Part shown: in pieces, positions 1-18,451 of the stretch | Layout of the letters: each line of letters begins with the position of its first letter | How positions within the stretch are numbered: position 1 is the stretch's first letter | IMG/VR virus record: IMGVR_UViG_2695420855_000005 | Span: 1 to 18,451 of that record | Reading direction: 5' to 3' (one strand) | Origin: a virus | Lineage: Duplodnaviria; Heunggongvirae; Uroviricota; Caudoviricetes | DNA length: 18,451 nt | Made by a program: the position numbers and the translations under genes | Notes under the pieces: model-generated | The model's input: only the letters and a program-made list of their open reading frames with translations | Databases searched by the model: none | Told to the model about the DNA's origin: nothing

Positions 1-57
1 CCTTCCAACCGAGTTGACGAACTCCTGCCATGGAACGTAGTACTCACTAATAAATAA

Positions 58-441
58 GCGTCAATACGGTGCTCCGTTGACGCTTACAAATATGCGGTTG
101 CCGATCGTGAACCGATCACTATTCACACCGAAGATGCTGCTCGATTTGGTATTGCGAATGGCGATCTGGTGCGTGTCTGGAACAAACGTGGTCAGATTTT
201 GACAGGCGCGGTGGTGACTGACGGGATCAAAAAAGGCGTGGTATGCGTGCATGAAGGTGCATGGCCAGATCTGGAAAACGGCTTGTGTAAAAACGGCAGT
301 GCGAACGTGTTAACGGCGGATATCCCCAGCTCGCAGCTGGCAAATGCCTGTGCCGGTAACTCTGCGCTGGTGTATATCGAAAAATATACGGGTAACGCAC
401 CGAAGTTAACGGCATTTGATAAGCCTGCTGTTCAGGCGTAA
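58..441 (+). CDS. torZ: C-terminal fragment of a molybdopterin (DMSO-reductase family) oxidoreductase, TorZ/BisZ-like; upstream frame closed by stops in all three frames at nt 38-57
   Basis: Translation ...[56 protein letters not shown]... fits the conserved C-terminal molybdopterin-binding domain; convergent with cmoB across REP elements as in the K-12 torZ-cmoB arrangement (recalled, not searched). TAG 38-40, TAA 48-50, TAA 55-57. Confidence 0.6.
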
Positions 442-450
442 GAAGTGAAT

Positions 451-470
451 AGCGCCCGGAAACGGGCGCT
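451..470 (+). terminator. GC-rich hairpin just after torZ stop (agcgcccg-gaaa-cgggcgct), no clear U-tract
   Basis: Perfect 8-bp inverted repeat with 4-nt loop, 10 nt after the TAA at 439-441. Confidence 0.35.
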
Positions 471-492
471 GAGGTTATGCAAACGTAAAACT

Positions 493-591
493 GCCTGATG
501 CGCTATGCTTATCAGGCCTACATAGTCCCTGCAATAGATTGAATTAGCAAGAGTTTGTAGGCCGGATAAGGCATTCAAGCCGCATCCGGCA
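493..591. repeat. Pair of REP (repetitive extragenic palindrome) elements, BIME-like, between convergent torZ and cmoB
   Basis: gcctgatgcgctatgcttatcaggcctaca (493-522) and tgtaggccggataaggcattcaagccgcatccggca (556-591) match the enterobacterial REP consensus family. Confidence 0.6.
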
Positions 592-605
592 GTAATGCCA
601 GACCT

Positions 606-2753
<2,148 letters not shown>

Positions 2754-2805
2754 ACAAACTCCCTTTAAAATGGCCGATGGCACCTGTCTATGATAGGTGG
2801 CAAAT

Positions 2806-3621
2806 TCAGAAAAGAGAAGATTGCTGTGGAATAGCCGGAACTGCTCCGATCTCTGGAAGCGTTTTACGTAAGTCTTCCCACAGGGTATGTACCAGTTCCG
2901 GGGCCTGGGCAATGTCTGGCGTATGTAAAAAAAGATAAGGCGTAGTGGTCTGATGCCACTGCGCTAATTTCTGTAACCAGACCTGAAATAATTCCCGGTT
3001 TTGCGTCATATCATCACTACCGATAAAACGGATCAGCGGATTTGTCGCCGTCAGTACAGCATGTACTGGAACTTTAGGTTTTTTTCGTTGAGCGTCGCGA
3101 ATAGCTTCACTGTGTGGACATGCTGCATGAACCGGGCGGCTGTCTAAAATCACCCGATTAACGCCGCGCTGATGTAAACCGCGATTAAGCGTTTGTTCCT
3201 CTTCCCCTTTGGCGAAAAACTGTGGATGGCGGACTTCCACACCATAATTAAATTCGCCAGGGAGAGAATCGAGAAAATGCCAAAGCGCAGGCAGCTCCCG
3301 TGGGCCGAATGTGGCAGGCAGTTGCAGCCAGTATTGCCCAATGCGCGGAGCCAACGGTGACATGCGGGTCAAAAATTCAGTCACTAAATCATCGCAATGT
3401 CGTAATGCTGCCTGATGCGAAATGGTCGCCGGAAACTTAAAACAGAAGCGGAAGTCATCTGTGGTCTGTTCACGCCAGCGCAGGACAACCTCGGGTTTCG
3501 GCAGGGCGTAAAGCGTGGTGTTGCCCTCCACGCAGTTAATGTGACGGCAACTACCATTAAAATAACTGATATTTAAAGATATTATTTCAGAGTCTGGCTC
3601 TATGGGGCATGTATGGGACAC
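2806..3621 (-). CDS. yecE: DUF72-family protein YecE; 5' ~80 nt appear prophage-derived (hybrid ORF with GTG start), so the N-terminus is probably non-native
   Basis: From ...NCVEGNTTLYALPKPEVVLRWREQTTDDFRFCFKFPATISHQAAL... onward it reads as YecE; first ~27 codons (MSHTCPIEPDSEIISLNISYFNGSCRH) overlap the integrase 3' end and lack the usual DUF72 N-terminal motif (from memory). Confidence 0.75.
   Translation of the reverse strand: MSHTCPIEPDSEIISLNISYFNGSCRHINCVEGNTTLYALPKPEVVLRWREQTTDDFRFCFKFPATISHQAALRHCDDLVTEFLTRMSPLAPRIGQYWLQLPATFGPRELPALWHFLDSLPGEFNYGVEVRHPQFFAKGEEEQTLNRGLHQRGVNRVILDSRPVHAACPHSEAIRDAQRKKPKVPVHAVLTATNPLIRFIGSDDMTQNRELFQVWLQKLAQWHQTTTPYLFLHTPDIAQAPELVHTLWEDLRKTLPEIGAVPAIPQQSSLF
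3535..3590. other. Approximate attL (prophage-host junction): AT-rich stretch at the overlap of the int 3' end and the yecE 5' end
   Basis: Inferred from where yecE-like coding sequence begins and from the int stop at 3587-3589; exact core not determinable without attR or an empty-site sequence. Confidence 0.4.
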
Positions 3622-4873
3622 TCTCTGTCAACTGCTTATTGAGTAGTTCTATTTGCCCGATATTGTTATCTTCCATCCATGCACCGTAAACGTTGAATAC
3701 CATTTGTGCATTTGCATGGCCCATTTGGTTTGCTATGAAGCTTGGATTCGCTCCTGCCGATAATGCCCAGCAGGCATAAGTATGCCTAGACTGATAGGCT
3801 TTTCTGTGCCGCAGTCCTGCTCGCCTTAATGCAGATGCCCAGGAATCTCTGATGGAATCTGCTTTATAGTGGTGGCCGACTTGCTGGCATTTTTTCACCA
3901 GTTGCGGATTAAAAACAAACGTGCATTCATGGCTTGTGCTGCGTCCGAACTCCCGCAGTTTGACATCAATTTGATATTGCTGGTCAAACCTTGTCATTTC
4001 AGCCTGGCTTTTCAGGGCATCAACAGCTGGTTGAACAAGATGAATAACACGATCAGTTCCCGCCTCTGTTTTTGGTAGAGTGAACTCCCCGAGTTTTGTA
4101 TAATTACGACGGATAGTCATTGTTTTAGCTTTTAAATCAATATCCTCCCAGGCGAGAGCTATTAGCTCACCGTGACGAATGCCTGTGTATACTGCTAAGG
4201 ACCACAGGTTTTTCGTTTGTTGATGGTGACAGGCATCAATAAAGCGAATAAATTCGTCACGCGTGAGCGGATCTGGCTCTGTTCTTGATCTCTTTAATGG
4301 TGTCAGCCCGTTAAATGGGTTTGACCCGATATAGCCGTTATCAGCAGCAAATTGAAACATTCCTGCAATTGTCGTCATGTAGTAATTAACCGTAACTACC
4401 GATCTCCCTTTAACCGGCGTTGTTTTTCCATTAGAGAGATTATGATACCCGGTTAACAAATCTTTCCTGATAAACAGTAAATCTTCCTTTGTTACAGACG
4501 AAGCAAGACGTTTTTCCCCTATGCGAGGAAGCATGTTTCTCACCACGGATTGATACCGACTGAATGCATTGCTTCCTATCTCTATTTTCTTAAGGTCCAG
4601 CCATTTTTCCGAAAGTGCCTTAACTGTTATCTCTCTTTTCCCCAGGCCAAAGTGTTTCAGGTTAGGGGAATTAGGGAACTGCGCGGCGTAGTCGAAACTC
4701 CCCATTCTGATTGCAAAACAAACGGAAGTGCGAAGTTCACCTGCGATCTTCCGGTTTTTGGCGGTGTCAGGAACACCGAGGTTTTCTCTGACACGTTTGC
4801 CATTATAGTGAAACCATATGCGGAGTGATCCGCCATGGTTTTCAACGCCTGTCGGGTATGATGCGTTACTCAT
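3587..4873 (-). CDS. int: Phage tyrosine integrase (site-specific recombinase)
   Basis: 428 aa; C-terminal catalytic region ...LRHRKAYQSRHTYACWALSAGANPSFIANQMGHANAQMVFNVYGAWM... consistent with the R-H-R-Y tyrosine-recombinase signature; strong RBS GGGAGG before the ATG. Confidence 0.92.
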   Translation of the reverse strand: MSNASYPTGVENHGGSLRIWFHYNGKRVRENLGVPDTAKNRKIAGELRTSVCFAIRMGSFDYAAQFPNSPNLKHFGLGKREITVKALSEKWLDLKKIEIGSNAFSRYQSVVRNMLPRIGEKRLASSVTKEDLLFIRKDLLTGYHNLSNGKTTPVKGRSVVTVNYYMTTIAGMFQFAADNGYIGSNPFNGLTPLKRSRTEPDPLTRDEFIRFIDACHHQQTKNLWSLAVYTGIRHGELIALAWEDIDLKAKTMTIRRNYTKLGEFTLPKTEAGTDRVIHLVQPAVDALKSQAEMTRFDQQYQIDVKLREFGRSTSHECTFVFNPQLVKKCQQVGHHYKADSIRDSWASALRRAGLRHRKAYQSRHTYACWALSAGANPSFIANQMGHANAQMVFNVYGAWMEDNNIGQIELLNKQLTESVPYMPHRARL

Positions 4874-4906
4874 TAAACCTCCCAGACGTCCAGGAGCATT
4901 AACAGG

Positions 4907-5161
4907 TTAACCGGAACTTGCATTTTTGGCACCTGGTTGTTTCTGGTTTTCGATCCATCGCATAATTTCTTCGATGTTGTACAGGCATTCACTGTAGTGC
5001 CCCGGATCACCTTCTACAGCGTAATGGCGGTATTCTTTTCCCTGCATCCATGACTTTCTTCTTGCCCGCTCAATGGTGCCAGGCTTTAGCCCTGTTGATG
5101 CAATGAGGACTCTCTCCGTACACCATTTGCTGGGGGTTATCTGATAGATGATTGTCTGCAT
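4907..5161 (-). CDS. xis: Excisionase-like small DNA-binding protein
   Basis: 84 aa basic protein directly upstream of int on the same strand; GAGG RBS; sequence resembles winged-helix excisionase-like proteins. Confidence 0.7.
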   Translation of the reverse strand: MQTIIYQITPSKWCTERVLIASTGLKPGTIERARRKSWMQGKEYRHYAVEGDPGHYSECLYNIEEIMRWIENQKQPGAKNASSG

Positions 5162-5164
5162 GCC

Positions 5165-5314
5165 AACCTCATAAAATTTTCATCCACGGCAGTGGCACCA
5201 CACGTCAAACATTCGTTTCACAACTTCACGGCAGTAGAAACCGTCAACATCTCGCGTCAGGTCATAGCGATTGCCGTAACGCTGGCGTACCAATAGCTCA
5301 AACGCTTTATTCAT
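5165..5314 (-). CDS. Hypothetical small protein (49 aa, MNKAFELLVRQRYGNRYDLTRDVDGFYCREVVKRMFDVWCHCRG)
   Basis: Not in the supplied track (<60 aa); ATG preceded by AAGGAAG RBS; fills the gap between the neighbouring ORFs on the same strand. Confidence 0.4.
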
Positions 5315-5317
5315 TCT

Positions 5318-5560
5318 TTACTTCCTTTTCATGGCACGTAATTTTTTCAGATGAGCTTCTTGTTCTGTTTCTGCCAGAATTTGTCGGTATTCCTGGTGAT
5401 CGATCCGTTCAAACGATTCATTAAAATCGTTCATTTTTACCGATTGTGTTTGCCCGTCCATTCTTCTGTACAACACGGTGTTGTTTATGCAGCGAACAAT
5501 TTTTACCGGGTAACCGGCACTGTCGGTATACAGTTGTCCCTGATTAATCAGAGCGAACAT
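5318..5560 (-). CDS. Hypothetical phage protein (about 80 aa from the internal ATG with CAGGAG RBS)
   Basis: ORF MFALINQGQLYTDSAGYPVKIVRCINNTVLYRRMDGQTQSVKMNDFNESFERIDHQEYRQILAETEQEAHLKKLRAMKRK; packed in the leftward operon. Confidence 0.5.
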   Translation of the reverse strand: MFALINQGQLYTDSAGYPVKIVRCINNTVLYRRMDGQTQSVKMNDFNESFERIDHQEYRQILAETEQEAHLKKLRAMKRK

Positions 5561-5591
5561 TTTTTCTCCTGCTCTCTGAATAGTGAGAACT

Positions 5592-5975
5592 TCAGAGCCG
5601 TATGTTTGTAGCGGGTTCAATGCTGATAATTTCTGCTGAGATAAGCATCCCGGCAAGCCAGAGCTCTCCGGACAGGTCTTCATCCTGGCATATCAGTTCG
5701 CCAATATTAATGGTGGCCATGATATCCGTTTCCCCTGTGCGCTCATCCAGGACTTCTTCATAAGGCAGCGTTGCGTGCAGACTTTCAATAGCGCAATTGA
5801 TAACATCTAGTCCGGTCAGATTGCCGCCGACAGTAACTTCGAATGTTTCGCGGTATTCCCATAGTCCGAAAGTTAATCGAACGGTTTGTTTTGCCATGCG
5901 TCCGCACGACGTCAGATTCGGGTCATAGTTCATTATTTGCGGTTGAGCATTCTGGTTGTTCATCTGATTTTCCAT
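5592..5975 (-). CDS. Hypothetical protein (about 127 aa; start uncertain, several in-frame ATGs without a strong RBS)
   Basis: Long ORF immediately downstream of the SPFH lipoprotein gene on the same strand; no recognisable motif. Confidence 0.5.
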   Translation of the reverse strand: MENQMNNQNAQPQIMNYDPNLTSCGRMAKQTVRLTFGLWEYRETFEVTVGGNLTGLDVINCAIESLHATLPYEEVLDERTGETDIMATINIGELICQDEDLSGELWLAGMLISAEIISIEPATNIRL

Positions 5976-6003
5976 TAACCCGGCGGTTTGCCGGGCGTGT
6001 AAG

Positions 6004-6831
6004 TTATTTAATCTGGATAAATGGTGTATTGGCACCACTGGTCATGTATTGCGGCAGTGTACCGTTCCACTTGTTGATGGCTTCCAGCTCCATGACGCTA
6101 GGGTTCTGGCGCAGAGCTTCGCCGCGTAAACGAATGGCATCGGCTTCTGCTTGGGCTTTTGTTCGAATGGCATCAGCCTGTCCGGCAGCTTCTGCACGCA
6201 GCATGTTGGCCTCCGCTTCACGTTGCTTGACTTCCTGTTCGCGCTGCAGGGTTTTCTGGTTTGCCGTGACTTTGGCGTTAATGCTGTCGATAACGGTTGG
6301 CGGGTATTCCGGTTTACCTACATAAGAGAGGCTCATTACCTGAATGCCGATGGGTGTCATCTCTTCCTGAATGTCTTTAAGTGCGGCATCCAGTAGTTCA
6401 GACTTGCCGCCGTCGATAAATTTGTCGGTGGTCATTTTGCTGGCCAGTCGATTGAGTGCGTCGGCGATCTTCTGGCGCAGGTCAGTGTCGGTAATGTCAT
6501 CCACGCCTTTGCGGTAGGTCTGAAACACCGTGGTAACTTTGGATGGATCAACTTTGTAGGCAACACCGATGTGATAGCCGATGGTTGTGCCGTCACTCAT
6601 CTGGAAGCTGAATGGCTCATCGTAGGTCTTCATTTGTTTGAAGGTTGGGAAGATGTAAACTTCAGTATTCCAGCCAGTCCAGTAGCGACCAACACCGACC
6701 ACCTCACCGACGCCTTTATCGTCGCCCAGTTTATTTACTTTGATGCCAACATTACCGGGTTCAACGCGATCGCAACCGACAAGGCCAATGGTCGGCAGAA
6801 CAATGGCTAAAGCAAAAATAATTTTTTTCAT
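6004..6831 (-). CDS. SPFH/band-7 (prohibitin/HflC-like) domain lipoprotein; lipobox LVGC with Asp at +2 suggests inner-membrane retention
   Basis: MKKIIFALAIVLPTIGLVGCD signal/lipobox; SPFH core then Ala/Glu/Gln-rich coiled coil ...QREQEVKQREAEANMLRAEAAGQADAIRTKAQAEADAIRLRGEALRQNP... typical of the band-7 C-terminus. Confidence 0.85.
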   Translation of the reverse strand: MKKIIFALAIVLPTIGLVGCDRVEPGNVGIKVNKLGDDKGVGEVVGVGRYWTGWNTEVYIFPTFKQMKTYDEPFSFQMSDGTTIGYHIGVAYKVDPSKVTTVFQTYRKGVDDITDTDLRQKIADALNRLASKMTTDKFIDGGKSELLDAALKDIQEEMTPIGIQVMSLSYVGKPEYPPTVIDSINAKVTANQKTLQREQEVKQREAEANMLRAEAAGQADAIRTKAQAEADAIRLRGEALRQNPSVMELEAINKWNGTLPQYMTSGANTPFIQIK

Positions 6832-7016
6832 TTTTTATCCTTAGTGAAAGAAAGACCCTTGTAAATGGCATAAATGCAGGGCGGGGTCAGAAACGCCAGT
6901 GCAAAGCCAGAAATAACTGCTCTCGTATCCTTCATGGATATAAGGAACGGAACGAGTAATCCGTAAATGCATGCGATAATTGCCAGTAAAATTACTATTG
7001 TGAAATACAGTCTCAT
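6828..7016 (-). CDS. Small two-helix membrane protein (62 aa), translationally coupled (ATGA overlap) to the SPFH lipoprotein gene
   Basis: MRLYFTIVILLAIIACIYGLLVPFLISMKDTRAVISGFALAFLTPPCIYAIYKGLSFTKDKK, two hydrophobic segments; weak RBS. Confidence 0.55.
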   Translation of the reverse strand: MRLYFTIVILLAIIACIYGLLVPFLISMKDTRAVISGFALAFLTPPCIYAIYKGLSFTKDKK

Positions 7017-7161
7017 TGGTATGTGGTATCCCGATATTTTTAACTGACAGACAGCGCAATAAAGAGAATAATGATTTCTGTTAGTGTCAGTACTGTGGCA
7101 AGGATTAAAAGCAGTTTTACTCTGCTTAATTCACGGTTGCTTTTCATATAAACGGTTAGTA

Positions 7162-7190
7162 AAAAACGGAAGAGTTATATTCTTCTTAAT
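7162..7190 (-). terminator. Weak intrinsic-terminator candidate downstream of the 190-aa gene (minus strand GAAGA-atataac-TCTTC followed by cgTTTTTT)
   Basis: 5-bp stem, 7-nt loop and T6 run read on the minus strand just after the stop at 7201-7203. Confidence 0.3.
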
Positions 7191-7200
7191 ATTTAATGTG

Positions 7201-7773
7201 TCACTGGCCTTCTGGCATACCATGAGTATTCAGGTCGTTAATTATTTCATCCAGAAGGAGTTCAAGCCCTTCTCGACCTATATCTGAAAGAATGAAACCT
7301 TTATCAGGGGAAGTGGTGAGCATTTTCTGATAAAGAAACAGCGCTCTTCCCATTCCCTCAGCTTCGCCATATGTTTGAATTAAATTCCATTCAATATACT
7401 GCTGTAAGGTAAACCGAATGGGACCTGGGTATATAGTCATAACTCCATGCTTCCCGTTATATATTACGGCGCGATCTGTTGTTCCGTGTTCATTCGGGAC
7501 ATCAATTGTGCCGTTCTTGTCTTCTTCTTCGTTGATGAATGTTGTCACGTACAGCCATCGCCACTGGACTATTTTCATCTCAACAGGGAGTTTTCCCAGT
7601 AATCCTGCATTGTCGGCTTGCGCGAGGCATTGAAGGATTTGCAAACCTTTCACATTAGGATGATCGAATTCACCGGCATCCAGACGGCGGATTGCGTCGT
7701 GATAATCAATAGTCATACTGCCAGTTCGTATACCTGTGGCTGTTGCTTCAGCCTGGAATTCAGCGTATTGCAT
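7201..7773 (-). CDS. Hypothetical protein, 190 aa, no recognisable family
   Basis: ATG preceded by GAGGAG; the upstream gene's stop overlaps this RBS (coupled); moderately acidic, no TM segments. Confidence 0.7.
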   Translation of the reverse strand: MQYAEFQAEATATGIRTGSMTIDYHDAIRRLDAGEFDHPNVKGLQILQCLAQADNAGLLGKLPVEMKIVQWRWLYVTTFINEEEDKNGTIDVPNEHGTTDRAVIYNGKHGVMTIYPGPIRFTLQQYIEWNLIQTYGEAEGMGRALFLYQKMLTTSPDKGFILSDIGREGLELLLDEIINDLNTHGMPEGQ

Positions 7774-7778
7774 GATAT

Positions 7779-7961
7779 TTACTCCTCATCTTCATCTGCT
7801 GGTGCAATAACGTCATATCCTGCCTTTTCTGCAATAAACAGGAATGTTGAAAGACTTCCTACAAGTTCATCGTCATGAACATGACGAATTAATATTACTT
7901 TCCCGTTTTTGATGGTCAGCAATACTCTGGTTTGCTCGTGTTCTGCTGTTTTCTGATGCAT
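7779..7961 (-). CDS. Hypothetical small protein, 60 aa, acidic C-terminus (…APADEDEE)
   Basis: GGGAGA RBS 5 nt before the ATG; first gene of a two-gene cassette with the 190-aa ORF. Confidence 0.55.
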   Translation of the reverse strand: MHQKTAEHEQTRVLLTIKNGKVILIRHVHDDELVGSLSTFLFIAEKAGYDVIAPADEDEE

Positions 7962-8086
7962 TATTATCTCCCATATGCTTTACGCAGAAACAAGCAGGCA
8001 ATATGCATGTAATTTTTCCCGTGCTGTGCAATAAGGCAGGCTGTTTTGTGTGATGCCTTATGTTTTATAAAGGTCATATAAAACCT

Positions 8087-8116
8087 CCTGTGGATTAAGG
8101 GTGTGATAATCCCAGG
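8087..8116. promoter_or_regulatory. Inverted repeat (cctgTGGATTA-n9-TAATCCcagg) in the 200-bp gap upstream of the 60-aa/190-aa cassette; candidate operator
   Basis: Perfect 7-bp arms tggatta/taatcca separated by 9 nt, with partially complementary flanks. Confidence 0.35.
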
Positions 8117-8158
8117 CGATTAAGCCGTAATATATTATCCGGAGATGACTTGTTCTAT

Positions 8159-8359
8159 TTAACTGGTTAGTTCTTTTTCAGCAGCTGCTTCAGCATAGCA
8201 ACGTGCGAATTCAAGAACTTCATCACCTGTTCTTTTTATTGCGTCGTTGTCTGACATTTGTAATACAACAACTGCGCATAATAAATTATGGATATTGTTT
8301 GCAAAGGAATCCGGTGCCAGGCATAAGCCTTCATACTTATCATGGATATTGCCAGTCAT
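8159..8359 (-). CDS. Small protein (66 aa from the ATG with AAGGAG RBS) paralogous to the N-terminal domain of the upstream tandem-HTH protein
   Basis: ...LAPDSFANNIHNLLCAVVVLQMSDNDAIKRTGDEVLEFARCYAEAAAE... aligns with ...LDLDSFALTIANLLSAVRTFNLLDDTRLKEVGFDVLEFTHEYALAIA... of the neighbouring gene; ATGA start/stop overlap. Confidence 0.6.
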   Translation of the reverse strand: MTGNIHDKYEGLCLAPDSFANNIHNLLCAVVVLQMSDNDAIKRTGDEVLEFARCYAEAAAEKELTS

Positions 8360-9057
8360 TGTTGCTGCTCCTTTGCTTCTGATTTTCCCGTTAACAACCA
8401 CATCAGGTCACAATTAAGTGCACTGGCCAGTGGTACTATCTGAGCAGCTGGAACTTCATGGATGCCGCATTCCCAGTCGTTTATGGGGTCACTATAGGTA
8501 TGAATCATGCGGGCAAGATCAGATTCGGTTAATCCCAGTTTTGTACGGGCGCTTTTGATGCGTGCGCCAATACTTTCCACATGGACTTCAGGCGCATTTA
8601 CGCGAATAACTGACTCGCTGTTTTTTTCACTCAGCAGAGAAAGCGGATCGCATCCCAGGACGTTTGCCAGGGGGATAAGCATGCTGATGGTTGGTTCGTA
8701 CTCTCCACTCTCCCATTGCAGGATAATCTCTTCGTCAAGATCGAGTAGTCTGGCCAGTTCGGTAGTCGTCAAGCCGCAGGCTTCACGTTTGGTGCGTATG
8801 CAGGCTATCTTGTTGCCTGAGCGAATAGAATGTTGTTGTTTTGTCGATGCGATCGCTAAAGCATATTCATGAGTAAATTCCAGCACATCAAACCCAACCT
8901 CTTTTAATCGCGTATCATCCAGGAGGTTGAAGGTGCGAACAGCACTGAGCAGGTTTGCGATGGTTAATGCAAAAGAATCGAGGTCTAATTCATCACATAA
9001 AACCTTGTTGTAAGTATTGAGGCTACATGTTTTTGGTGTTGTTTGTAAGGCTTCCAT
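8356..9057 (-). CDS. DNA-binding protein with an N-terminal domain of unknown function followed by two tandem XRE-type helix-turn-helix domains; first gene of the leftward early operon (alternative TTG start at 9093)
   Basis: Two HTH_XRE-like segments (...LTTTELARLLDLDEEIILQWESGEYEPTISMLIPLANVLGCDPLSLL... and ...LTESDLARMIHTYSDPINDWECGIHEVPAAQIVPLASALNCDLMWLL...); ATG at 9057 has a GGTGAT RBS. Confidence 0.75.
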   Translation of the reverse strand: MEALQTTPKTCSLNTYNKVLCDELDLDSFALTIANLLSAVRTFNLLDDTRLKEVGFDVLEFTHEYALAIASTKQQHSIRSGNKIACIRTKREACGLTTTELARLLDLDEEIILQWESGEYEPTISMLIPLANVLGCDPLSLLSEKNSESVIRVNAPEVHVESIGARIKSARTKLGLTESDLARMIHTYSDPINDWECGIHEVPAAQIVPLASALNCDLMWLLTGKSEAKEQQQ

Positions 9058-9111
9058 ATCATCACCATGCAATTCTAAGTTGAAGTTAATCAATATATAA
9101 TTGATGGTGAG

Positions 9112-9140
9112 ATATTATGTATCAGGGAAACTAGTGTCAA
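9112..9140 (-). promoter_or_regulatory. Leftward sigma70 promoter (PL-like): -35 TTGACA, 17-nt spacer, -10 TAATAT on the minus strand
   Basis: Minus strand reads TTGACActagtttccctgatacaTAATAT; sits between cI and the first leftward gene, flanked by TTGAT repeats. Confidence 0.55.
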
Positions 9141-9203
9141 TCAAAAATTGATAAACTTGATTTTTTGTAGTGAGTGACAAATAATTTAATTTAAAATCAA
9201 CAA

Positions 9204-9893
9204 CTAACCAAATCTGTTGATATTGAATGGTACAGATGAGATGACTTTTGACTGGATATACAGCAGCGCCATTCCCTCTTTTTCGATGCTCCACGGCTGA
9301 TAGTTGGGATTGTCTGATAAGACCATGATCTTGCTTCCAATTTTTTGAAGTCGTTTGACGTAACATTCGCCATCAAAGCAAAATGCATAAATGCCATCAC
9401 CGTCAAAATAAGTTACTGTTTTATCTAAAAACAGTAAGTCACCTGGGGCGATTGTTGGGGCCATGCTGTCCCCTCTGGCGTTACCGATTTCTATGTTCTT
9501 GAATGCTCTGTTACCGACCAGGCGGCGGGCATATTCAGGATCAAGTTCTATTGAGCGTACTACATCAATTAGATCTCCCCGTACATGAGTTCCGTCGCCG
9601 CAGCTGAATTCAACATCCAGCACATTGAACACAACGCTGTCTTCTCTTGTATGGTGTTTTTCAGCTGAAGAGTGTGTCGATGAGGTATCTTCACCCAAAA
9701 ACCAGGATTGTGGATAACCACTAATTACTGATAGCTGTGCAAGTTTATCGCTTCTGGGAAACGTCTTTCCTGTAGTCCAGTATTGTACTGATTGCGCGCT
9801 TACACCCAGCTTACGGGCTAGTTCAGCCTGACTCCAGCCTTTCGTTTTCAGCATCATTGCTATCCGATTTTCTGTGCTTTTTACATTCTTCAT
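9204..9893 (-). CDS. cI: Prophage CI-type repressor (N-terminal HTH_XRE + C-terminal LexA/S24 peptidase-like autocleavage domain)
   Basis: HTH ...WSQAELARKLGVSAQSVQYWTTG...; S24 region ...GDSMAPTIAPGDLLFLD...YVKRL... (Ser/Lys dyad); AGGA RBS before the ATG at 9891-9893; divergent from the cro-like gene. Confidence 0.9.
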   Translation of the reverse strand: MKNVKSTENRIAMMLKTKGWSQAELARKLGVSAQSVQYWTTGKTFPRSDKLAQLSVISGYPQSWFLGEDTSSTHSSAEKHHTREDSVVFNVLDVEFSCGDGTHVRGDLIDVVRSIELDPEYARRLVGNRAFKNIEIGNARGDSMAPTIAPGDLLFLDKTVTYFDGDGIYAFCFDGECYVKRLQKIGSKIMVLSDNPNYQPWSIEKEGMALLYIQSKVISSVPFNINRFG

Positions 9894-10025
9894 GGTGAGT
9901 TCCTGTCGAGGCTTTATACACATAAATATTAACTTGATTTTAGTGTATTCGATCCTTTTGAAACTTGCATGTTAATTTATTCTTGATATATTCTTGATTT
10001 GTAAAGTTAATATTGGAGCTGCGCT
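9894..10025. promoter_or_regulatory. Immunity-region intergenic (OR-like): divergent promoters and repeated CTTGAT motifs that are candidate operator half-sites
   Basis: AT-rich 132 bp between divergent cI and cro; CTTGAT three times (aaCTTGATttta, ttCTTGATatat, ttCTTGATttgt); possible rightward promoter TTGATA-n18-TAATAT. Confidence 0.5.
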
Positions 10026-10283
10026 GTGATAAAACTGAATGATTACGACATGTTGCGTAAATTGATCCCTCAAAACGCCATAGCGAGATACATCGGTGTT
10101 ACGCCACAAGCGGTGAACCTGTGGTTTTCTAAAAACTCCGTTCCTTCCCGTTTTGTTTTACGGGTGTGTGAATTGGTTGAATGGAAGGTTACTCCGCATG
10201 GGTTAAGACCTGATCTATACCCTTATCCCGAAGATGGAATTCCTGATTCGTTACGAAAATCAAACGGTATTACCAGAGATTAA
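10026..10283 (+). CDS. cro: Cro/YdaS-like small HTH regulator (GTG start; alternative ATG at 10050)
   Basis: 85 aa; HTH ...NAIARYIGVTPQAVNLWFSKNSVP...; GGAG RBS; divergent from cI. Confidence 0.75.
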   Translation: MIKLNDYDMLRKLIPQNAIARYIGVTPQAVNLWFSKNSVPSRFVLRVCELVEWKVTPHGLRPDLYPYPEDGIPDSLRKSNGITRD

Positions 10284-10364
10284 AGACTGACTGTCACGAG
10301 CAGTAACTCACGATGCATACGTTTTGGCGTGAGTTCTGAAATGTCATTCTCAAGGAGCAATCAG

Positions 10365-11072
10365 ATGAATACCGCAATTTTTACCGATAAAGCATCCATG
10401 ACCAGCGTTGAGATCGCAGAGCTGGTGGGTAAGCGTCATGACAATGTAAAACGCACTATTGAAACATTAGCCAAAGGTGGTGTTGTCCGGTCTCCTCAAA
10501 TTGAGGTTTCCGAAAGAATCAATAACTTAGGGTTTAAAGTTCAACACGAGCATTATCTGTTTGAAGGCGAACAAGGTAAGCGCGACAGTATCATTGTTGT
10601 CGCGCAGCTTTGCCCTGAATTCACCGCTCGCCTGGTAGACCGCTGGCGCGAACTGGAAGAACAAATCCGCAAACCAATGAGCCAGATCGAAATGGTTGCT
10701 GCAATGGCGCTTGAAGCTGTTCGCCAACAAAGACGTCTTGAGCAGGTGGAAGAGAAAGTCACCCACGTTACTGAAACTGTCGAACAAATCAAAAGAGGCG
10801 CCATACGCGATGGTTATGCAGGCTATCGTCAGCTGGCGGCGAAAACGGGTATGTCAGATGCGAAATGCCGCAATCTGGTGAACGCATATCAGATCCCTAC
10901 CGACACTCATGAATTTATGACGCCGGACGGATTGTTGTCGCGTCGTGCAATTGTTGCTGTAGAACCCTTCATGTCTGCTTTTCATCGCATGATGAGTGAA
11001 GCAGAACCACGAGGTACTCGCTGGTATCACCCGAAAATGGGGTTGTTCCAGGCGCTGGGCTGGCAGGTGTAA
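10365..11072 (+). CDS. Rha-family phage regulatory protein (antirepressor-like), 235 aa from the ATG with AAGGAG RBS
   Basis: N-terminal ...TSVEIAELVGKRHDNVKRTIETL... matches the Rha (Phage_pRha) domain as recalled. Confidence 0.8.
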   Translation: MNTAIFTDKASMTSVEIAELVGKRHDNVKRTIETLAKGGVVRSPQIEVSERINNLGFKVQHEHYLFEGEQGKRDSIIVVAQLCPEFTARLVDRWRELEEQIRKPMSQIEMVAAMALEAVRQQRRLEQVEEKVTHVTETVEQIKRGAIRDGYAGYRQLAAKTGMSDAKCRNLVNAYQIPTDTHEFMTPDGLLSRRAIVAVEPFMSAFHRMMSEAEPRGTRWYHPKMGLFQALGWQV

Positions 11073-11091
11073 TTATGCTCACAGGTAACAC

Positions 11092-11265
11092 ATGCAAGTA
11101 CTCAATCGCTGGTTCCGTGATGGAAGGGGGCGTCGCGTCCACGTTATACGCTGGGAGTCTGAAACACAGCGGGTTATTTACCTGCGTGATGGTTATCCGC
11201 ATGAATGCTTCAGCCCGCTGTGGTTGTTTCGTCGTGATTTTGTTGAGTGCGAAGCACCAGCATAA
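11092..11265 (+). CDS. Hypothetical small basic protein (57 aa, MQVLNRWFRDGRGRRVHVIRWESETQRVIYLRDGYPHECFSPLWLFRRDFVECEAPA)
   Basis: Not in the supplied track (<60 aa); same frame as the downstream FinO-like gene; weak RBS. Confidence 0.35.
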   Translation: MQVLNRWFRDGRGRRVHVIRWESETQRVIYLRDGYPHECFSPLWLFRRDFVECEAPA

Positions 11266-11328
11266 GCTTGAACTGCTTGAAAAACCTGGATATATCATTC
11301 TGATATCTAGAGTAATGGAGAATGGTAT

Positions 11329-11721
11329 ATGGGAAGAAAAGCAAGGCATCTTGCAAATAAAGAAATCATTAAAGTATTGGCTGAACGCTATCCAGAAAGC
11401 TTCTTTGTTATTCCATACAAAGTTGTTCCGCTTGTTCACGATATCGTTCATGAGCTTTTTGCCGATCTCGGACATATACCTAAGGAATATAAAAACAGCC
11501 TTCGAAGAGCCATCTATCAGTACAAAAGCTCCGCTGCATACCTTCAGTCAGTCGCGTTTGGAGAATATCGCCGCAATCTGGCTGGAAATCGTATTGTCAG
11601 AACTTCCGTATCTGAGCGCGAAGAAGCCAGAGCACAACTCAAAGAACGTGGTGTCTGGACTCGTCGTATGGAGCTCTTGTTCAAAGTTAATATGGGTAGA
11701 AAAGAAGCGTCTAATCGCTGA
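11329..11721 (+). CDS. FinO/ProQ-domain RNA-binding protein (RNA chaperone family), 130 aa
   Basis: ...KEIIKVLAERYPESFFVIPYKVVPLVHDIVHELFADL...LRRAIYQYKSSAAYLQSVAFGEYRRNLAGNRIVRTSVSEREEARAQLKE... aligns by eye with the E. coli ProQ N-terminal FinO domain (...KEVIAFLAERFPHCF...[49 protein letters not shown]...) from memory; GGAG RBS. Confidence 0.75.
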   Translation: MGRKARHLANKEIIKVLAERYPESFFVIPYKVVPLVHDIVHELFADLGHIPKEYKNSLRRAIYQYKSSAAYLQSVAFGEYRRNLAGNRIVRTSVSEREEARAQLKERGVWTRRMELLFKVNMGRKEASNR

Positions 11722-12013
11722 ATTTTATCAAAACATTGATTCCTCAATTTCGGGACGTTACACTGTTCAGGCACCTTATAAAGCGGGTGTCGGGATTGGC
11801 GTCCTGGAATTCAATATAGAGCATAACCGCGCTCATGCGGTCTTTTCGTATCATGAGCATTGCTACGTCCAAATTATGGTGGGGCGTGCAGGGGCATCGC
11901 AAGATGCGCCGGGTTCTATGTTGACCGGTTACGCCAACCCTGTACGTCTCACCACCTCTGTGATTGGCGTCCCATGTGGTGAGTTCTTTGAATTCAACAT
12001 AGGGGCTGTCACC

Positions 12014-12577
12014 ATGACTACTTTCCCAACTCTCTCTCAACCTGAAATTGCCATCGTTGATGGTCAGGCTGTTACATCTTCTTTGGCTGTTGCTGACTTC
12101 TTCTCTAAACGTCATGACGATGTTCTGAAAAAGATCCGCATTTTGGATTGTTCTCCAGAGTTTTGTGCCCGCAATTTTGCGGAGACATCAATTTTGGTAC
12201 GCCAGCCCAACGGCGGTACTCGCAAACTTCCCTGCTATCAAATCACCCGCGACGGCTTCGCATTCCTTGCTATGGGCTTCACTGGCAAGCGTGCCGCCCG
12301 GTTCAAAGAGGCATACATCAATGCCTTTAACCAGATGGAGAGGAGCTTATCAGGAGCTGGTGCGGCTGAGATGTCATCTGTCGCACAAAACGCCAGAGGC
12401 GTATACCTGCATTTGCGTGAAATCCATCAAATCTGGAGAAGCCAGCTTTATCCCATGCTTAAGGCTGTTGAATCTCCGCTGGCTGGCAAACTGTACGACC
12501 GTGTAGGTGATGCAGTTTTTGGTGCTGCACTTGTTGATTCCAGGCTGAATGGTTCTGACAAGGAGGTGCACCCATGA
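12014..12577 (+). CDS. Second Rha-family phage regulatory protein (188 aa); N-terminal extent uncertain because the frame stays open upstream
   Basis: ...QAVTSSLAVADFFSKRHDDVLKKIRIL... Rha-type motif; ATG preceded by AGGGG. Confidence 0.7.
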   Translation: MTTFPTLSQPEIAIVDGQAVTSSLAVADFFSKRHDDVLKKIRILDCSPEFCARNFAETSILVRQPNGGTRKLPCYQITRDGFAFLAMGFTGKRAARFKEAYINAFNQMERSLSGAGAAEMSSVAQNARGVYLHLREIHQIWRSQLYPMLKAVESPLAGKLYDRVGDAVFGAALVDSRLNGSDKEVHP

Positions 12578-12768
12578 TTAGTTACGAAATCATCATCTCC
12601 ACTACGGAATACAGAAACGATGTATCAGTTCGCACGGATGTATCTGTCTGGCATCGTCGCTATAAATCCAGAAAAACGGCGGAACTGAAAGCGGCAGGGA
12701 TGTGTGAAACCATCTCAATGAAAGGCAGCCCGGTTAAATACATCACAACGGCGGAGGTGCGTCCATGA
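12574..12768 (+). CDS. Hypothetical small protein (64 aa), ATGA-coupled to the upstream gene
   Basis: Start overlaps the Rha stop; no recognisable motif. Confidence 0.45.
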   Translation: MISYEIIISTTEYRNDVSVRTDVSVWHRRYKSRKTAELKAAGMCETISMKGSPVKYITTAEVRP

Positions 12769-12989
12769 TTCGTCGTGTTGTGAATTCTCTGTATCACCGA
12801 TACAACCACTGCCCCCGTGTGGGGCAGTGGTTCACCACCAGCAACGGCCACGTTCTGCGGGTTTGCCTGGTCAATGCAGAAAGTCAGAAGGTTGTCTGCC
12901 AGGTGCAGGGGCGTACTCATACCCTGAGTTATCCGCTGGTAGCGTTTCAGTCCGGAAAAATGTTTAAGCGTCTGGGAGGTGCCGTATGA
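12765..12989 (+). CDS. Hypothetical small protein (74 aa), ATGA-coupled
   Basis: Start overlaps the previous stop; its own stop overlaps the start of the replication initiator gene. Confidence 0.45.
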   Translation: MIRRVVNSLYHRYNHCPRVGQWFTTSNGHVLRVCLVNAESQKVVCQVQGRTHTLSYPLVAFQSGKMFKRLGGAV

Positions 12990-13912
12990 GTAGCAAGATC
13001 CTAGGTAATGTCTGGGATGCATGTGCAGCATATGGCATCAAAGGTGCAAAACTGATGATTATGGCGCGCCTGGCTGATTATTCGAATGATGACGGGGTGT
13101 GCTACCCAGGTGTTGAAACCATATGCCGACAGCTTGGGTTGGGAGAAAGTACAGTCAGAACGGCAATCTCCGAACTGGAAGCTGATGGCTGGCTGACGCG
13201 TCAGTCACGCCGCAAAGGTAACCGTAATACGTCTAATCTTTATCATCTGAATGCTGATCGGCTTGAGCTGCTTGCCAGAACAGAGCGGGATAAGGTTACA
13301 GAACTGAAACAGCAGCGCAGACTTTCAGCATTACGTGACCCTTCAGATTCTGAACCTTCAAAATCTGAACCGTCAGAATCTGTATGTTCAGGCGTGTTTG
13401 ACCCTTCAGATTCTGGCAAAAATACGCGTTTGACCCTTCAGAATCTGACCCCAGATCCACAAGGTTTAAAACATGAACCACCAGTAAATTCAAAACATGA
13501 TCCGCAAGATATTGGCGCATCCGCTGACGCGTCTGCACCAGCGCGTTCTGCACGACAGGAATATTCACCAGAATTTGAACAGGCCTGGCAGGAATATCCC
13601 AAACGTGCTGGTGGTAATTCCAAGTCAGCAGCCTTCAAAGCTTGGAAAGCCCGTATCAGGGAAGGTGTGACACCCGAAACCATGCTCAACGGTGTGAAAC
13701 GCTATGCCGCCTGGGTGCGTGTCTCAGGAAATACCGGCACCCAGTTCGTGAAGCAGGCGTCGACGTTCTTTGGACCCGATCGTCACTTCGAAGATTTCTG
13801 GCAACAGCCAGCAGCTCCCGGAGGTGGGCGACAGCGACAGGTCGATGTCCTGGCTGGCCTGGGAGCCATGTCTGACAAATTCGGTAAATCCAGTGACAAA
13901 TTGACATTCTGA
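12986..13912 (+). CDS. Phage replication initiator / replisome organiser (O-like: N-terminal winged-HTH, iteron-containing linker, conserved phage C-terminal domain)
   Basis: N-terminal ...GVCYPGVETICRQLGLGESTVRTAISELEADGWLTR...; C-terminal ...FEQAWQEYPKRAGGNSKSAAFKAWKARIREGVTPETMLNGVKRYAAWV... resembles the conserved C-terminus of phage replication proteins; GGAGG RBS; iterons inside the gene. Confidence 0.8.
   Translation: MSSKILGNVWDACAAYGIKGAKLMIMARLADYSNDDGVCYPGVETICRQLGLGESTVRTAISELEADGWLTRQSRRKGNRNTSNLYHLNADRLELLARTERDKVTELKQQRRLSALRDPSDSEPSKSEPSESVCSGVFDPSDSGKNTRLTLQNLTPDPQGLKHEPPVNSKHDPQDIGASADASAPARSARQEYSPEFEQAWQEYPKRAGGNSKSAAFKAWKARIREGVTPETMLNGVKRYAAWVRVSGNTGTQFVKQASTFFGPDRHFEDFWQQPAAPGGGRQRQVDVLAGLGAMSDKFGKSSDKLTF
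13336..13450. repeat. Iteron array (about 5 copies of a TGACCCTTCAGAWTCTG-like repeat) inside the initiator gene; candidate phage origin of replication
   Basis: TGACCCTTCAGATTCTGAAC / CTTCAAAATCTGAAC / CGTCAGAATCTGTAT / TTGACCCTTCAGATTCTGGC / TTGACCCTTCAGAATCTGACC, followed by an AAAACATGAWCC duplicate. Confidence 0.6.
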
Positions 13913-13922
13913 GGTGACAGCG

Positions 13923-14801
13923 ATGATGACACTTAACCTGCGTGAACAACAAACAAGACTACAGGCGCGGATGTATGAGTTACGGGCAGAGATTGCATTT
14001 GCTAAGAATGGCGAAAAGCCATGGCCTTATCGATCCTGCTGGATGCGTGAAGGGCGCGGGTGTTGCGAAAAACATGGCGAATACCACACACATATTCTGG
14101 TGTGGAGCGATCGTAATGGCGAGGACAGAGAAAAAATTTCATGCTGCCCTGACTGCTTGATAGCTGAGGCCAACGATTTGACCATGGAGCTGTCGTCCCT
14201 CAAGGCGGAAGAACTGACTGATAACGCCGGAATTGCTCTGCGTTTTCGGGACTGCGAGTTTGATAATTATCTGGAGGTTAATCCTGACGCAGCCAGAAAT
14301 CTTGCGGCCTGTCGCCGCTATGCGGAGAACTGGCCAGATATGCTGGAGAACGGTACCAGTCTTGTTATGACCGGCAGTTGCGGTACCGGGAAAAATCATC
14401 TGGCGGTATCAATGGCAAAACACATCATCCGTAACTATCTGGCCAGTGTGGAGATCACCGACGTGATGCGCCTTACCCGTGCTGTGAAAAACTGCTGGCG
14501 GAATGACAGTGAAAAAACAGCGGATGACGTCATTGAGCATTATGCGTCACTGGATTTGCTGATCATCGACGAAGTCGGCGTTCAGTTTGGCAGTGCGGCT
14601 GAAATGGCCATTTTGCAGGAAATTATCAATGCCCGGTATGAGGGTATTTTGCCAACTATCTTGATCAGCAACCTTTCACCGGAAGAATTGTGGGCGTTCA
14701 TCAGTCCCCGGATTGCCGACAGGATCACCGATGGCGGGCGCAACTGGTTGTCGTTTAACTGGCCCAGCTACCGTTCTCGTATCGGAGGTGTTGCCGCATG
14801 A
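13923..14801 (+). CDS. DnaC-like AAA+ helicase loader with an N-terminal Cys/His-rich segment (alternative GTG start at 13914)
   Basis: Walker A GSCGTGKNHLA and Walker B LLIIDEVG; Cys/His cluster ...CCEKHGEYHTH...CCPDC...; GAGG RBS before the ATG. Confidence 0.85.
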   Translation: MMTLNLREQQTRLQARMYELRAEIAFAKNGEKPWPYRSCWMREGRGCCEKHGEYHTHILVWSDRNGEDREKISCCPDCLIAEANDLTMELSSLKAEELTDNAGIALRFRDCEFDNYLEVNPDAARNLAACRRYAENWPDMLENGTSLVMTGSCGTGKNHLAVSMAKHIIRNYLASVEITDVMRLTRAVKNCWRNDSEKTADDVIEHYASLDLLIIDEVGVQFGSAAEMAILQEIINARYEGILPTILISNLSPEELWAFISPRIADRITDGGRNWLSFNWPSYRSRIGGVAA

Positions 14802-16198
14802 CCAGCCAGAACAACCCGGCATGGCGTAACGATGACCTGGAAGGTGCGGTGATTGGCGCGTTTTTTCTGCGTGGGGCAGATCCGGAAGTGATGGATATTC
14901 TGGCCACGCTTCCGGCGGATGTATTTTTCGTGCGTCAGTACCGGGATATTTACGCGGGGATTTGCAGACAGGCCCGCGTATCCGGCGTCATTGACCCCGT
15001 GCTGCTGTGCAATGAGATGCCGGAACTTGCCCCGGTGATTACTGACACCGGGCGCAAAACCTGGGTGAAGTCTTCACTGGAGCACTATGTTGCAGCGCTG
15101 CGGCGAAATGCCGTACTGCGCGATGCAGAAAAAACACTGACCGAAGCATTACAGAATTTACGTGATGCACATACCTGCGAAGCGGCAGAAGATGCCCTGA
15201 AGGATGCGCAGAACATGATGGCCTCATTGTCGACCGGAAAGGGCGTCATTCAGCCGGTTCACATTGATGATGTCCTTCCGGAAGTGGTGGGCCGTGTTGA
15301 ATGCCGGAATCAGGGACTGGAGAAATCCAGGGCGCTGATGACCGGTATTGATGAGCTGGACGCAAAAACGGGCGGTATGGAGCCAGGCGACCTGGTATTC
15401 ATTGCGGCTCGTCCTTCGATGGGGAAAACCGAACTTGCGCTGGATATCATCGACAAGGTGACTGAGCAGGGGCATGGCGTGCTTCTGTTCACCATGGAGA
15501 TGGCGAACATTCAGATTGGTGAACGTATGGTGTCTGCTGCCGGGGGAATGCCGGTATCCCGTCTTAAGTCAGTTGCCCGTTTTGAAGACGAAGACTGGGC
15601 ACGTTTCTCACAGGGCGTGGGACGAATGACGGGGCGTAATATCTGGATGGTGGACCAGGCAAACCTGACCATTGATGAGATATGTGCAACTACGAGGCAC
15701 CACCGGATGAAACACCCGGAAACGGCGCTGGTGGTGGTCGATTACCTCGGCCTGATTAAAACCCGCAGCATGGGGCGTCACGACCTTGCTGTGGGGGAAA
15801 TCTCAAAGGGACTAAAAAGCCTGGCAAAATCCGGCGGTTTTCCGCTGATTGCTCTGAGCCAGCTCTCCCGCGGTGTGGAATCCAGACCCAATAAACGCCC
15901 CATGAACTCGGACCTGAAAAACTCAGGGGAAATAGAGGCGGATGCAGACATCATTCTGATGCTTTACAGGGATGAGGTGTACAACCCGGAGACACAGGCG
16001 AGAGGCATAGCAGAAATCAACATCACGAAACAGCGTAATGGCACGCTGGGTACCATTTACCGGCGTTTTCATAACGGGCATTTTCTGCCTGTGGACCAGG
16101 AGAGTGCCCGGGTTCTTTCCACTCCCATGACGCCGGGCAATCCGCGCAGATACAGCAATAACCGCATGTCGGGTAGTAAAACGGAGCGTTTATTTTGA
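14798..16198 (+). CDS. DnaB-family replicative DNA helicase (phage-encoded)
   Basis: 466 aa; N-terminal DnaB-like domain and RecA-like C-terminal domain with Walker A ...ARPSMGKTELAL...; ATGA-coupled to the loader gene; GGAGG RBS. Confidence 0.9.
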   Translation: MTSQNNPAWRNDDLEGAVIGAFFLRGADPEVMDILATLPADVFFVRQYRDIYAGICRQARVSGVIDPVLLCNEMPELAPVITDTGRKTWVKSSLEHYVAALRRNAVLRDAEKTLTEALQNLRDAHTCEAAEDALKDAQNMMASLSTGKGVIQPVHIDDVLPEVVGRVECRNQGLEKSRALMTGIDELDAKTGGMEPGDLVFIAARPSMGKTELALDIIDKVTEQGHGVLLFTMEMANIQIGERMVSAAGGMPVSRLKSVARFEDEDWARFSQGVGRMTGRNIWMVDQANLTIDEICATTRHHRMKHPETALVVVDYLGLIKTRSMGRHDLAVGEISKGLKSLAKSGGFPLIALSQLSRGVESRPNKRPMNSDLKNSGEIEADADIILMLYRDEVYNPETQARGIAEINITKQRNGTLGTIYRRFHNGHFLPVDQESARVLSTPMTPGNPRRYSNNRMSGSKTERLF

Positions 16199-16452
16199 AC
16201 AACAGAACAACCACTGTTTCACCGGAACAACTTCGTCGGCAGGCGCAGGAGATGCTTCGTTGTGCTGAACAGATGGAAAAAACGAGCGTGAAAAAAGATA
16301 CGCTCCGCAAGCAGCTTACTCCGGCGCTTCGTGATCTGCTGCAGGCAAAACACCGCACACAAAAGGCGGTGGATGAGCTGGTGGATTGCGTGGCGGAACT
16401 GGAAGGACAGGTAAGCCAGTTTGAAATACTGGTGAAGGAGTTTACTGCGTGA
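16195..16452 (+). CDS. Hypothetical small coiled-coil protein (85 aa; TTG start overlapping the helicase stop)
   Basis: Charged, helix-favouring sequence ...EQLRRQAQEMLRCAEQMEKTSVKKDTLRKQLTPALRDLLQAKHRTQKAVDELVDCVAELEGQVSQFEILVKEF. Confidence 0.45.
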   Translation: MNNRTTTVSPEQLRRQAQEMLRCAEQMEKTSVKKDTLRKQLTPALRDLLQAKHRTQKAVDELVDCVAELEGQVSQFEILVKEFTA

Positions 16453-16473
16453 TGACTGATTTTTTTTCTCTGT

Positions 16474-17493
16474 ATGCATTCAATATCGTTTGCTGAGGTG
16501 ACCGTGAGAGCACTGCTGACCCCTGAAATTGCCCCGCGTATGGGGATCGTATTGTTCAGACCCGGTTCAGAGCTGATGCCCCTGTTTATGCAGGGGCGTG
16601 TCCTGCTGGAGCCTGAGCCGGAACGTTATTCATCTTTCGCCAGCGGTGCCGTTCCGGCAGCATCACAACCGCTGGCGGATGATCCTGCCGTTCGGGCCGT
16701 GTTCCGCAATGAGGCAGTTATTTGTTGTACTGGTGGGGTGGAATGTCTTGAAAGCTGGTTACTTCGTGAAAAGGGCTGTCAGTGGCCTCATTCCGGATGG
16801 CACAGCGAGAACATGACCACAATGCGGCACGCGCCGGGTGCAATCCGTCTGTGCTGGCACTGTGACAATCTTCTCCGTGACCAGTTCACGGAACGGCTGG
16901 AAGCAATGGCAACGGATAACTGTGCCCGCTGGGTGTTATTTGTTGTGCGCCGTGATCTTGGTTTTGATGACAGTCACGTTGTGACAATGCCGGAACTGTG
17001 CTGGTGGCTGATTCGTAATGACCTGGCGGATGCCTTACCGGAAAGTGCAGCCCGTAAGGCACTGAGATTACCGAAGCCTGTTGTGCCGTCTGTCACCCGG
17101 GAAAGTGACCTTGTGCCTTCGGTTACTGCCACCAGCATCATCCAGGATAAGGCGAAAAAGGTGCTGGCGCTGAAAGTGGATCCGGAGTCGCCGGAGTCTT
17201 TTATGTTACGCCCAAAACGTCGTCGCTGGGTTAATGAAAAGTACACGCGCTGGGTTAAGACGCAGCCGTGTGCATGTTGTGGTAAGCCAGCCGACGATCC
17301 TCATCACCTGATTGGTCATGGTCAGGGTGGAATGGGTACAAAAGCGCATGACCTTTTTGTGTTGCCTTTGTGCAGAAAACACCATGACGAACTGCATGCG
17401 GATACCGTGGCATTTGAAGAGAAGTATGGTTCCCAACTGGAGCTGATATTTCGTTTTATCGATCGCGCGCTGGCGATTGGTGTGCTGTCCTGA
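16474..17493 (+). CDS. DUF968-like phage protein with C-terminal Cys/His (HNH-like zinc-binding) motif (alternative GTG start at 16504)
   Basis: C-terminal ...CACCGKPADDPHHLIGHGQGGMGTKAHDLFVLPLCRKHHDELH... resembles the HNH/zinc-finger signature of lambdoid nin-region proteins. Confidence 0.7.
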   Translation: MHSISFAEVTVRALLTPEIAPRMGIVLFRPGSELMPLFMQGRVLLEPEPERYSSFASGAVPAASQPLADDPAVRAVFRNEAVICCTGGVECLESWLLREKGCQWPHSGWHSENMTTMRHAPGAIRLCWHCDNLLRDQFTERLEAMATDNCARWVLFVVRRDLGFDDSHVVTMPELCWWLIRNDLADALPESAARKALRLPKPVVPSVTRESDLVPSVTATSIIQDKAKKVLALKVDPESPESFMLRPKRRRWVNEKYTRWVKTQPCACCGKPADDPHHLIGHGQGGMGTKAHDLFVLPLCRKHHDELHADTVAFEEKYGSQLELIFRFIDRALAIGVLS

Positions 17494-17510
17494 TTTTGTG
17501 GAGAAAGTTG

Positions 17511-17891
17511 ATGCGTGATATTCAGATGGTTCTTGAACGCTGGGGGGCATGGGCTGCAAGTGGTAACACCGGGGTGGACTATTCTCCGATCGCTGCCGGA
17601 TTCAAAGGACTTTTACCATCTGCCACTAAACCACGTCCGGCCTGCTGCGATGATGACGGACTTATCATTGAAAACTGTCTTGCTCGTCTGAAGCAGAAAA
17701 AACCTGAGGAGTATTCGCTTCTCATTGCTCATTATTTGTTGCGAATATCAAAAAGACAGATAGCCAGGACGAGAAAGAAAAGCGAAAAAGCAATACGAAT
17801 TGAGATGCAGATAGCCGAAGGGTTTATTGACGGATGTTTGTCTGTGCTGGGGGTAAGACTGGAGATGGACGACTGGCTGCTAAAAAAGTAA
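17511..17891 (+). CDS. Q: Late-gene antiterminator Q (phage 82/21-type family)
   Basis: MRDIQMVLERWGAWAASGN...PACCDDDGLIIENCLARLKQ... resembles Q-family antiterminators (from memory); followed by a strong intrinsic terminator; GGAG RBS. Confidence 0.8.
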   Translation: MRDIQMVLERWGAWAASGNTGVDYSPIAAGFKGLLPSATKPRPACCDDDGLIIENCLARLKQKKPEEYSLLIAHYLLRISKRQIARTRKKSEKAIRIEMQIAEGFIDGCLSVLGVRLEMDDWLLKK

Positions 17892-17960
17892 AAAATGATT
17901 AGTGCGGTCCGCAAAAAGTATGTCAGTATGTTAAGAGTGGTTACTTCGCCACACAGCTTA

Positions 17961-17985
17961 AACCCGCCGCGAGCGGGTTTTTTTA
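17961..17985 (+). terminator. Intrinsic terminator, tR'-like (cccgc-cgcga-gcggg + T7)
   Basis: GC-rich 5-6 bp stem followed by TTTTTTT about 70 nt after the Q stop. Confidence 0.7.
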
Positions 17986-18106
17986 TGGCTGAAATCGGTC
18001 CAGTACAGTAAACGTGCTGGTGGCGGTGAATACCTGTCTTTCAGCTTGCTGGCTTTTTCGACAAGAGTTATTGGTGTGTCACGTTAACCGGAAAAGGGAA
18101 AAAGAC

Positions 18107-18304
18107 ATGCTGAAACAGCAGGATATGACAGAAACCGCCAGAGTGGTGTTTAATGAATTAAGCGTCACCGAACCGGCGACAGTCGGGGAGATTGCGCAGA
18201 ATACTTACCTTTCACGCGAACGCTGCCAGTTAATACTGACCCAGCTGGTTATGGCGGGTCTGGCAGATTATCAGTTCGGTTGTTACAGACGCCTTCCTCA
18301 GTGA
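18107..18304 (+). CDS. Hypothetical small protein (65 aa from the ATG with AGGGA RBS), possibly winged-helix-like
   Basis: MLKQQDMTETARVVFNELSVTEPATVGEIAQNTYLSRERCQLILTQLVMAGLADYQFGCYRRLPQ; followed by a terminator. Confidence 0.5.
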   Translation: MLKQQDMTETARVVFNELSVTEPATVGEIAQNTYLSRERCQLILTQLVMAGLADYQFGCYRRLPQ

Positions 18305-18318
18305 AGGCTTTTTTATTT
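18291..18318 (+). terminator. Intrinsic terminator (gccttc-ctcagt-gaaggc + TTTTTTATTT) overlapping the stop of the small ORF
   Basis: Perfect 6-bp GC-rich stem followed by a T-run. Confidence 0.55.
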
Positions 18319-18451
18319 GTGGTAATGGGCGGCTGGTGGGTGTTAGCGGCACCTGCCAGCCATCTGCTCATGCGTTGGGGTCACAAGCAAACCTCAGGCC
18401 CACTGCTTTGCGCAAAAGCAGAATGAGCCTATCAGAGACAGGCTTAATGAT

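Follow-up and report, generated by a model that had tools for sequence, protein, structure and literature searches.

A lambda-like prophage junction in yecE: a very probable attL and a probably non-functional hybrid reading frame

The window, by which we mean the whole 18,451-nucleotide stretch analysed here (positions 1 to 18,451 of the IMG/VR virus record IMGVR_UViG_2695420855_000005), carries on its minus strand, in right-to-left order in the list of open reading frames, an excisionase gene, int, a yecE-like frame, yecN, cmoA, cmoB and the end of torZ. The names yecN, cmoA, cmoB and torZ are taken from the RefSeq annotation of near-identical loci, and RefSeq names the excisionase gene xisR in relatives. 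The right-hand 15 kb is the early region of a lambdoid prophage, in which the frames of int, xis, the replication genes, a cI-like repressor and a Q-like antiterminator are all open and intact; the Q-like gene occupies 17496–17891, the window stops ~0.5 kb past it, and no tRNA genes were found in the window. The features around the junction are as follows.

4907–5161, minus strand: excisionase gene (84 aa; Pfam DUF1233 'putative excisionase', E 2e-29)
3587–4873, minus strand: tyrosine integrase gene, int (428 aa; TGA stop at 3587–3589; from the list of open reading frames)
2806–3621, minus strand: hybrid yecE reading frame (271 aa; GTG start at 3619–3621, longest frame)
3540–3621, minus strand: phage-derived 5' part of the hybrid frame (27 codons and the first base of codon 28)
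3601–3620, plus strand: tandem TATGGGRCA, two copies 11 bp apart (candidate arm-type integrase sites, P' arm)
3527–3547, no strand: very probable attL, the published 21-bp att TCCACGCAGTTAATGTGACGG (matches the LC567842 repeat_region 403–423)
3529–3539, no strand: strand-exchange segment CACGCAGTTAA, from comparison of attL, attB, attR and attP (likeliest part GCAGTTAA, 3532–3539)

Pfam resolves Int into an Arm-DNA-bind_2 domain (residues 7–70, E 5.6e-24) and a Phage_integrase domain (residues 203–396, E 9.8e-19); the junction is adjoined by an excisionase and by a cognate integrase of the tyrosine type that has an arm-binding domain. This Int is 97% identical over 428 aa to that of phi297 and 75% identical to that of P27. 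Its gene and the hybrid yecE frame overlap by 35 nt (3587–3621), precisely as the first-pass annotation had proposed in placing the int stop within the first ~35 nt of the yecE frame; the GTG start that it gave to that frame agrees with both the list of open reading frames and our reading of the minus strand. At the native locus, the yecD stop overlaps the yecE start by 4 nt (ATGA).

To locate the junction, the window was aligned with an uninterrupted K-12-like yecE locus (L001), a comparison that the first-pass annotation had suggested. The two are identical through 3539, differ at 3540 (T in the window, A in the reference) and 3544 (A and G), and lose all similarity after 3547, which sets the break after 3539. 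Codons 1–27 of the hybrid frame lie wholly on the phage side, exactly the ~27 non-native codons that had been estimated, and the first phage base sits in codon 28, which is ATT (Ile) where native yecE has TTT (Phe). From there on, hybrid residues 29–271 correspond to native YecE residues 30–272. The first 28 residues of the hybrid read MSHTCPIEPDSEIISLNISYFNGSCRHI, whereas native YecE begins MIYIGLPQWSHPKWVRLGITSLEEYARHF; the native protein does not share the amino terminus found here, which, had it done so, would have placed the junction elsewhere. The earlier proposal that phage DNA has replaced the 5' end of yecE holds at the junction itself, with the refinement that the native end is displaced to attR and not deleted.

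The att sequence is a known one. The 21-bp att of the Stx2a phage Stx2_12E129_yecE (LC567842, annotated 'duplication due to insertion') is present unchanged at 3527–3547, its int-proximal copy being the same TCCACGCAGTTAATGTGACGG, and the 19-bp 'core' of phi297 (AJ431361), ccgtcacattaactgcgtg, is the reverse complement of window positions 3529–3547. The 21-bp att occurs once in the window, with no second copy, and a search of the window for attR found none. Nakamura et al. 2021 sequenced attP in the circles that related phages form on excision, defined this att from it, and surveyed yecE occupancy for Stx1a, Stx2a, Stx2d and non-Stx phages (PMC8112680); yecE is a documented Stx-phage insertion site that non-Stx phages also use (PMC8112680). 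The first-pass statement that yecE is a site for lambdoid phages, Stx-converting ones included, is supported by the LC567842 att, the AJ431361 core and this survey, and the feature as such is already described in the literature and in sequence records. In a set of 5,426 complete E. coli genomes, K-12-type sequence runs uninterrupted across the same point in 4,864 and the window-type junction is shared by 103, so the junction is not a chance arrangement. The uninterrupted site is absent from the other 562 genomes (~10%), and an integrase of either class, window-type or P27-type, adjoins yecE in 425. We conclude that the junction is very probably the attL of a lambda-like prophage of the phi297 and Stx2_12E129_yecE type, inserted at yecE codons 29–31 by site-specific recombination.

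Several known phages share this architecture. The record of phi297 (AJ431361) has the same xis–int–core–yecE order, labels yecE 'partial due to integration', and differs from the window by a few point changes only; the same 33-codon open stretch lies upstream of its junction, with two amino-acid differences. That record calls the int-side end attR, following the phage map, where we write attL, following the orientation of the window. Stx2_12E129_yecE and its sister records have the identical 21-bp att, whereas the early regions are mosaic, with some of the immunity and antirepressor region of the window missing from the shared part, and the window ends before the place of stx. Phage phiP27 (AJ298298) and the HUSEC2011 and G3/10 prophages use the same insertion point, their junctions breaking after GCAGTTAA at exactly the same base as the window. 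P27-like phages also retain arm-type-like repeats and a TGACGG element; they differ from the window in that the P27 Int has 437 aa (428 in the window) and ends only ~19 nt from the core, in that their phage side has CATGACGG where the window has TGTGACGG, and in that no canonical start lies upstream of the truncated yecE, whereas the window frame has its GTG. De Greve et al. 2002 is reportedly the paper on the proviral junction of phage phi297 (EH297) in yecE.

Comparison of the four att forms bounds the crossover. We predicted attP by combining the phage-side arms of the window and of a related attR, and the predicted sequence was found contiguous in the mitomycin-induced phage ASU11. The aligned forms are:

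attP, ASU11: GCGTCAT-GCAGTTAA-TGTGACGG-CAAC
attB, K-12-like L001: CCTCCAC-GCAGTTAA-AGTGGCGG-GCAT
attL, window: CCTCCAC-GCAGTTAA-TGTGACGG-CAAC
attR, LC567842: GCGTCAT-GCAGTTAA-AGTGACGG-GCAT
attR, RM7190: GCGTCAC-GCAGTTAA-AGTGGCGG-GCAT

In attL, 3527–3528 are bacterial (TC, against GT in attP) and 3540 is phage (T, against A in attB); the exchange therefore falls inside CACGCAGTTAA, 3529–3539. Most likely it lies within the 8 bp of GCAGTTAA (3532–3539), provided that the attP of this phage has T at the position equivalent to 3531; otherwise the 11-bp bound applies. This bound of 8–11 bp is a small refinement of the published att definitions.

In phage lambda, the tyrosine integrase has an arm-binding domain of its own and acts at an overlap flanked by inverted core sites, with arm sites on both sides; int adjoins att, and integration parts this gene from the phage sequence that came after it. 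A comparable layout can be traced here. The shared segment in attP is flanked by an inverted CGTCA...TGACG pair, 11 nt apart, which we regard as putative core-type sites with a ~7-bp overlap, CAGTTAA. The TATGGGRCA pair at 3601–3620 lies 62–81 bp from the core, within the last int codons, its second copy covering two bases of the hybrid GTG (3619–3621), and related phages have three more tandem copies on the other side of the core, in the P arm, at ~120–150 bp. At locus L004, positions 1995–2024 hold three TATGGGRCA copies against 0.18 expected, a number reached in none of 200 shuffles, and the motif is retained in P27-class phages despite diverged flanks. The repeats in both arms are candidate, and likely, arm-type integrase sites, a case built on where they lie, on their tandem arrangement at 11-bp spacing and on the three P-arm copies. 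Across the whole window, ATGGGRCA occurs three times against 1.5 expected, a count that is not significant alone. Together with the Arm-DNA-bind_2 domain of Int, the arm repeats point to a lambda-like attP layout with putative binding sites. Lambda has another att sequence, another target and another arm motif; unlike in lambda, moreover, the arm repeats here run into the coding part of int, and insertion is into a protein gene, not into an intergenic stretch.

On this basis, we propose that Int would exchange strands between attP, GCGTCA[T/C]GCAGTTAATGTGACGG, and attB, CCTCCACGCAGTTAAAGTG[G/A]CGG, within the shared GCAGTTAA/CACGCAGTTAA. With the prophage integrated, yecE codons 30–272 lie directly downstream of int, fused in frame, probably by accident, to the 27 phage-side codons; attR, at the other prophage end, would retain the native promoter, the upstream gene yecD and the first 29 native codons. 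The expected attR would consist of yecD and ~29 yecE codons joined to the phage arm via GTCA[T/C]GCAGTTAAAGTG[G/A]CGG. A reciprocal attR of this kind is present in the stx2d prophage of the closest genome, E. coli O91 RM7190, ~46 kb away and with yecD and a 32-codon yecE stub, and an attR is also present in LC567842. Excision would be expected to restore yecE in the copy studied here.

The 27 phage-side codons are the 3' end of int and the downstream spacer read in another frame, and upstream of the GTG there is only AGAGA, with no GGAG-type Shine–Dalgarno sequence. The native start, by contrast, is tied through the ATGA overlap to yecD, which would now be at the other prophage end. An alignment of 30 enterobacterial YecE sequences, with overall identities of 76–83%, shows no variation at 15 of the first 28 positions and hardly any at 7 others, and the amino-terminal MI.(I/L)GL motif also aligns in the distant solved homologue EF0366. 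The hybrid retains four of the 28 native residues (L, I, R and H), the last two encoded by the att repeat; an imperfect att repeat is the only similarity between the phage codons and the native amino terminus. Against the NCBIfam YecE equivalog NF007637, the hybrid scores 492.6 bits, above the 412-bit cut-off and 59 bits below native YecE (551.6 bits over residues 1–272); its match begins at residue 17 and leaves the first 17 profile positions unmatched, so that it falls short of a full-length match including the conserved amino terminus (M1, G5–W9, H11, W14 and R16–I19). The hybrid also matches Pfam DUF72 (E 7.7e-46), a model that begins near YecE residue 12–21 and is uninformative for the amino terminus. 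An AlphaFold2 model of native YecE, built from the 30-sequence alignment, has a mean pLDDT of 71 with residues 1–39 below 50; we set it aside as evidence on whether residues 1–28 form the first barrel strand and helix, given pLDDT <50 there. Separately, the Cys at residue 168 was considered as a sign of decay and rejected, as this column is variable across Enterobacteriaceae. A literature search returned no usable function for DUF72/YecE, most matches being to DUF72x families in plants.

Taken from sequence, our preferred reading is that the swap of the first 27–28 yecE codons for phage DNA has most likely inactivated yecE, and that the hybrid frame is probably an accidental, non-functional remnant. 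The phage codons might instead be a functional replacement, rebuilding an active YecE as tRNA- or ssrA-type integrators rebuild their targets and transcribed through int from phage promoters. The open frame, with GTG as a legitimate start codon, would suit this idea, as would the NF007637 score above cut-off and the RefSeq annotation of the hybrid as an intact DUF72 protein; the starts that RefSeq uses are ATA or ATT, though, which are not credible initiation codons, and the Shine–Dalgarno context of the GTG is poor. Integrators of the tRNA or ssrA type differ further, the phage codons here holding no copy of the displaced end, and the sequence of these codons is fully explained by int coding and arm-type repeats. 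The low residue match to a conserved amino terminus, half of it owed to the att repeat, also counts against a functional replacement, as do phages of the P27 class at the same site: their junctions have 16–20 open codons upstream, without ATG, GTG or TTG, so that providing a start codon is not something for which yecE phages are selected. We consider functional replacement very improbable. A consensus scan of 2200–5400 found no promoter-like site on the minus strand at the junction and no minus-strand terminator-like site between int and the hybrid frame; the lack of a promoter speaks against a functional hybrid and that of a terminator would suit transcription through int, but the scan as a whole weighs neither for nor against read-through. 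Over the same range, promoter-like matches were fewer than in shuffles, and the terminator-like ones lay within genes and are probably due to chance.

An effect on neighbouring genes is another possibility, and an unlikely one in our judgement: read-through from pL or pI via int into yecE'–yecN–cmoA–cmoB would couple the cmo5U genes to the state of the phage, or the promoter of yecD would be lost to them. The tight spacing of int, yecE', yecN, cmoA and cmoB on one strand is compatible with this, the 4-nt overlap of yecD and yecE suggests one native operon, and the scan placed no minus-strand terminator-like site at the junction; on promoters it is silent either way. A strong effect is hard to square with a site that is interrupted in about a tenth of the complete E. 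coli genomes, and no description of such a coupling was found in the literature searched. More speculative still, and with very little chance of being right, is a version in which a chimeric YecE' and/or yecN–cmoA–cmoB would be expressed by read-through from int or pL with the Int sites at the GTG acting as a switch; if true, it would tie tRNA wobble modification or YecE activity to the prophage state. Doubtful, too, is the idea that the element is a defective remnant or some other integrative island, with the int–yecE arrangement a fossil. It could draw on the ~15 kb of element in the window, on the failure to find attR there and on the many defective ones among the lambdoid prophages of E. 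coli (PMC8112680), yet the early genes from int to the Q-like antiterminator are intact frames, the closest relatives are complete ~46 kb prophages with structural and lysis genes, and related phages are induced and packaged (ASU11 by mitomycin C; the 12E129 phages, PMC8112680).

The RefSeq annotation of the truncated hybrid as an intact protein should probably be changed to pseudogene. To the published descriptions, the present analysis adds a crossover bound of 8–11 bp, candidate sites of the core and arm types, and reasons for regarding the hybrid frame as fortuitous; beyond correct annotation, the feature is of little importance. The junction does mark a family of yecE-integrated lambdoid prophages that often carry stx2, and is useful for typing and for calling prophage boundaries. 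Over 94% of its length, the prophage DNA in the window matches the RM7190 stx2d prophage at yecE with 96% identity; to several Stx2a and Stx2d phage records named for yecE it is 95.8% identical, over 75–84% of its length. In the nearest relative, tRNAs and stx2d lie 1.1–2.7 kb beyond the point that matches the end of the window.

RefSeq/PGAP calls the truncated hybrid yecE an intact 'DUF72 domain-containing protein', reading it from non-canonical starts: ATA in the window class (phi297 / Stx2_12E129_yecE-type junctions; WP_077628759.1) and ATT at junctions of the second lineage, the P27 class. The remnants are annotated as follows, with L-numbers denoting comparison loci.

Window 3601-3603; L002 3107-3904; L007 1607-2377; L008 1607-2380: start or annotation of hybrid or truncated yecE in RefSeq/PGAP
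L011 22330-22425: yecE 5' stub at attR, a pseudogene in RefSeq/PGAP

Calling truncated yecE an intact protein where a prophage junction cuts it looks like a systematic artefact of annotation. Start assignment is also at issue in other Enterobacteriaceae: in Citrobacter, Salmonella, Klebsiella and Enterobacter, many of the YecE proteins listed by NCBI (P0013–P0018, P0021 and others) are 257 aa long, with the start placed 15 codons late. Residues 1–15 are nearly invariant among the 272-aa forms, and the 257-aa starts are probably mis-called. Within the hybrid frame, residue 168 (window 3118-3120) is Cys, compared with Arg in E. coli relatives; because this column varies across Enterobacteriaceae, we rejected Cys168 as a sign of decay and consider it probably a neutral polymorphism.

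On the phage side of the att site, two variants, GTCAT and GTCAC, precede GCAGTTAA (attR of the O91 genome RM7190, L011 22425-22445, versus L004 2137-2157 and L006 1-60). Depending on the phage, the stretch identical to attB is therefore either 8 or 11 bp long; attB is itself polymorphic, reading GTGGCGG or GTGACGG. The reconstructed attP has a full-length match (98.4%) to LC567834.1 41376-41686, the junction of a Stx2a phage located within the PPompW prophage. This PPompW site, at which a prophage integrates into a prophage, has been published and originates from yecE-like sequence (PMC8112680).

Three further features of the prophage were considered.

Window 17496-17891: Q-like antiterminator gene close to the window's right end
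Window 10329-12577 (+): crowded region of overlapping long frames in the ORF listing
Window 6004-6831 (-): SPFH/band-7 domain protein gene of the prophage early-left region

Beyond the Q-like gene, the closest relative, RM7190, carries a DNA methyltransferase gene, three tRNA genes and stx2d, all within ~2.7 kb (L010 20938-23619). No tRNA genes lie within the window, which ends short of the position expected for stx. The crowded region holds a 500-aa ORF whose C-terminal part looks Rha/antirepressor-like, and a nested ORF of 130 aa in a different frame. In relatives, several genes of the Rha/BRO family are annotated at the matching region; the 500-aa frame probably arises only from listing the longest ORFs and is then an artefact. 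The SPFH/band-7 domain protein is kept in relatives.

What the first reader, a model, noticed from the sequence alone, without database searches (positions are those of the whole stretch)
4907..9093. Early-left region lacks recognisable N, Red/RecET, kil or cIII functions
Between xis and cI every ORF is either of unknown function or a membrane/regulatory type. I could not recognise an N-like antiterminator, exonuclease, annealing protein or Gam. The region is also more AT-rich than the host flank. It looks like a replaced accessory region, which is where prophage-borne defence or exclusion systems cluster.
Basis: inference. Interest (0 to 1): 0.45.

Follow-up and report, generated by a model that had tools for sequence, protein, structure and literature searches.

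The report
N-less early-left operon, phiP27-type prophage
The stretch is the leftward early operon of a well-known, already sequenced type of E. coli prophage (phiP27-like, long-tailed Shiga-toxin-phage type) that really does lack lambda's N, Red, Kil and cIII genes, but it holds no recognisable defence system and is ordinary for this phage family.

Summary
None of the 10 annotated ORFs between xis and cI, nor 45 further mechanical ORFs, matches an N, exonuclease, annealase, Gam, Kil or cIII family. The same Pfam search recognises Exo, Bet, Gam, Kil and N (cIII was not in the control) in phage JLK-2012, which shares this int-xis module. No boxA site or Arg-rich ORF exists. AlphaFold models of the two largest unknowns resemble no solved structure. 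GC is 44.8% against 50.3% in the host flank.

The region is about 97% identical to published long-tailed Stx2 phages of STEC. That group includes the reference phage for the "Eru7" replication-region type, and half of the region is shared with phiP27 (2002). A complete 45.9-kb relative has none of these genes annotated anywhere, so their absence is a lineage trait. Relatives show three alternative early-left layouts on the same int-xis-DUF4222 module. Only a roughly 1.6-kb cassette (DUF5406, SPFH lipoprotein, small membrane proteins) is swapped within this lineage. PADLOC finds no defence system.

The most interesting residue is the SPFH lipoprotein with its overlapping small membrane-protein gene. 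This uncharacterised pair also occurs in N4, P1-like, P2-like, Burkholderia, Pseudomonas and Caulobacter phages. Verdict: already known, low interest.

The parts
3587..4873 (-). Tyrosine integrase. It overlaps the 3' end of the interrupted host gene yecE (DUF72).
   Evidence: RefSeq annotation of the 97.3%-identical locus in CP015244. IntR is annotated in the LC5678xx phages.
4907..5161 (-). Excisionase (DUF1233 family).
   Evidence: Pfam PF06806 at 2e-29; phrog_539 excisionase at 1.6e-37.
5180..5314 (-). 44-aa protein of unknown function. It belongs to the conserved int-xis module.
   Evidence: phrog_3871 at 6e-32. Conserved at 84-98% in phiP27, CP015244, Stx1_14040 and Stx2_EH2246; only a 17-aa C-terminal match in Stx2_12E129_yecE. 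JLK-2012 annotates a CDS of the same size at the same position.
5318..5560 (-). DUF4222 protein (80 aa). The mosaic junction lies at its start codon.
   Evidence: Pfam PF13973 at 2e-15. In the alignment the window and phiP27 diverge from JLK-2012 and Stx1_14040 immediately upstream of the ATG.
5592..5963 (-). DUF5406 protein (123 aa), part of the swappable cassette. Its fold has no known relative.
6004..6831 (-). SPFH/Band-7 lipoprotein (275 aa). Its signal peptide ends in the lipobox LVGC followed by Asp at +2, so it is predicted to be anchored in the inner membrane facing the periplasm.
   Evidence: Pfam PF01145 at 6e-31; phrog_200 'lipoprotein' at 1e-114. Weak matches to HflK and HflC, far below the NCBIfam cut-offs. 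Lipobox read directly from the translation. Homologues occur in 752 phage records.
6828..7016 (-). 62-aa hydrophobic protein, probably with two transmembrane helices. Its stop overlaps the SPFH start, and it is the conserved partner of the SPFH gene.
   Evidence: phrog_1130 'membrane protein' at 1e-22. Homologous small genes overlap the SPFH start in N4 (gp19), P88, RCS47, phi1026b (gp49), Hali and Ccr5.
7040..7147 (-). Candidate 35-aa hydrophobic ORF with no clear Shine-Dalgarno sequence. It travels with the SPFH cassette.
   Evidence: Reading frame kept at 88-97% aa identity in phiP27, CP015244 and Stx2_12E129; absent where the cassette is replaced. No family match.
7201..7773 (-). 190-aa protein of unknown function, found only in Escherichia. 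It is a core gene of this type of pL operon.
7779..7961 (-). 60-aa acidic protein of unknown function.
   Evidence: phrog_340 at 6e-22; weak matches to the C-terminal parts of anti-repressor PHROGs.
7964..8077 (-). 37-aa basic ORF with an AGGAGG Shine-Dalgarno sequence, abutting the next gene. It is not annotated in RefSeq.
   Evidence: Sequence. 81% aa identity in phiP27, where the neighbouring 60-aa protein is only 51% identical. Annotated in LC567819. No family match.
8159..8359 (-). 66-aa protein, a paralogue of the N-terminal domain of the upstream regulator.
   Evidence: BLASTP 48% identity over 44 aa, E 4e-9. phrog_4587 and phrog_4836 cross-match both proteins.
8356..9057 (-). First gene of the leftward operon. 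It is a regulator of about 233 aa with an N-terminal domain and two XRE-type HTH domains. It sits where lambda has N.
   Evidence: Pfam HTH_3 matched twice, 8e-17; phrog_4836 'CII-like regulator' at 6e-92. Closest solved domains are the 434 and P22 repressor HTH. ATG at 9057 read.
9089..9152 (-). pL-like promoter (-35 at 9140, -10 ending at 9112) bracketed by two 17-bp palindromes of the form ATCAAT-N5-ATTGAT.
   Evidence: Best minus-strand promoter match, 10 of 12. Palindromes with 0 and 1 mismatch here; weaker copies at 9922-9938 and 9971-9987 between cI and cro.
9204..9893 (-). CI-type repressor (HTH plus S24 self-cleaving peptidase).
   Evidence: Pfam Peptidase_S24 at 5e-17 and HTH_3; phrog_4.
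10050..10283 (+). Cro-like regulator (YdaS-type HTH).
   Evidence: Pfam PF15943 at 2e-9; phrog_35.
17496..17891 (+). Q antiterminator, followed by a strong terminator at 17960-17980. It is the only antitermination function found in the window.
   Evidence: Pfam Phage_antitermQ at 1.6e-52; terminator scan.

Best explanation
Positions 4907-9093 are the complete leftward early (pL) operon of a phiP27-like, long-tailed Stx-phage-type (Eru7-like) prophage integrated in yecE. This lineage never carries lambda's N, Red, Gam, Kil or cIII. Its pL operon is short (about 4.2 kb) and runs pL/oL, double-HTH regulator, 66-aa paralogue of that regulator's N-terminal domain, 37-aa peptide, 60-aa protein, 190-aa protein, a swappable cassette (35-aa ORF, 62-aa membrane protein, SPFH lipoprotein, DUF5406), DUF4222, 44-aa protein, xis, int. 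Inferred mechanism: after RecA-stimulated self-cleavage of the S24-type CI, RNA polymerase reads from pL to xis and int without any antiterminator, because the operon holds no recognisable intrinsic terminator. Late genes depend on Q alone. Recombination and concatemer formation are left to the host or are dispensable. The decision circuit uses CI and Cro plus Rha-type proteins and a c4/isrK antisense-RNA module on the right arm, in place of cII and cIII. The membrane cassette is an accessory module of unknown role. Shown here: gene content, absence of the lambda functions, mosaic structure and near-identity to published phages. Inferred only: N-independent read-through and the role of each unknown protein.
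For: No N, Exo, Bet, RecT, Erf, Sak, Gam, Kil or cIII family hit in 55 ORFs. The same scan recognises Exo, Bet, Gam, Kil and N in the positive control. There is no nut-like boxA above chance and no Arg-rich ORF. The simple scan finds no minus-strand terminator between 9105 and 4907. The models of the 190-aa and DUF5406 proteins match no nuclease, annealase or Gam fold. The region is 96.7% identical over 95% of its length to Stx2 phages LC567818/830/838 and others, and 87% identical over 68% to phiP27. LC567818 is the published Eru7 reference, defined by a Rha gene next to cI (PMC8951638), and a Rha gene is present here at 10329-11072. The complete 45.9-kb relative LC567830 has no exo, bet, gam or N annotated anywhere. 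Long-tailed Stx2a phages, the group to which the closest phage-record relatives appear to belong, were lysogenised into K-12 and their induction measured (bioRxiv 10.1101/2024.03.06.583675). Lack of N, CII and CIII is already reported for another non-lambdoid Stx phage type, Eru1 (PMC8044961). Q and its terminator are present.
Against: Absence of a profile match cannot exclude a very divergent small protein, such as the 37-aa, 44-aa or 60-aa ORFs, acting like Kil or cIII. Rho-dependent terminators and RNA-based (put-like) antitermination were not tested. A 49-nt hairpin can form at the start of the pL transcript (-16.1 kcal/mol, z -3.3), and its meaning is unknown. No transcript data were examined. 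The rest of this particular prophage lies outside the window.
Confidence: 0.85

Rival explanations
1. The central cassette (62-aa membrane protein, SPFH lipoprotein, and possibly the 35-aa ORF and DUF5406) is a prophage-borne superinfection-exclusion or anti-phage system.
For: It is the only block that is swapped among close relatives. Its products are envelope proteins. The SPFH gene with its overlapping small membrane gene moves as a unit between lambdoid, P2-like, P1-like and N4-like phages. The intergenic stretch beside it is the most AT-rich gap inside the operon, at 33% GC.
Against: PADLOC gives no hit. The pair is common in strictly virulent phages such as N4, jumbo phages and Kayvirus, so it more likely serves the phage's own infection cycle. 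No convincing promoter of its own was found, so it would be silent in a lysogen. No literature in the held library assigns a function.
Confidence: 0.15
2. The lambda functions are present but too diverged for profiles. For example, the 190-aa or DUF5406 protein could be a recombination or anti-RecBCD factor, and a small basic ORF could be an N, Kil or cIII analogue.
For: Seven ORFs have no assigned function. N, Kil and cIII are small and evolve fast. The 37-aa ORF is basic, has a strong ribosome-binding site and is better conserved than its neighbours.
Confidence: 0.08
3. The region is a decayed remnant of a lambdoid early-left arm that lost N and Red by deletion in a cryptic prophage.
For: It is short and more AT-rich than its surroundings.
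Against: All ORFs are intact, tightly packed or overlapping. The same layout occurs in 64 complete E. coli genomes and 11 phage records at 96-97% identity. It also occurs in phiP27, a deposited complete phage genome. Long-tailed Stx2a phages were lysogenised into K-12 and their induction measured.
Confidence: 0.02

Closest known systems
Long-tailed Stx2 phages of STEC O145:H28 and related strains (for example Stx2_14040 LC567818, the 'Eru7' reference, and Stx2_112808 LC567830)
   Same: 96.7% nt identity over 95% of the region. Same gene order from int to cI, same yecE-type integrase, a Rha gene beside cI/cro, a DnaC-like/DnaB replication module and Q.
   Different: The window has a small extra stretch, so the phage records cover 95% and CP015244 covers 100%. 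The Rha/antirepressor block right of cro also differs: here a 500-aa Ash-Rha ORF with c4/isrK RNAs, in CP015244 a BRO-N plus Rha pair. Whether this prophage carries stx cannot be seen in the window.
Stx2e phage phiP27 (AJ298298, published 2002)
   Same: Shares the 44-aa ORF, L03-L07 (DUF4222, DUF5406, SPFH 'putative serine protease', 190-aa and 60-aa proteins) and the unannotated 62-aa, 35-aa and 37-aa ORFs, at 87% nt identity. It also lacks annotated N and Red in this arm.
   Different: phiP27 has other genes (L08-L10) where the window has the 66-aa and double-HTH genes, and a different cI.
Lambda-type early-left arm (exo-bet-gam-kil-cIII-...-N), as in phage JLK-2012
   Same: Same position between xis and cI, same leftward transcription, and the same int-xis-44aa-DUF4222 module at 94% nt identity.
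   Different: None of the lambda functions is present here. The first pL gene is a DNA-binding regulator instead of N.
Eru1-type 'non-lambdoid' Stx phages (TL-2011c; Llarena et al. 2021)
   Same: The paper reports that these phages lack homologues of N, CII and CIII and have non-O/P replication genes (PMC8044961).
   Different: They have a different replication module (SF2 helicase and Toprim primase). No comparison with their early-left arm was made here.
HflK/HflC (SPFH modulators of FtsH)
   Same: The phage lipoprotein has an SPFH domain predicted to face the periplasm from the inner membrane, as in HflK/C. HflK is the best solved-structure match by sequence.
   Different: The match is only 23-26 bits against equivalog cut-offs of 134-660. 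The protein is lipid-anchored rather than anchored by a transmembrane helix, and no contact with FtsH was tested.

Membership tests
Lambda N / nut antitermination | A small Arg-rich (ARM) protein encoded as the first pL gene, matching N families. | tested here: not met
   The first pL gene is a 233-aa double-HTH protein. No N_peptide hit in 55 ORFs, while the JLK-2012 control gives 2e-15. No in-frame Arg-rich ORF.
Lambda N / nut antitermination | boxA/boxB nut sites downstream of pL and pR. | tested here: not met
   boxA-like matches are at chance level (12 found, 13.2 expected) and none lies downstream of either promoter. No separate boxB hairpin search was run. Folding of three short minus-strand segments (9040-9110, 8070-8165, 7140-7205) showed a hairpin only at the pL leader, where no boxA is present.
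Red / RecET-type recombination module | A YqaJ/RecE-type exonuclease. | tested here: not met
   No hit; the control gives YqaJ at 7e-30.
Red / RecET-type recombination module | A single-strand annealing protein (Bet/RecT, Erf, Sak/Rad52-like). | tested here: not met
Red / RecET-type recombination module | A Gam-type RecBCD inhibitor. | tested here: not met
Lambda Kil and cIII | A match to the Lambda_Kil or cIII families. | tested here: not met
   No hit in any ORF of at least 28 aa. The control gives Kil at 2e-20; the control held no cIII gene. Functional analogues cannot be excluded.
Known anti-phage defence systems (PADLOC-DB 2.0) | At least one system-specific protein model matched. | tested here: not met
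   Only generic HTH matches (RmrA, HTH_VI, PDC-M64, capH) to the regulator. The other nine ORFs gave nothing.
phiP27-like / Eru7-type long-tailed Stx prophage | High nucleotide identity and shared gene order with reference genomes. | tested here: met
   96.7% identity over 95% to LC567818 and LC567830; 87% over 68% to phiP27.
phiP27-like / Eru7-type long-tailed Stx prophage | A Rha-family gene directly beside cI/cro (the published Eru7 criterion). | tested here: met
   Phage_pRha at 10329-11072; criterion taken from PMC8951638.
phiP27-like / Eru7-type long-tailed Stx prophage | Carries stx genes downstream of Q. | not testable with these tools
   The window ends about 560 bases after Q.
SPFH / Band-7 | A PF01145 domain above the gathering score. 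| tested here: met
   108 bits against a cut-off of 23.6.
SPFH-NfeD operon | An adjacent NfeD-family partner. | tested here: not met
   The overlapping 62-aa partner has no Pfam hit and is too short to hold an NfeD OB-fold domain.
HflK/HflC | NCBIfam equivalog score reached. | tested here: not met
   18-26 bits against cut-offs of 134-660.

The most novel reading that the evidence does not exclude
The SPFH lipoprotein and its overlapping small membrane-protein partner (6004-7016, minus strand) form a widespread, uncharacterised phage envelope module. The pair was seen in lambdoid, P2-like, P1-like, N4, Burkholderia, Pseudomonas and Caulobacter phages. It might build a periplasm-facing cage on the inner membrane, comparable to HflK/C. 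Such a cage could block DNA entry by superinfecting phages, which would supply the missing N4 exclusion system. Alternatively it could modulate FtsH, a functional stand-in for cIII.
Probability: 0.15. Interest if true: 0.55.

Novelty: already known. Interest (0 to 1): 0.2.

Why it matters
It matters little as a discovery. The layout is published in phiP27 and in dozens of Stx phage genomes, and the lack of N, CII and CIII in non-lambdoid Stx phages is already in the literature. It is still a useful reminder that many STEC prophages called "lambdoid" run their early program without N, Red or cIII. That bears on how induction, and therefore toxin output, is controlled in these strains. The uncharacterised genes conserved in this arm are the obvious candidates to test for differences in induction efficiency among long-tailed Stx2 phages. 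These are the double-HTH regulator with its truncated paralogue, the 190-aa orphan protein, and the SPFH pair.

Tried and rejected
- **Profile scans.** I scanned the 10 annotated ORFs against four HMM libraries, and 45 further mechanical ORFs against Pfam and PHROGs. No recombination, antitermination, Kil, cIII or defence family was found.
- **PDB sequence search.** The 190-aa and DUF5406 proteins gave nothing at E<=1.
- **nut sites and Arg-rich ORFs.** The boxA search and the Arg-rich ORF scan were both negative.
- **Rfam.** Nothing lies inside 4907-9093.
- **DUF5406-SPFH linkage.** I considered that the two genes form an obligate pair and rejected it. The Pseudomonas homologue sits beside xis and int without an SPFH gene.
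- **Type I toxin-antitoxin reading of the 35-aa ORF.** An antisense promoter-like site lies at 7044-7072. I did not pursue it, because the ORF has no Shine-Dalgarno sequence and no family match.
- **RNA hairpin at the start of the pL transcript.** It is more simply read as the DNA operator palindrome.
- **Literature.** The phiP27 paper of 2002 could not be retrieved. Searches for a function of phage SPFH proteins found none.


Full report
**What the window is.** Bases 1-3621 are E. coli chromosome (cmoB, cmoA, yecN, and yecE, a DUF72 gene). A prophage begins with a tyrosine integrase at 3587-4873 that overlaps the end of yecE. The closest complete genome, E. coli O91 RM7190, matches 3500-10400 at 97.3% over 100% of the length. 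In all, 64 complete E. coli genomes, mostly STEC O157, O145, O111, O26 and O91, hold at least 80% of it.

**Gene content of 4907-9093.** All genes are on the minus strand.

| Coordinates | Product |
|---|---|
| 4907-5161 | xis (DUF1233) |
| 5180-5314 | 44-aa protein |
| 5318-5560 | DUF4222 |
| 5592-5963 | DUF5406 |
| 6004-6831 | SPFH/Band-7 lipoprotein |
| 6828-7016 | 62-aa membrane protein; its stop overlaps the SPFH start |
| 7040-7147 | candidate 35-aa hydrophobic ORF |
| 7201-7773 | 190-aa protein |
| 7779-7961 | 60-aa protein |
| 7964-8077 | 37-aa basic ORF with an AGGAGG ribosome-binding site |
| 8159-8359 | 66-aa protein |
| 8356-9057 | protein of about 233 aa with two XRE-type HTH domains |

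The only strong minus-strand promoter match is TTGACA-17-TAATAT at 9140-9112. It lies between this last gene and cI (9204-9893). Two 17-bp palindromes of the form ATCAAT-N5-ATTGAT bracket it, at 9089-9105 and 9136-9152. Weaker copies lie between cI and cro. So the finding covers exactly one pL-type operon.

**Checking the observation.**
- Pfam, PHROGs, NCBIfam and PADLOC scans of the ten ORFs gave no antiterminator N, exonuclease, Bet/RecT/Erf/Sak, Gam, Kil or cIII.
- I scanned 45 further start-to-stop ORFs of at least 28 aa on both strands. They gave nothing in PHROGs and only noise (E>0.01) in Pfam.
- A negative result needs a positive control. Phage JLK-2012 carries the same int-xis-44aa-DUF4222 module at 94% nt identity, followed by a canonical arm.
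- In that control the same Pfam scan returns YqaJ 7e-30, RecT 3e-33, Gam 3e-65, Lambda_Kil 2e-20 and N_peptide 2e-15. No cIII gene was in the control, so detection of cIII was not separately validated.
- boxA-like sequences are at chance frequency and none lies downstream of pL or pR.
- The only Arg-rich stretches are short out-of-frame ORFs inside real genes.
- GC is 44.8% in the region against 50.3% in the host flank.

**Could the functions be hidden in the unknown proteins?**
- The two largest unknowns were modelled from alignments. The 190-aa protein gave pLDDT 88 and pTM 0.84. DUF5406 gave pLDDT 85.
- Foldseek against viral models gave no match at E<=0.001 for the 190-aa protein.
- Neither model resembles a nuclease, an annealase or Gam.
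- The 190-aa family has only 36 clusters in 5.8 billion proteins, and every source name shown is Escherichia.
- DUF5406 is broader. In Pseudomonas it also sits beside xis and int.

**What the region is related to.**
- It is 96.7% identical over 95% of its length to published Stx2 phages of STEC, such as LC567818, LC567830 and LC567838. It is 87% identical over 68% to Stx2e phage phiP27, genes L03-L07.
- LC567818 is the reference phage of the "Eru7" replication-region type, defined by a Rha gene next to cI (PMC8951638). A Rha gene is present here at 10329-11072.
- The complete 45.9-kb relative LC567830 has no exo, bet, gam or N annotated anywhere.
- A preprint on O145:H28 reports that long-tailed Stx2a phages were lysogenised into K-12 and their induction measured. 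The closest phage-record relatives appear to belong to that set (10.1101/2024.03.06.583675).
- Lack of N, CII and CIII has been reported for another non-lambdoid Stx phage type, Eru1 (PMC8044961).

The absence is therefore a known lineage trait of working phages, not a local loss.

**Which genes vary.** Three early-left layouts are attached to the same int-xis-44aa-DUF4222 module.

| Layout | Content after the shared module | Found in |
|---|---|---|
| A | DUF5406, SPFH, 62-aa (and 35-aa) cassette, then 190-aa, 60-aa, 37-aa, 66-aa and double-HTH genes | the window, CP015244 and the Stx2 phages; phiP27 shares it except for the double-HTH gene |
| B | DUF551, two Ead/Ea22 genes, DUF4752 and a MarR-like gene replace the cassette, followed by the same 190-aa to double-HTH block | Stx1_14040, Stx2_EH2246 |
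| C | canonical lambda arm with exo, bet, gam, kil and N | JLK-2012 |

The junction lies right at the DUF4222 start codon. "Replaced" is thus fair in the mosaic sense. Within this lineage, however, only about 1.6 kb is swappable, and layout B also lacks recombination genes.

**Defence or exclusion?** PADLOC matched only the HTH domains of the regulator, and did so generically. The one candidate is the SPFH lipoprotein. Its signal peptide ends in the lipobox LVGC with Asp at +2. By the established +2 rule this predicts retention in the inner membrane, with the SPFH domain in the periplasm. That topology is shared in E. coli with HflK/C, which are its best, though weak, matches.

Homologues occur in 752 phage records, including virulent phages. 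In N4 (gp19/gp20), P88, RCS47, phi1026b, Hali and Ccr5, a small hydrophobic gene likewise overlaps the SPFH start. In all but Ccr5 the small protein shares the motif P-x-[ML]-[IV]-[SN]. The pair is therefore a mobile two-gene module of unknown function. I found no paper assigning it one, and a 2025 preprint states that N4's exclusion system is still unidentified. Its presence in lytic phages, and the lack of a promoter of its own, argue against a lysogen-expressed defence.

**How the arm most likely works (inference).** CI has an S24 self-cleavage domain, so SOS induction should open pL. The simple scan finds no minus-strand terminator between 9105 and 4907, so no N is needed to reach xis and int. 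Q (17496-17891) with a strong terminator at 17960-17980 handles late transcription.

The first pL product is a DNA-binding double-HTH protein that PHROGs label "CII-like". The next gene encodes only its N-terminal domain (48% identity), which suggests a regulator and modulator pair. On the right arm, Rha-type proteins and an isrK/c4 antisense-RNA module probably take over decision functions that cII and cIII perform in lambda.

**Verdict.** The defence interpretation is unsupported. The structure is already published and ordinary for this phage family. The SPFH pair is the only element worth a follow-up experiment.

Noticed in passing
window 11759-12043 (+), inside the mechanical 500-aa ORF 11075-12577: Rfam places isrK (11771-11847, 54 bits) and the C4 antisense RNA (11872-11959, 80 bits), both above gathering score, exactly where Pfam finds an 'Ash' protein domain (residues 229-323). 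A Rha domain follows. Either the stretch is dual-coding, or the Ash family partly models a translated RNA gene. In either case this is a P1 immI / Gifsy-1 isrK-like antirepressor control module.
   Followed up: partly
window 6004-7016 (-); L008 (N4 gp19/gp20), L009, L010, L012, L013, L014: The SPFH lipoprotein gene and an overlapping upstream small membrane-protein gene form a conserved pair in lambdoid, P2-like, P1-like, N4, Burkholderia, Pseudomonas and Caulobacter phages. SPFH homologues occur in 752 phage records. No function has been published. Old annotations such as 'putative serine protease' look like carry-over from NfeD/SPFH naming.
   Followed up: partly
window 7964-8077 (-): A 37-aa basic ORF with an AGGAGG ribosome-binding site, not annotated in RefSeq. 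It is better conserved in phiP27 (81% aa) than the adjacent 60-aa gene (51%).
   Followed up: partly
window 7040-7147 (-) and 7044-7072 (+): A 35-aa hydrophobic ORF is conserved wherever the SPFH cassette is present. A promoter-like site lies antisense to it. This is reminiscent of a type I toxin-antitoxin layout, but the ORF has no Shine-Dalgarno sequence and no family match.
   Followed up: no
window 8159-8359 and 8356-9057 (-): The 66-aa protein is a paralogue (48% identity) of the N-terminal domain of the double-HTH regulator encoded just upstream. It may be a truncated modulator of that regulator.
   Followed up: partly
window 9089-9152, 9922-9987: 17-bp palindromes ATCAAT-N5-ATTGAT bracket the pL-like promoter, and weaker copies lie between cI and cro. 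They are likely operator sites. The palindrome at 9089-9105 lies inside a predicted RNA hairpin (-16.1 kcal/mol, z -3.3) that ends just upstream of the regulator's start codon.
   Followed up: partly
window 514-604: Rfam matches to ES036/CssrF (above gathering score) and naRNA4 (below it) in the host intergenic region upstream of cmoB.
   Followed up: no
window 16474-17493 (+): A DUF968 protein with a weak HNHc_6 nuclease-like match sits just before Q. It is the only nuclease-like gene in the window, and it is not a Red/RecE-type exonuclease.
   Followed up: no

What the first reader, a model, noticed from the sequence alone, without database searches (positions are those of the whole stretch)
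6004..7016. Two-gene membrane module: small 2-TM protein translationally coupled to an SPFH/band-7 lipoprotein
SPFH proteins are usually anchored by an N-terminal TM helix and paired with NfeD-type partners. Here the SPFH domain is on a lipoprotein (lipobox LVGC, Asp at +2) and its partner is a 62-aa two-helix membrane protein overlapping it by ATGA. The pair sits in the AT-rich int-to-cI region where lambdoid phages carry superinfection-exclusion or host-modifying genes, apparently behind its own promoter after a terminator-like hairpin. A candidate envelope-acting exclusion or defence module.
Basis: partly seen in the sequence, partly recalled or inferred. Interest (0 to 1): 0.6.

Follow-up and report, generated by a model that had tools for sequence, protein, structure and literature searches.

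The report
Phage SPFH lipoprotein with small membrane partner
The two genes are real and form a tightly coupled pair, a lipid-anchored membrane-scaffold (SPFH) protein plus a tiny two-helix membrane protein, but the pair is a very common, still uncharacterised cassette of many phages (including lytic phage N4) and bacteria, not a special prophage defence locus.

Summary
On the minus strand, a 62-aa two-helix membrane protein (7016..6828) overlaps by ATGA a 275-aa SPFH/Band-7 lipoprotein (6831..6004; lipobox LVGC, Cys20, Asp21). The window is the left arm of a phiP27-like Stx prophage.

The pair is an old, widespread module:
- In 75 of 79 assessable diverse bacterial loci, a homologous or similar two-helix ORF lies directly upstream of the SPFH gene or is fused to it.
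- 19 of 150 distant family representatives are natural fusions, and all of them keep the lipobox Cys.
- 421 phage records carry the SPFH gene, including strictly lytic phages. N4 gp19/gp20 is the same pair.
- Dyella and Leptospira carry it in ordinary chromosomal contexts.

The partner has no Pfam, NCBIfam or PDB match and is not NfeD. The SPFH model (pLDDT 92) matches cage-forming HflK/C, prohibitin, erlin and stomatin.

Most likely the pair builds a periplasm-facing SPFH cage on the inner membrane, with the partner hairpins as its transmembrane part. This cage would act on a conserved host inner-membrane client.

A prophage-specific exclusion or defence role is neither supported nor excluded. 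The claimed own promoter and terminator are not supported. I found no functional study.

The parts
6828..7016 (-). Partner gene: a 62-aa two-helix inner-membrane protein. Predicted topology is N-in / short periplasmic loop / C-in. Conserved motif P23-x-L-I-S27-x-x-D-T, with G37.
   Evidence: ORF. phrog_1130 E=1.2e-22. No Pfam, NCBIfam or PDB match. P23 and S27 are invariant across 20 diverse homologues. Homologues lie upstream of the SPFH gene in 69 of 80 loci by HMM.
6004..6831 (-). SPFH/Band-7 lipoprotein, 275 aa. Signal peptide aa 1-19, lipidated Cys20, SPFH domain about 22-175, long coiled-coil helix 178-242, then a conserved C-terminal KWNGxLP tail.
   Evidence: Pfam Band_7 6.1e-31. phrog_200 'lipoprotein' 1.3e-114. 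AF2 pLDDT 92.2. Foldseek best hits are HflK, HflC, prohibitin, erlin and stomatin.
6772..6831 (-). Type II (lipoprotein) signal peptide MKKIIFALAIVLPTIGLVGC. Lipobox LVGC; Cys20 codon 6774..6772. The next codon (6771..6769) is Asp21, the Lol-avoidance inner-membrane retention signal known from E. coli.
   Evidence: Read. Cys is at least 90% conserved. Asp follows the Cys in all 95 close homologues that contain the C-x-RVEPG motif. Retention by Asp at +2 is established E. coli knowledge and was not tested here.
6828..6842 (-). Translational-coupling junction: Shine-Dalgarno AAGGA (6842..6838) inside the end of the partner ORF, and the ATGA stop/start overlap (6831..6828).
   Evidence: Read. The same 4-nt overlap (or 8, 16 or 20 nt) occurs in phiP27, Fraca, Salmonella, Pantoea, Lelliottia, Xenorhabdus, Morganella, P1-like and N4 copies.
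5978..6000 (-). Short GC hairpin (CCCGGC-aaacc-GCCGGG) between the SPFH stop and the DUF5406 start. It has no T tail, so it is not a canonical terminator and marks the lower edge of the cassette only loosely.
   Evidence: Read. Not reported by the terminator scan.

Best explanation
The two genes encode the two subunits of one membrane complex: a 'split' SPFH scaffold on the periplasmic face of the inner membrane.

**Shown**
- The large protein is a full-length SPFH protomer: SPFH domain, a roughly 65-residue coiled-coil helix, and a conserved C-terminal tail. It has a lipoprotein signal peptide in place of the usual N-terminal transmembrane helix.
- The small protein is a conserved two-helix hairpin with an invariant Pro and Ser at the outer end of helix 1.
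- The two genes are translationally coupled here.
- They are adjacent or fused in nearly all relatives across many phyla.

**Inferred**
- After lipidation at Cys20, with retention in the inner membrane by Asp21, the SPFH protomers oligomerise into an HflK/C- or prohibitin-like cage over a patch of inner membrane.
- The partner hairpins, made in about 1:1 amounts, provide the transmembrane 'fence' that the N-terminal helices of HflK/C provide. They would contact the lipid-anchored foot of the cage through the P-x-L-I-S loop.

**Inferred more weakly**
- In this prophage the pair is transcribed with the leftward early operon on infection or induction.
- It acts on a conserved host inner-membrane client. 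The most likely client is an FtsH-type quality-control machine, as for HflK/C, QmcA and prohibitins.
- The effect would be to re-tune membrane protein homeostasis in the infected cell. The pair would not be a phage-specific exclusion device.

The confidence of 0.45 is for the whole chain. I put about 0.6-0.65 on the two-subunit cage and about 0.3 on an FtsH-type client.
For: **SPFH identity and cage-type architecture**
- Pfam hit and AF2 model with pLDDT 92.
- Foldseek E=1e-13 to 1e-14 to HflK/HflC, prohibitin 1/2, erlin, stomatin, flotillin and QmcA over the whole length.
- PDB profile search: prohibitin-1 at 4.9e-11, HflK at 5.7e-8.

**Lipoprotein anchor conserved**.

**Obligate partnership**
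- ATGA coupling, conserved across lineages.
- Partner HMM hit directly upstream or fused in 69 of 80 loci. Four more carry motif-bearing or similar two-helix ORFs and two are divergent fusions, giving 75 of 79 assessable.
- 19 of 150 representatives at 50% identity are natural fusions: two helices, a basic linker, a signal-like helix, the lipobox, then SPFH. The lipobox Cys is invariant in them.
- An AF2 model of one fusion gives three N-terminal helices before the SPFH domain.

**Topology**: the basic C-terminus of the partner and the basic linkers of the fusions place the loop outside.

**Host-directed, generic role**
- The same cassette sits in unrelated phage backbones. The mature SPFH protein is 94-96% identical between this prophage, P2-like P88 and a P1-like phage, and 65% identical to N4 gp20. 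The partners are only 22-25% identical.
- It occurs in lytic phages.
- It occurs in chromosomal, non-phage neighbourhoods in Dyella and Leptospira.

**Operon position**: all genes from 9093 down to int are co-directional and tightly packed, with no promoter-like site upstream of the pair.
Against: - No experiment on any member of this subfamily was found. A 2026 paper states that the role of the SPFH lipoprotein of an N4-like phage is unclear (PMC13239085).
- Oligomerisation, lipidation, the partner contact and the client are all inferred.
- The FtsH link rests only on analogy with relatives. NCBIfam HflK/HflC models score far below their cut-offs.
- The mature SPFH domain works with partners that share only about 22% identity. 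The contact may therefore be loose, or may run through the signal peptide or the lipid.
- Four loci have the SPFH lipoprotein without any detectable partner.
- Expression timing in this prophage is unknown.
Confidence: 0.45

Rival explanations
1. This is the first reader's idea: a superinfection-exclusion or anti-phage defence module. The membrane complex would block DNA entry or another envelope step of incoming phages. It would be expressed either in the lysogen or early in lytic infection.
For: - Envelope location and accessory (moron-type) position. PHROG files the partner under 'moron, auxiliary metabolic gene and host takeover'.
- In lytic phages the pair lies in early or middle gene regions: N4 gp19/gp20 next to the RNAPII genes, and Pa223 about 5-6.5 kb from the genome end. 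From my own knowledge, exclusion genes such as T4 imm/sp and T5 llp sit in such regions.
- In N4 and in Kuttervirus PhiSH19, a phrog_1510 'superinfection exclusion' homologue lies immediately upstream of the small-membrane-ORF + SPFH pair.
- The partner evolves fast while the SPFH domain is conserved.
Against: - No match to 5027 PADLOC defence models.
- Only 3 papers in the library mention both SPFH and anti-phage; neither of the 2 listed was relevant.
- The same cassette serves phages with quite different entry routes (lambdoid, P1, P2, N4).
- The mature protein is under strong conservation, with no arms-race-like diversification.
- Orthologous pairs sit in ordinary chromosomal contexts.
- No autonomous promoter was detected for lysogen expression.
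Confidence: 0.22
2. A lysogenic-conversion or virulence factor. The triacylated lipoprotein would be made in the lysogen, reach vesicles or the cell surface, and act on the animal host. This has been reported for the prophage-encoded HflK/C-like protein PM0222 of Pasteurella multocida.
For: - PM0222 is encoded on a lambda-like prophage and is detected in lysogen cells and outer-membrane vesicles. It signals through TLR1/2, and its deletion attenuates virulence (PMC9872710).
- This window belongs to Stx-converting phages of pathogenic E. coli.
Against: - Homology of PM0222 to this subfamily was not verified.
- Asp at +2 predicts inner-membrane retention, not surface exposure.
- The pair is equally common in lytic phages of plant, soil and gut bacteria and in environmental bacteria. 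A host-animal function therefore cannot be its general role.
Confidence: 0.08
3. A lysis-timing or membrane-stabilising accessory. The cage would stiffen or compartmentalise the inner membrane to delay holin triggering or to protect membrane energisation, increasing burst size.
For: - Presence in many lytic phages and expression from early regions.
- From my own knowledge, SPFH proteins organise membrane microdomains, and N4 is known for much-delayed lysis.
Against: - The pair is never seen next to lysis genes in the loci examined.
- No data exist.
- Chromosomal orthologues argue for a non-lysis primary function.
Confidence: 0.12
4. Two independent genes that merely lie next to each other, the small ORF being either spurious or an unrelated membrane peptide.
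For: The small ORF has a weak ribosome-binding site and no Pfam family.
Against: - Sequence-conserved homologues with an invariant Pro and Ser lie in the same position across Proteobacteria, Bacteroidota, Firmicutes, Actinobacteria, Spirochaetes and many phages.
- The coupling overlaps are conserved.
- There are 19 natural fusions.
Confidence: 0.03

Closest known systems
HflK/HflC (E. coli FtsH modulator cage)
   Same: Same fold over the whole length, and among the best structural matches (7vhq, 7wi3, 9cz2). Same side of the membrane, with the SPFH domain in the periplasm. It is also a two-gene operon encoding a membrane complex.
   Different: HflK and HflC are two SPFH paralogues, each anchored by its own N-terminal transmembrane helix. 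Here there is one SPFH protein anchored by lipid plus a non-SPFH hairpin. NCBIfam HflC and HflK models score 26 and 24 bits against cut-offs of 134 and 159. No link to FtsH has been shown.
Prohibitin 1/2
   Same: Closest solved relatives by sequence profile (E=4.9e-11). Similar length and layout: SPFH, one long coiled coil, and a short C-terminal tail.
   Different: Eukaryotic and mitochondrial, a hetero-oligomer of two paralogues, with an N-terminal transmembrane anchor. No lipoprotein signal and no hairpin partner.
SPFH-NfeD operons (QmcA-YbbJ, YqiK-YqiJ, archaeal stomatin-STOPP)
   Same: An SPFH gene in an operon with a small membrane-protein gene. The partner is thought to sit with, or inside, the cage (8z5g appears among the fold matches).
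   Different: NfeD partners carry a C-terminal OB-fold domain (Pfam NfeD), and QmcA faces the cytoplasm. The 62-aa partner here has no room for that domain. None of 20 diverse partners matched NfeD or any other Pfam family convincingly.
Phage N4 gp19 (membrane protein) / gp20 (lipoprotein)
   Same: The same two-gene module. gp20 is 62% identical overall (65% in the mature part). gp19 carries the LPSMVS motif. The overlap is 8 nt.
   Different: Strictly lytic Schitoviridae phage, located in the early/middle region next to gp18 (phrog_1510). I found no published function for it either.
Small membrane/lipoprotein superinfection-exclusion proteins (T4 Imm and Sp, T5 Llp, phi80 Cor) - comparison from my own knowledge
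   Same: Early or accessory phage genes encoding small inner-membrane proteins or lipoproteins that act at the envelope.
   Different: No sequence or fold relationship. None contains an SPFH domain. Exclusion activity has not been tested for this pair.

Membership tests
SPFH / Band 7 superfamily (Pfam PF01145) | Sequence match to the SPFH domain above the curated threshold | tested here: met
   Band_7 at 108.3 bits against a cut-off of 23.6, E=6.1e-31, residues 22-208.
SPFH / Band 7 superfamily (Pfam PF01145) | SPFH alpha/beta domain followed by a long coiled-coil helix and a C-terminal tail, as in cage-forming members | tested here: met
   AF2 model at pLDDT 92.2 with helix 178-242. Full-length Foldseek matches to HflK/C, prohibitin, erlin, stomatin and flotillin.
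SPFH / Band 7 superfamily (Pfam PF01145) | Assembly into large ring or cage oligomers on a membrane | not testable with these tools
   Only monomer prediction is available. Needs multimer modelling, BN-PAGE or cryo-EM.
Bacterial lipoproteins (type II signal peptide) | Basic n-region, hydrophobic h-region, and a lipobox [LVI][ASTVI][GAS]C within the first ~35 residues | tested here: met
   MKK-IIFALAIVLPTIG-LVGC. Cys is at least 90% conserved in 67 distant relatives. At least 109 of 150 representatives have a lipobox.
Bacterial lipoproteins (type II signal peptide) | Actual acylation by Lgt and cleavage by LspA; inner-membrane retention through Asp at +2 | not testable with these tools
   Asp21 is present, and Asp follows the Cys in all 95 close homologues that contain the C-x-RVEPG motif. 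The retention rule is E. coli textbook knowledge.
HflK / HflC equivalogs | Score above the NCBIfam equivalog cut-offs; N-terminal transmembrane anchor; paired HflK+HflC paralogues | tested here: not met
   TIGR01932 at 26.2 bits (cut-off 134.4). TIGR01933 at 23.5 bits (cut-off 159.4). Lipoprotein anchor and a single SPFH gene.
SPFH-NfeD operon | Partner protein with an NfeD C-terminal OB-fold domain | tested here: not met
   The partner is 62 aa with two helices only. No NfeD hit for it or for 19 diverse homologues at E<=1.
PHROG 200 (lipoprotein) + PHROG 1130 (membrane protein) | Profile match to both phage protein families | tested here: met
   phrog_200 E=1.3e-114; phrog_1130 E=1.2e-22.
Known anti-phage defence systems (PADLOC-DB v2) | Match of either protein to a defence-system model | tested here: not met
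   No hit at E<=0.1 for the SPFH protein, the partner, the 35-aa ORF, DUF5406 or phrog_1515.
Two-helix (P-x-L-I-S) + SPFH-lipoprotein module, as defined here | Two-helix hairpin with conserved Pro, Ser and Gly, encoded directly upstream of, overlapping, or fused to an SPFH protein with a lipobox | tested here: met
   Window. Family.

The most novel reading that the evidence does not exclude
The pair would represent an unrecognised, ancient class of two-component SPFH system: an exoplasmic, lipid-anchored cage plus a dedicated P-x-L-I-S hairpin subunit. This would be an alternative to SPFH-NfeD. Virulent and temperate phages of many families (N4, P1-like, P2-like, lambdoid, and possibly crAss-like) would have captured it repeatedly as a host-takeover tool acting at the inner membrane. 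In the fused forms, the conserved internal lipobox would imply cleavage of one precursor into both subunits by signal peptidase II.
Probability: 0.3. Interest if true: 0.65.

Novelty: new variant of a known kind. Interest (0 to 1): 0.42.

Why it matters
**For SPFH biology.** SPFH cages (HflK/C, prohibitin, stomatin, flotillin, erlin) are a very active structural topic, yet all solved examples are anchored by their own hydrophobic segments. A subfamily of thousands of clusters that uses a lipid anchor plus a separate, conserved hairpin subunit would add a new way of building such cages. It would also add a new partner family beside NfeD.

**For phage biology.** The pair is one of the more widespread accessory cassettes with no assigned role:
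- 421 of 50,697 phage records carry the SPFH gene.
- About 9% of complete E. coli genomes have it, including Stx phages.
- It is present in classic model phage N4.

Genetics to find out what it does (membrane proteostasis, lysogeny control through FtsH, exclusion, or lysis timing) is therefore readily available.

**For this window.** The result is sobering. The locus is a common, already annotated gene pair, not a special defence island.

Tried and rejected
- **Own promoter or terminator.** The consensus scan of 5200-8400 found nothing upstream of the pair on the minus strand, and fewer sites overall than in shuffles. The RNA fold of the 7017-7205 spacer is not unusual (z=-1.06).
- **Third gene.** The 35-aa ORF (7147..7040), DUF5406 (5975..5592) and phrog_1515 (7773..7201) co-occur with the pair only in phiP27-type prophages. 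They are absent from the P88, Fraca, P1-like and N4 copies and from 80 genome loci. Rejected as parts of the module.
- **NfeD or any known family for the partner.** Pfam, NCBIfam, PADLOC and PDB profile searches gave only noise.
- **Serine protease.** This is the legacy annotation in Stx phage records. No protease domain was found.
- **The search for related loci with the 67-sequence alignment** failed for lack of a conserved stretch. It was repeated with 11 sequences.
- **The first viral-contig scan** returned only near-identical copies, so it was useless for diversity.
- **The AFDB50 fold library** was not available.
- **IS1 inverted-repeat search in L085** found nothing. The insertion was identified instead from an InsA-like peptide.
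- **Literature searches** for SPFH with prophage, lipoprotein, anti-phage, superinfection exclusion, phage-encoded, lipobox, N4-like, Stx, and N4 gp19/gp20 found no functional study.
- **Homology of P. multocida PM0222** to this subfamily could not be checked, because no sequence was at hand.
Full report
**1. Observation**

Both genes lie on the minus strand. The ORF at 7016..6828 encodes 62 aa and the ORF at 6831..6004 encodes 275 aa. Reading the sequence:
- The partner's stop TGA (6830..6828) overlaps the SPFH start ATG (6831..6829), giving ATGA.
- An AAGGA Shine-Dalgarno lies 6 nt upstream of that ATG, inside the end of the small ORF.

The large protein matches Pfam Band_7 (E=6.1e-31, residues 22-208). 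It begins MKKIIFALAIVLPTIGLVGC-D, which is a basic n-region, a hydrophobic core, the lipobox LVGC, then Asp at +2. The small protein has two hydrophobic helices and matches phrog_1130, 'membrane protein'.

**2. Genomic setting**

The 1.3 kb around the pair is 98.8% identical to many Stx2-converting phages and 93.8% identical to phage phiP27. It is found in 512 of 5426 complete E. coli genomes, with 421 chromosomal and 174 plasmid places.

The window carries the left arm of such a prophage, with all of these genes on the minus strand:
- int (4873..3587) and xis (5161..4907)
- DUF4222 and DUF5406 ORFs
- the pair
- a 35-aa ORF
- phrog_1515
- a double-HTH regulator (9093..8356)
- a CI-like repressor (9923..9204)

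These genes are co-directional and tightly packed. The promoter/terminator scan found no site on the coding strand upstream of the pair, and the region has fewer such sites than shuffled sequence. The spacer upstream holds only a weak AT-rich 5-bp hairpin followed by a T run. The claim of an own promoter behind a terminator is not supported. Transcription with the leftward early operon is the simpler reading, but that is an inference.

The SPFH gene is 50-52% GC. Only the partner and the spacer are AT-rich.

**3. The SPFH protein**

An exhaustive profile search of 1.84 billion cluster representatives found 3057 clusters at E<=1e-3 and 230 at E<=1e-30. Among the best 150, at least 109 have a lipobox by a strict pattern. 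Cys20 is at least 90% conserved in a 67-sequence alignment at 30-63% identity. A lipoprotein anchor is therefore the rule in this subfamily and is no peculiarity of this phage.

AlphaFold2 gives a confident model (pLDDT 92.2). It shows the SPFH alpha/beta domain, one helix of about 65 residues (178-242), and a short tail of lower confidence.

Structural and sequence comparisons place it with cage-forming SPFH proteins:
- Foldseek against the PDB returns, at E=1e-13 to 1e-14 over the full length, HflK and HflC, prohibitin 1/2, erlin 1/2 and stomatin. Flotillin and QmcA follow.
- By sequence profile, the nearest solved proteins are prohibitin-1 (4.9e-11) and HflK (5.7e-8).
- It is not an HflK or HflC equivalog: 26 and 24 bits against cut-offs of 134 and 159.

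**4. The partner**

It has no convincing Pfam, NCBIfam, PADLOC or PDB match, either alone or as 20 diverse homologues. It is too short to carry the OB-fold that defines NfeD.

Aligned homologues from Enterobacterales, Xanthomonadales, Leptospira, Bacteroidota, Firmicutes and phages share only 16-41% identity. All of them keep Pro23 and Ser27, and nearly all keep Gly37. This gives the motif P-x-[LM]-[ILV]-S-x-x-[ST/D] at the end of helix 1.

The basic C-terminus, and the basic linkers in the fused forms, place both termini in the cytoplasm and the motif loop at the periplasmic surface (inference from the positive-inside rule).

**5. The pairing is ancient and nearly obligatory**

I examined 80 diverse genome loci encoding relatives at 34-97% identity. 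An HMM of the partner hits the same strand upstream of the SPFH gene, or fused to it, in 69 of them. In 67 the hit directly abuts the SPFH gene; in two (L085, L086) an insertion lies between. The remaining eleven break down as follows:
- Three Sutterella loci carry motif-bearing two-helix ORFs, and one Cupriavidus locus carries a variant (TPWLINQ).
- Two are fusions with a divergent N-terminal region.
- One is cut by the contig end.
- Four have no partner.

That gives 75 of 79 assessable loci with a partner.

Other evidence points the same way:
- Stop/start overlaps of 4, 8, 16 or 20 nt recur in phiP27, Fraca, P1-like, N4, Salmonella, Pantoea, Lelliottia, Xenorhabdus and Morganella copies.
- Nineteen of the 150 representatives are natural fusions: two helices, a basic linker, a signal-like helix, the lipobox, then SPFH.
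- In an alignment of these fusions the lipobox Cys is invariant.
- An AF2 model of one fusion shows three N-terminal helices followed by the SPFH fold.

Fusion plus coupling is classical evidence for a physical complex in roughly equal amounts.

**6. Distribution**

tblastn finds the SPFH protein in 421 of 50,697 phage records. The two-gene arrangement was checked directly in the following phages.

Temperate:
- P2-like P88
- HK97-like Fraca
- a P1-like phage
- Burkholderia phi644-2, with the TPWLVNQ partner variant

Strictly lytic:
- N4: gp19 'membrane protein' with LPSMVS, plus gp20 'lipoprotein', 8-nt overlap
- Vequintavirinae 4MG
- Bruynoghevirus Pa223
- a crAss-like phage, where the partner hit is weak

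More distant SPFH lipoproteins have a different small membrane ORF upstream. In phiCbK it is a 3-helix protein. In Kuttervirus PhiSH19 it is an unannotated 72-aa two-helix ORF with a 4-nt overlap.

The pair also occurs outside phages:
- In Dyella it lies between a BlaI/BlaR1-type regulator pair, a hemerythrin gene and ribonucleotide reductase.
- In Leptospira it lies next to succinate dehydrogenase.

In a Eubacteriaceae MAG the fused form lies beside a phage terminase.

The flanking genes of this window (the 35-aa ORF, DUF5406 and phrog_1515) accompany the pair only in phiP27-type prophages. The mobile unit is therefore the two genes alone.

**7. A mosaic detail**

Nucleotide similarity between this window and P88 or P1-like phages covers only the mature SPFH part, window 6037-6783. 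At protein level the identities to the window copy are as follows.

| Phage | Mature SPFH | Signal peptide | Partner |
|---|---|---|---|
| P88 | 96% | 57% | 22% |
| P1-like | 94% | 35% | 24% |
| N4 | 65% | 33% | 25% |

The strongly conserved mature domain suggests a conserved target. The partner and the signal peptide are exchanged or diverge as a block.

**8. How it most likely works**

Shown: a complete SPFH protomer with a lipoprotein signal, a conserved hairpin partner, and coupling or fusion of the two.

Inferred:
- After lipidation, with inner-membrane retention through Asp+2 (the E. coli Lol-avoidance rule), the protomers form an HflK/C- or prohibitin-like cage on the periplasmic face.
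- A lipid anchor reaches only the outer leaflet. The partner hairpins would therefore supply the membrane-spanning fence that the N-terminal helices provide in HflK/C. They would contact the foot of the cage through the P-x-L-I-S loop.

More weakly inferred:
- The client enclosed by the cage is a conserved host inner-membrane machine.
- By analogy with HflK/C, QmcA and prohibitins, this is most plausibly FtsH.
- In a lambdoid phage that would touch CII, CIII and Xis stability. In any phage it would touch membrane protein quality control.

I put about 0.6-0.65 on the complex/cage part and about 0.3 on the FtsH-type client.

**9. Rivals**

- **Exclusion or defence** (0.22) fits the envelope location, the accessory position, and early-region placement in lytic phages. 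It also fits the adjacency to a phrog_1510 'superinfection exclusion' homologue in both N4 and PhiSH19. Against it: there is no PADLOC match, and the library search linking SPFH to anti-phage defence turned up nothing relevant. The same highly conserved protein serves phages with unrelated entry routes. It also exists as an ordinary chromosomal gene pair.
- **Virulence-lipoprotein role**, as reported for PM0222 (PMC9872710), cannot be general and remains unverified for this family (0.08).
- **Lysis-timing or membrane-stabilising role** is possible but has no positional support (0.12).
- **Chance adjacency** is excluded (0.03).

**10. Comparison and novelty**

The large protein is a bona fide SPFH family member of the prohibitin/HflK-like kind. 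The operon logic resembles SPFH-NfeD, but the partner is not NfeD. RefSeq and PHROG already annotate both genes ('SPFH domain-containing protein', 'lipoprotein', 'membrane protein'), and the copy in this window is ordinary.

I found no description of three things:
- that the hairpin partner is conserved;
- that it is near-universally linked to lipoprotein-type SPFH proteins;
- that natural fusions keep the lipobox.

A 2026 paper on an N4-like phage states that the reason a phage carries this lipoprotein is unclear (PMC13239085).

I therefore rate it as a new variant of a known kind, of moderate interest. It does not single out this prophage as carrying a novel defence system.

Noticed in passing
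L165 2407-3831 (phage N4 gp18-gp20); L173 641-1958 (Salmonella phage PhiSH19): In two unrelated lytic phage families, a phrog_1510 'superinfection exclusion' (P22 gp17-like) gene lies immediately upstream of a small membrane ORF plus an SPFH lipoprotein. The two phrog_1510 proteins are 56% identical to each other. In PhiSH19 the small ORF (1650..1432, 72 aa, 4-nt overlap) is unannotated and lacks the P-x-L-I-S motif.
   Followed up: partly
Alignment A4 (P0160, P0164, P0167 ... P0303): All natural fusions of the two-helix partner with the SPFH protein keep an invariant lipobox Cys after a third, signal-like helix. This suggests either internal cleavage by signal peptidase II into two subunits or internal translation starts.
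   Followed up: partly
window 6037-6783 versus L082 (P88) and L084 (P1-like): There is a mosaic boundary at the signal-peptide/mature junction. The mature SPFH protein is 94-96% identical across phage types, while the partner is 22-24% and the signal peptide 35-57% identical. Partner and signal peptide diverge or are exchanged as one block.
   Followed up: partly
L085 4233-5000 and L086 4224-5000 (Shigella flexneri, E. coli chromosomes): An insertion of about 770 bp separates the partner from the SPFH gene and alters the partner's C-terminus. It encodes an IS1 InsA-like peptide (MAMNGVGCRATARIMGVGL). My remembered IS1 end sequence was not found.
   Followed up: partly
window 7040-7147 (-): A 35-aa single-helix ORF lies just upstream of the pair. 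It has no ribosome-binding site or family match. It is conserved only in phiP27-type prophages (49 of 80 near-identical loci).
   Followed up: yes
window 8356-9093 (-): A 245-aa protein with two HTH domains (phrog_4836 'CII-like regulator') lies directly downstream of the CI-like repressor on the same strand. Its HTH parts also hit PADLOC RmrA, HTH and control-protein models.
   Followed up: no
L170 1201-2400 (Burkholderia phage phi644-2): The annotated 'lipoprotein' CDS is an SPFH lipoprotein running into an rve integrase-core domain (Pfam rve, rve_3). This is probably a transposase insertion or read-through at its 3' end.
   Followed up: partly
L094 5001-5150 (Candidatus Symbiopectobacterium): The SPFH ORF is truncated after 50 codons, although the partner ORF upstream is intact. 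It is likely a pseudogene in this symbiont.
   Followed up: no
Stx2 phage records LC567818-LC567842; phiP27 AJ298298: The SPFH gene is annotated 'serine protease' or 'putative serine protease' in these records. No protease domain is detectable, so the label looks like a legacy error.
   Followed up: yes
L084 2968-4012 (P1-like phage MH422554): In P1-like phage-plasmids the cassette lies next to the ban-type replicative helicase gene, and the partner ORF (78 aa, 20-nt overlap) is unannotated. From memory, this is a variable accessory locus of P1.
   Followed up: no

Follow-up and report, generated by a model that had tools for sequence, protein, structure and literature searches.

Small helical proteins that mimic the oligomerization domain of a repressor have been described in Bacillus subtilis and in a Bacillus phage. 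In B. subtilis, the small hairpin homolog SinI forms a heteromer with the oligomerization hairpin of the XRE/434-like regulator SinR (PMC3163267). AimX, a small helical protein of arbitrium Bacillus phages, was reported to bind the AimC repressor and to block its oligomerization, and the authors themselves draw the parallel to SinI/SinR (10.1101/2025.11.23.689978). A similar arrangement is found in the stretch of 18,451 nucleotides analyzed here (IMG/VR record IMGVR_UViG_2695420855_000005), which is referred to as the window. As in SinR/SinI and SlrR/SlrA, a helix-turn-helix (HTH) regulator with a two-helix hairpin is encoded together with a small protein that consists of the hairpin only, and the two may bind each other. 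The HTH domains of the window regulator group with SinR, 434 and P22 c2 in Foldseek searches, the hairpin lies next to an HTH domain in the AF2 model, and the small protein is homologous to the hairpin only. However, the hairpin sequence is unrelated to that of SinR/SinI, and with neither a Pfam family nor a PDB-profile match it does not belong to the SinI/SinR multimerization family by sequence. Furthermore, the order is reversed in the window, where the hairpin is N-terminal and the chain carries two HTH domains, the small gene is coupled to the regulator gene in translation instead of being under separate control, and the hairpin is a modular element whose type varies independently of that of the free copy. 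AimX and AimC come from another phage group, in which the target is the main repressor, whereas the hairpin-bearing protein of the window is an additional regulator encoded downstream of cI.

The window is a lambdoid prophage integrated beside yecE in E. coli. The region from 7900 to 10300, which comprises the small gene, the regulator, cI and cro, shares 98.9% identity with the chromosome of a clinical E. coli and 96-97% with Stx2a/Stx2d phages of the long-tailed kind from O145:H28. On the minus strand, the gene for a cI-type repressor of type CI1 with an HTH and a Peptidase_S24 domain (9204-9923, RefSeq start at 9893) is followed by a 110-bp spacer, the regulator gene and the small gene. The spacer contains a match to the sigma-70 consensus (9112-9140, minus strand; TTGACA, 17 nt, TAATAT; 10 of 12 positions in a consensus scan), whose location after cI suggests that it functions as a pL-like promoter. 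A perfect palindrome, ATCAAT-N5-ATTGAT, lies between the -10 hexamer and the regulator start (9089-9105, no mismatches), and a second copy with one mismatch overlaps the -35 hexamer (9136-9152, family D14); weaker copies are present in the cI-cro region at 9922-9938 and 9971-9987. These palindromes are candidate CI operators, which would place the promoter under CI control. As regards the target of the regulator itself, a k-mer search of eight heteroimmune regulator loci, from which the HTH-coding part was excluded, recovered only homologous downstream coding sequence as a shared site and yielded no candidate operator. The integrase gene overlaps the 3' end of a yecE-like DUF72 gene by about 35 nt (2806-3621 and 3587-4873, minus strand), which is consistent with integration at the yecE end, as described for such phages. 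On the plus strand, a 500-aa ORF (11075-12577) combines Ash and Rha domains; the equivalent region of the closest genome is split and partly marked as a pseudogene.

Since the two genes come after cI and the TTGACA-17-TAATAT promoter, they occupy the place of lambda N, the first gene after the repressor-controlled leftward promoter, as had been pointed out in the initial annotation. Lambda N is a small arginine-rich RNA-binding antiterminator; the products encoded here are a folded hairpin and HTH proteins and do not qualify as N-type antiterminators. No N-like ORF was seen by eye among the leftward ORFs downstream of the promoter when ORFs of at least 30 aa on both strands were inspected from 7000 to 11000. 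Further along the leftward operon, a 37-aa ORF with a strong Shine-Dalgarno sequence (caGGAGGttttatATG) lies immediately downstream of the small gene (7964-8077, minus strand); it is annotated in Stx1_499, absent from the RefSeq genome annotation and has no family match. The operon also encodes an SPFH/Band-7 protein in the 6004-7016 region (minus strand; Pfam E=6e-31), which is designated 'serine protease' in the LC567830 annotation. A 62-aa hydrophobic ORF (6828-7016) overlaps this gene by 4 nt, and the two products may form a membrane pair.

The regulator and the small protein are both encoded on the minus strand within 8159-9093, the coordinates given in the initial annotation. The longest regulator frame (8356-9093) opens at a TTG at 9093; however, the ATG at 9057 is the likely start, because it is the one used in the RefSeq annotation of the 98.9%-identical locus (WP_053892525.1). 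The resulting protein of 233 aa (8356-9057) belongs to the phiP27 L10-like family (phrog_4836, E=5e-92). Pfam detects two HTH_3 stretches (E=7e-17, 61.7 bits against a gathering cut-off of 23), which identifies it as an HTH regulator of the XRE or Cro/CI type, and nothing in residues 1-80, in agreement with the earlier description of an N-terminal domain of no known family joined to two XRE-type HTH domains. In the AF2 model of the full-length protein, one of the checks proposed earlier, an N-terminal hairpin is followed by HTH1, a disordered linker and HTH2. The hairpin, assigned to type A1, spans residues 24-77 approximately (8827-8988; helices 26-45 and 49-77; pLDDT around 82). HTH1 comprises residues 85-141 (8635-8805) and is nearly invariant across heteroimmune phages, and HTH2 (residues 163-223, 8389-8571) is an internal duplicate of HTH1 with 37% identity (E=2e-13). 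The nearest solved relatives of the HTH domains are the DNA-binding domains of the 434 repressor and P22 c2, the 434 repressor being closest to HTH2; fold searches returned P22 c2, 434 Cro and the 434 repressor.

Several names do not apply to this protein. The best NCBIfam match is DicA, the repressor of the Qin prophage and likewise an XRE-type HTH prophage regulator; the score of 61.8 bits against PRK09706 stays below the cut-off of 101, and HTH2 alone matches. The designation 'CII-like regulator' of phrog_4836 is an annotation only, as Pfam at E<=1 lists generic HTH families and no lambda CII family. RgdR (ECs1581), another prophage regulator, is an unrelated protein of 99 aa. True homologs are L10 and L08 of phage phiP27 and the members of PHROG families 4836, 4739, 4587 and 5451.

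The small gene (8159-8359, minus strand; WP_000147367.1) encodes a protein of 66 aa that belongs to phrog_4587 (E=6e-36) and represents a free hairpin of type A'. AF2 predicts a two-helix hairpin with a pLDDT of 92.6 (helices 16-34 and 39-65). Its ATG (8359-8357) overlaps the regulator TGA (8358-8356) in an ATGA motif at 8356-8359, an arrangement of translational coupling, and an AAGGAG Shine-Dalgarno sequence is located within the last codons of the regulator gene, 8 nt before the ATG (8368-8373). Both elements, noted in the initial annotation, can be read directly from the DNA, and the same layout recurs in hairpin arrays from other genera. The proposed homology of the 66-aa protein to the N-terminal domain alone withstood the pairwise and profile comparisons: BLASTP aligns regulator residues 27-70 with residues 17-60 of the small protein (21 of 44 identical, 48%; E=4e-9), the regulator matches phrog_4587 with E=9e-6 and the small protein matches phrog_4836 with E=6e-5, and a profile of the domain finds both. 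The dN/dS ratio is about 0.2 between the 66-aa form and the hairpin part of the 121-aa protein L08 and ranges from 0.03 to 0.3 in most pairs of L08 alleles. The small gene is a real gene under purifying selection. What the initial annotation observed is confirmed in full.

When the domain profile was compared with 1.84 billion representative proteins, 40 clusters were recovered, in which the hairpin occurs as a free protein of 60-80 aa, at the N-terminus of regulators (136-280 aa) that have either one HTH domain or two, or at the C-terminus of proteins of about 121 aa such as phiP27 L08; a word-index search with the small protein returned close E. coli relatives only. Members with a named source come from E. 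coli, Salmonella, Klebsiella, Pectobacterium and Dickeya. The family shares the motif F.GL..P.DA..NI..L..A...L..s.d....iG..vl.fA..YA.aA, in which the tyrosine is invariant and the asparagine nearly so; the small protein and N-domain types A, C and D match this profile, including the conserved N and Y. L08 (phrog_5451; L003 2833-3198, and relatives) carries an A' hairpin at the C-terminus of its 121 aa, preceded by an unrelated half of about 55 residues that has no known family, and judged by its sequence the 66-aa protein looks like L08 minus this N-terminal half. The hairpin has no relative in Pfam, NCBIfam, PADLOC or PDB sequences: at E<=1, Pfam offers no family for the N-domain or the small protein except a chance lectin match, a sequence-profile search of the PDB returned nothing, and fold searches returned generic hairpins only. 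The PHROG families of the free hairpins and L08, including those of four free types from other genera, are all labeled 'unknown function', and the labeled families are reached only through weak cross-matches to the regulator family phrog_4836. A literature search on phiP27 L10 gave nothing relevant. The hairpins thus constitute a small Enterobacterales prophage family that is uncharacterized in the libraries and papers searched; within these, the family itself, its linkage to immunity and its coupled arrays are new, whereas the logic of a regulator plus a free copy of its domain is already known in kind.

The distribution of the modules was compared across 85 loci (five phage records, 79 IMG/VR loci and the window), which are mostly E. 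coli prophages, many of them near-identical, and do not represent independent samples. In the phiP27 L10 family, HTH1 is almost invariant and HTH2 is present or absent, most members having a single HTH. At least eight types of N-domain are attached to this part (A1-A3, B1-B4, C, D, E, F, G and H). Types A, C and D form one sequence superfamily with the small protein; types B and E are separate by BLAST, type F has a weak link to D only (E=0.03), and types G and H lack a significant BLAST link to the others. Read from their sequences, types B, E, F, G and H are of similar length and look like helix-loop-helix domains by eye. The N-domain type tracks the type of the upstream cI without exception in the 85 loci: CI0 is followed by B1, CI1 by A1, A2 or A3, CI2 by D, CI3 by C, CI4 by F2 and CI5 by H.

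At least one free hairpin gene lies downstream in 83 of the 85 regulator loci; however, its type is independent of that of the regulator N-domain. The A' protein, either in its 66-aa form or as the C-terminus of L08, is found behind regulators of types B1, A1, A2, C, D, F2 and H and in most loci follows a regulator of a type other than A, and a pair of C' and E' hairpins is found behind types A3, C, D and F2. This bears on the proposal in the initial annotation that the small protein could serve as a decoy; on this reading, it would titrate or poison its own 233-aa regulator. Such a role would agree with the hairpin paralogy at 48% identity, with the adjacency and coupling of the two genes, and with SinI/SinR and AimX/AimC as precedents. 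The small protein, however, is not closest to its own regulator, as it shares 50% identity with A2-type regulators of other phages, and nearly the same protein (97% identical) follows a B1-type regulator in Stx1 phages, although the B1 N-domain and A' have no BLAST similarity at E<1. Moreover, coupling provides a fixed ratio, which leaves an antagonist without independent control, and related free hairpins occur where there is no regulator at all. A decoy dedicated to its own regulator is therefore unlikely, and this part of the earlier proposal finds no support in the 85 loci; its other part, heterodimerization with the N-domain, is plausible, since the hairpin appears to need a partner.

Comparison of DNA sequences locates a mosaic joint at about 8797-8800, at the boundary between N-domain and HTH1, i.e. 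at the 5' edge of HTH1. Stx1a phages and some Stx2a phages are 89-99% identical to the window from 7900 to the start of HTH1 and show no identity beyond, and these phages carry a different N-domain, pL and cI. Between the window and A2 or A3 loci, dN amounts to 0.04-0.075 for cI, 0.03-0.10 for HTH1 and 0.35-0.39 for the N-domain, so that the dN of the hairpin N-domain is 4-9 times that of the adjacent cI; these values do not demonstrate positive selection on the N-domain, given a dN/dS below 1 and saturation of synonymous sites throughout. The hairpin N-domain is a mobile module that is inherited along with cI and is, as a rule, encoded first in the pL operon; the 66-aa protein belongs to the same hairpin family and takes the second position. 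The N-domain is better regarded as an association module linked to immunity than as a sensory domain, which had been suggested as an alternative to an oligomerization domain.

The joint indicates frequent recombination, and the small gene could accordingly be regarded as a shuffling remnant devoid of function. Purifying selection, the conservation of the Shine-Dalgarno sequence and of the coupling, and the spread of the family over five genera all argue against this. Alternatively, the pair could be a toxin-antitoxin module with an XRE antitoxin and a small toxin, as the regulator weakly matches XRE antitoxin profiles (HipB, MqsA); these matches, however, reflect a generic HTH and stay under the curated cut-offs, and the small protein has no toxin or PADLOC match, so that neither a toxin-antitoxin system nor a known defense system is recognized. 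Both explanations are very improbable.

Members of the hairpin family are also found in prophages of other genera, in part without any HTH regulator. In Klebsiella (L089 and L090), an S24-type cI is followed by a C-type hairpin of 68 aa, a second hairpin of 61 aa and an E-type hairpin of 71-73 aa, whose genes are ATGA-chained with GGAG(G) 8 nt upstream and are not accompanied by an HTH regulator. Such three-hairpin arrays of C-type, 61-aa type and E-type span 4001-4607 in L089, 4001-4601 in L090, 4001-4799 in L093 and 4001-4601 in L096; in arrays of this kind, the Shine-Dalgarno sequence of the next gene is encoded in the C-terminal codons of the preceding one. A scan of genome contigs with the Klebsiella hairpin as query gave no match. 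In Salmonella (L091 and L092), where an HTH regulator is again absent, the operon opens with a free B-type hairpin that shares 37% identity with the B1 N-domain (E=3e-13), and a C-type hairpin comes second. The E-type hairpin and a following helical ORF of 75-77 aa are separate genes in L089 (4386-4607 and 4570-4803) and L090 and are fused into a single protein of 137 aa in L093 (4386-4799) and L095 (4407-4820), a Rosetta-stone sign that hints at joint action. Finally, L094 (3588-4192) encodes a 138-aa regulator consisting of a hairpin and a single HTH, the latter 59% identical to HTH2 of the window, whose gene is ATGA-coupled to that of a 63-aa free C-type hairpin; the architecture of the window thus recurs with other hairpin types.

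These arrays, together with the linkage to cI, are relevant for an alternative in which a free hairpin does not associate with a fused one and both kinds bind a common third partner, for instance the cognate CI or Cro or a protein of the host. The hairpin encoded first in the pL operon would then be an immunity-specific effector, either antirepressor-like or a commitment factor, the fusion to an HTH in E. coli would be incidental, and the 66-aa protein would act independently of the regulator. The strict tracking of the cI type is in line with this idea, all the more as the pairing of cI and hairpin holds across genera, whether the hairpin is fused or not: the cI of Salmonella L091, which precedes a B-type hairpin, is 75% identical to CI0, and those of Klebsiella L089 and Pectobacterium L088, which occur with a C-type hairpin, are 55% identical to CI3. 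The existence of hairpins without any HTH regulator points in the same direction, and N22 and Y55, two polar residues that do not vary, could indicate a binding site. However, physical linkage of adjacent DNA can produce the same co-inheritance, and nearly identical CI proteins are found beside hairpins that are only 50% identical, which argues against tight co-adaptation of CI and hairpin. A common third partner is a serious possibility, albeit a doubtful one.

We favor the reading in which the hairpin serves protein association and the small protein pairs with partners that carry a hairpin, the N-domain of the regulator among them, thereby setting the oligomeric state of the regulator; we assign it a probability of roughly 40%. 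In this model, the two genes are the first cistrons of a leftward early operon that CI would control. The regulator is a fusion of three modules, namely an immunity-linked hairpin of about 55 residues, a nearly invariant HTH resembling that of the 434 repressor, and a duplicate of this HTH. ATGA coupling would ensure that the small protein is made in a fixed ratio to the regulator, the two hairpins would pack as a four-helix bundle, and the resulting oligomeric state would determine DNA binding or cooperativity at the presumed target of the regulator. Pairing might be an obligate partnership rather than antagonism: as coupling fixes the ratio of the products, a stoichiometric partner fits better than a separately regulated antagonist of the SinI kind.

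Several observations speak for association. By its sequence, helix 1 is about half hydrophobic, which points to more buried surface than a single hairpin could provide, and the hairpin would therefore need a partner. XRE repressors with a single HTH need a dimerization element, and in the single-HTH regulators of this family the hairpin is the only other domain and thus the candidate for this role. A role in association is also favored because the coupled arrays and the fusions suggest joint action, and pairing between hairpins is supported by the recurrence of a coupled hairpin-HTH regulator and free hairpin with other types in L094, by the free hairpin downstream in nearly all regulator loci, and by the precedents SinI/SinR and AimX/AimC. 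Confidence is limited by the lack of co-variation between the free hairpin and the regulator type and by the HTH-less arrays. Given that prophages free of the HTH regulator carry family members as well, the role of the small protein cannot be restricted to this regulator. In addition, with two HTH domains in one chain, the regulator may be able to bind DNA without the hairpin.

Another possibility is interference between prophages, in which a free hairpin imitates the regulator N-domain, or the first-position hairpin, of a different immunity group and works in trans on lambdoid phages that reside in the same cell or co-infect it. The closest fused counterparts of the free types are found in other immunity groups (A for A', C for phi467_n1, E for phi467_n2 and B1 for the Salmonella B-type hairpin), strains 499, 14040 and 14744 each harbor an Stx1 phage with a B1 regulator and an Stx2 phage with an A1 regulator, both of which carry an A' gene, and the N-domain evolves much faster than cI or HTH1, as would be expected if it were escaping mimics. 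However, the rates fall short of showing positive selection for the reasons given above, pL genes are silent in the lysogen, which limits the time of action, and recombinational stacking of old modules would give the same pattern. Interference of this kind is quite improbable. A more inclusive scheme, unlikely as a whole, would be a combinatorial 'hairpin code' shared by enterobacterial lambdoid prophages. Here, fast-evolving hairpins that stand first in the pL operon and are co-inherited with cI would occur free, in coupled arrays or joined to a conserved HTH cassette; specific homo- and hetero-bundles of these hairpins would gate the otherwise invariant DNA-binding regulator and would also enable a prophage to interfere with or sense heteroimmune co-residents, Stx phages included.

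The regulator family is common in E. coli prophages, and its hairpin belongs to no Pfam family; DNA resembling the cI-cro-regulator region is present in 317 of 5,426 complete genomes. The locus is the early regulatory region of long-tailed Stx-phage-like prophages, and variation in the early region has been linked to the amount of Shiga toxin 2 produced per strain, although the genes concerned were not dissected (PMC11333237). Should the hairpins not pair, what would remain is a pL operon whose first product is conserved but unexplained, in phages that apparently lack N. If they do pair, lambdoid phages of Gram-negative bacteria would possess a microprotein switch of the SinI/SinR kind whose specificity element is modular and linked to immunity, and the switch may offer a route of cross-talk among the many prophages of STEC strains.

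What the first reader, a model, noticed from the sequence alone, without database searches (positions are those of the whole stretch)
11329..12013. Prophage-encoded FinO/ProQ-domain RNA chaperone with a candidate small RNA immediately downstream
A 130-aa ORF in the cII position of the immunity region, bracketed by two Rha-family genes, carries a convincing FinO/ProQ-type domain. FinO-family proteins (FinO with FinP/traJ, ProQ, RocC with RocR) act on structured RNAs with terminator-like 3' hairpins. Directly after its stop is a 292-bp non-coding gap with a plausible sigma70 promoter (TTGATT 11736-11741, 17-nt spacer, TACACT 11759-11764) and a hairpin plus U-rich tail (accgc-gctcat-gcggt-cttttcg, 11826-11848), which would give a roughly 75-80 nt transcript. 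A phage using a dedicated FinO-like matchmaker next to its immunity genes would be a distinctive, and as far as I know uncharacterised, regulatory arrangement for a lambdoid prophage.
Basis: partly seen in the sequence, partly recalled or inferred. Interest (0 to 1): 0.7.

Follow-up and report, generated by a model that had tools for sequence, protein, structure and literature searches.

The report
FinO-like chaperone beside IsrK/C4 antirepressor switch
A rare E. coli prophage gene encodes a small FinO/ProQ-type RNA-binding protein that sits directly upstream of a known two-RNA switch (IsrK plus C4 antisense RNA) controlling an antirepressor, and distant relatives of the protein keep the same position in other mobile elements, which suggests it is the switch's own protein helper, a link I found no paper describing.

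Summary
ORF 11329-11721 is a genuine stand-alone FinO/ProQ-domain protein: Pfam PF04352 51.7 bits, AlphaFold pLDDT 93.6, and the 26 best PDB matches are all FinO-domain structures. The "candidate sRNA" is real but already known.

Its a'/b' segments pair with a1/b1 inside IsrK and with a2/b2 at the Shine-Dalgarno of the downstream Rha-family antirepressor. The gap is therefore a P1 immI / Gifsy-1 isrK-orf45-anrP type module.

The new part is synteny. In 9 of 11 FinO-like protein lineages (32-51% identical) with enough downstream DNA, the gene is followed on the same strand by a leader/terminator plus a C4-type RNA. The RNAs have different pairing specificities and precede different antirepressor genes (Rha, Bro-N, AntA, ORF6N, "Derepression").

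Host ProQ is reported to associate with IsrK in Salmonella. I infer a dedicated chaperone for this RNA switch; binding and the direction of the effect are untested. The gene is rare: 14 of 5426 complete E. coli genomes, and no tblastn match in 50,697 phage records for the window protein or the two relatives tried.

The parts
11329..11721 (+). Stand-alone FinO/ProQ-domain protein gene (130 aa) with an extra C-terminal helix after a conserved Trp110
   Evidence: Pfam PF04352 at 51.7 bits. AlphaFold2 with a 29-sequence alignment gives pLDDT 93.6. The top 26 Foldseek PDB hits are all FinO-domain proteins: RocC, Lpp1663, NMB1681, FinO. Y71, R81 and R101 align with ProQ Y70, R80 and R100. PGAP names it 'ProQ/FINO family protein' WP_038813125 in strain GB089.
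11736..11764 (+). Sigma70-like promoter of the RNA unit (TTGATT, 17 nt, TACACT)
   Evidence: Read directly from the sequence. It lies 7 nt upstream of the 5' end of the IsrK Rfam match. It matches only 8 of 12 consensus positions and was not called by the scan. Comparable promoter-like hexamers lie between the FinO stop and the leader in the homologous loci I inspected by eye, for example L009, L014 and L020.
11771..11847 (+). IsrK-type leader sRNA carrying the decoy sites a1 (11796-11802) and b1 (11811-11819), ending in an intrinsic terminator (11826-11848)
   Evidence: Rfam RF01394 at 54.1 bits, GA 50. Terminator-like site called. a1 and b1 are complementary to C4 a' and b'. A weak c4-a1b1 hit overlaps it.
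11872..11959 (+). C4-type antisense RNA with recognition segments b' (11916-11924) and a' (11931-11937)
   Evidence: Rfam RF01695 at 80.1 bits, GA 45. Across 9 homologous RNAs, 14 of 27 pairs show compensatory changes while the a' and b' segments are hypervariable.
11964..12005 (+). C4 target sites a2 (11964-11970) and b2 (11994-12002), with b2 abutting the GGGG Shine-Dalgarno (12002-12005) of the antirepressor gene
   Evidence: Exact complements of 7 and 9 nt to the same C4 segments that match a1 and b1. Shuffle test: 2 of 2000 shuffles reach the observed value.
12014..12577 (+). Rha-family antirepressor-type gene (187 aa from ATG 12014; a 233-aa form is possible from the in-frame orf45-like ATG 11876)
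   Evidence: PF09669 at 95 bits. TIGR02681 and PHROG 'anti-repressor/transcriptional regulator' families match. Its position corresponds to that of anrP in Gifsy-1 (PMC4825925).

Best explanation
The locus is a three-part RNA switch for an antirepressor, with its own protein cofactor.

Shown here:
- A promoter just after the FinO-like ORF drives a leader RNA, IsrK, which carries sites a1 and b1 and ends in an intrinsic terminator.
- Read-through of that terminator would give C4 antisense RNA and then the mRNA of the Rha-family antirepressor.
- C4 segments a' and b' are complementary to a2/b2 at the antirepressor ribosome-binding site, and also to a1/b1 in IsrK.

Established for homologues:
- In P1 and P7, C4 pairing at a2/b2 blocks translation of the icd-ant operon (own knowledge).
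- In Gifsy-1, short IsrK acts in trans on the read-through transcript and switches anrP translation on (PMC4825925).

Inferred:
- The 130-aa FinO-domain protein encoded immediately upstream binds the terminator hairpin and U-tail of the IsrK-type leader, which is the canonical FinO-domain ligand. That terminator would also be the 3' end of the protein's own mRNA.
- It may also bind the basal stem and 3' tail of C4.
- It stabilises the RNA and speeds the two-site loop pairing between IsrK and C4, or between C4 and the mRNA, and so sets how much antirepressor is made.

Best guess on direction: the gene sits in the rightward early operon downstream of the Cro-like gene. The protein would then appear on derepression or infection and favour IsrK-C4 pairing, releasing antirepressor translation as a feed-forward commitment to lytic growth. 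The opposite direction, reinforcing C4 repression as FinO does for FinP, is nearly as likely.
For: FinO-domain identity:
- Pfam match above cutoff and PDB sequence hits to ProQ, Lpp1663 and RocC.
- High-confidence model whose only significant PDB matches are FinO-domain structures.
- Conserved residues across 19 family members: Y71 19/19, R101 18/19, basic residue at 81 in 15/19, P34 19/19, A100 19/19.

RNA identity:
- Rfam IsrK and C4 hits above gathering score.
- C4 covariation, 14 of 27 pairs compensatory.
- a/b complementarity to both flanks, beyond shuffles.

Coupling:
- An HMMER scan of 1.84 billion cluster representatives found a small family of 124-131-aa stand-alone relatives.
- A leader plus C4-type RNA follows the gene on the same strand in the window lineage (window, L008), P0002/L009 (51% identical; integrase/Cox-type element; next gene 'Derepression'), P0005/L014, P0008/L017-19 (Bro-N), P0010/L020-22 (P2-like), P0012/L023, P0009/L016, P0011/L024 (AntA) and P0006/L025 (ORF6N).
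- Each locus has different a/b words, and in the loci where a called downstream gene is visible that gene differs. The constant part is therefore the FinO gene plus the RNA unit.
- Apart from tandem repeats of the unit, no C4-type hit was found elsewhere in the roughly 110 kb of flanking DNA scanned.
- Host ProQ is listed as associating with IsrK in Salmonella (PMC5391140).
Against: - No binding or expression data exist for this protein.
- The RNA module clearly works without it. The query stretch that includes isrK-C4-Rha matches 1530 of 5426 E. coli genomes, but only 14 carry the FinO gene. P1, P7 and Gifsy-1 lack it.
- Two homologues stand alone: Xenorhabdus L004 beside a toxin-antitoxin pair, and P0003/L012 with a convergent gene 50 nt away. 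Neither has a C4-type RNA.
- In L020-22 a called convergent ORF separates the gene from the RNA unit by about 550 nt.
- C4 has no terminator, so it is not a textbook FinO ligand.
- Synteny could reflect shared descent of a cassette rather than a direct interaction.
- The direction of the effect cannot be read from sequence.
Confidence: 0.62

Rival explanations
1. The FinO-like gene is a free-riding accessory gene whose product acts on host RNAs, for example by mimicking or competing with chromosomal ProQ. Its place next to the IsrK/C4 unit would then reflect only a common insertion slot in front of antirepressor cassettes.
For: - It is rare and optional: 14 of 5426 genomes against 1530 matching the stretch that includes the RNA module.
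- Related Stx1a phages join the upstream Rha-like gene directly to the RNA unit, with no FinO or DUF4222 gene.
- Homologues in Xenorhabdus and L012 lack any C4-type RNA.
- FinO-domain proteins recognise shape rather than sequence, so host terminators could be bound (own knowledge; PMC9977716).
Against: - The same order and strand are kept in 9 of 11 lineages down to 32% identity, across lambdoid, P2-like, AlpA/satellite-like and unclassified elements, while both flanks change.
- Chance adjacency to an RNA that occurs about once per prophage would be well below 1% per lineage (my rough estimate, not computed).
Confidence: 0.2
2. The 292-bp gap is protein-coding, as an N-terminal extension of the Rha gene (or an 'ash family protein'), and not an RNA locus. 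The FinO ORF would then have no RNA neighbour.
For: - The Rha frame is open from 11075 to 12577.
- PGAP annotates a 287-aa Rha CDS starting at the FinO stop in GB089, and 'ash family protein' over the repeats in N96.
- phrog_821 carries about 143 extra N-terminal profile positions.
- Gifsy-1 orf45, which overlaps the C4 region, is translated and is fused to anrP in S. dysenteriae (PMC4825925).
Against: - Two Rfam families score above gathering cutoffs.
- The C4 helix shows compensatory base changes, while the loops vary in step with their targets.
- The Rha Pfam domain begins at residue 21 of the short form, and ATG 12014 has a Shine-Dalgarno.
- In Gifsy-1 relatives the nucleotide sequence of orf45 is conserved but its amino-acid sequence is not (PMC4825925).
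- Translation from ATG 11876 may still happen, as a coupling device layered on the RNA.
Confidence: 0.05
3. The protein does serve the RNA switch, but as a repressive matchmaker, as FinO does for FinP. It would stabilise C4 and speed C4 pairing with a2/b2, tightening antirepressor silencing and immunity.
For: - In the characterised FinO-family pairs I know of (FinO/FinP-traJ, FopA/Inc-repZ, RocC/RocR, ProQ/RaiZ), the chaperone supports repression by the antisense RNA (PMC9977716; own knowledge).
- The long basal stem of C4 with a short 3' tail resembles a terminator-like ligand.
Against: - C4 lacks the U-tail terminator that FinO domains prefer, whereas the IsrK leader has one in every locus inspected.
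- In the window the gene lies in the early rightward operon. If that operon is repressed in a lysogen (inferred), the protein would be absent when immunity must be kept.
Confidence: 0.28

Closest known systems
Gifsy-1 isrK-orf45-anrP locus of Salmonella (Hershko-Shalev et al. 2016, PMC4825925)
   Same: - The same Rfam IsrK family, terminator-ended, about 77 nt.
- Read-through into a structured region that Rfam scores as C4, with an orf45-type AUG about 106 nt from the predicted start.
- A downstream antirepressor-type gene whose translation is gated by pairing between IsrK and that region.
   Different: - Gifsy-1 has the antiterminator operon (antQ) upstream, not a FinO-domain gene.
- There, orf45 ends at the anrP start (AUGA). 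In the window the orf45-like frame is fused in frame to Rha.
- The pairing words differ.
Phage P1/P7 immI operon (c4 RNA - icd - ant; Citron & Schuster 1990, cited from own knowledge and PMC12197685)
   Same: - A C4 RNA with two recognition segments, a' and b'.
- Duplicated targets: a1/b1 upstream of c4 and a2/b2 at the ribosome-binding site of the next gene.
- An antirepressor as the controlled product.
- Specificity set by the a/b words.
   Different: - There is no icd gene here.
- The antirepressor is Rha-family, not P1 Ant.
- The module sits inside a lambdoid early-right operon.
- P1 and P7 encode no FinO-domain protein.
FinO with FinP/traJ of F-like plasmids; FopA with Inc/repZ of pCol1B9; RocC with RocR of Legionella (PMC9977716, PMC7491321)
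   Same: - A FinO-domain protein encoded on a mobile element.
- It is expected to bind a terminator-type hairpin of a highly structured antisense RNA that pairs with its target through loops.
   Different: - To my knowledge, chaperone and RNA genes are not adjacent in those systems, and none involves a decoy RNA or an antirepressor.
- This protein is a minimal 130-aa domain with a C-terminal helix. It lacks the long N-terminal helix of FinO and the linker and Tudor-like domain of ProQ.
- Its RNA ligands are untested.
Chromosomal ProQ of Salmonella and E. coli
   Same: - The same domain. The best PDB sequence match is the ProQ N-terminal domain, 5nb9, E=9e-6.
- ProQ is reported to associate with IsrK (PMC5391140).
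   Different: - It scores 41.7 bits against the NCBIfam ProQ equivalog, whose cutoff is 127.
- It has no C-terminal domain.
- It is prophage-borne and rare.

Membership tests
FinO/ProQ domain family (Pfam PF04352) | Sequence match to the family HMM above the curated cutoff | tested here: met
   51.7 bits against a cutoff of 27, E=1e-13, residues 10-107. phmmer against PDB: ProQ N-terminal domain 5nb9 at E=9e-6, Lpp1663 6s10 at E=9e-4.
FinO/ProQ domain family (Pfam PF04352) | FinO-domain fold (helical core with a beta-hairpin) | tested here: met
   AlphaFold2 model with pLDDT 93.6 and pTM 0.85. Foldseek PDB ranks 1-26 are all RocC, Lpp1663, NMB1681 or FinO with probability 1.00; the next hit has E>3.
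FinO/ProQ domain family (Pfam PF04352) | Conserved RNA 3'-end/terminator-binding residues (ProQ Y70, R80, R100; residue roles from own knowledge of ProQ mutagenesis and the RocC-RocR structure) | tested here: met
   Y71, R81 and R101 align with them. Across 19 family members Y71 is 19/19, R101 is 18/19, and position 81 is basic in 15/19.
FinO/ProQ domain family (Pfam PF04352) | Binds structured RNAs or terminator hairpins and aids antisense pairing | not testable with these tools
   Needs gel shifts, CLIP or RIP-seq.
ProQ proper (NCBIfam NF003434 equivalog) | Full-length architecture (N-terminal FinO domain, linker, C-terminal Tudor-like domain) and a score above the equivalog cutoff | tested here: not met
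   41.7 bits against a cutoff of 127. The protein is 130 aa and matches profile positions 6-105 of 205 only.
IsrK sRNA (Rfam RF01394) | Covariance-model score above gathering; two 5' hairpins plus an intrinsic terminator | tested here: met
   54.1 bits against GA 50, full-length match to positions 1-77. Terminator-like site at 11826-11841 plus T-tail.
IsrK sRNA (Rfam RF01394) | Lies upstream of the orf45/C4 region and an antirepressor gene, and pairs with that region | tested here: met
   C4 at 11872-11959 and Rha at 12014. a1/b1 are complementary to C4 a'/b'. The locus organisation is as described in PMC4825925.
IsrK sRNA (Rfam RF01394) | Expressed as a discrete ~77-nt RNA | not testable with these tools
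   No transcript data. The promoter hexamers match only 8 of 12 consensus positions.
C4 antisense RNA / P1-type immI module (Rfam RF01695, clan CL00128) | Covariance-model score above gathering, with covarying helices | tested here: met
   80.1 bits against GA 45. 14 of 27 pairs have compensatory changes among 9 homologues.
C4 antisense RNA / P1-type immI module (Rfam RF01695, clan CL00128) | Two recognition segments complementary to a1/b1 upstream and to a2/b2 at the ribosome-binding site of the downstream gene | tested here: met
   a: TTGGCGT at 11796 and 11964. b: TCAATATAG at 11811 and TCAACATAG at 11994, the latter abutting the GGGG Shine-Dalgarno. Shuffle control: 2 of 2000.
C4 antisense RNA / P1-type immI module (Rfam RF01695, clan CL00128) | Controlled operon is icd-ant, as in P1 and P7 | tested here: not met
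   No separate icd ORF. The downstream gene is Rha-family, not P1 Ant. This is therefore an immI-like module, not the P1 operon itself.
C4 antisense RNA / P1-type immI module (Rfam RF01695, clan CL00128) | C4 matured from the read-through transcript (by RNase P in P1) | not testable with these tools
   Needs RNA end mapping.

The most novel reading that the evidence does not exclude
A distinct clade of minimal FinO-domain proteins (about 125-131 aa, with a conserved Trp and a C-terminal helix) is the dedicated protein cofactor of C4/IsrK-type, and sRNA-Xcc1-type, antisense switches that gate antirepressor translation in prophages and satellite-like elements. It would be encoded as one cassette: chaperone, decoy leader, antisense RNA, antirepressor. 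That would be the first FinO-family chaperone tied to a phage lysis-lysogeny or anti-immunity decision. It would also be the first case I know of in which chaperone, antisense RNA and decoy RNA are inherited as a single unit.
Probability: 0.5. Interest if true: 0.75.

Novelty: new variant of a known kind. Interest (0 to 1): 0.62.

Why it matters
C4-type RNAs were the first antisense "repressors" described in phages, and to my knowledge they are treated as acting without a dedicated protein. FinO-family chaperones are known from plasmid conjugation and copy control, from competence, and as the global ProQ regulator.

A conserved cassette that links the two would have three consequences:
- It would give the FinO family a role in prophage induction and superinfection immunity.
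- It would offer a compact natural system (chaperone, decoy, antisense RNA, target) for studying how FinO domains choose ligands and speed loop-loop pairing.
- It would explain why host ProQ associates with IsrK.

It also has practical value for annotation. The isrK/C4 DNA is routinely annotated as protein ('Rha' extensions, 'ash family protein'). In most of the E. coli genomes listed here that carry the FinO-like gene, the gene itself is not annotated.

Tried and rejected
- Word-indexed protein search with the single protein found only its own 97%-identical cluster. With a family alignment it found 8 proteins. The exhaustive HMMER scan was needed to find the family.
- A single-sequence AlphaFold run gave a poor model, pLDDT 60.8, and was discarded in favour of the alignment-based model.
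- The search for related loci with alignments failed for lack of a conserved 7-10-column stretch. With single distant proteins in viral contigs it found nothing.
- tblastn of the window protein, P0008 and P0010 against 50,697 phage records gave no match.
- Against plasmids, tblastn found only true proQ or unrelated ProQ/FinO genes in Sodalis and Allochromatium. I did not inspect those contexts.
- The second-type cassette (L009) is essentially absent from complete E. coli genomes.
- I considered the 500-aa ORF 11075-12577 as a real gene and rejected it. It overlaps two genes that have family support. Its +1-frame openness recurs in only some distant FinO homologues (L009, L023; 1-12 stops in the other nine). 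The gap is explained by two RNA families.
- I considered the minus-strand ORF 11744-12115 and rejected it for the same reason.
- Literature searches for any FinO/ProQ link to C4 or to antirepressors found none. One 2026 survey lists 'BRO, Icd, ProQ' together in an Enterobacter satellite without comment.
Full report
**1. What is in the sequence**

The window is the left part of an E. coli lambdoid prophage.
- Host genes (cmoB and cmoA-type methyltransferases, DUF72) are followed by an integrase at 3587-4873 on the minus strand.
- Next come a cI-like S24 repressor (9204-9923, minus strand) and a Cro/YdaS-like gene (10026-10283).
- The rightward operon continues with a Rha-like gene (10329-11072), a DUF4222 ORF (11092-11265), the ORF in question (11329-11721), a 292-bp gap, a second Rha-family gene (12014-12577), and replication genes: HTH_36, an IstB/DnaC-like ATPase and a DnaB helicase.
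- The closest complete genome is E. coli GB089 (96% identical). There PGAP already calls the ORF 'ProQ/FINO family protein'.

**2. The protein**

The 130-aa product is a genuine FinO/ProQ-domain protein.
- It matches Pfam PF04352 at 51.7 bits, against a cutoff of 27.
- By sequence alone it matches the solved ProQ N-terminal domain, Lpp1663 and RocC.
- A first single-sequence structure prediction was poor. With 29 family members the model reached pLDDT 93.6.
- The 26 best PDB matches of that model are all FinO-domain structures, with nothing else significant.
- Y71, R81 and R101 align with ProQ Y70, R80 and R100. From my own knowledge of ProQ mutagenesis and the RocC-RocR structure, these residues form the pocket for the 3' end of a terminator. 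They are invariant or nearly so in the family.
- It is not ProQ itself. It scores 41.7 bits against an equivalog cutoff of 127 and has no linker or C-terminal domain. It is a minimal domain plus one extra C-terminal helix after a conserved Trp110.

**3. The gap**

The RNA they bracket is a known one: Rfam IsrK, 11771-11847, above the gathering score.

The pairing logic is complete.
- C4 segment a' (ACGCCAA) matches TTGGCGT both inside IsrK (a1, 11796) and after C4 (a2, 11964).
- C4 segment b' (CTATGTTGA) matches TCAATATAG in IsrK (b1, 11811, with one G-U pair) and TCAACATAG at 11994 (b2).
- b2 runs into the GGGG Shine-Dalgarno, 9 nt before ATG 12014.

This is the anatomy of the P1/P7 immI region (own knowledge; PMC12197685) and of the Gifsy-1 isrK-orf45-anrP locus. 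In Gifsy-1, short IsrK acts in trans on the read-through transcript and turns on anrP translation (PMC4825925).

The orf45-type ATG sits at 11876, about 106 nt from the predicted start, much as in Gifsy-1 (first AUG at +107). Here it is in frame with Rha, a fusion that the Gifsy-1 paper notes for S. dysenteriae.

The gap is therefore an RNA locus that may also be partly translated. It is not an anonymous spacer, and it is not simply an N-terminal extension of Rha.

**4. Is the protein linked to the RNAs?**

In E. coli the two are separable.
- The stretch 11000-12700, which includes the isrK-C4-Rha part, matches 1530 of 5426 complete genomes.
- The FinO-like gene is in only 14, always as one 97.5%-identical copy.
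- Related Stx1a phages lack both it and DUF4222.

Near-identical copies say nothing about function, so I looked for distant relatives. An exhaustive HMMER scan of 1.84 billion cluster representatives found 57 hits. About twenty of them are stand-alone proteins of 124-131 aa.

For the eleven lineages with enough downstream DNA, nine are followed on the same strand by a terminator-ended leader and a C4-type RNA:

| Lineage and locus | Identity to window protein | Element context | RNA found downstream | Next gene |
|---|---|---|---|---|
| Window type (window, L005-L008) | 97-100% | Lambdoid; L008 has a different immunity region | isrK + C4 | Rha (L008 contig ends) |
| P0002 / L009 | 51% | Integrase-repressor-Cox element next to cpxP | isrK/a1b1 + C4 | 'Derepression' protein |
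| P0005 / L014 | 41% | Next to GmrSD and AAA_15/AAA_21 ATPase genes (defence-like by my reading) | isrK-like (41 bits, below gathering) + C4 | Contig ends |
| P0008 / L017-19 | 36% | AlpA nearby | C4 | Bro-N |
| P0010 / L020-22 | 34% | P2-like, Ogr/Delta | C4, about 550 nt away | No Pfam match |
| P0012 / L023 | 37% | Unclassified | Leader (isrK 46.8 and c4-a1b1 44.2 bits, both just below gathering) + start of a C4-like stem | Contig ends |
| P0009 / L016 | 38% | Unclassified | sRNA-Xcc1 | ORF, no Pfam match |
| P0011 / L024 | 32% | Unclassified | sRNA-Xcc1 | AntA |
| P0006 / L025 | 35% | Salmonella prophage, nin region | Two sRNA-Xcc1 units | ORF6N after each |

- The sRNA-Xcc1 hits obey the same rule as C4. 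Two internal segments are complementary to sites in the upstream leader and again at the Shine-Dalgarno of the next gene.
- Per locus, 0 to 6 of 2000 flank shuffles reach the observed complementarity.
- Every locus uses different a/b words, and the C4 helices covary (14 of 27 pairs).
- The two exceptions are a Xenorhabdus gene beside a toxin-antitoxin pair, and P0003, which has a convergent gene 50 nt away.
- Two further lineages, P0004 and P0007, sit on contigs too short to judge.

The flanks, the element types and the regulated genes all change, while gene order and strand do not. I read this as selection for keeping the chaperone gene with the RNA unit.

**5. How it most likely works**

Shown:
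- The domain and its conserved RNA-binding residues.
- The two RNAs and their complementarities.
- The conserved synteny.

Established elsewhere:
- FinO domains bind terminator hairpins with a U-tail and speed antisense pairing (PMC9977716).
- IsrK is listed among the ProQ-associated sRNAs of Salmonella (PMC5391140).
- IsrK activates anrP translation in trans (PMC4825925).

Inferred:
- The protein binds the IsrK-type leader at its terminator. That terminator is also the first one downstream of its own ORF, so the leader would form the 3' end of its own mRNA.
- It may also bind C4, and it tunes IsrK-C4 or C4-mRNA pairing.
- My best guess on direction comes from the gene's position in the early rightward operon. 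The protein would appear on derepression and push the switch toward antirepressor synthesis.
- The reverse, FinO-like reinforcement of C4 repression, is nearly as likely. No sequence feature decides between them.

**6. Comparison and novelty**

- The protein is a member of the FinO/ProQ domain family, but it is neither ProQ nor F-plasmid FinO.
- The RNAs are members of the IsrK and C4 families. The module is immI-like but lacks icd and has a Rha-type antirepressor.
- Phage-encoded FinO-fold proteins exist in databases, for example in phiM9, 7-11, SU7 and Aeromonas 4_4572. A 2026 survey lists 'BRO, Icd, ProQ' in one Enterobacter satellite.
- I found no paper connecting FinO-domain proteins to C4 or IsrK switches. 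The search covers open-access text only.
- The individual parts are known, and the conserved pairing looks new. I classify it as a new variant of a known kind.

**7. Limits**

- Many loci are short metagenomic contigs of unknown host.
- Look-up caps stopped a wider census.
- Nothing here shows expression or binding.

Noticed in passing
L016 1057-1138; L024 1452-1536; L025 3502-3587 and 4055-4143: Rfam sRNA-Xcc1 (RF02221) has no clan listed in these outputs, unlike C4 (CL00128), yet its hits behave exactly like C4 RNAs. Two internal segments are complementary to sites in an upstream terminator-ended leader and again at the Shine-Dalgarno of the next gene (an unnamed ORF in L016, AntA, ORF6N). 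This suggests sRNA-Xcc1 is a C4-type antirepressor switch.
   Followed up: partly
L003 2772-3979 (E. coli N96); L007 3443-4000; L025 3502-4747: The RNA unit occurs in tandem: three isrK-C4 units in N96, two in an IMG/VR contig, and two sRNA-Xcc1-ORF6N units in a Salmonella prophage. PGAP lays an 'ash family protein' CDS over the N96 repeats.
   Followed up: partly
window 11075-12577; L001 4715-5578: The Rha reading frame is open for 500 codons, running through DUF4222, the FinO ORF and both RNAs. PGAP and PHROG models (phrog_821 matches only profile positions 144-322) treat the RNA region as an N-terminal part of Rha. Of the 14 complete E. coli genomes that carry the FinO ORF, 10 have no ProQ/FinO feature listed under the match. 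The ORF is intact where I checked it (L003).
   Followed up: partly
window 11329-11721; L009 4001-4393; L023 3001-3375: The +1 frame of the FinO gene has no stop codon in the window-type genes, in the 51%-identical L009 gene and in L023. Nine other homologues have 1 to 12 stops. This is probably codon bias or chance, but it is unexplained.
   Followed up: partly
window 514-556 (- strand): An Rfam gathering-level hit to the ES036 (CssrF) sRNA lies beside the host cmoB gene, outside the prophage.
   Followed up: no
window 11092-11265; L008 4746-4937; L009 8317-8393: A DUF4222 ORF directly precedes the FinO-like gene in two different immunity backgrounds (window and L008). In the L009 element a DUF4222 ORF lies a few kb away. 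Its function and any link to the cassette are unknown.
   Followed up: no
window 8356-9093 (- strand) and 9204-9923 (- strand): Two adjacent leftward HTH regulators: a 245-aa HTH_3 protein next to the S24 cI-like repressor. With two Rha/Ant-type genes to the right, this prophage carries an unusually dense set of repressor and antirepressor genes.
   Followed up: no
BFVD hits: FinO-fold proteins are predicted in several phages I know as virulent (own knowledge): Sinorhizobium phiM9, Salmonella 7-11 (two copies), Escherichia SU7, Cronobacter GAP52 and Aeromonas 4_4572. I did not examine their RNA partners.
   Followed up: no
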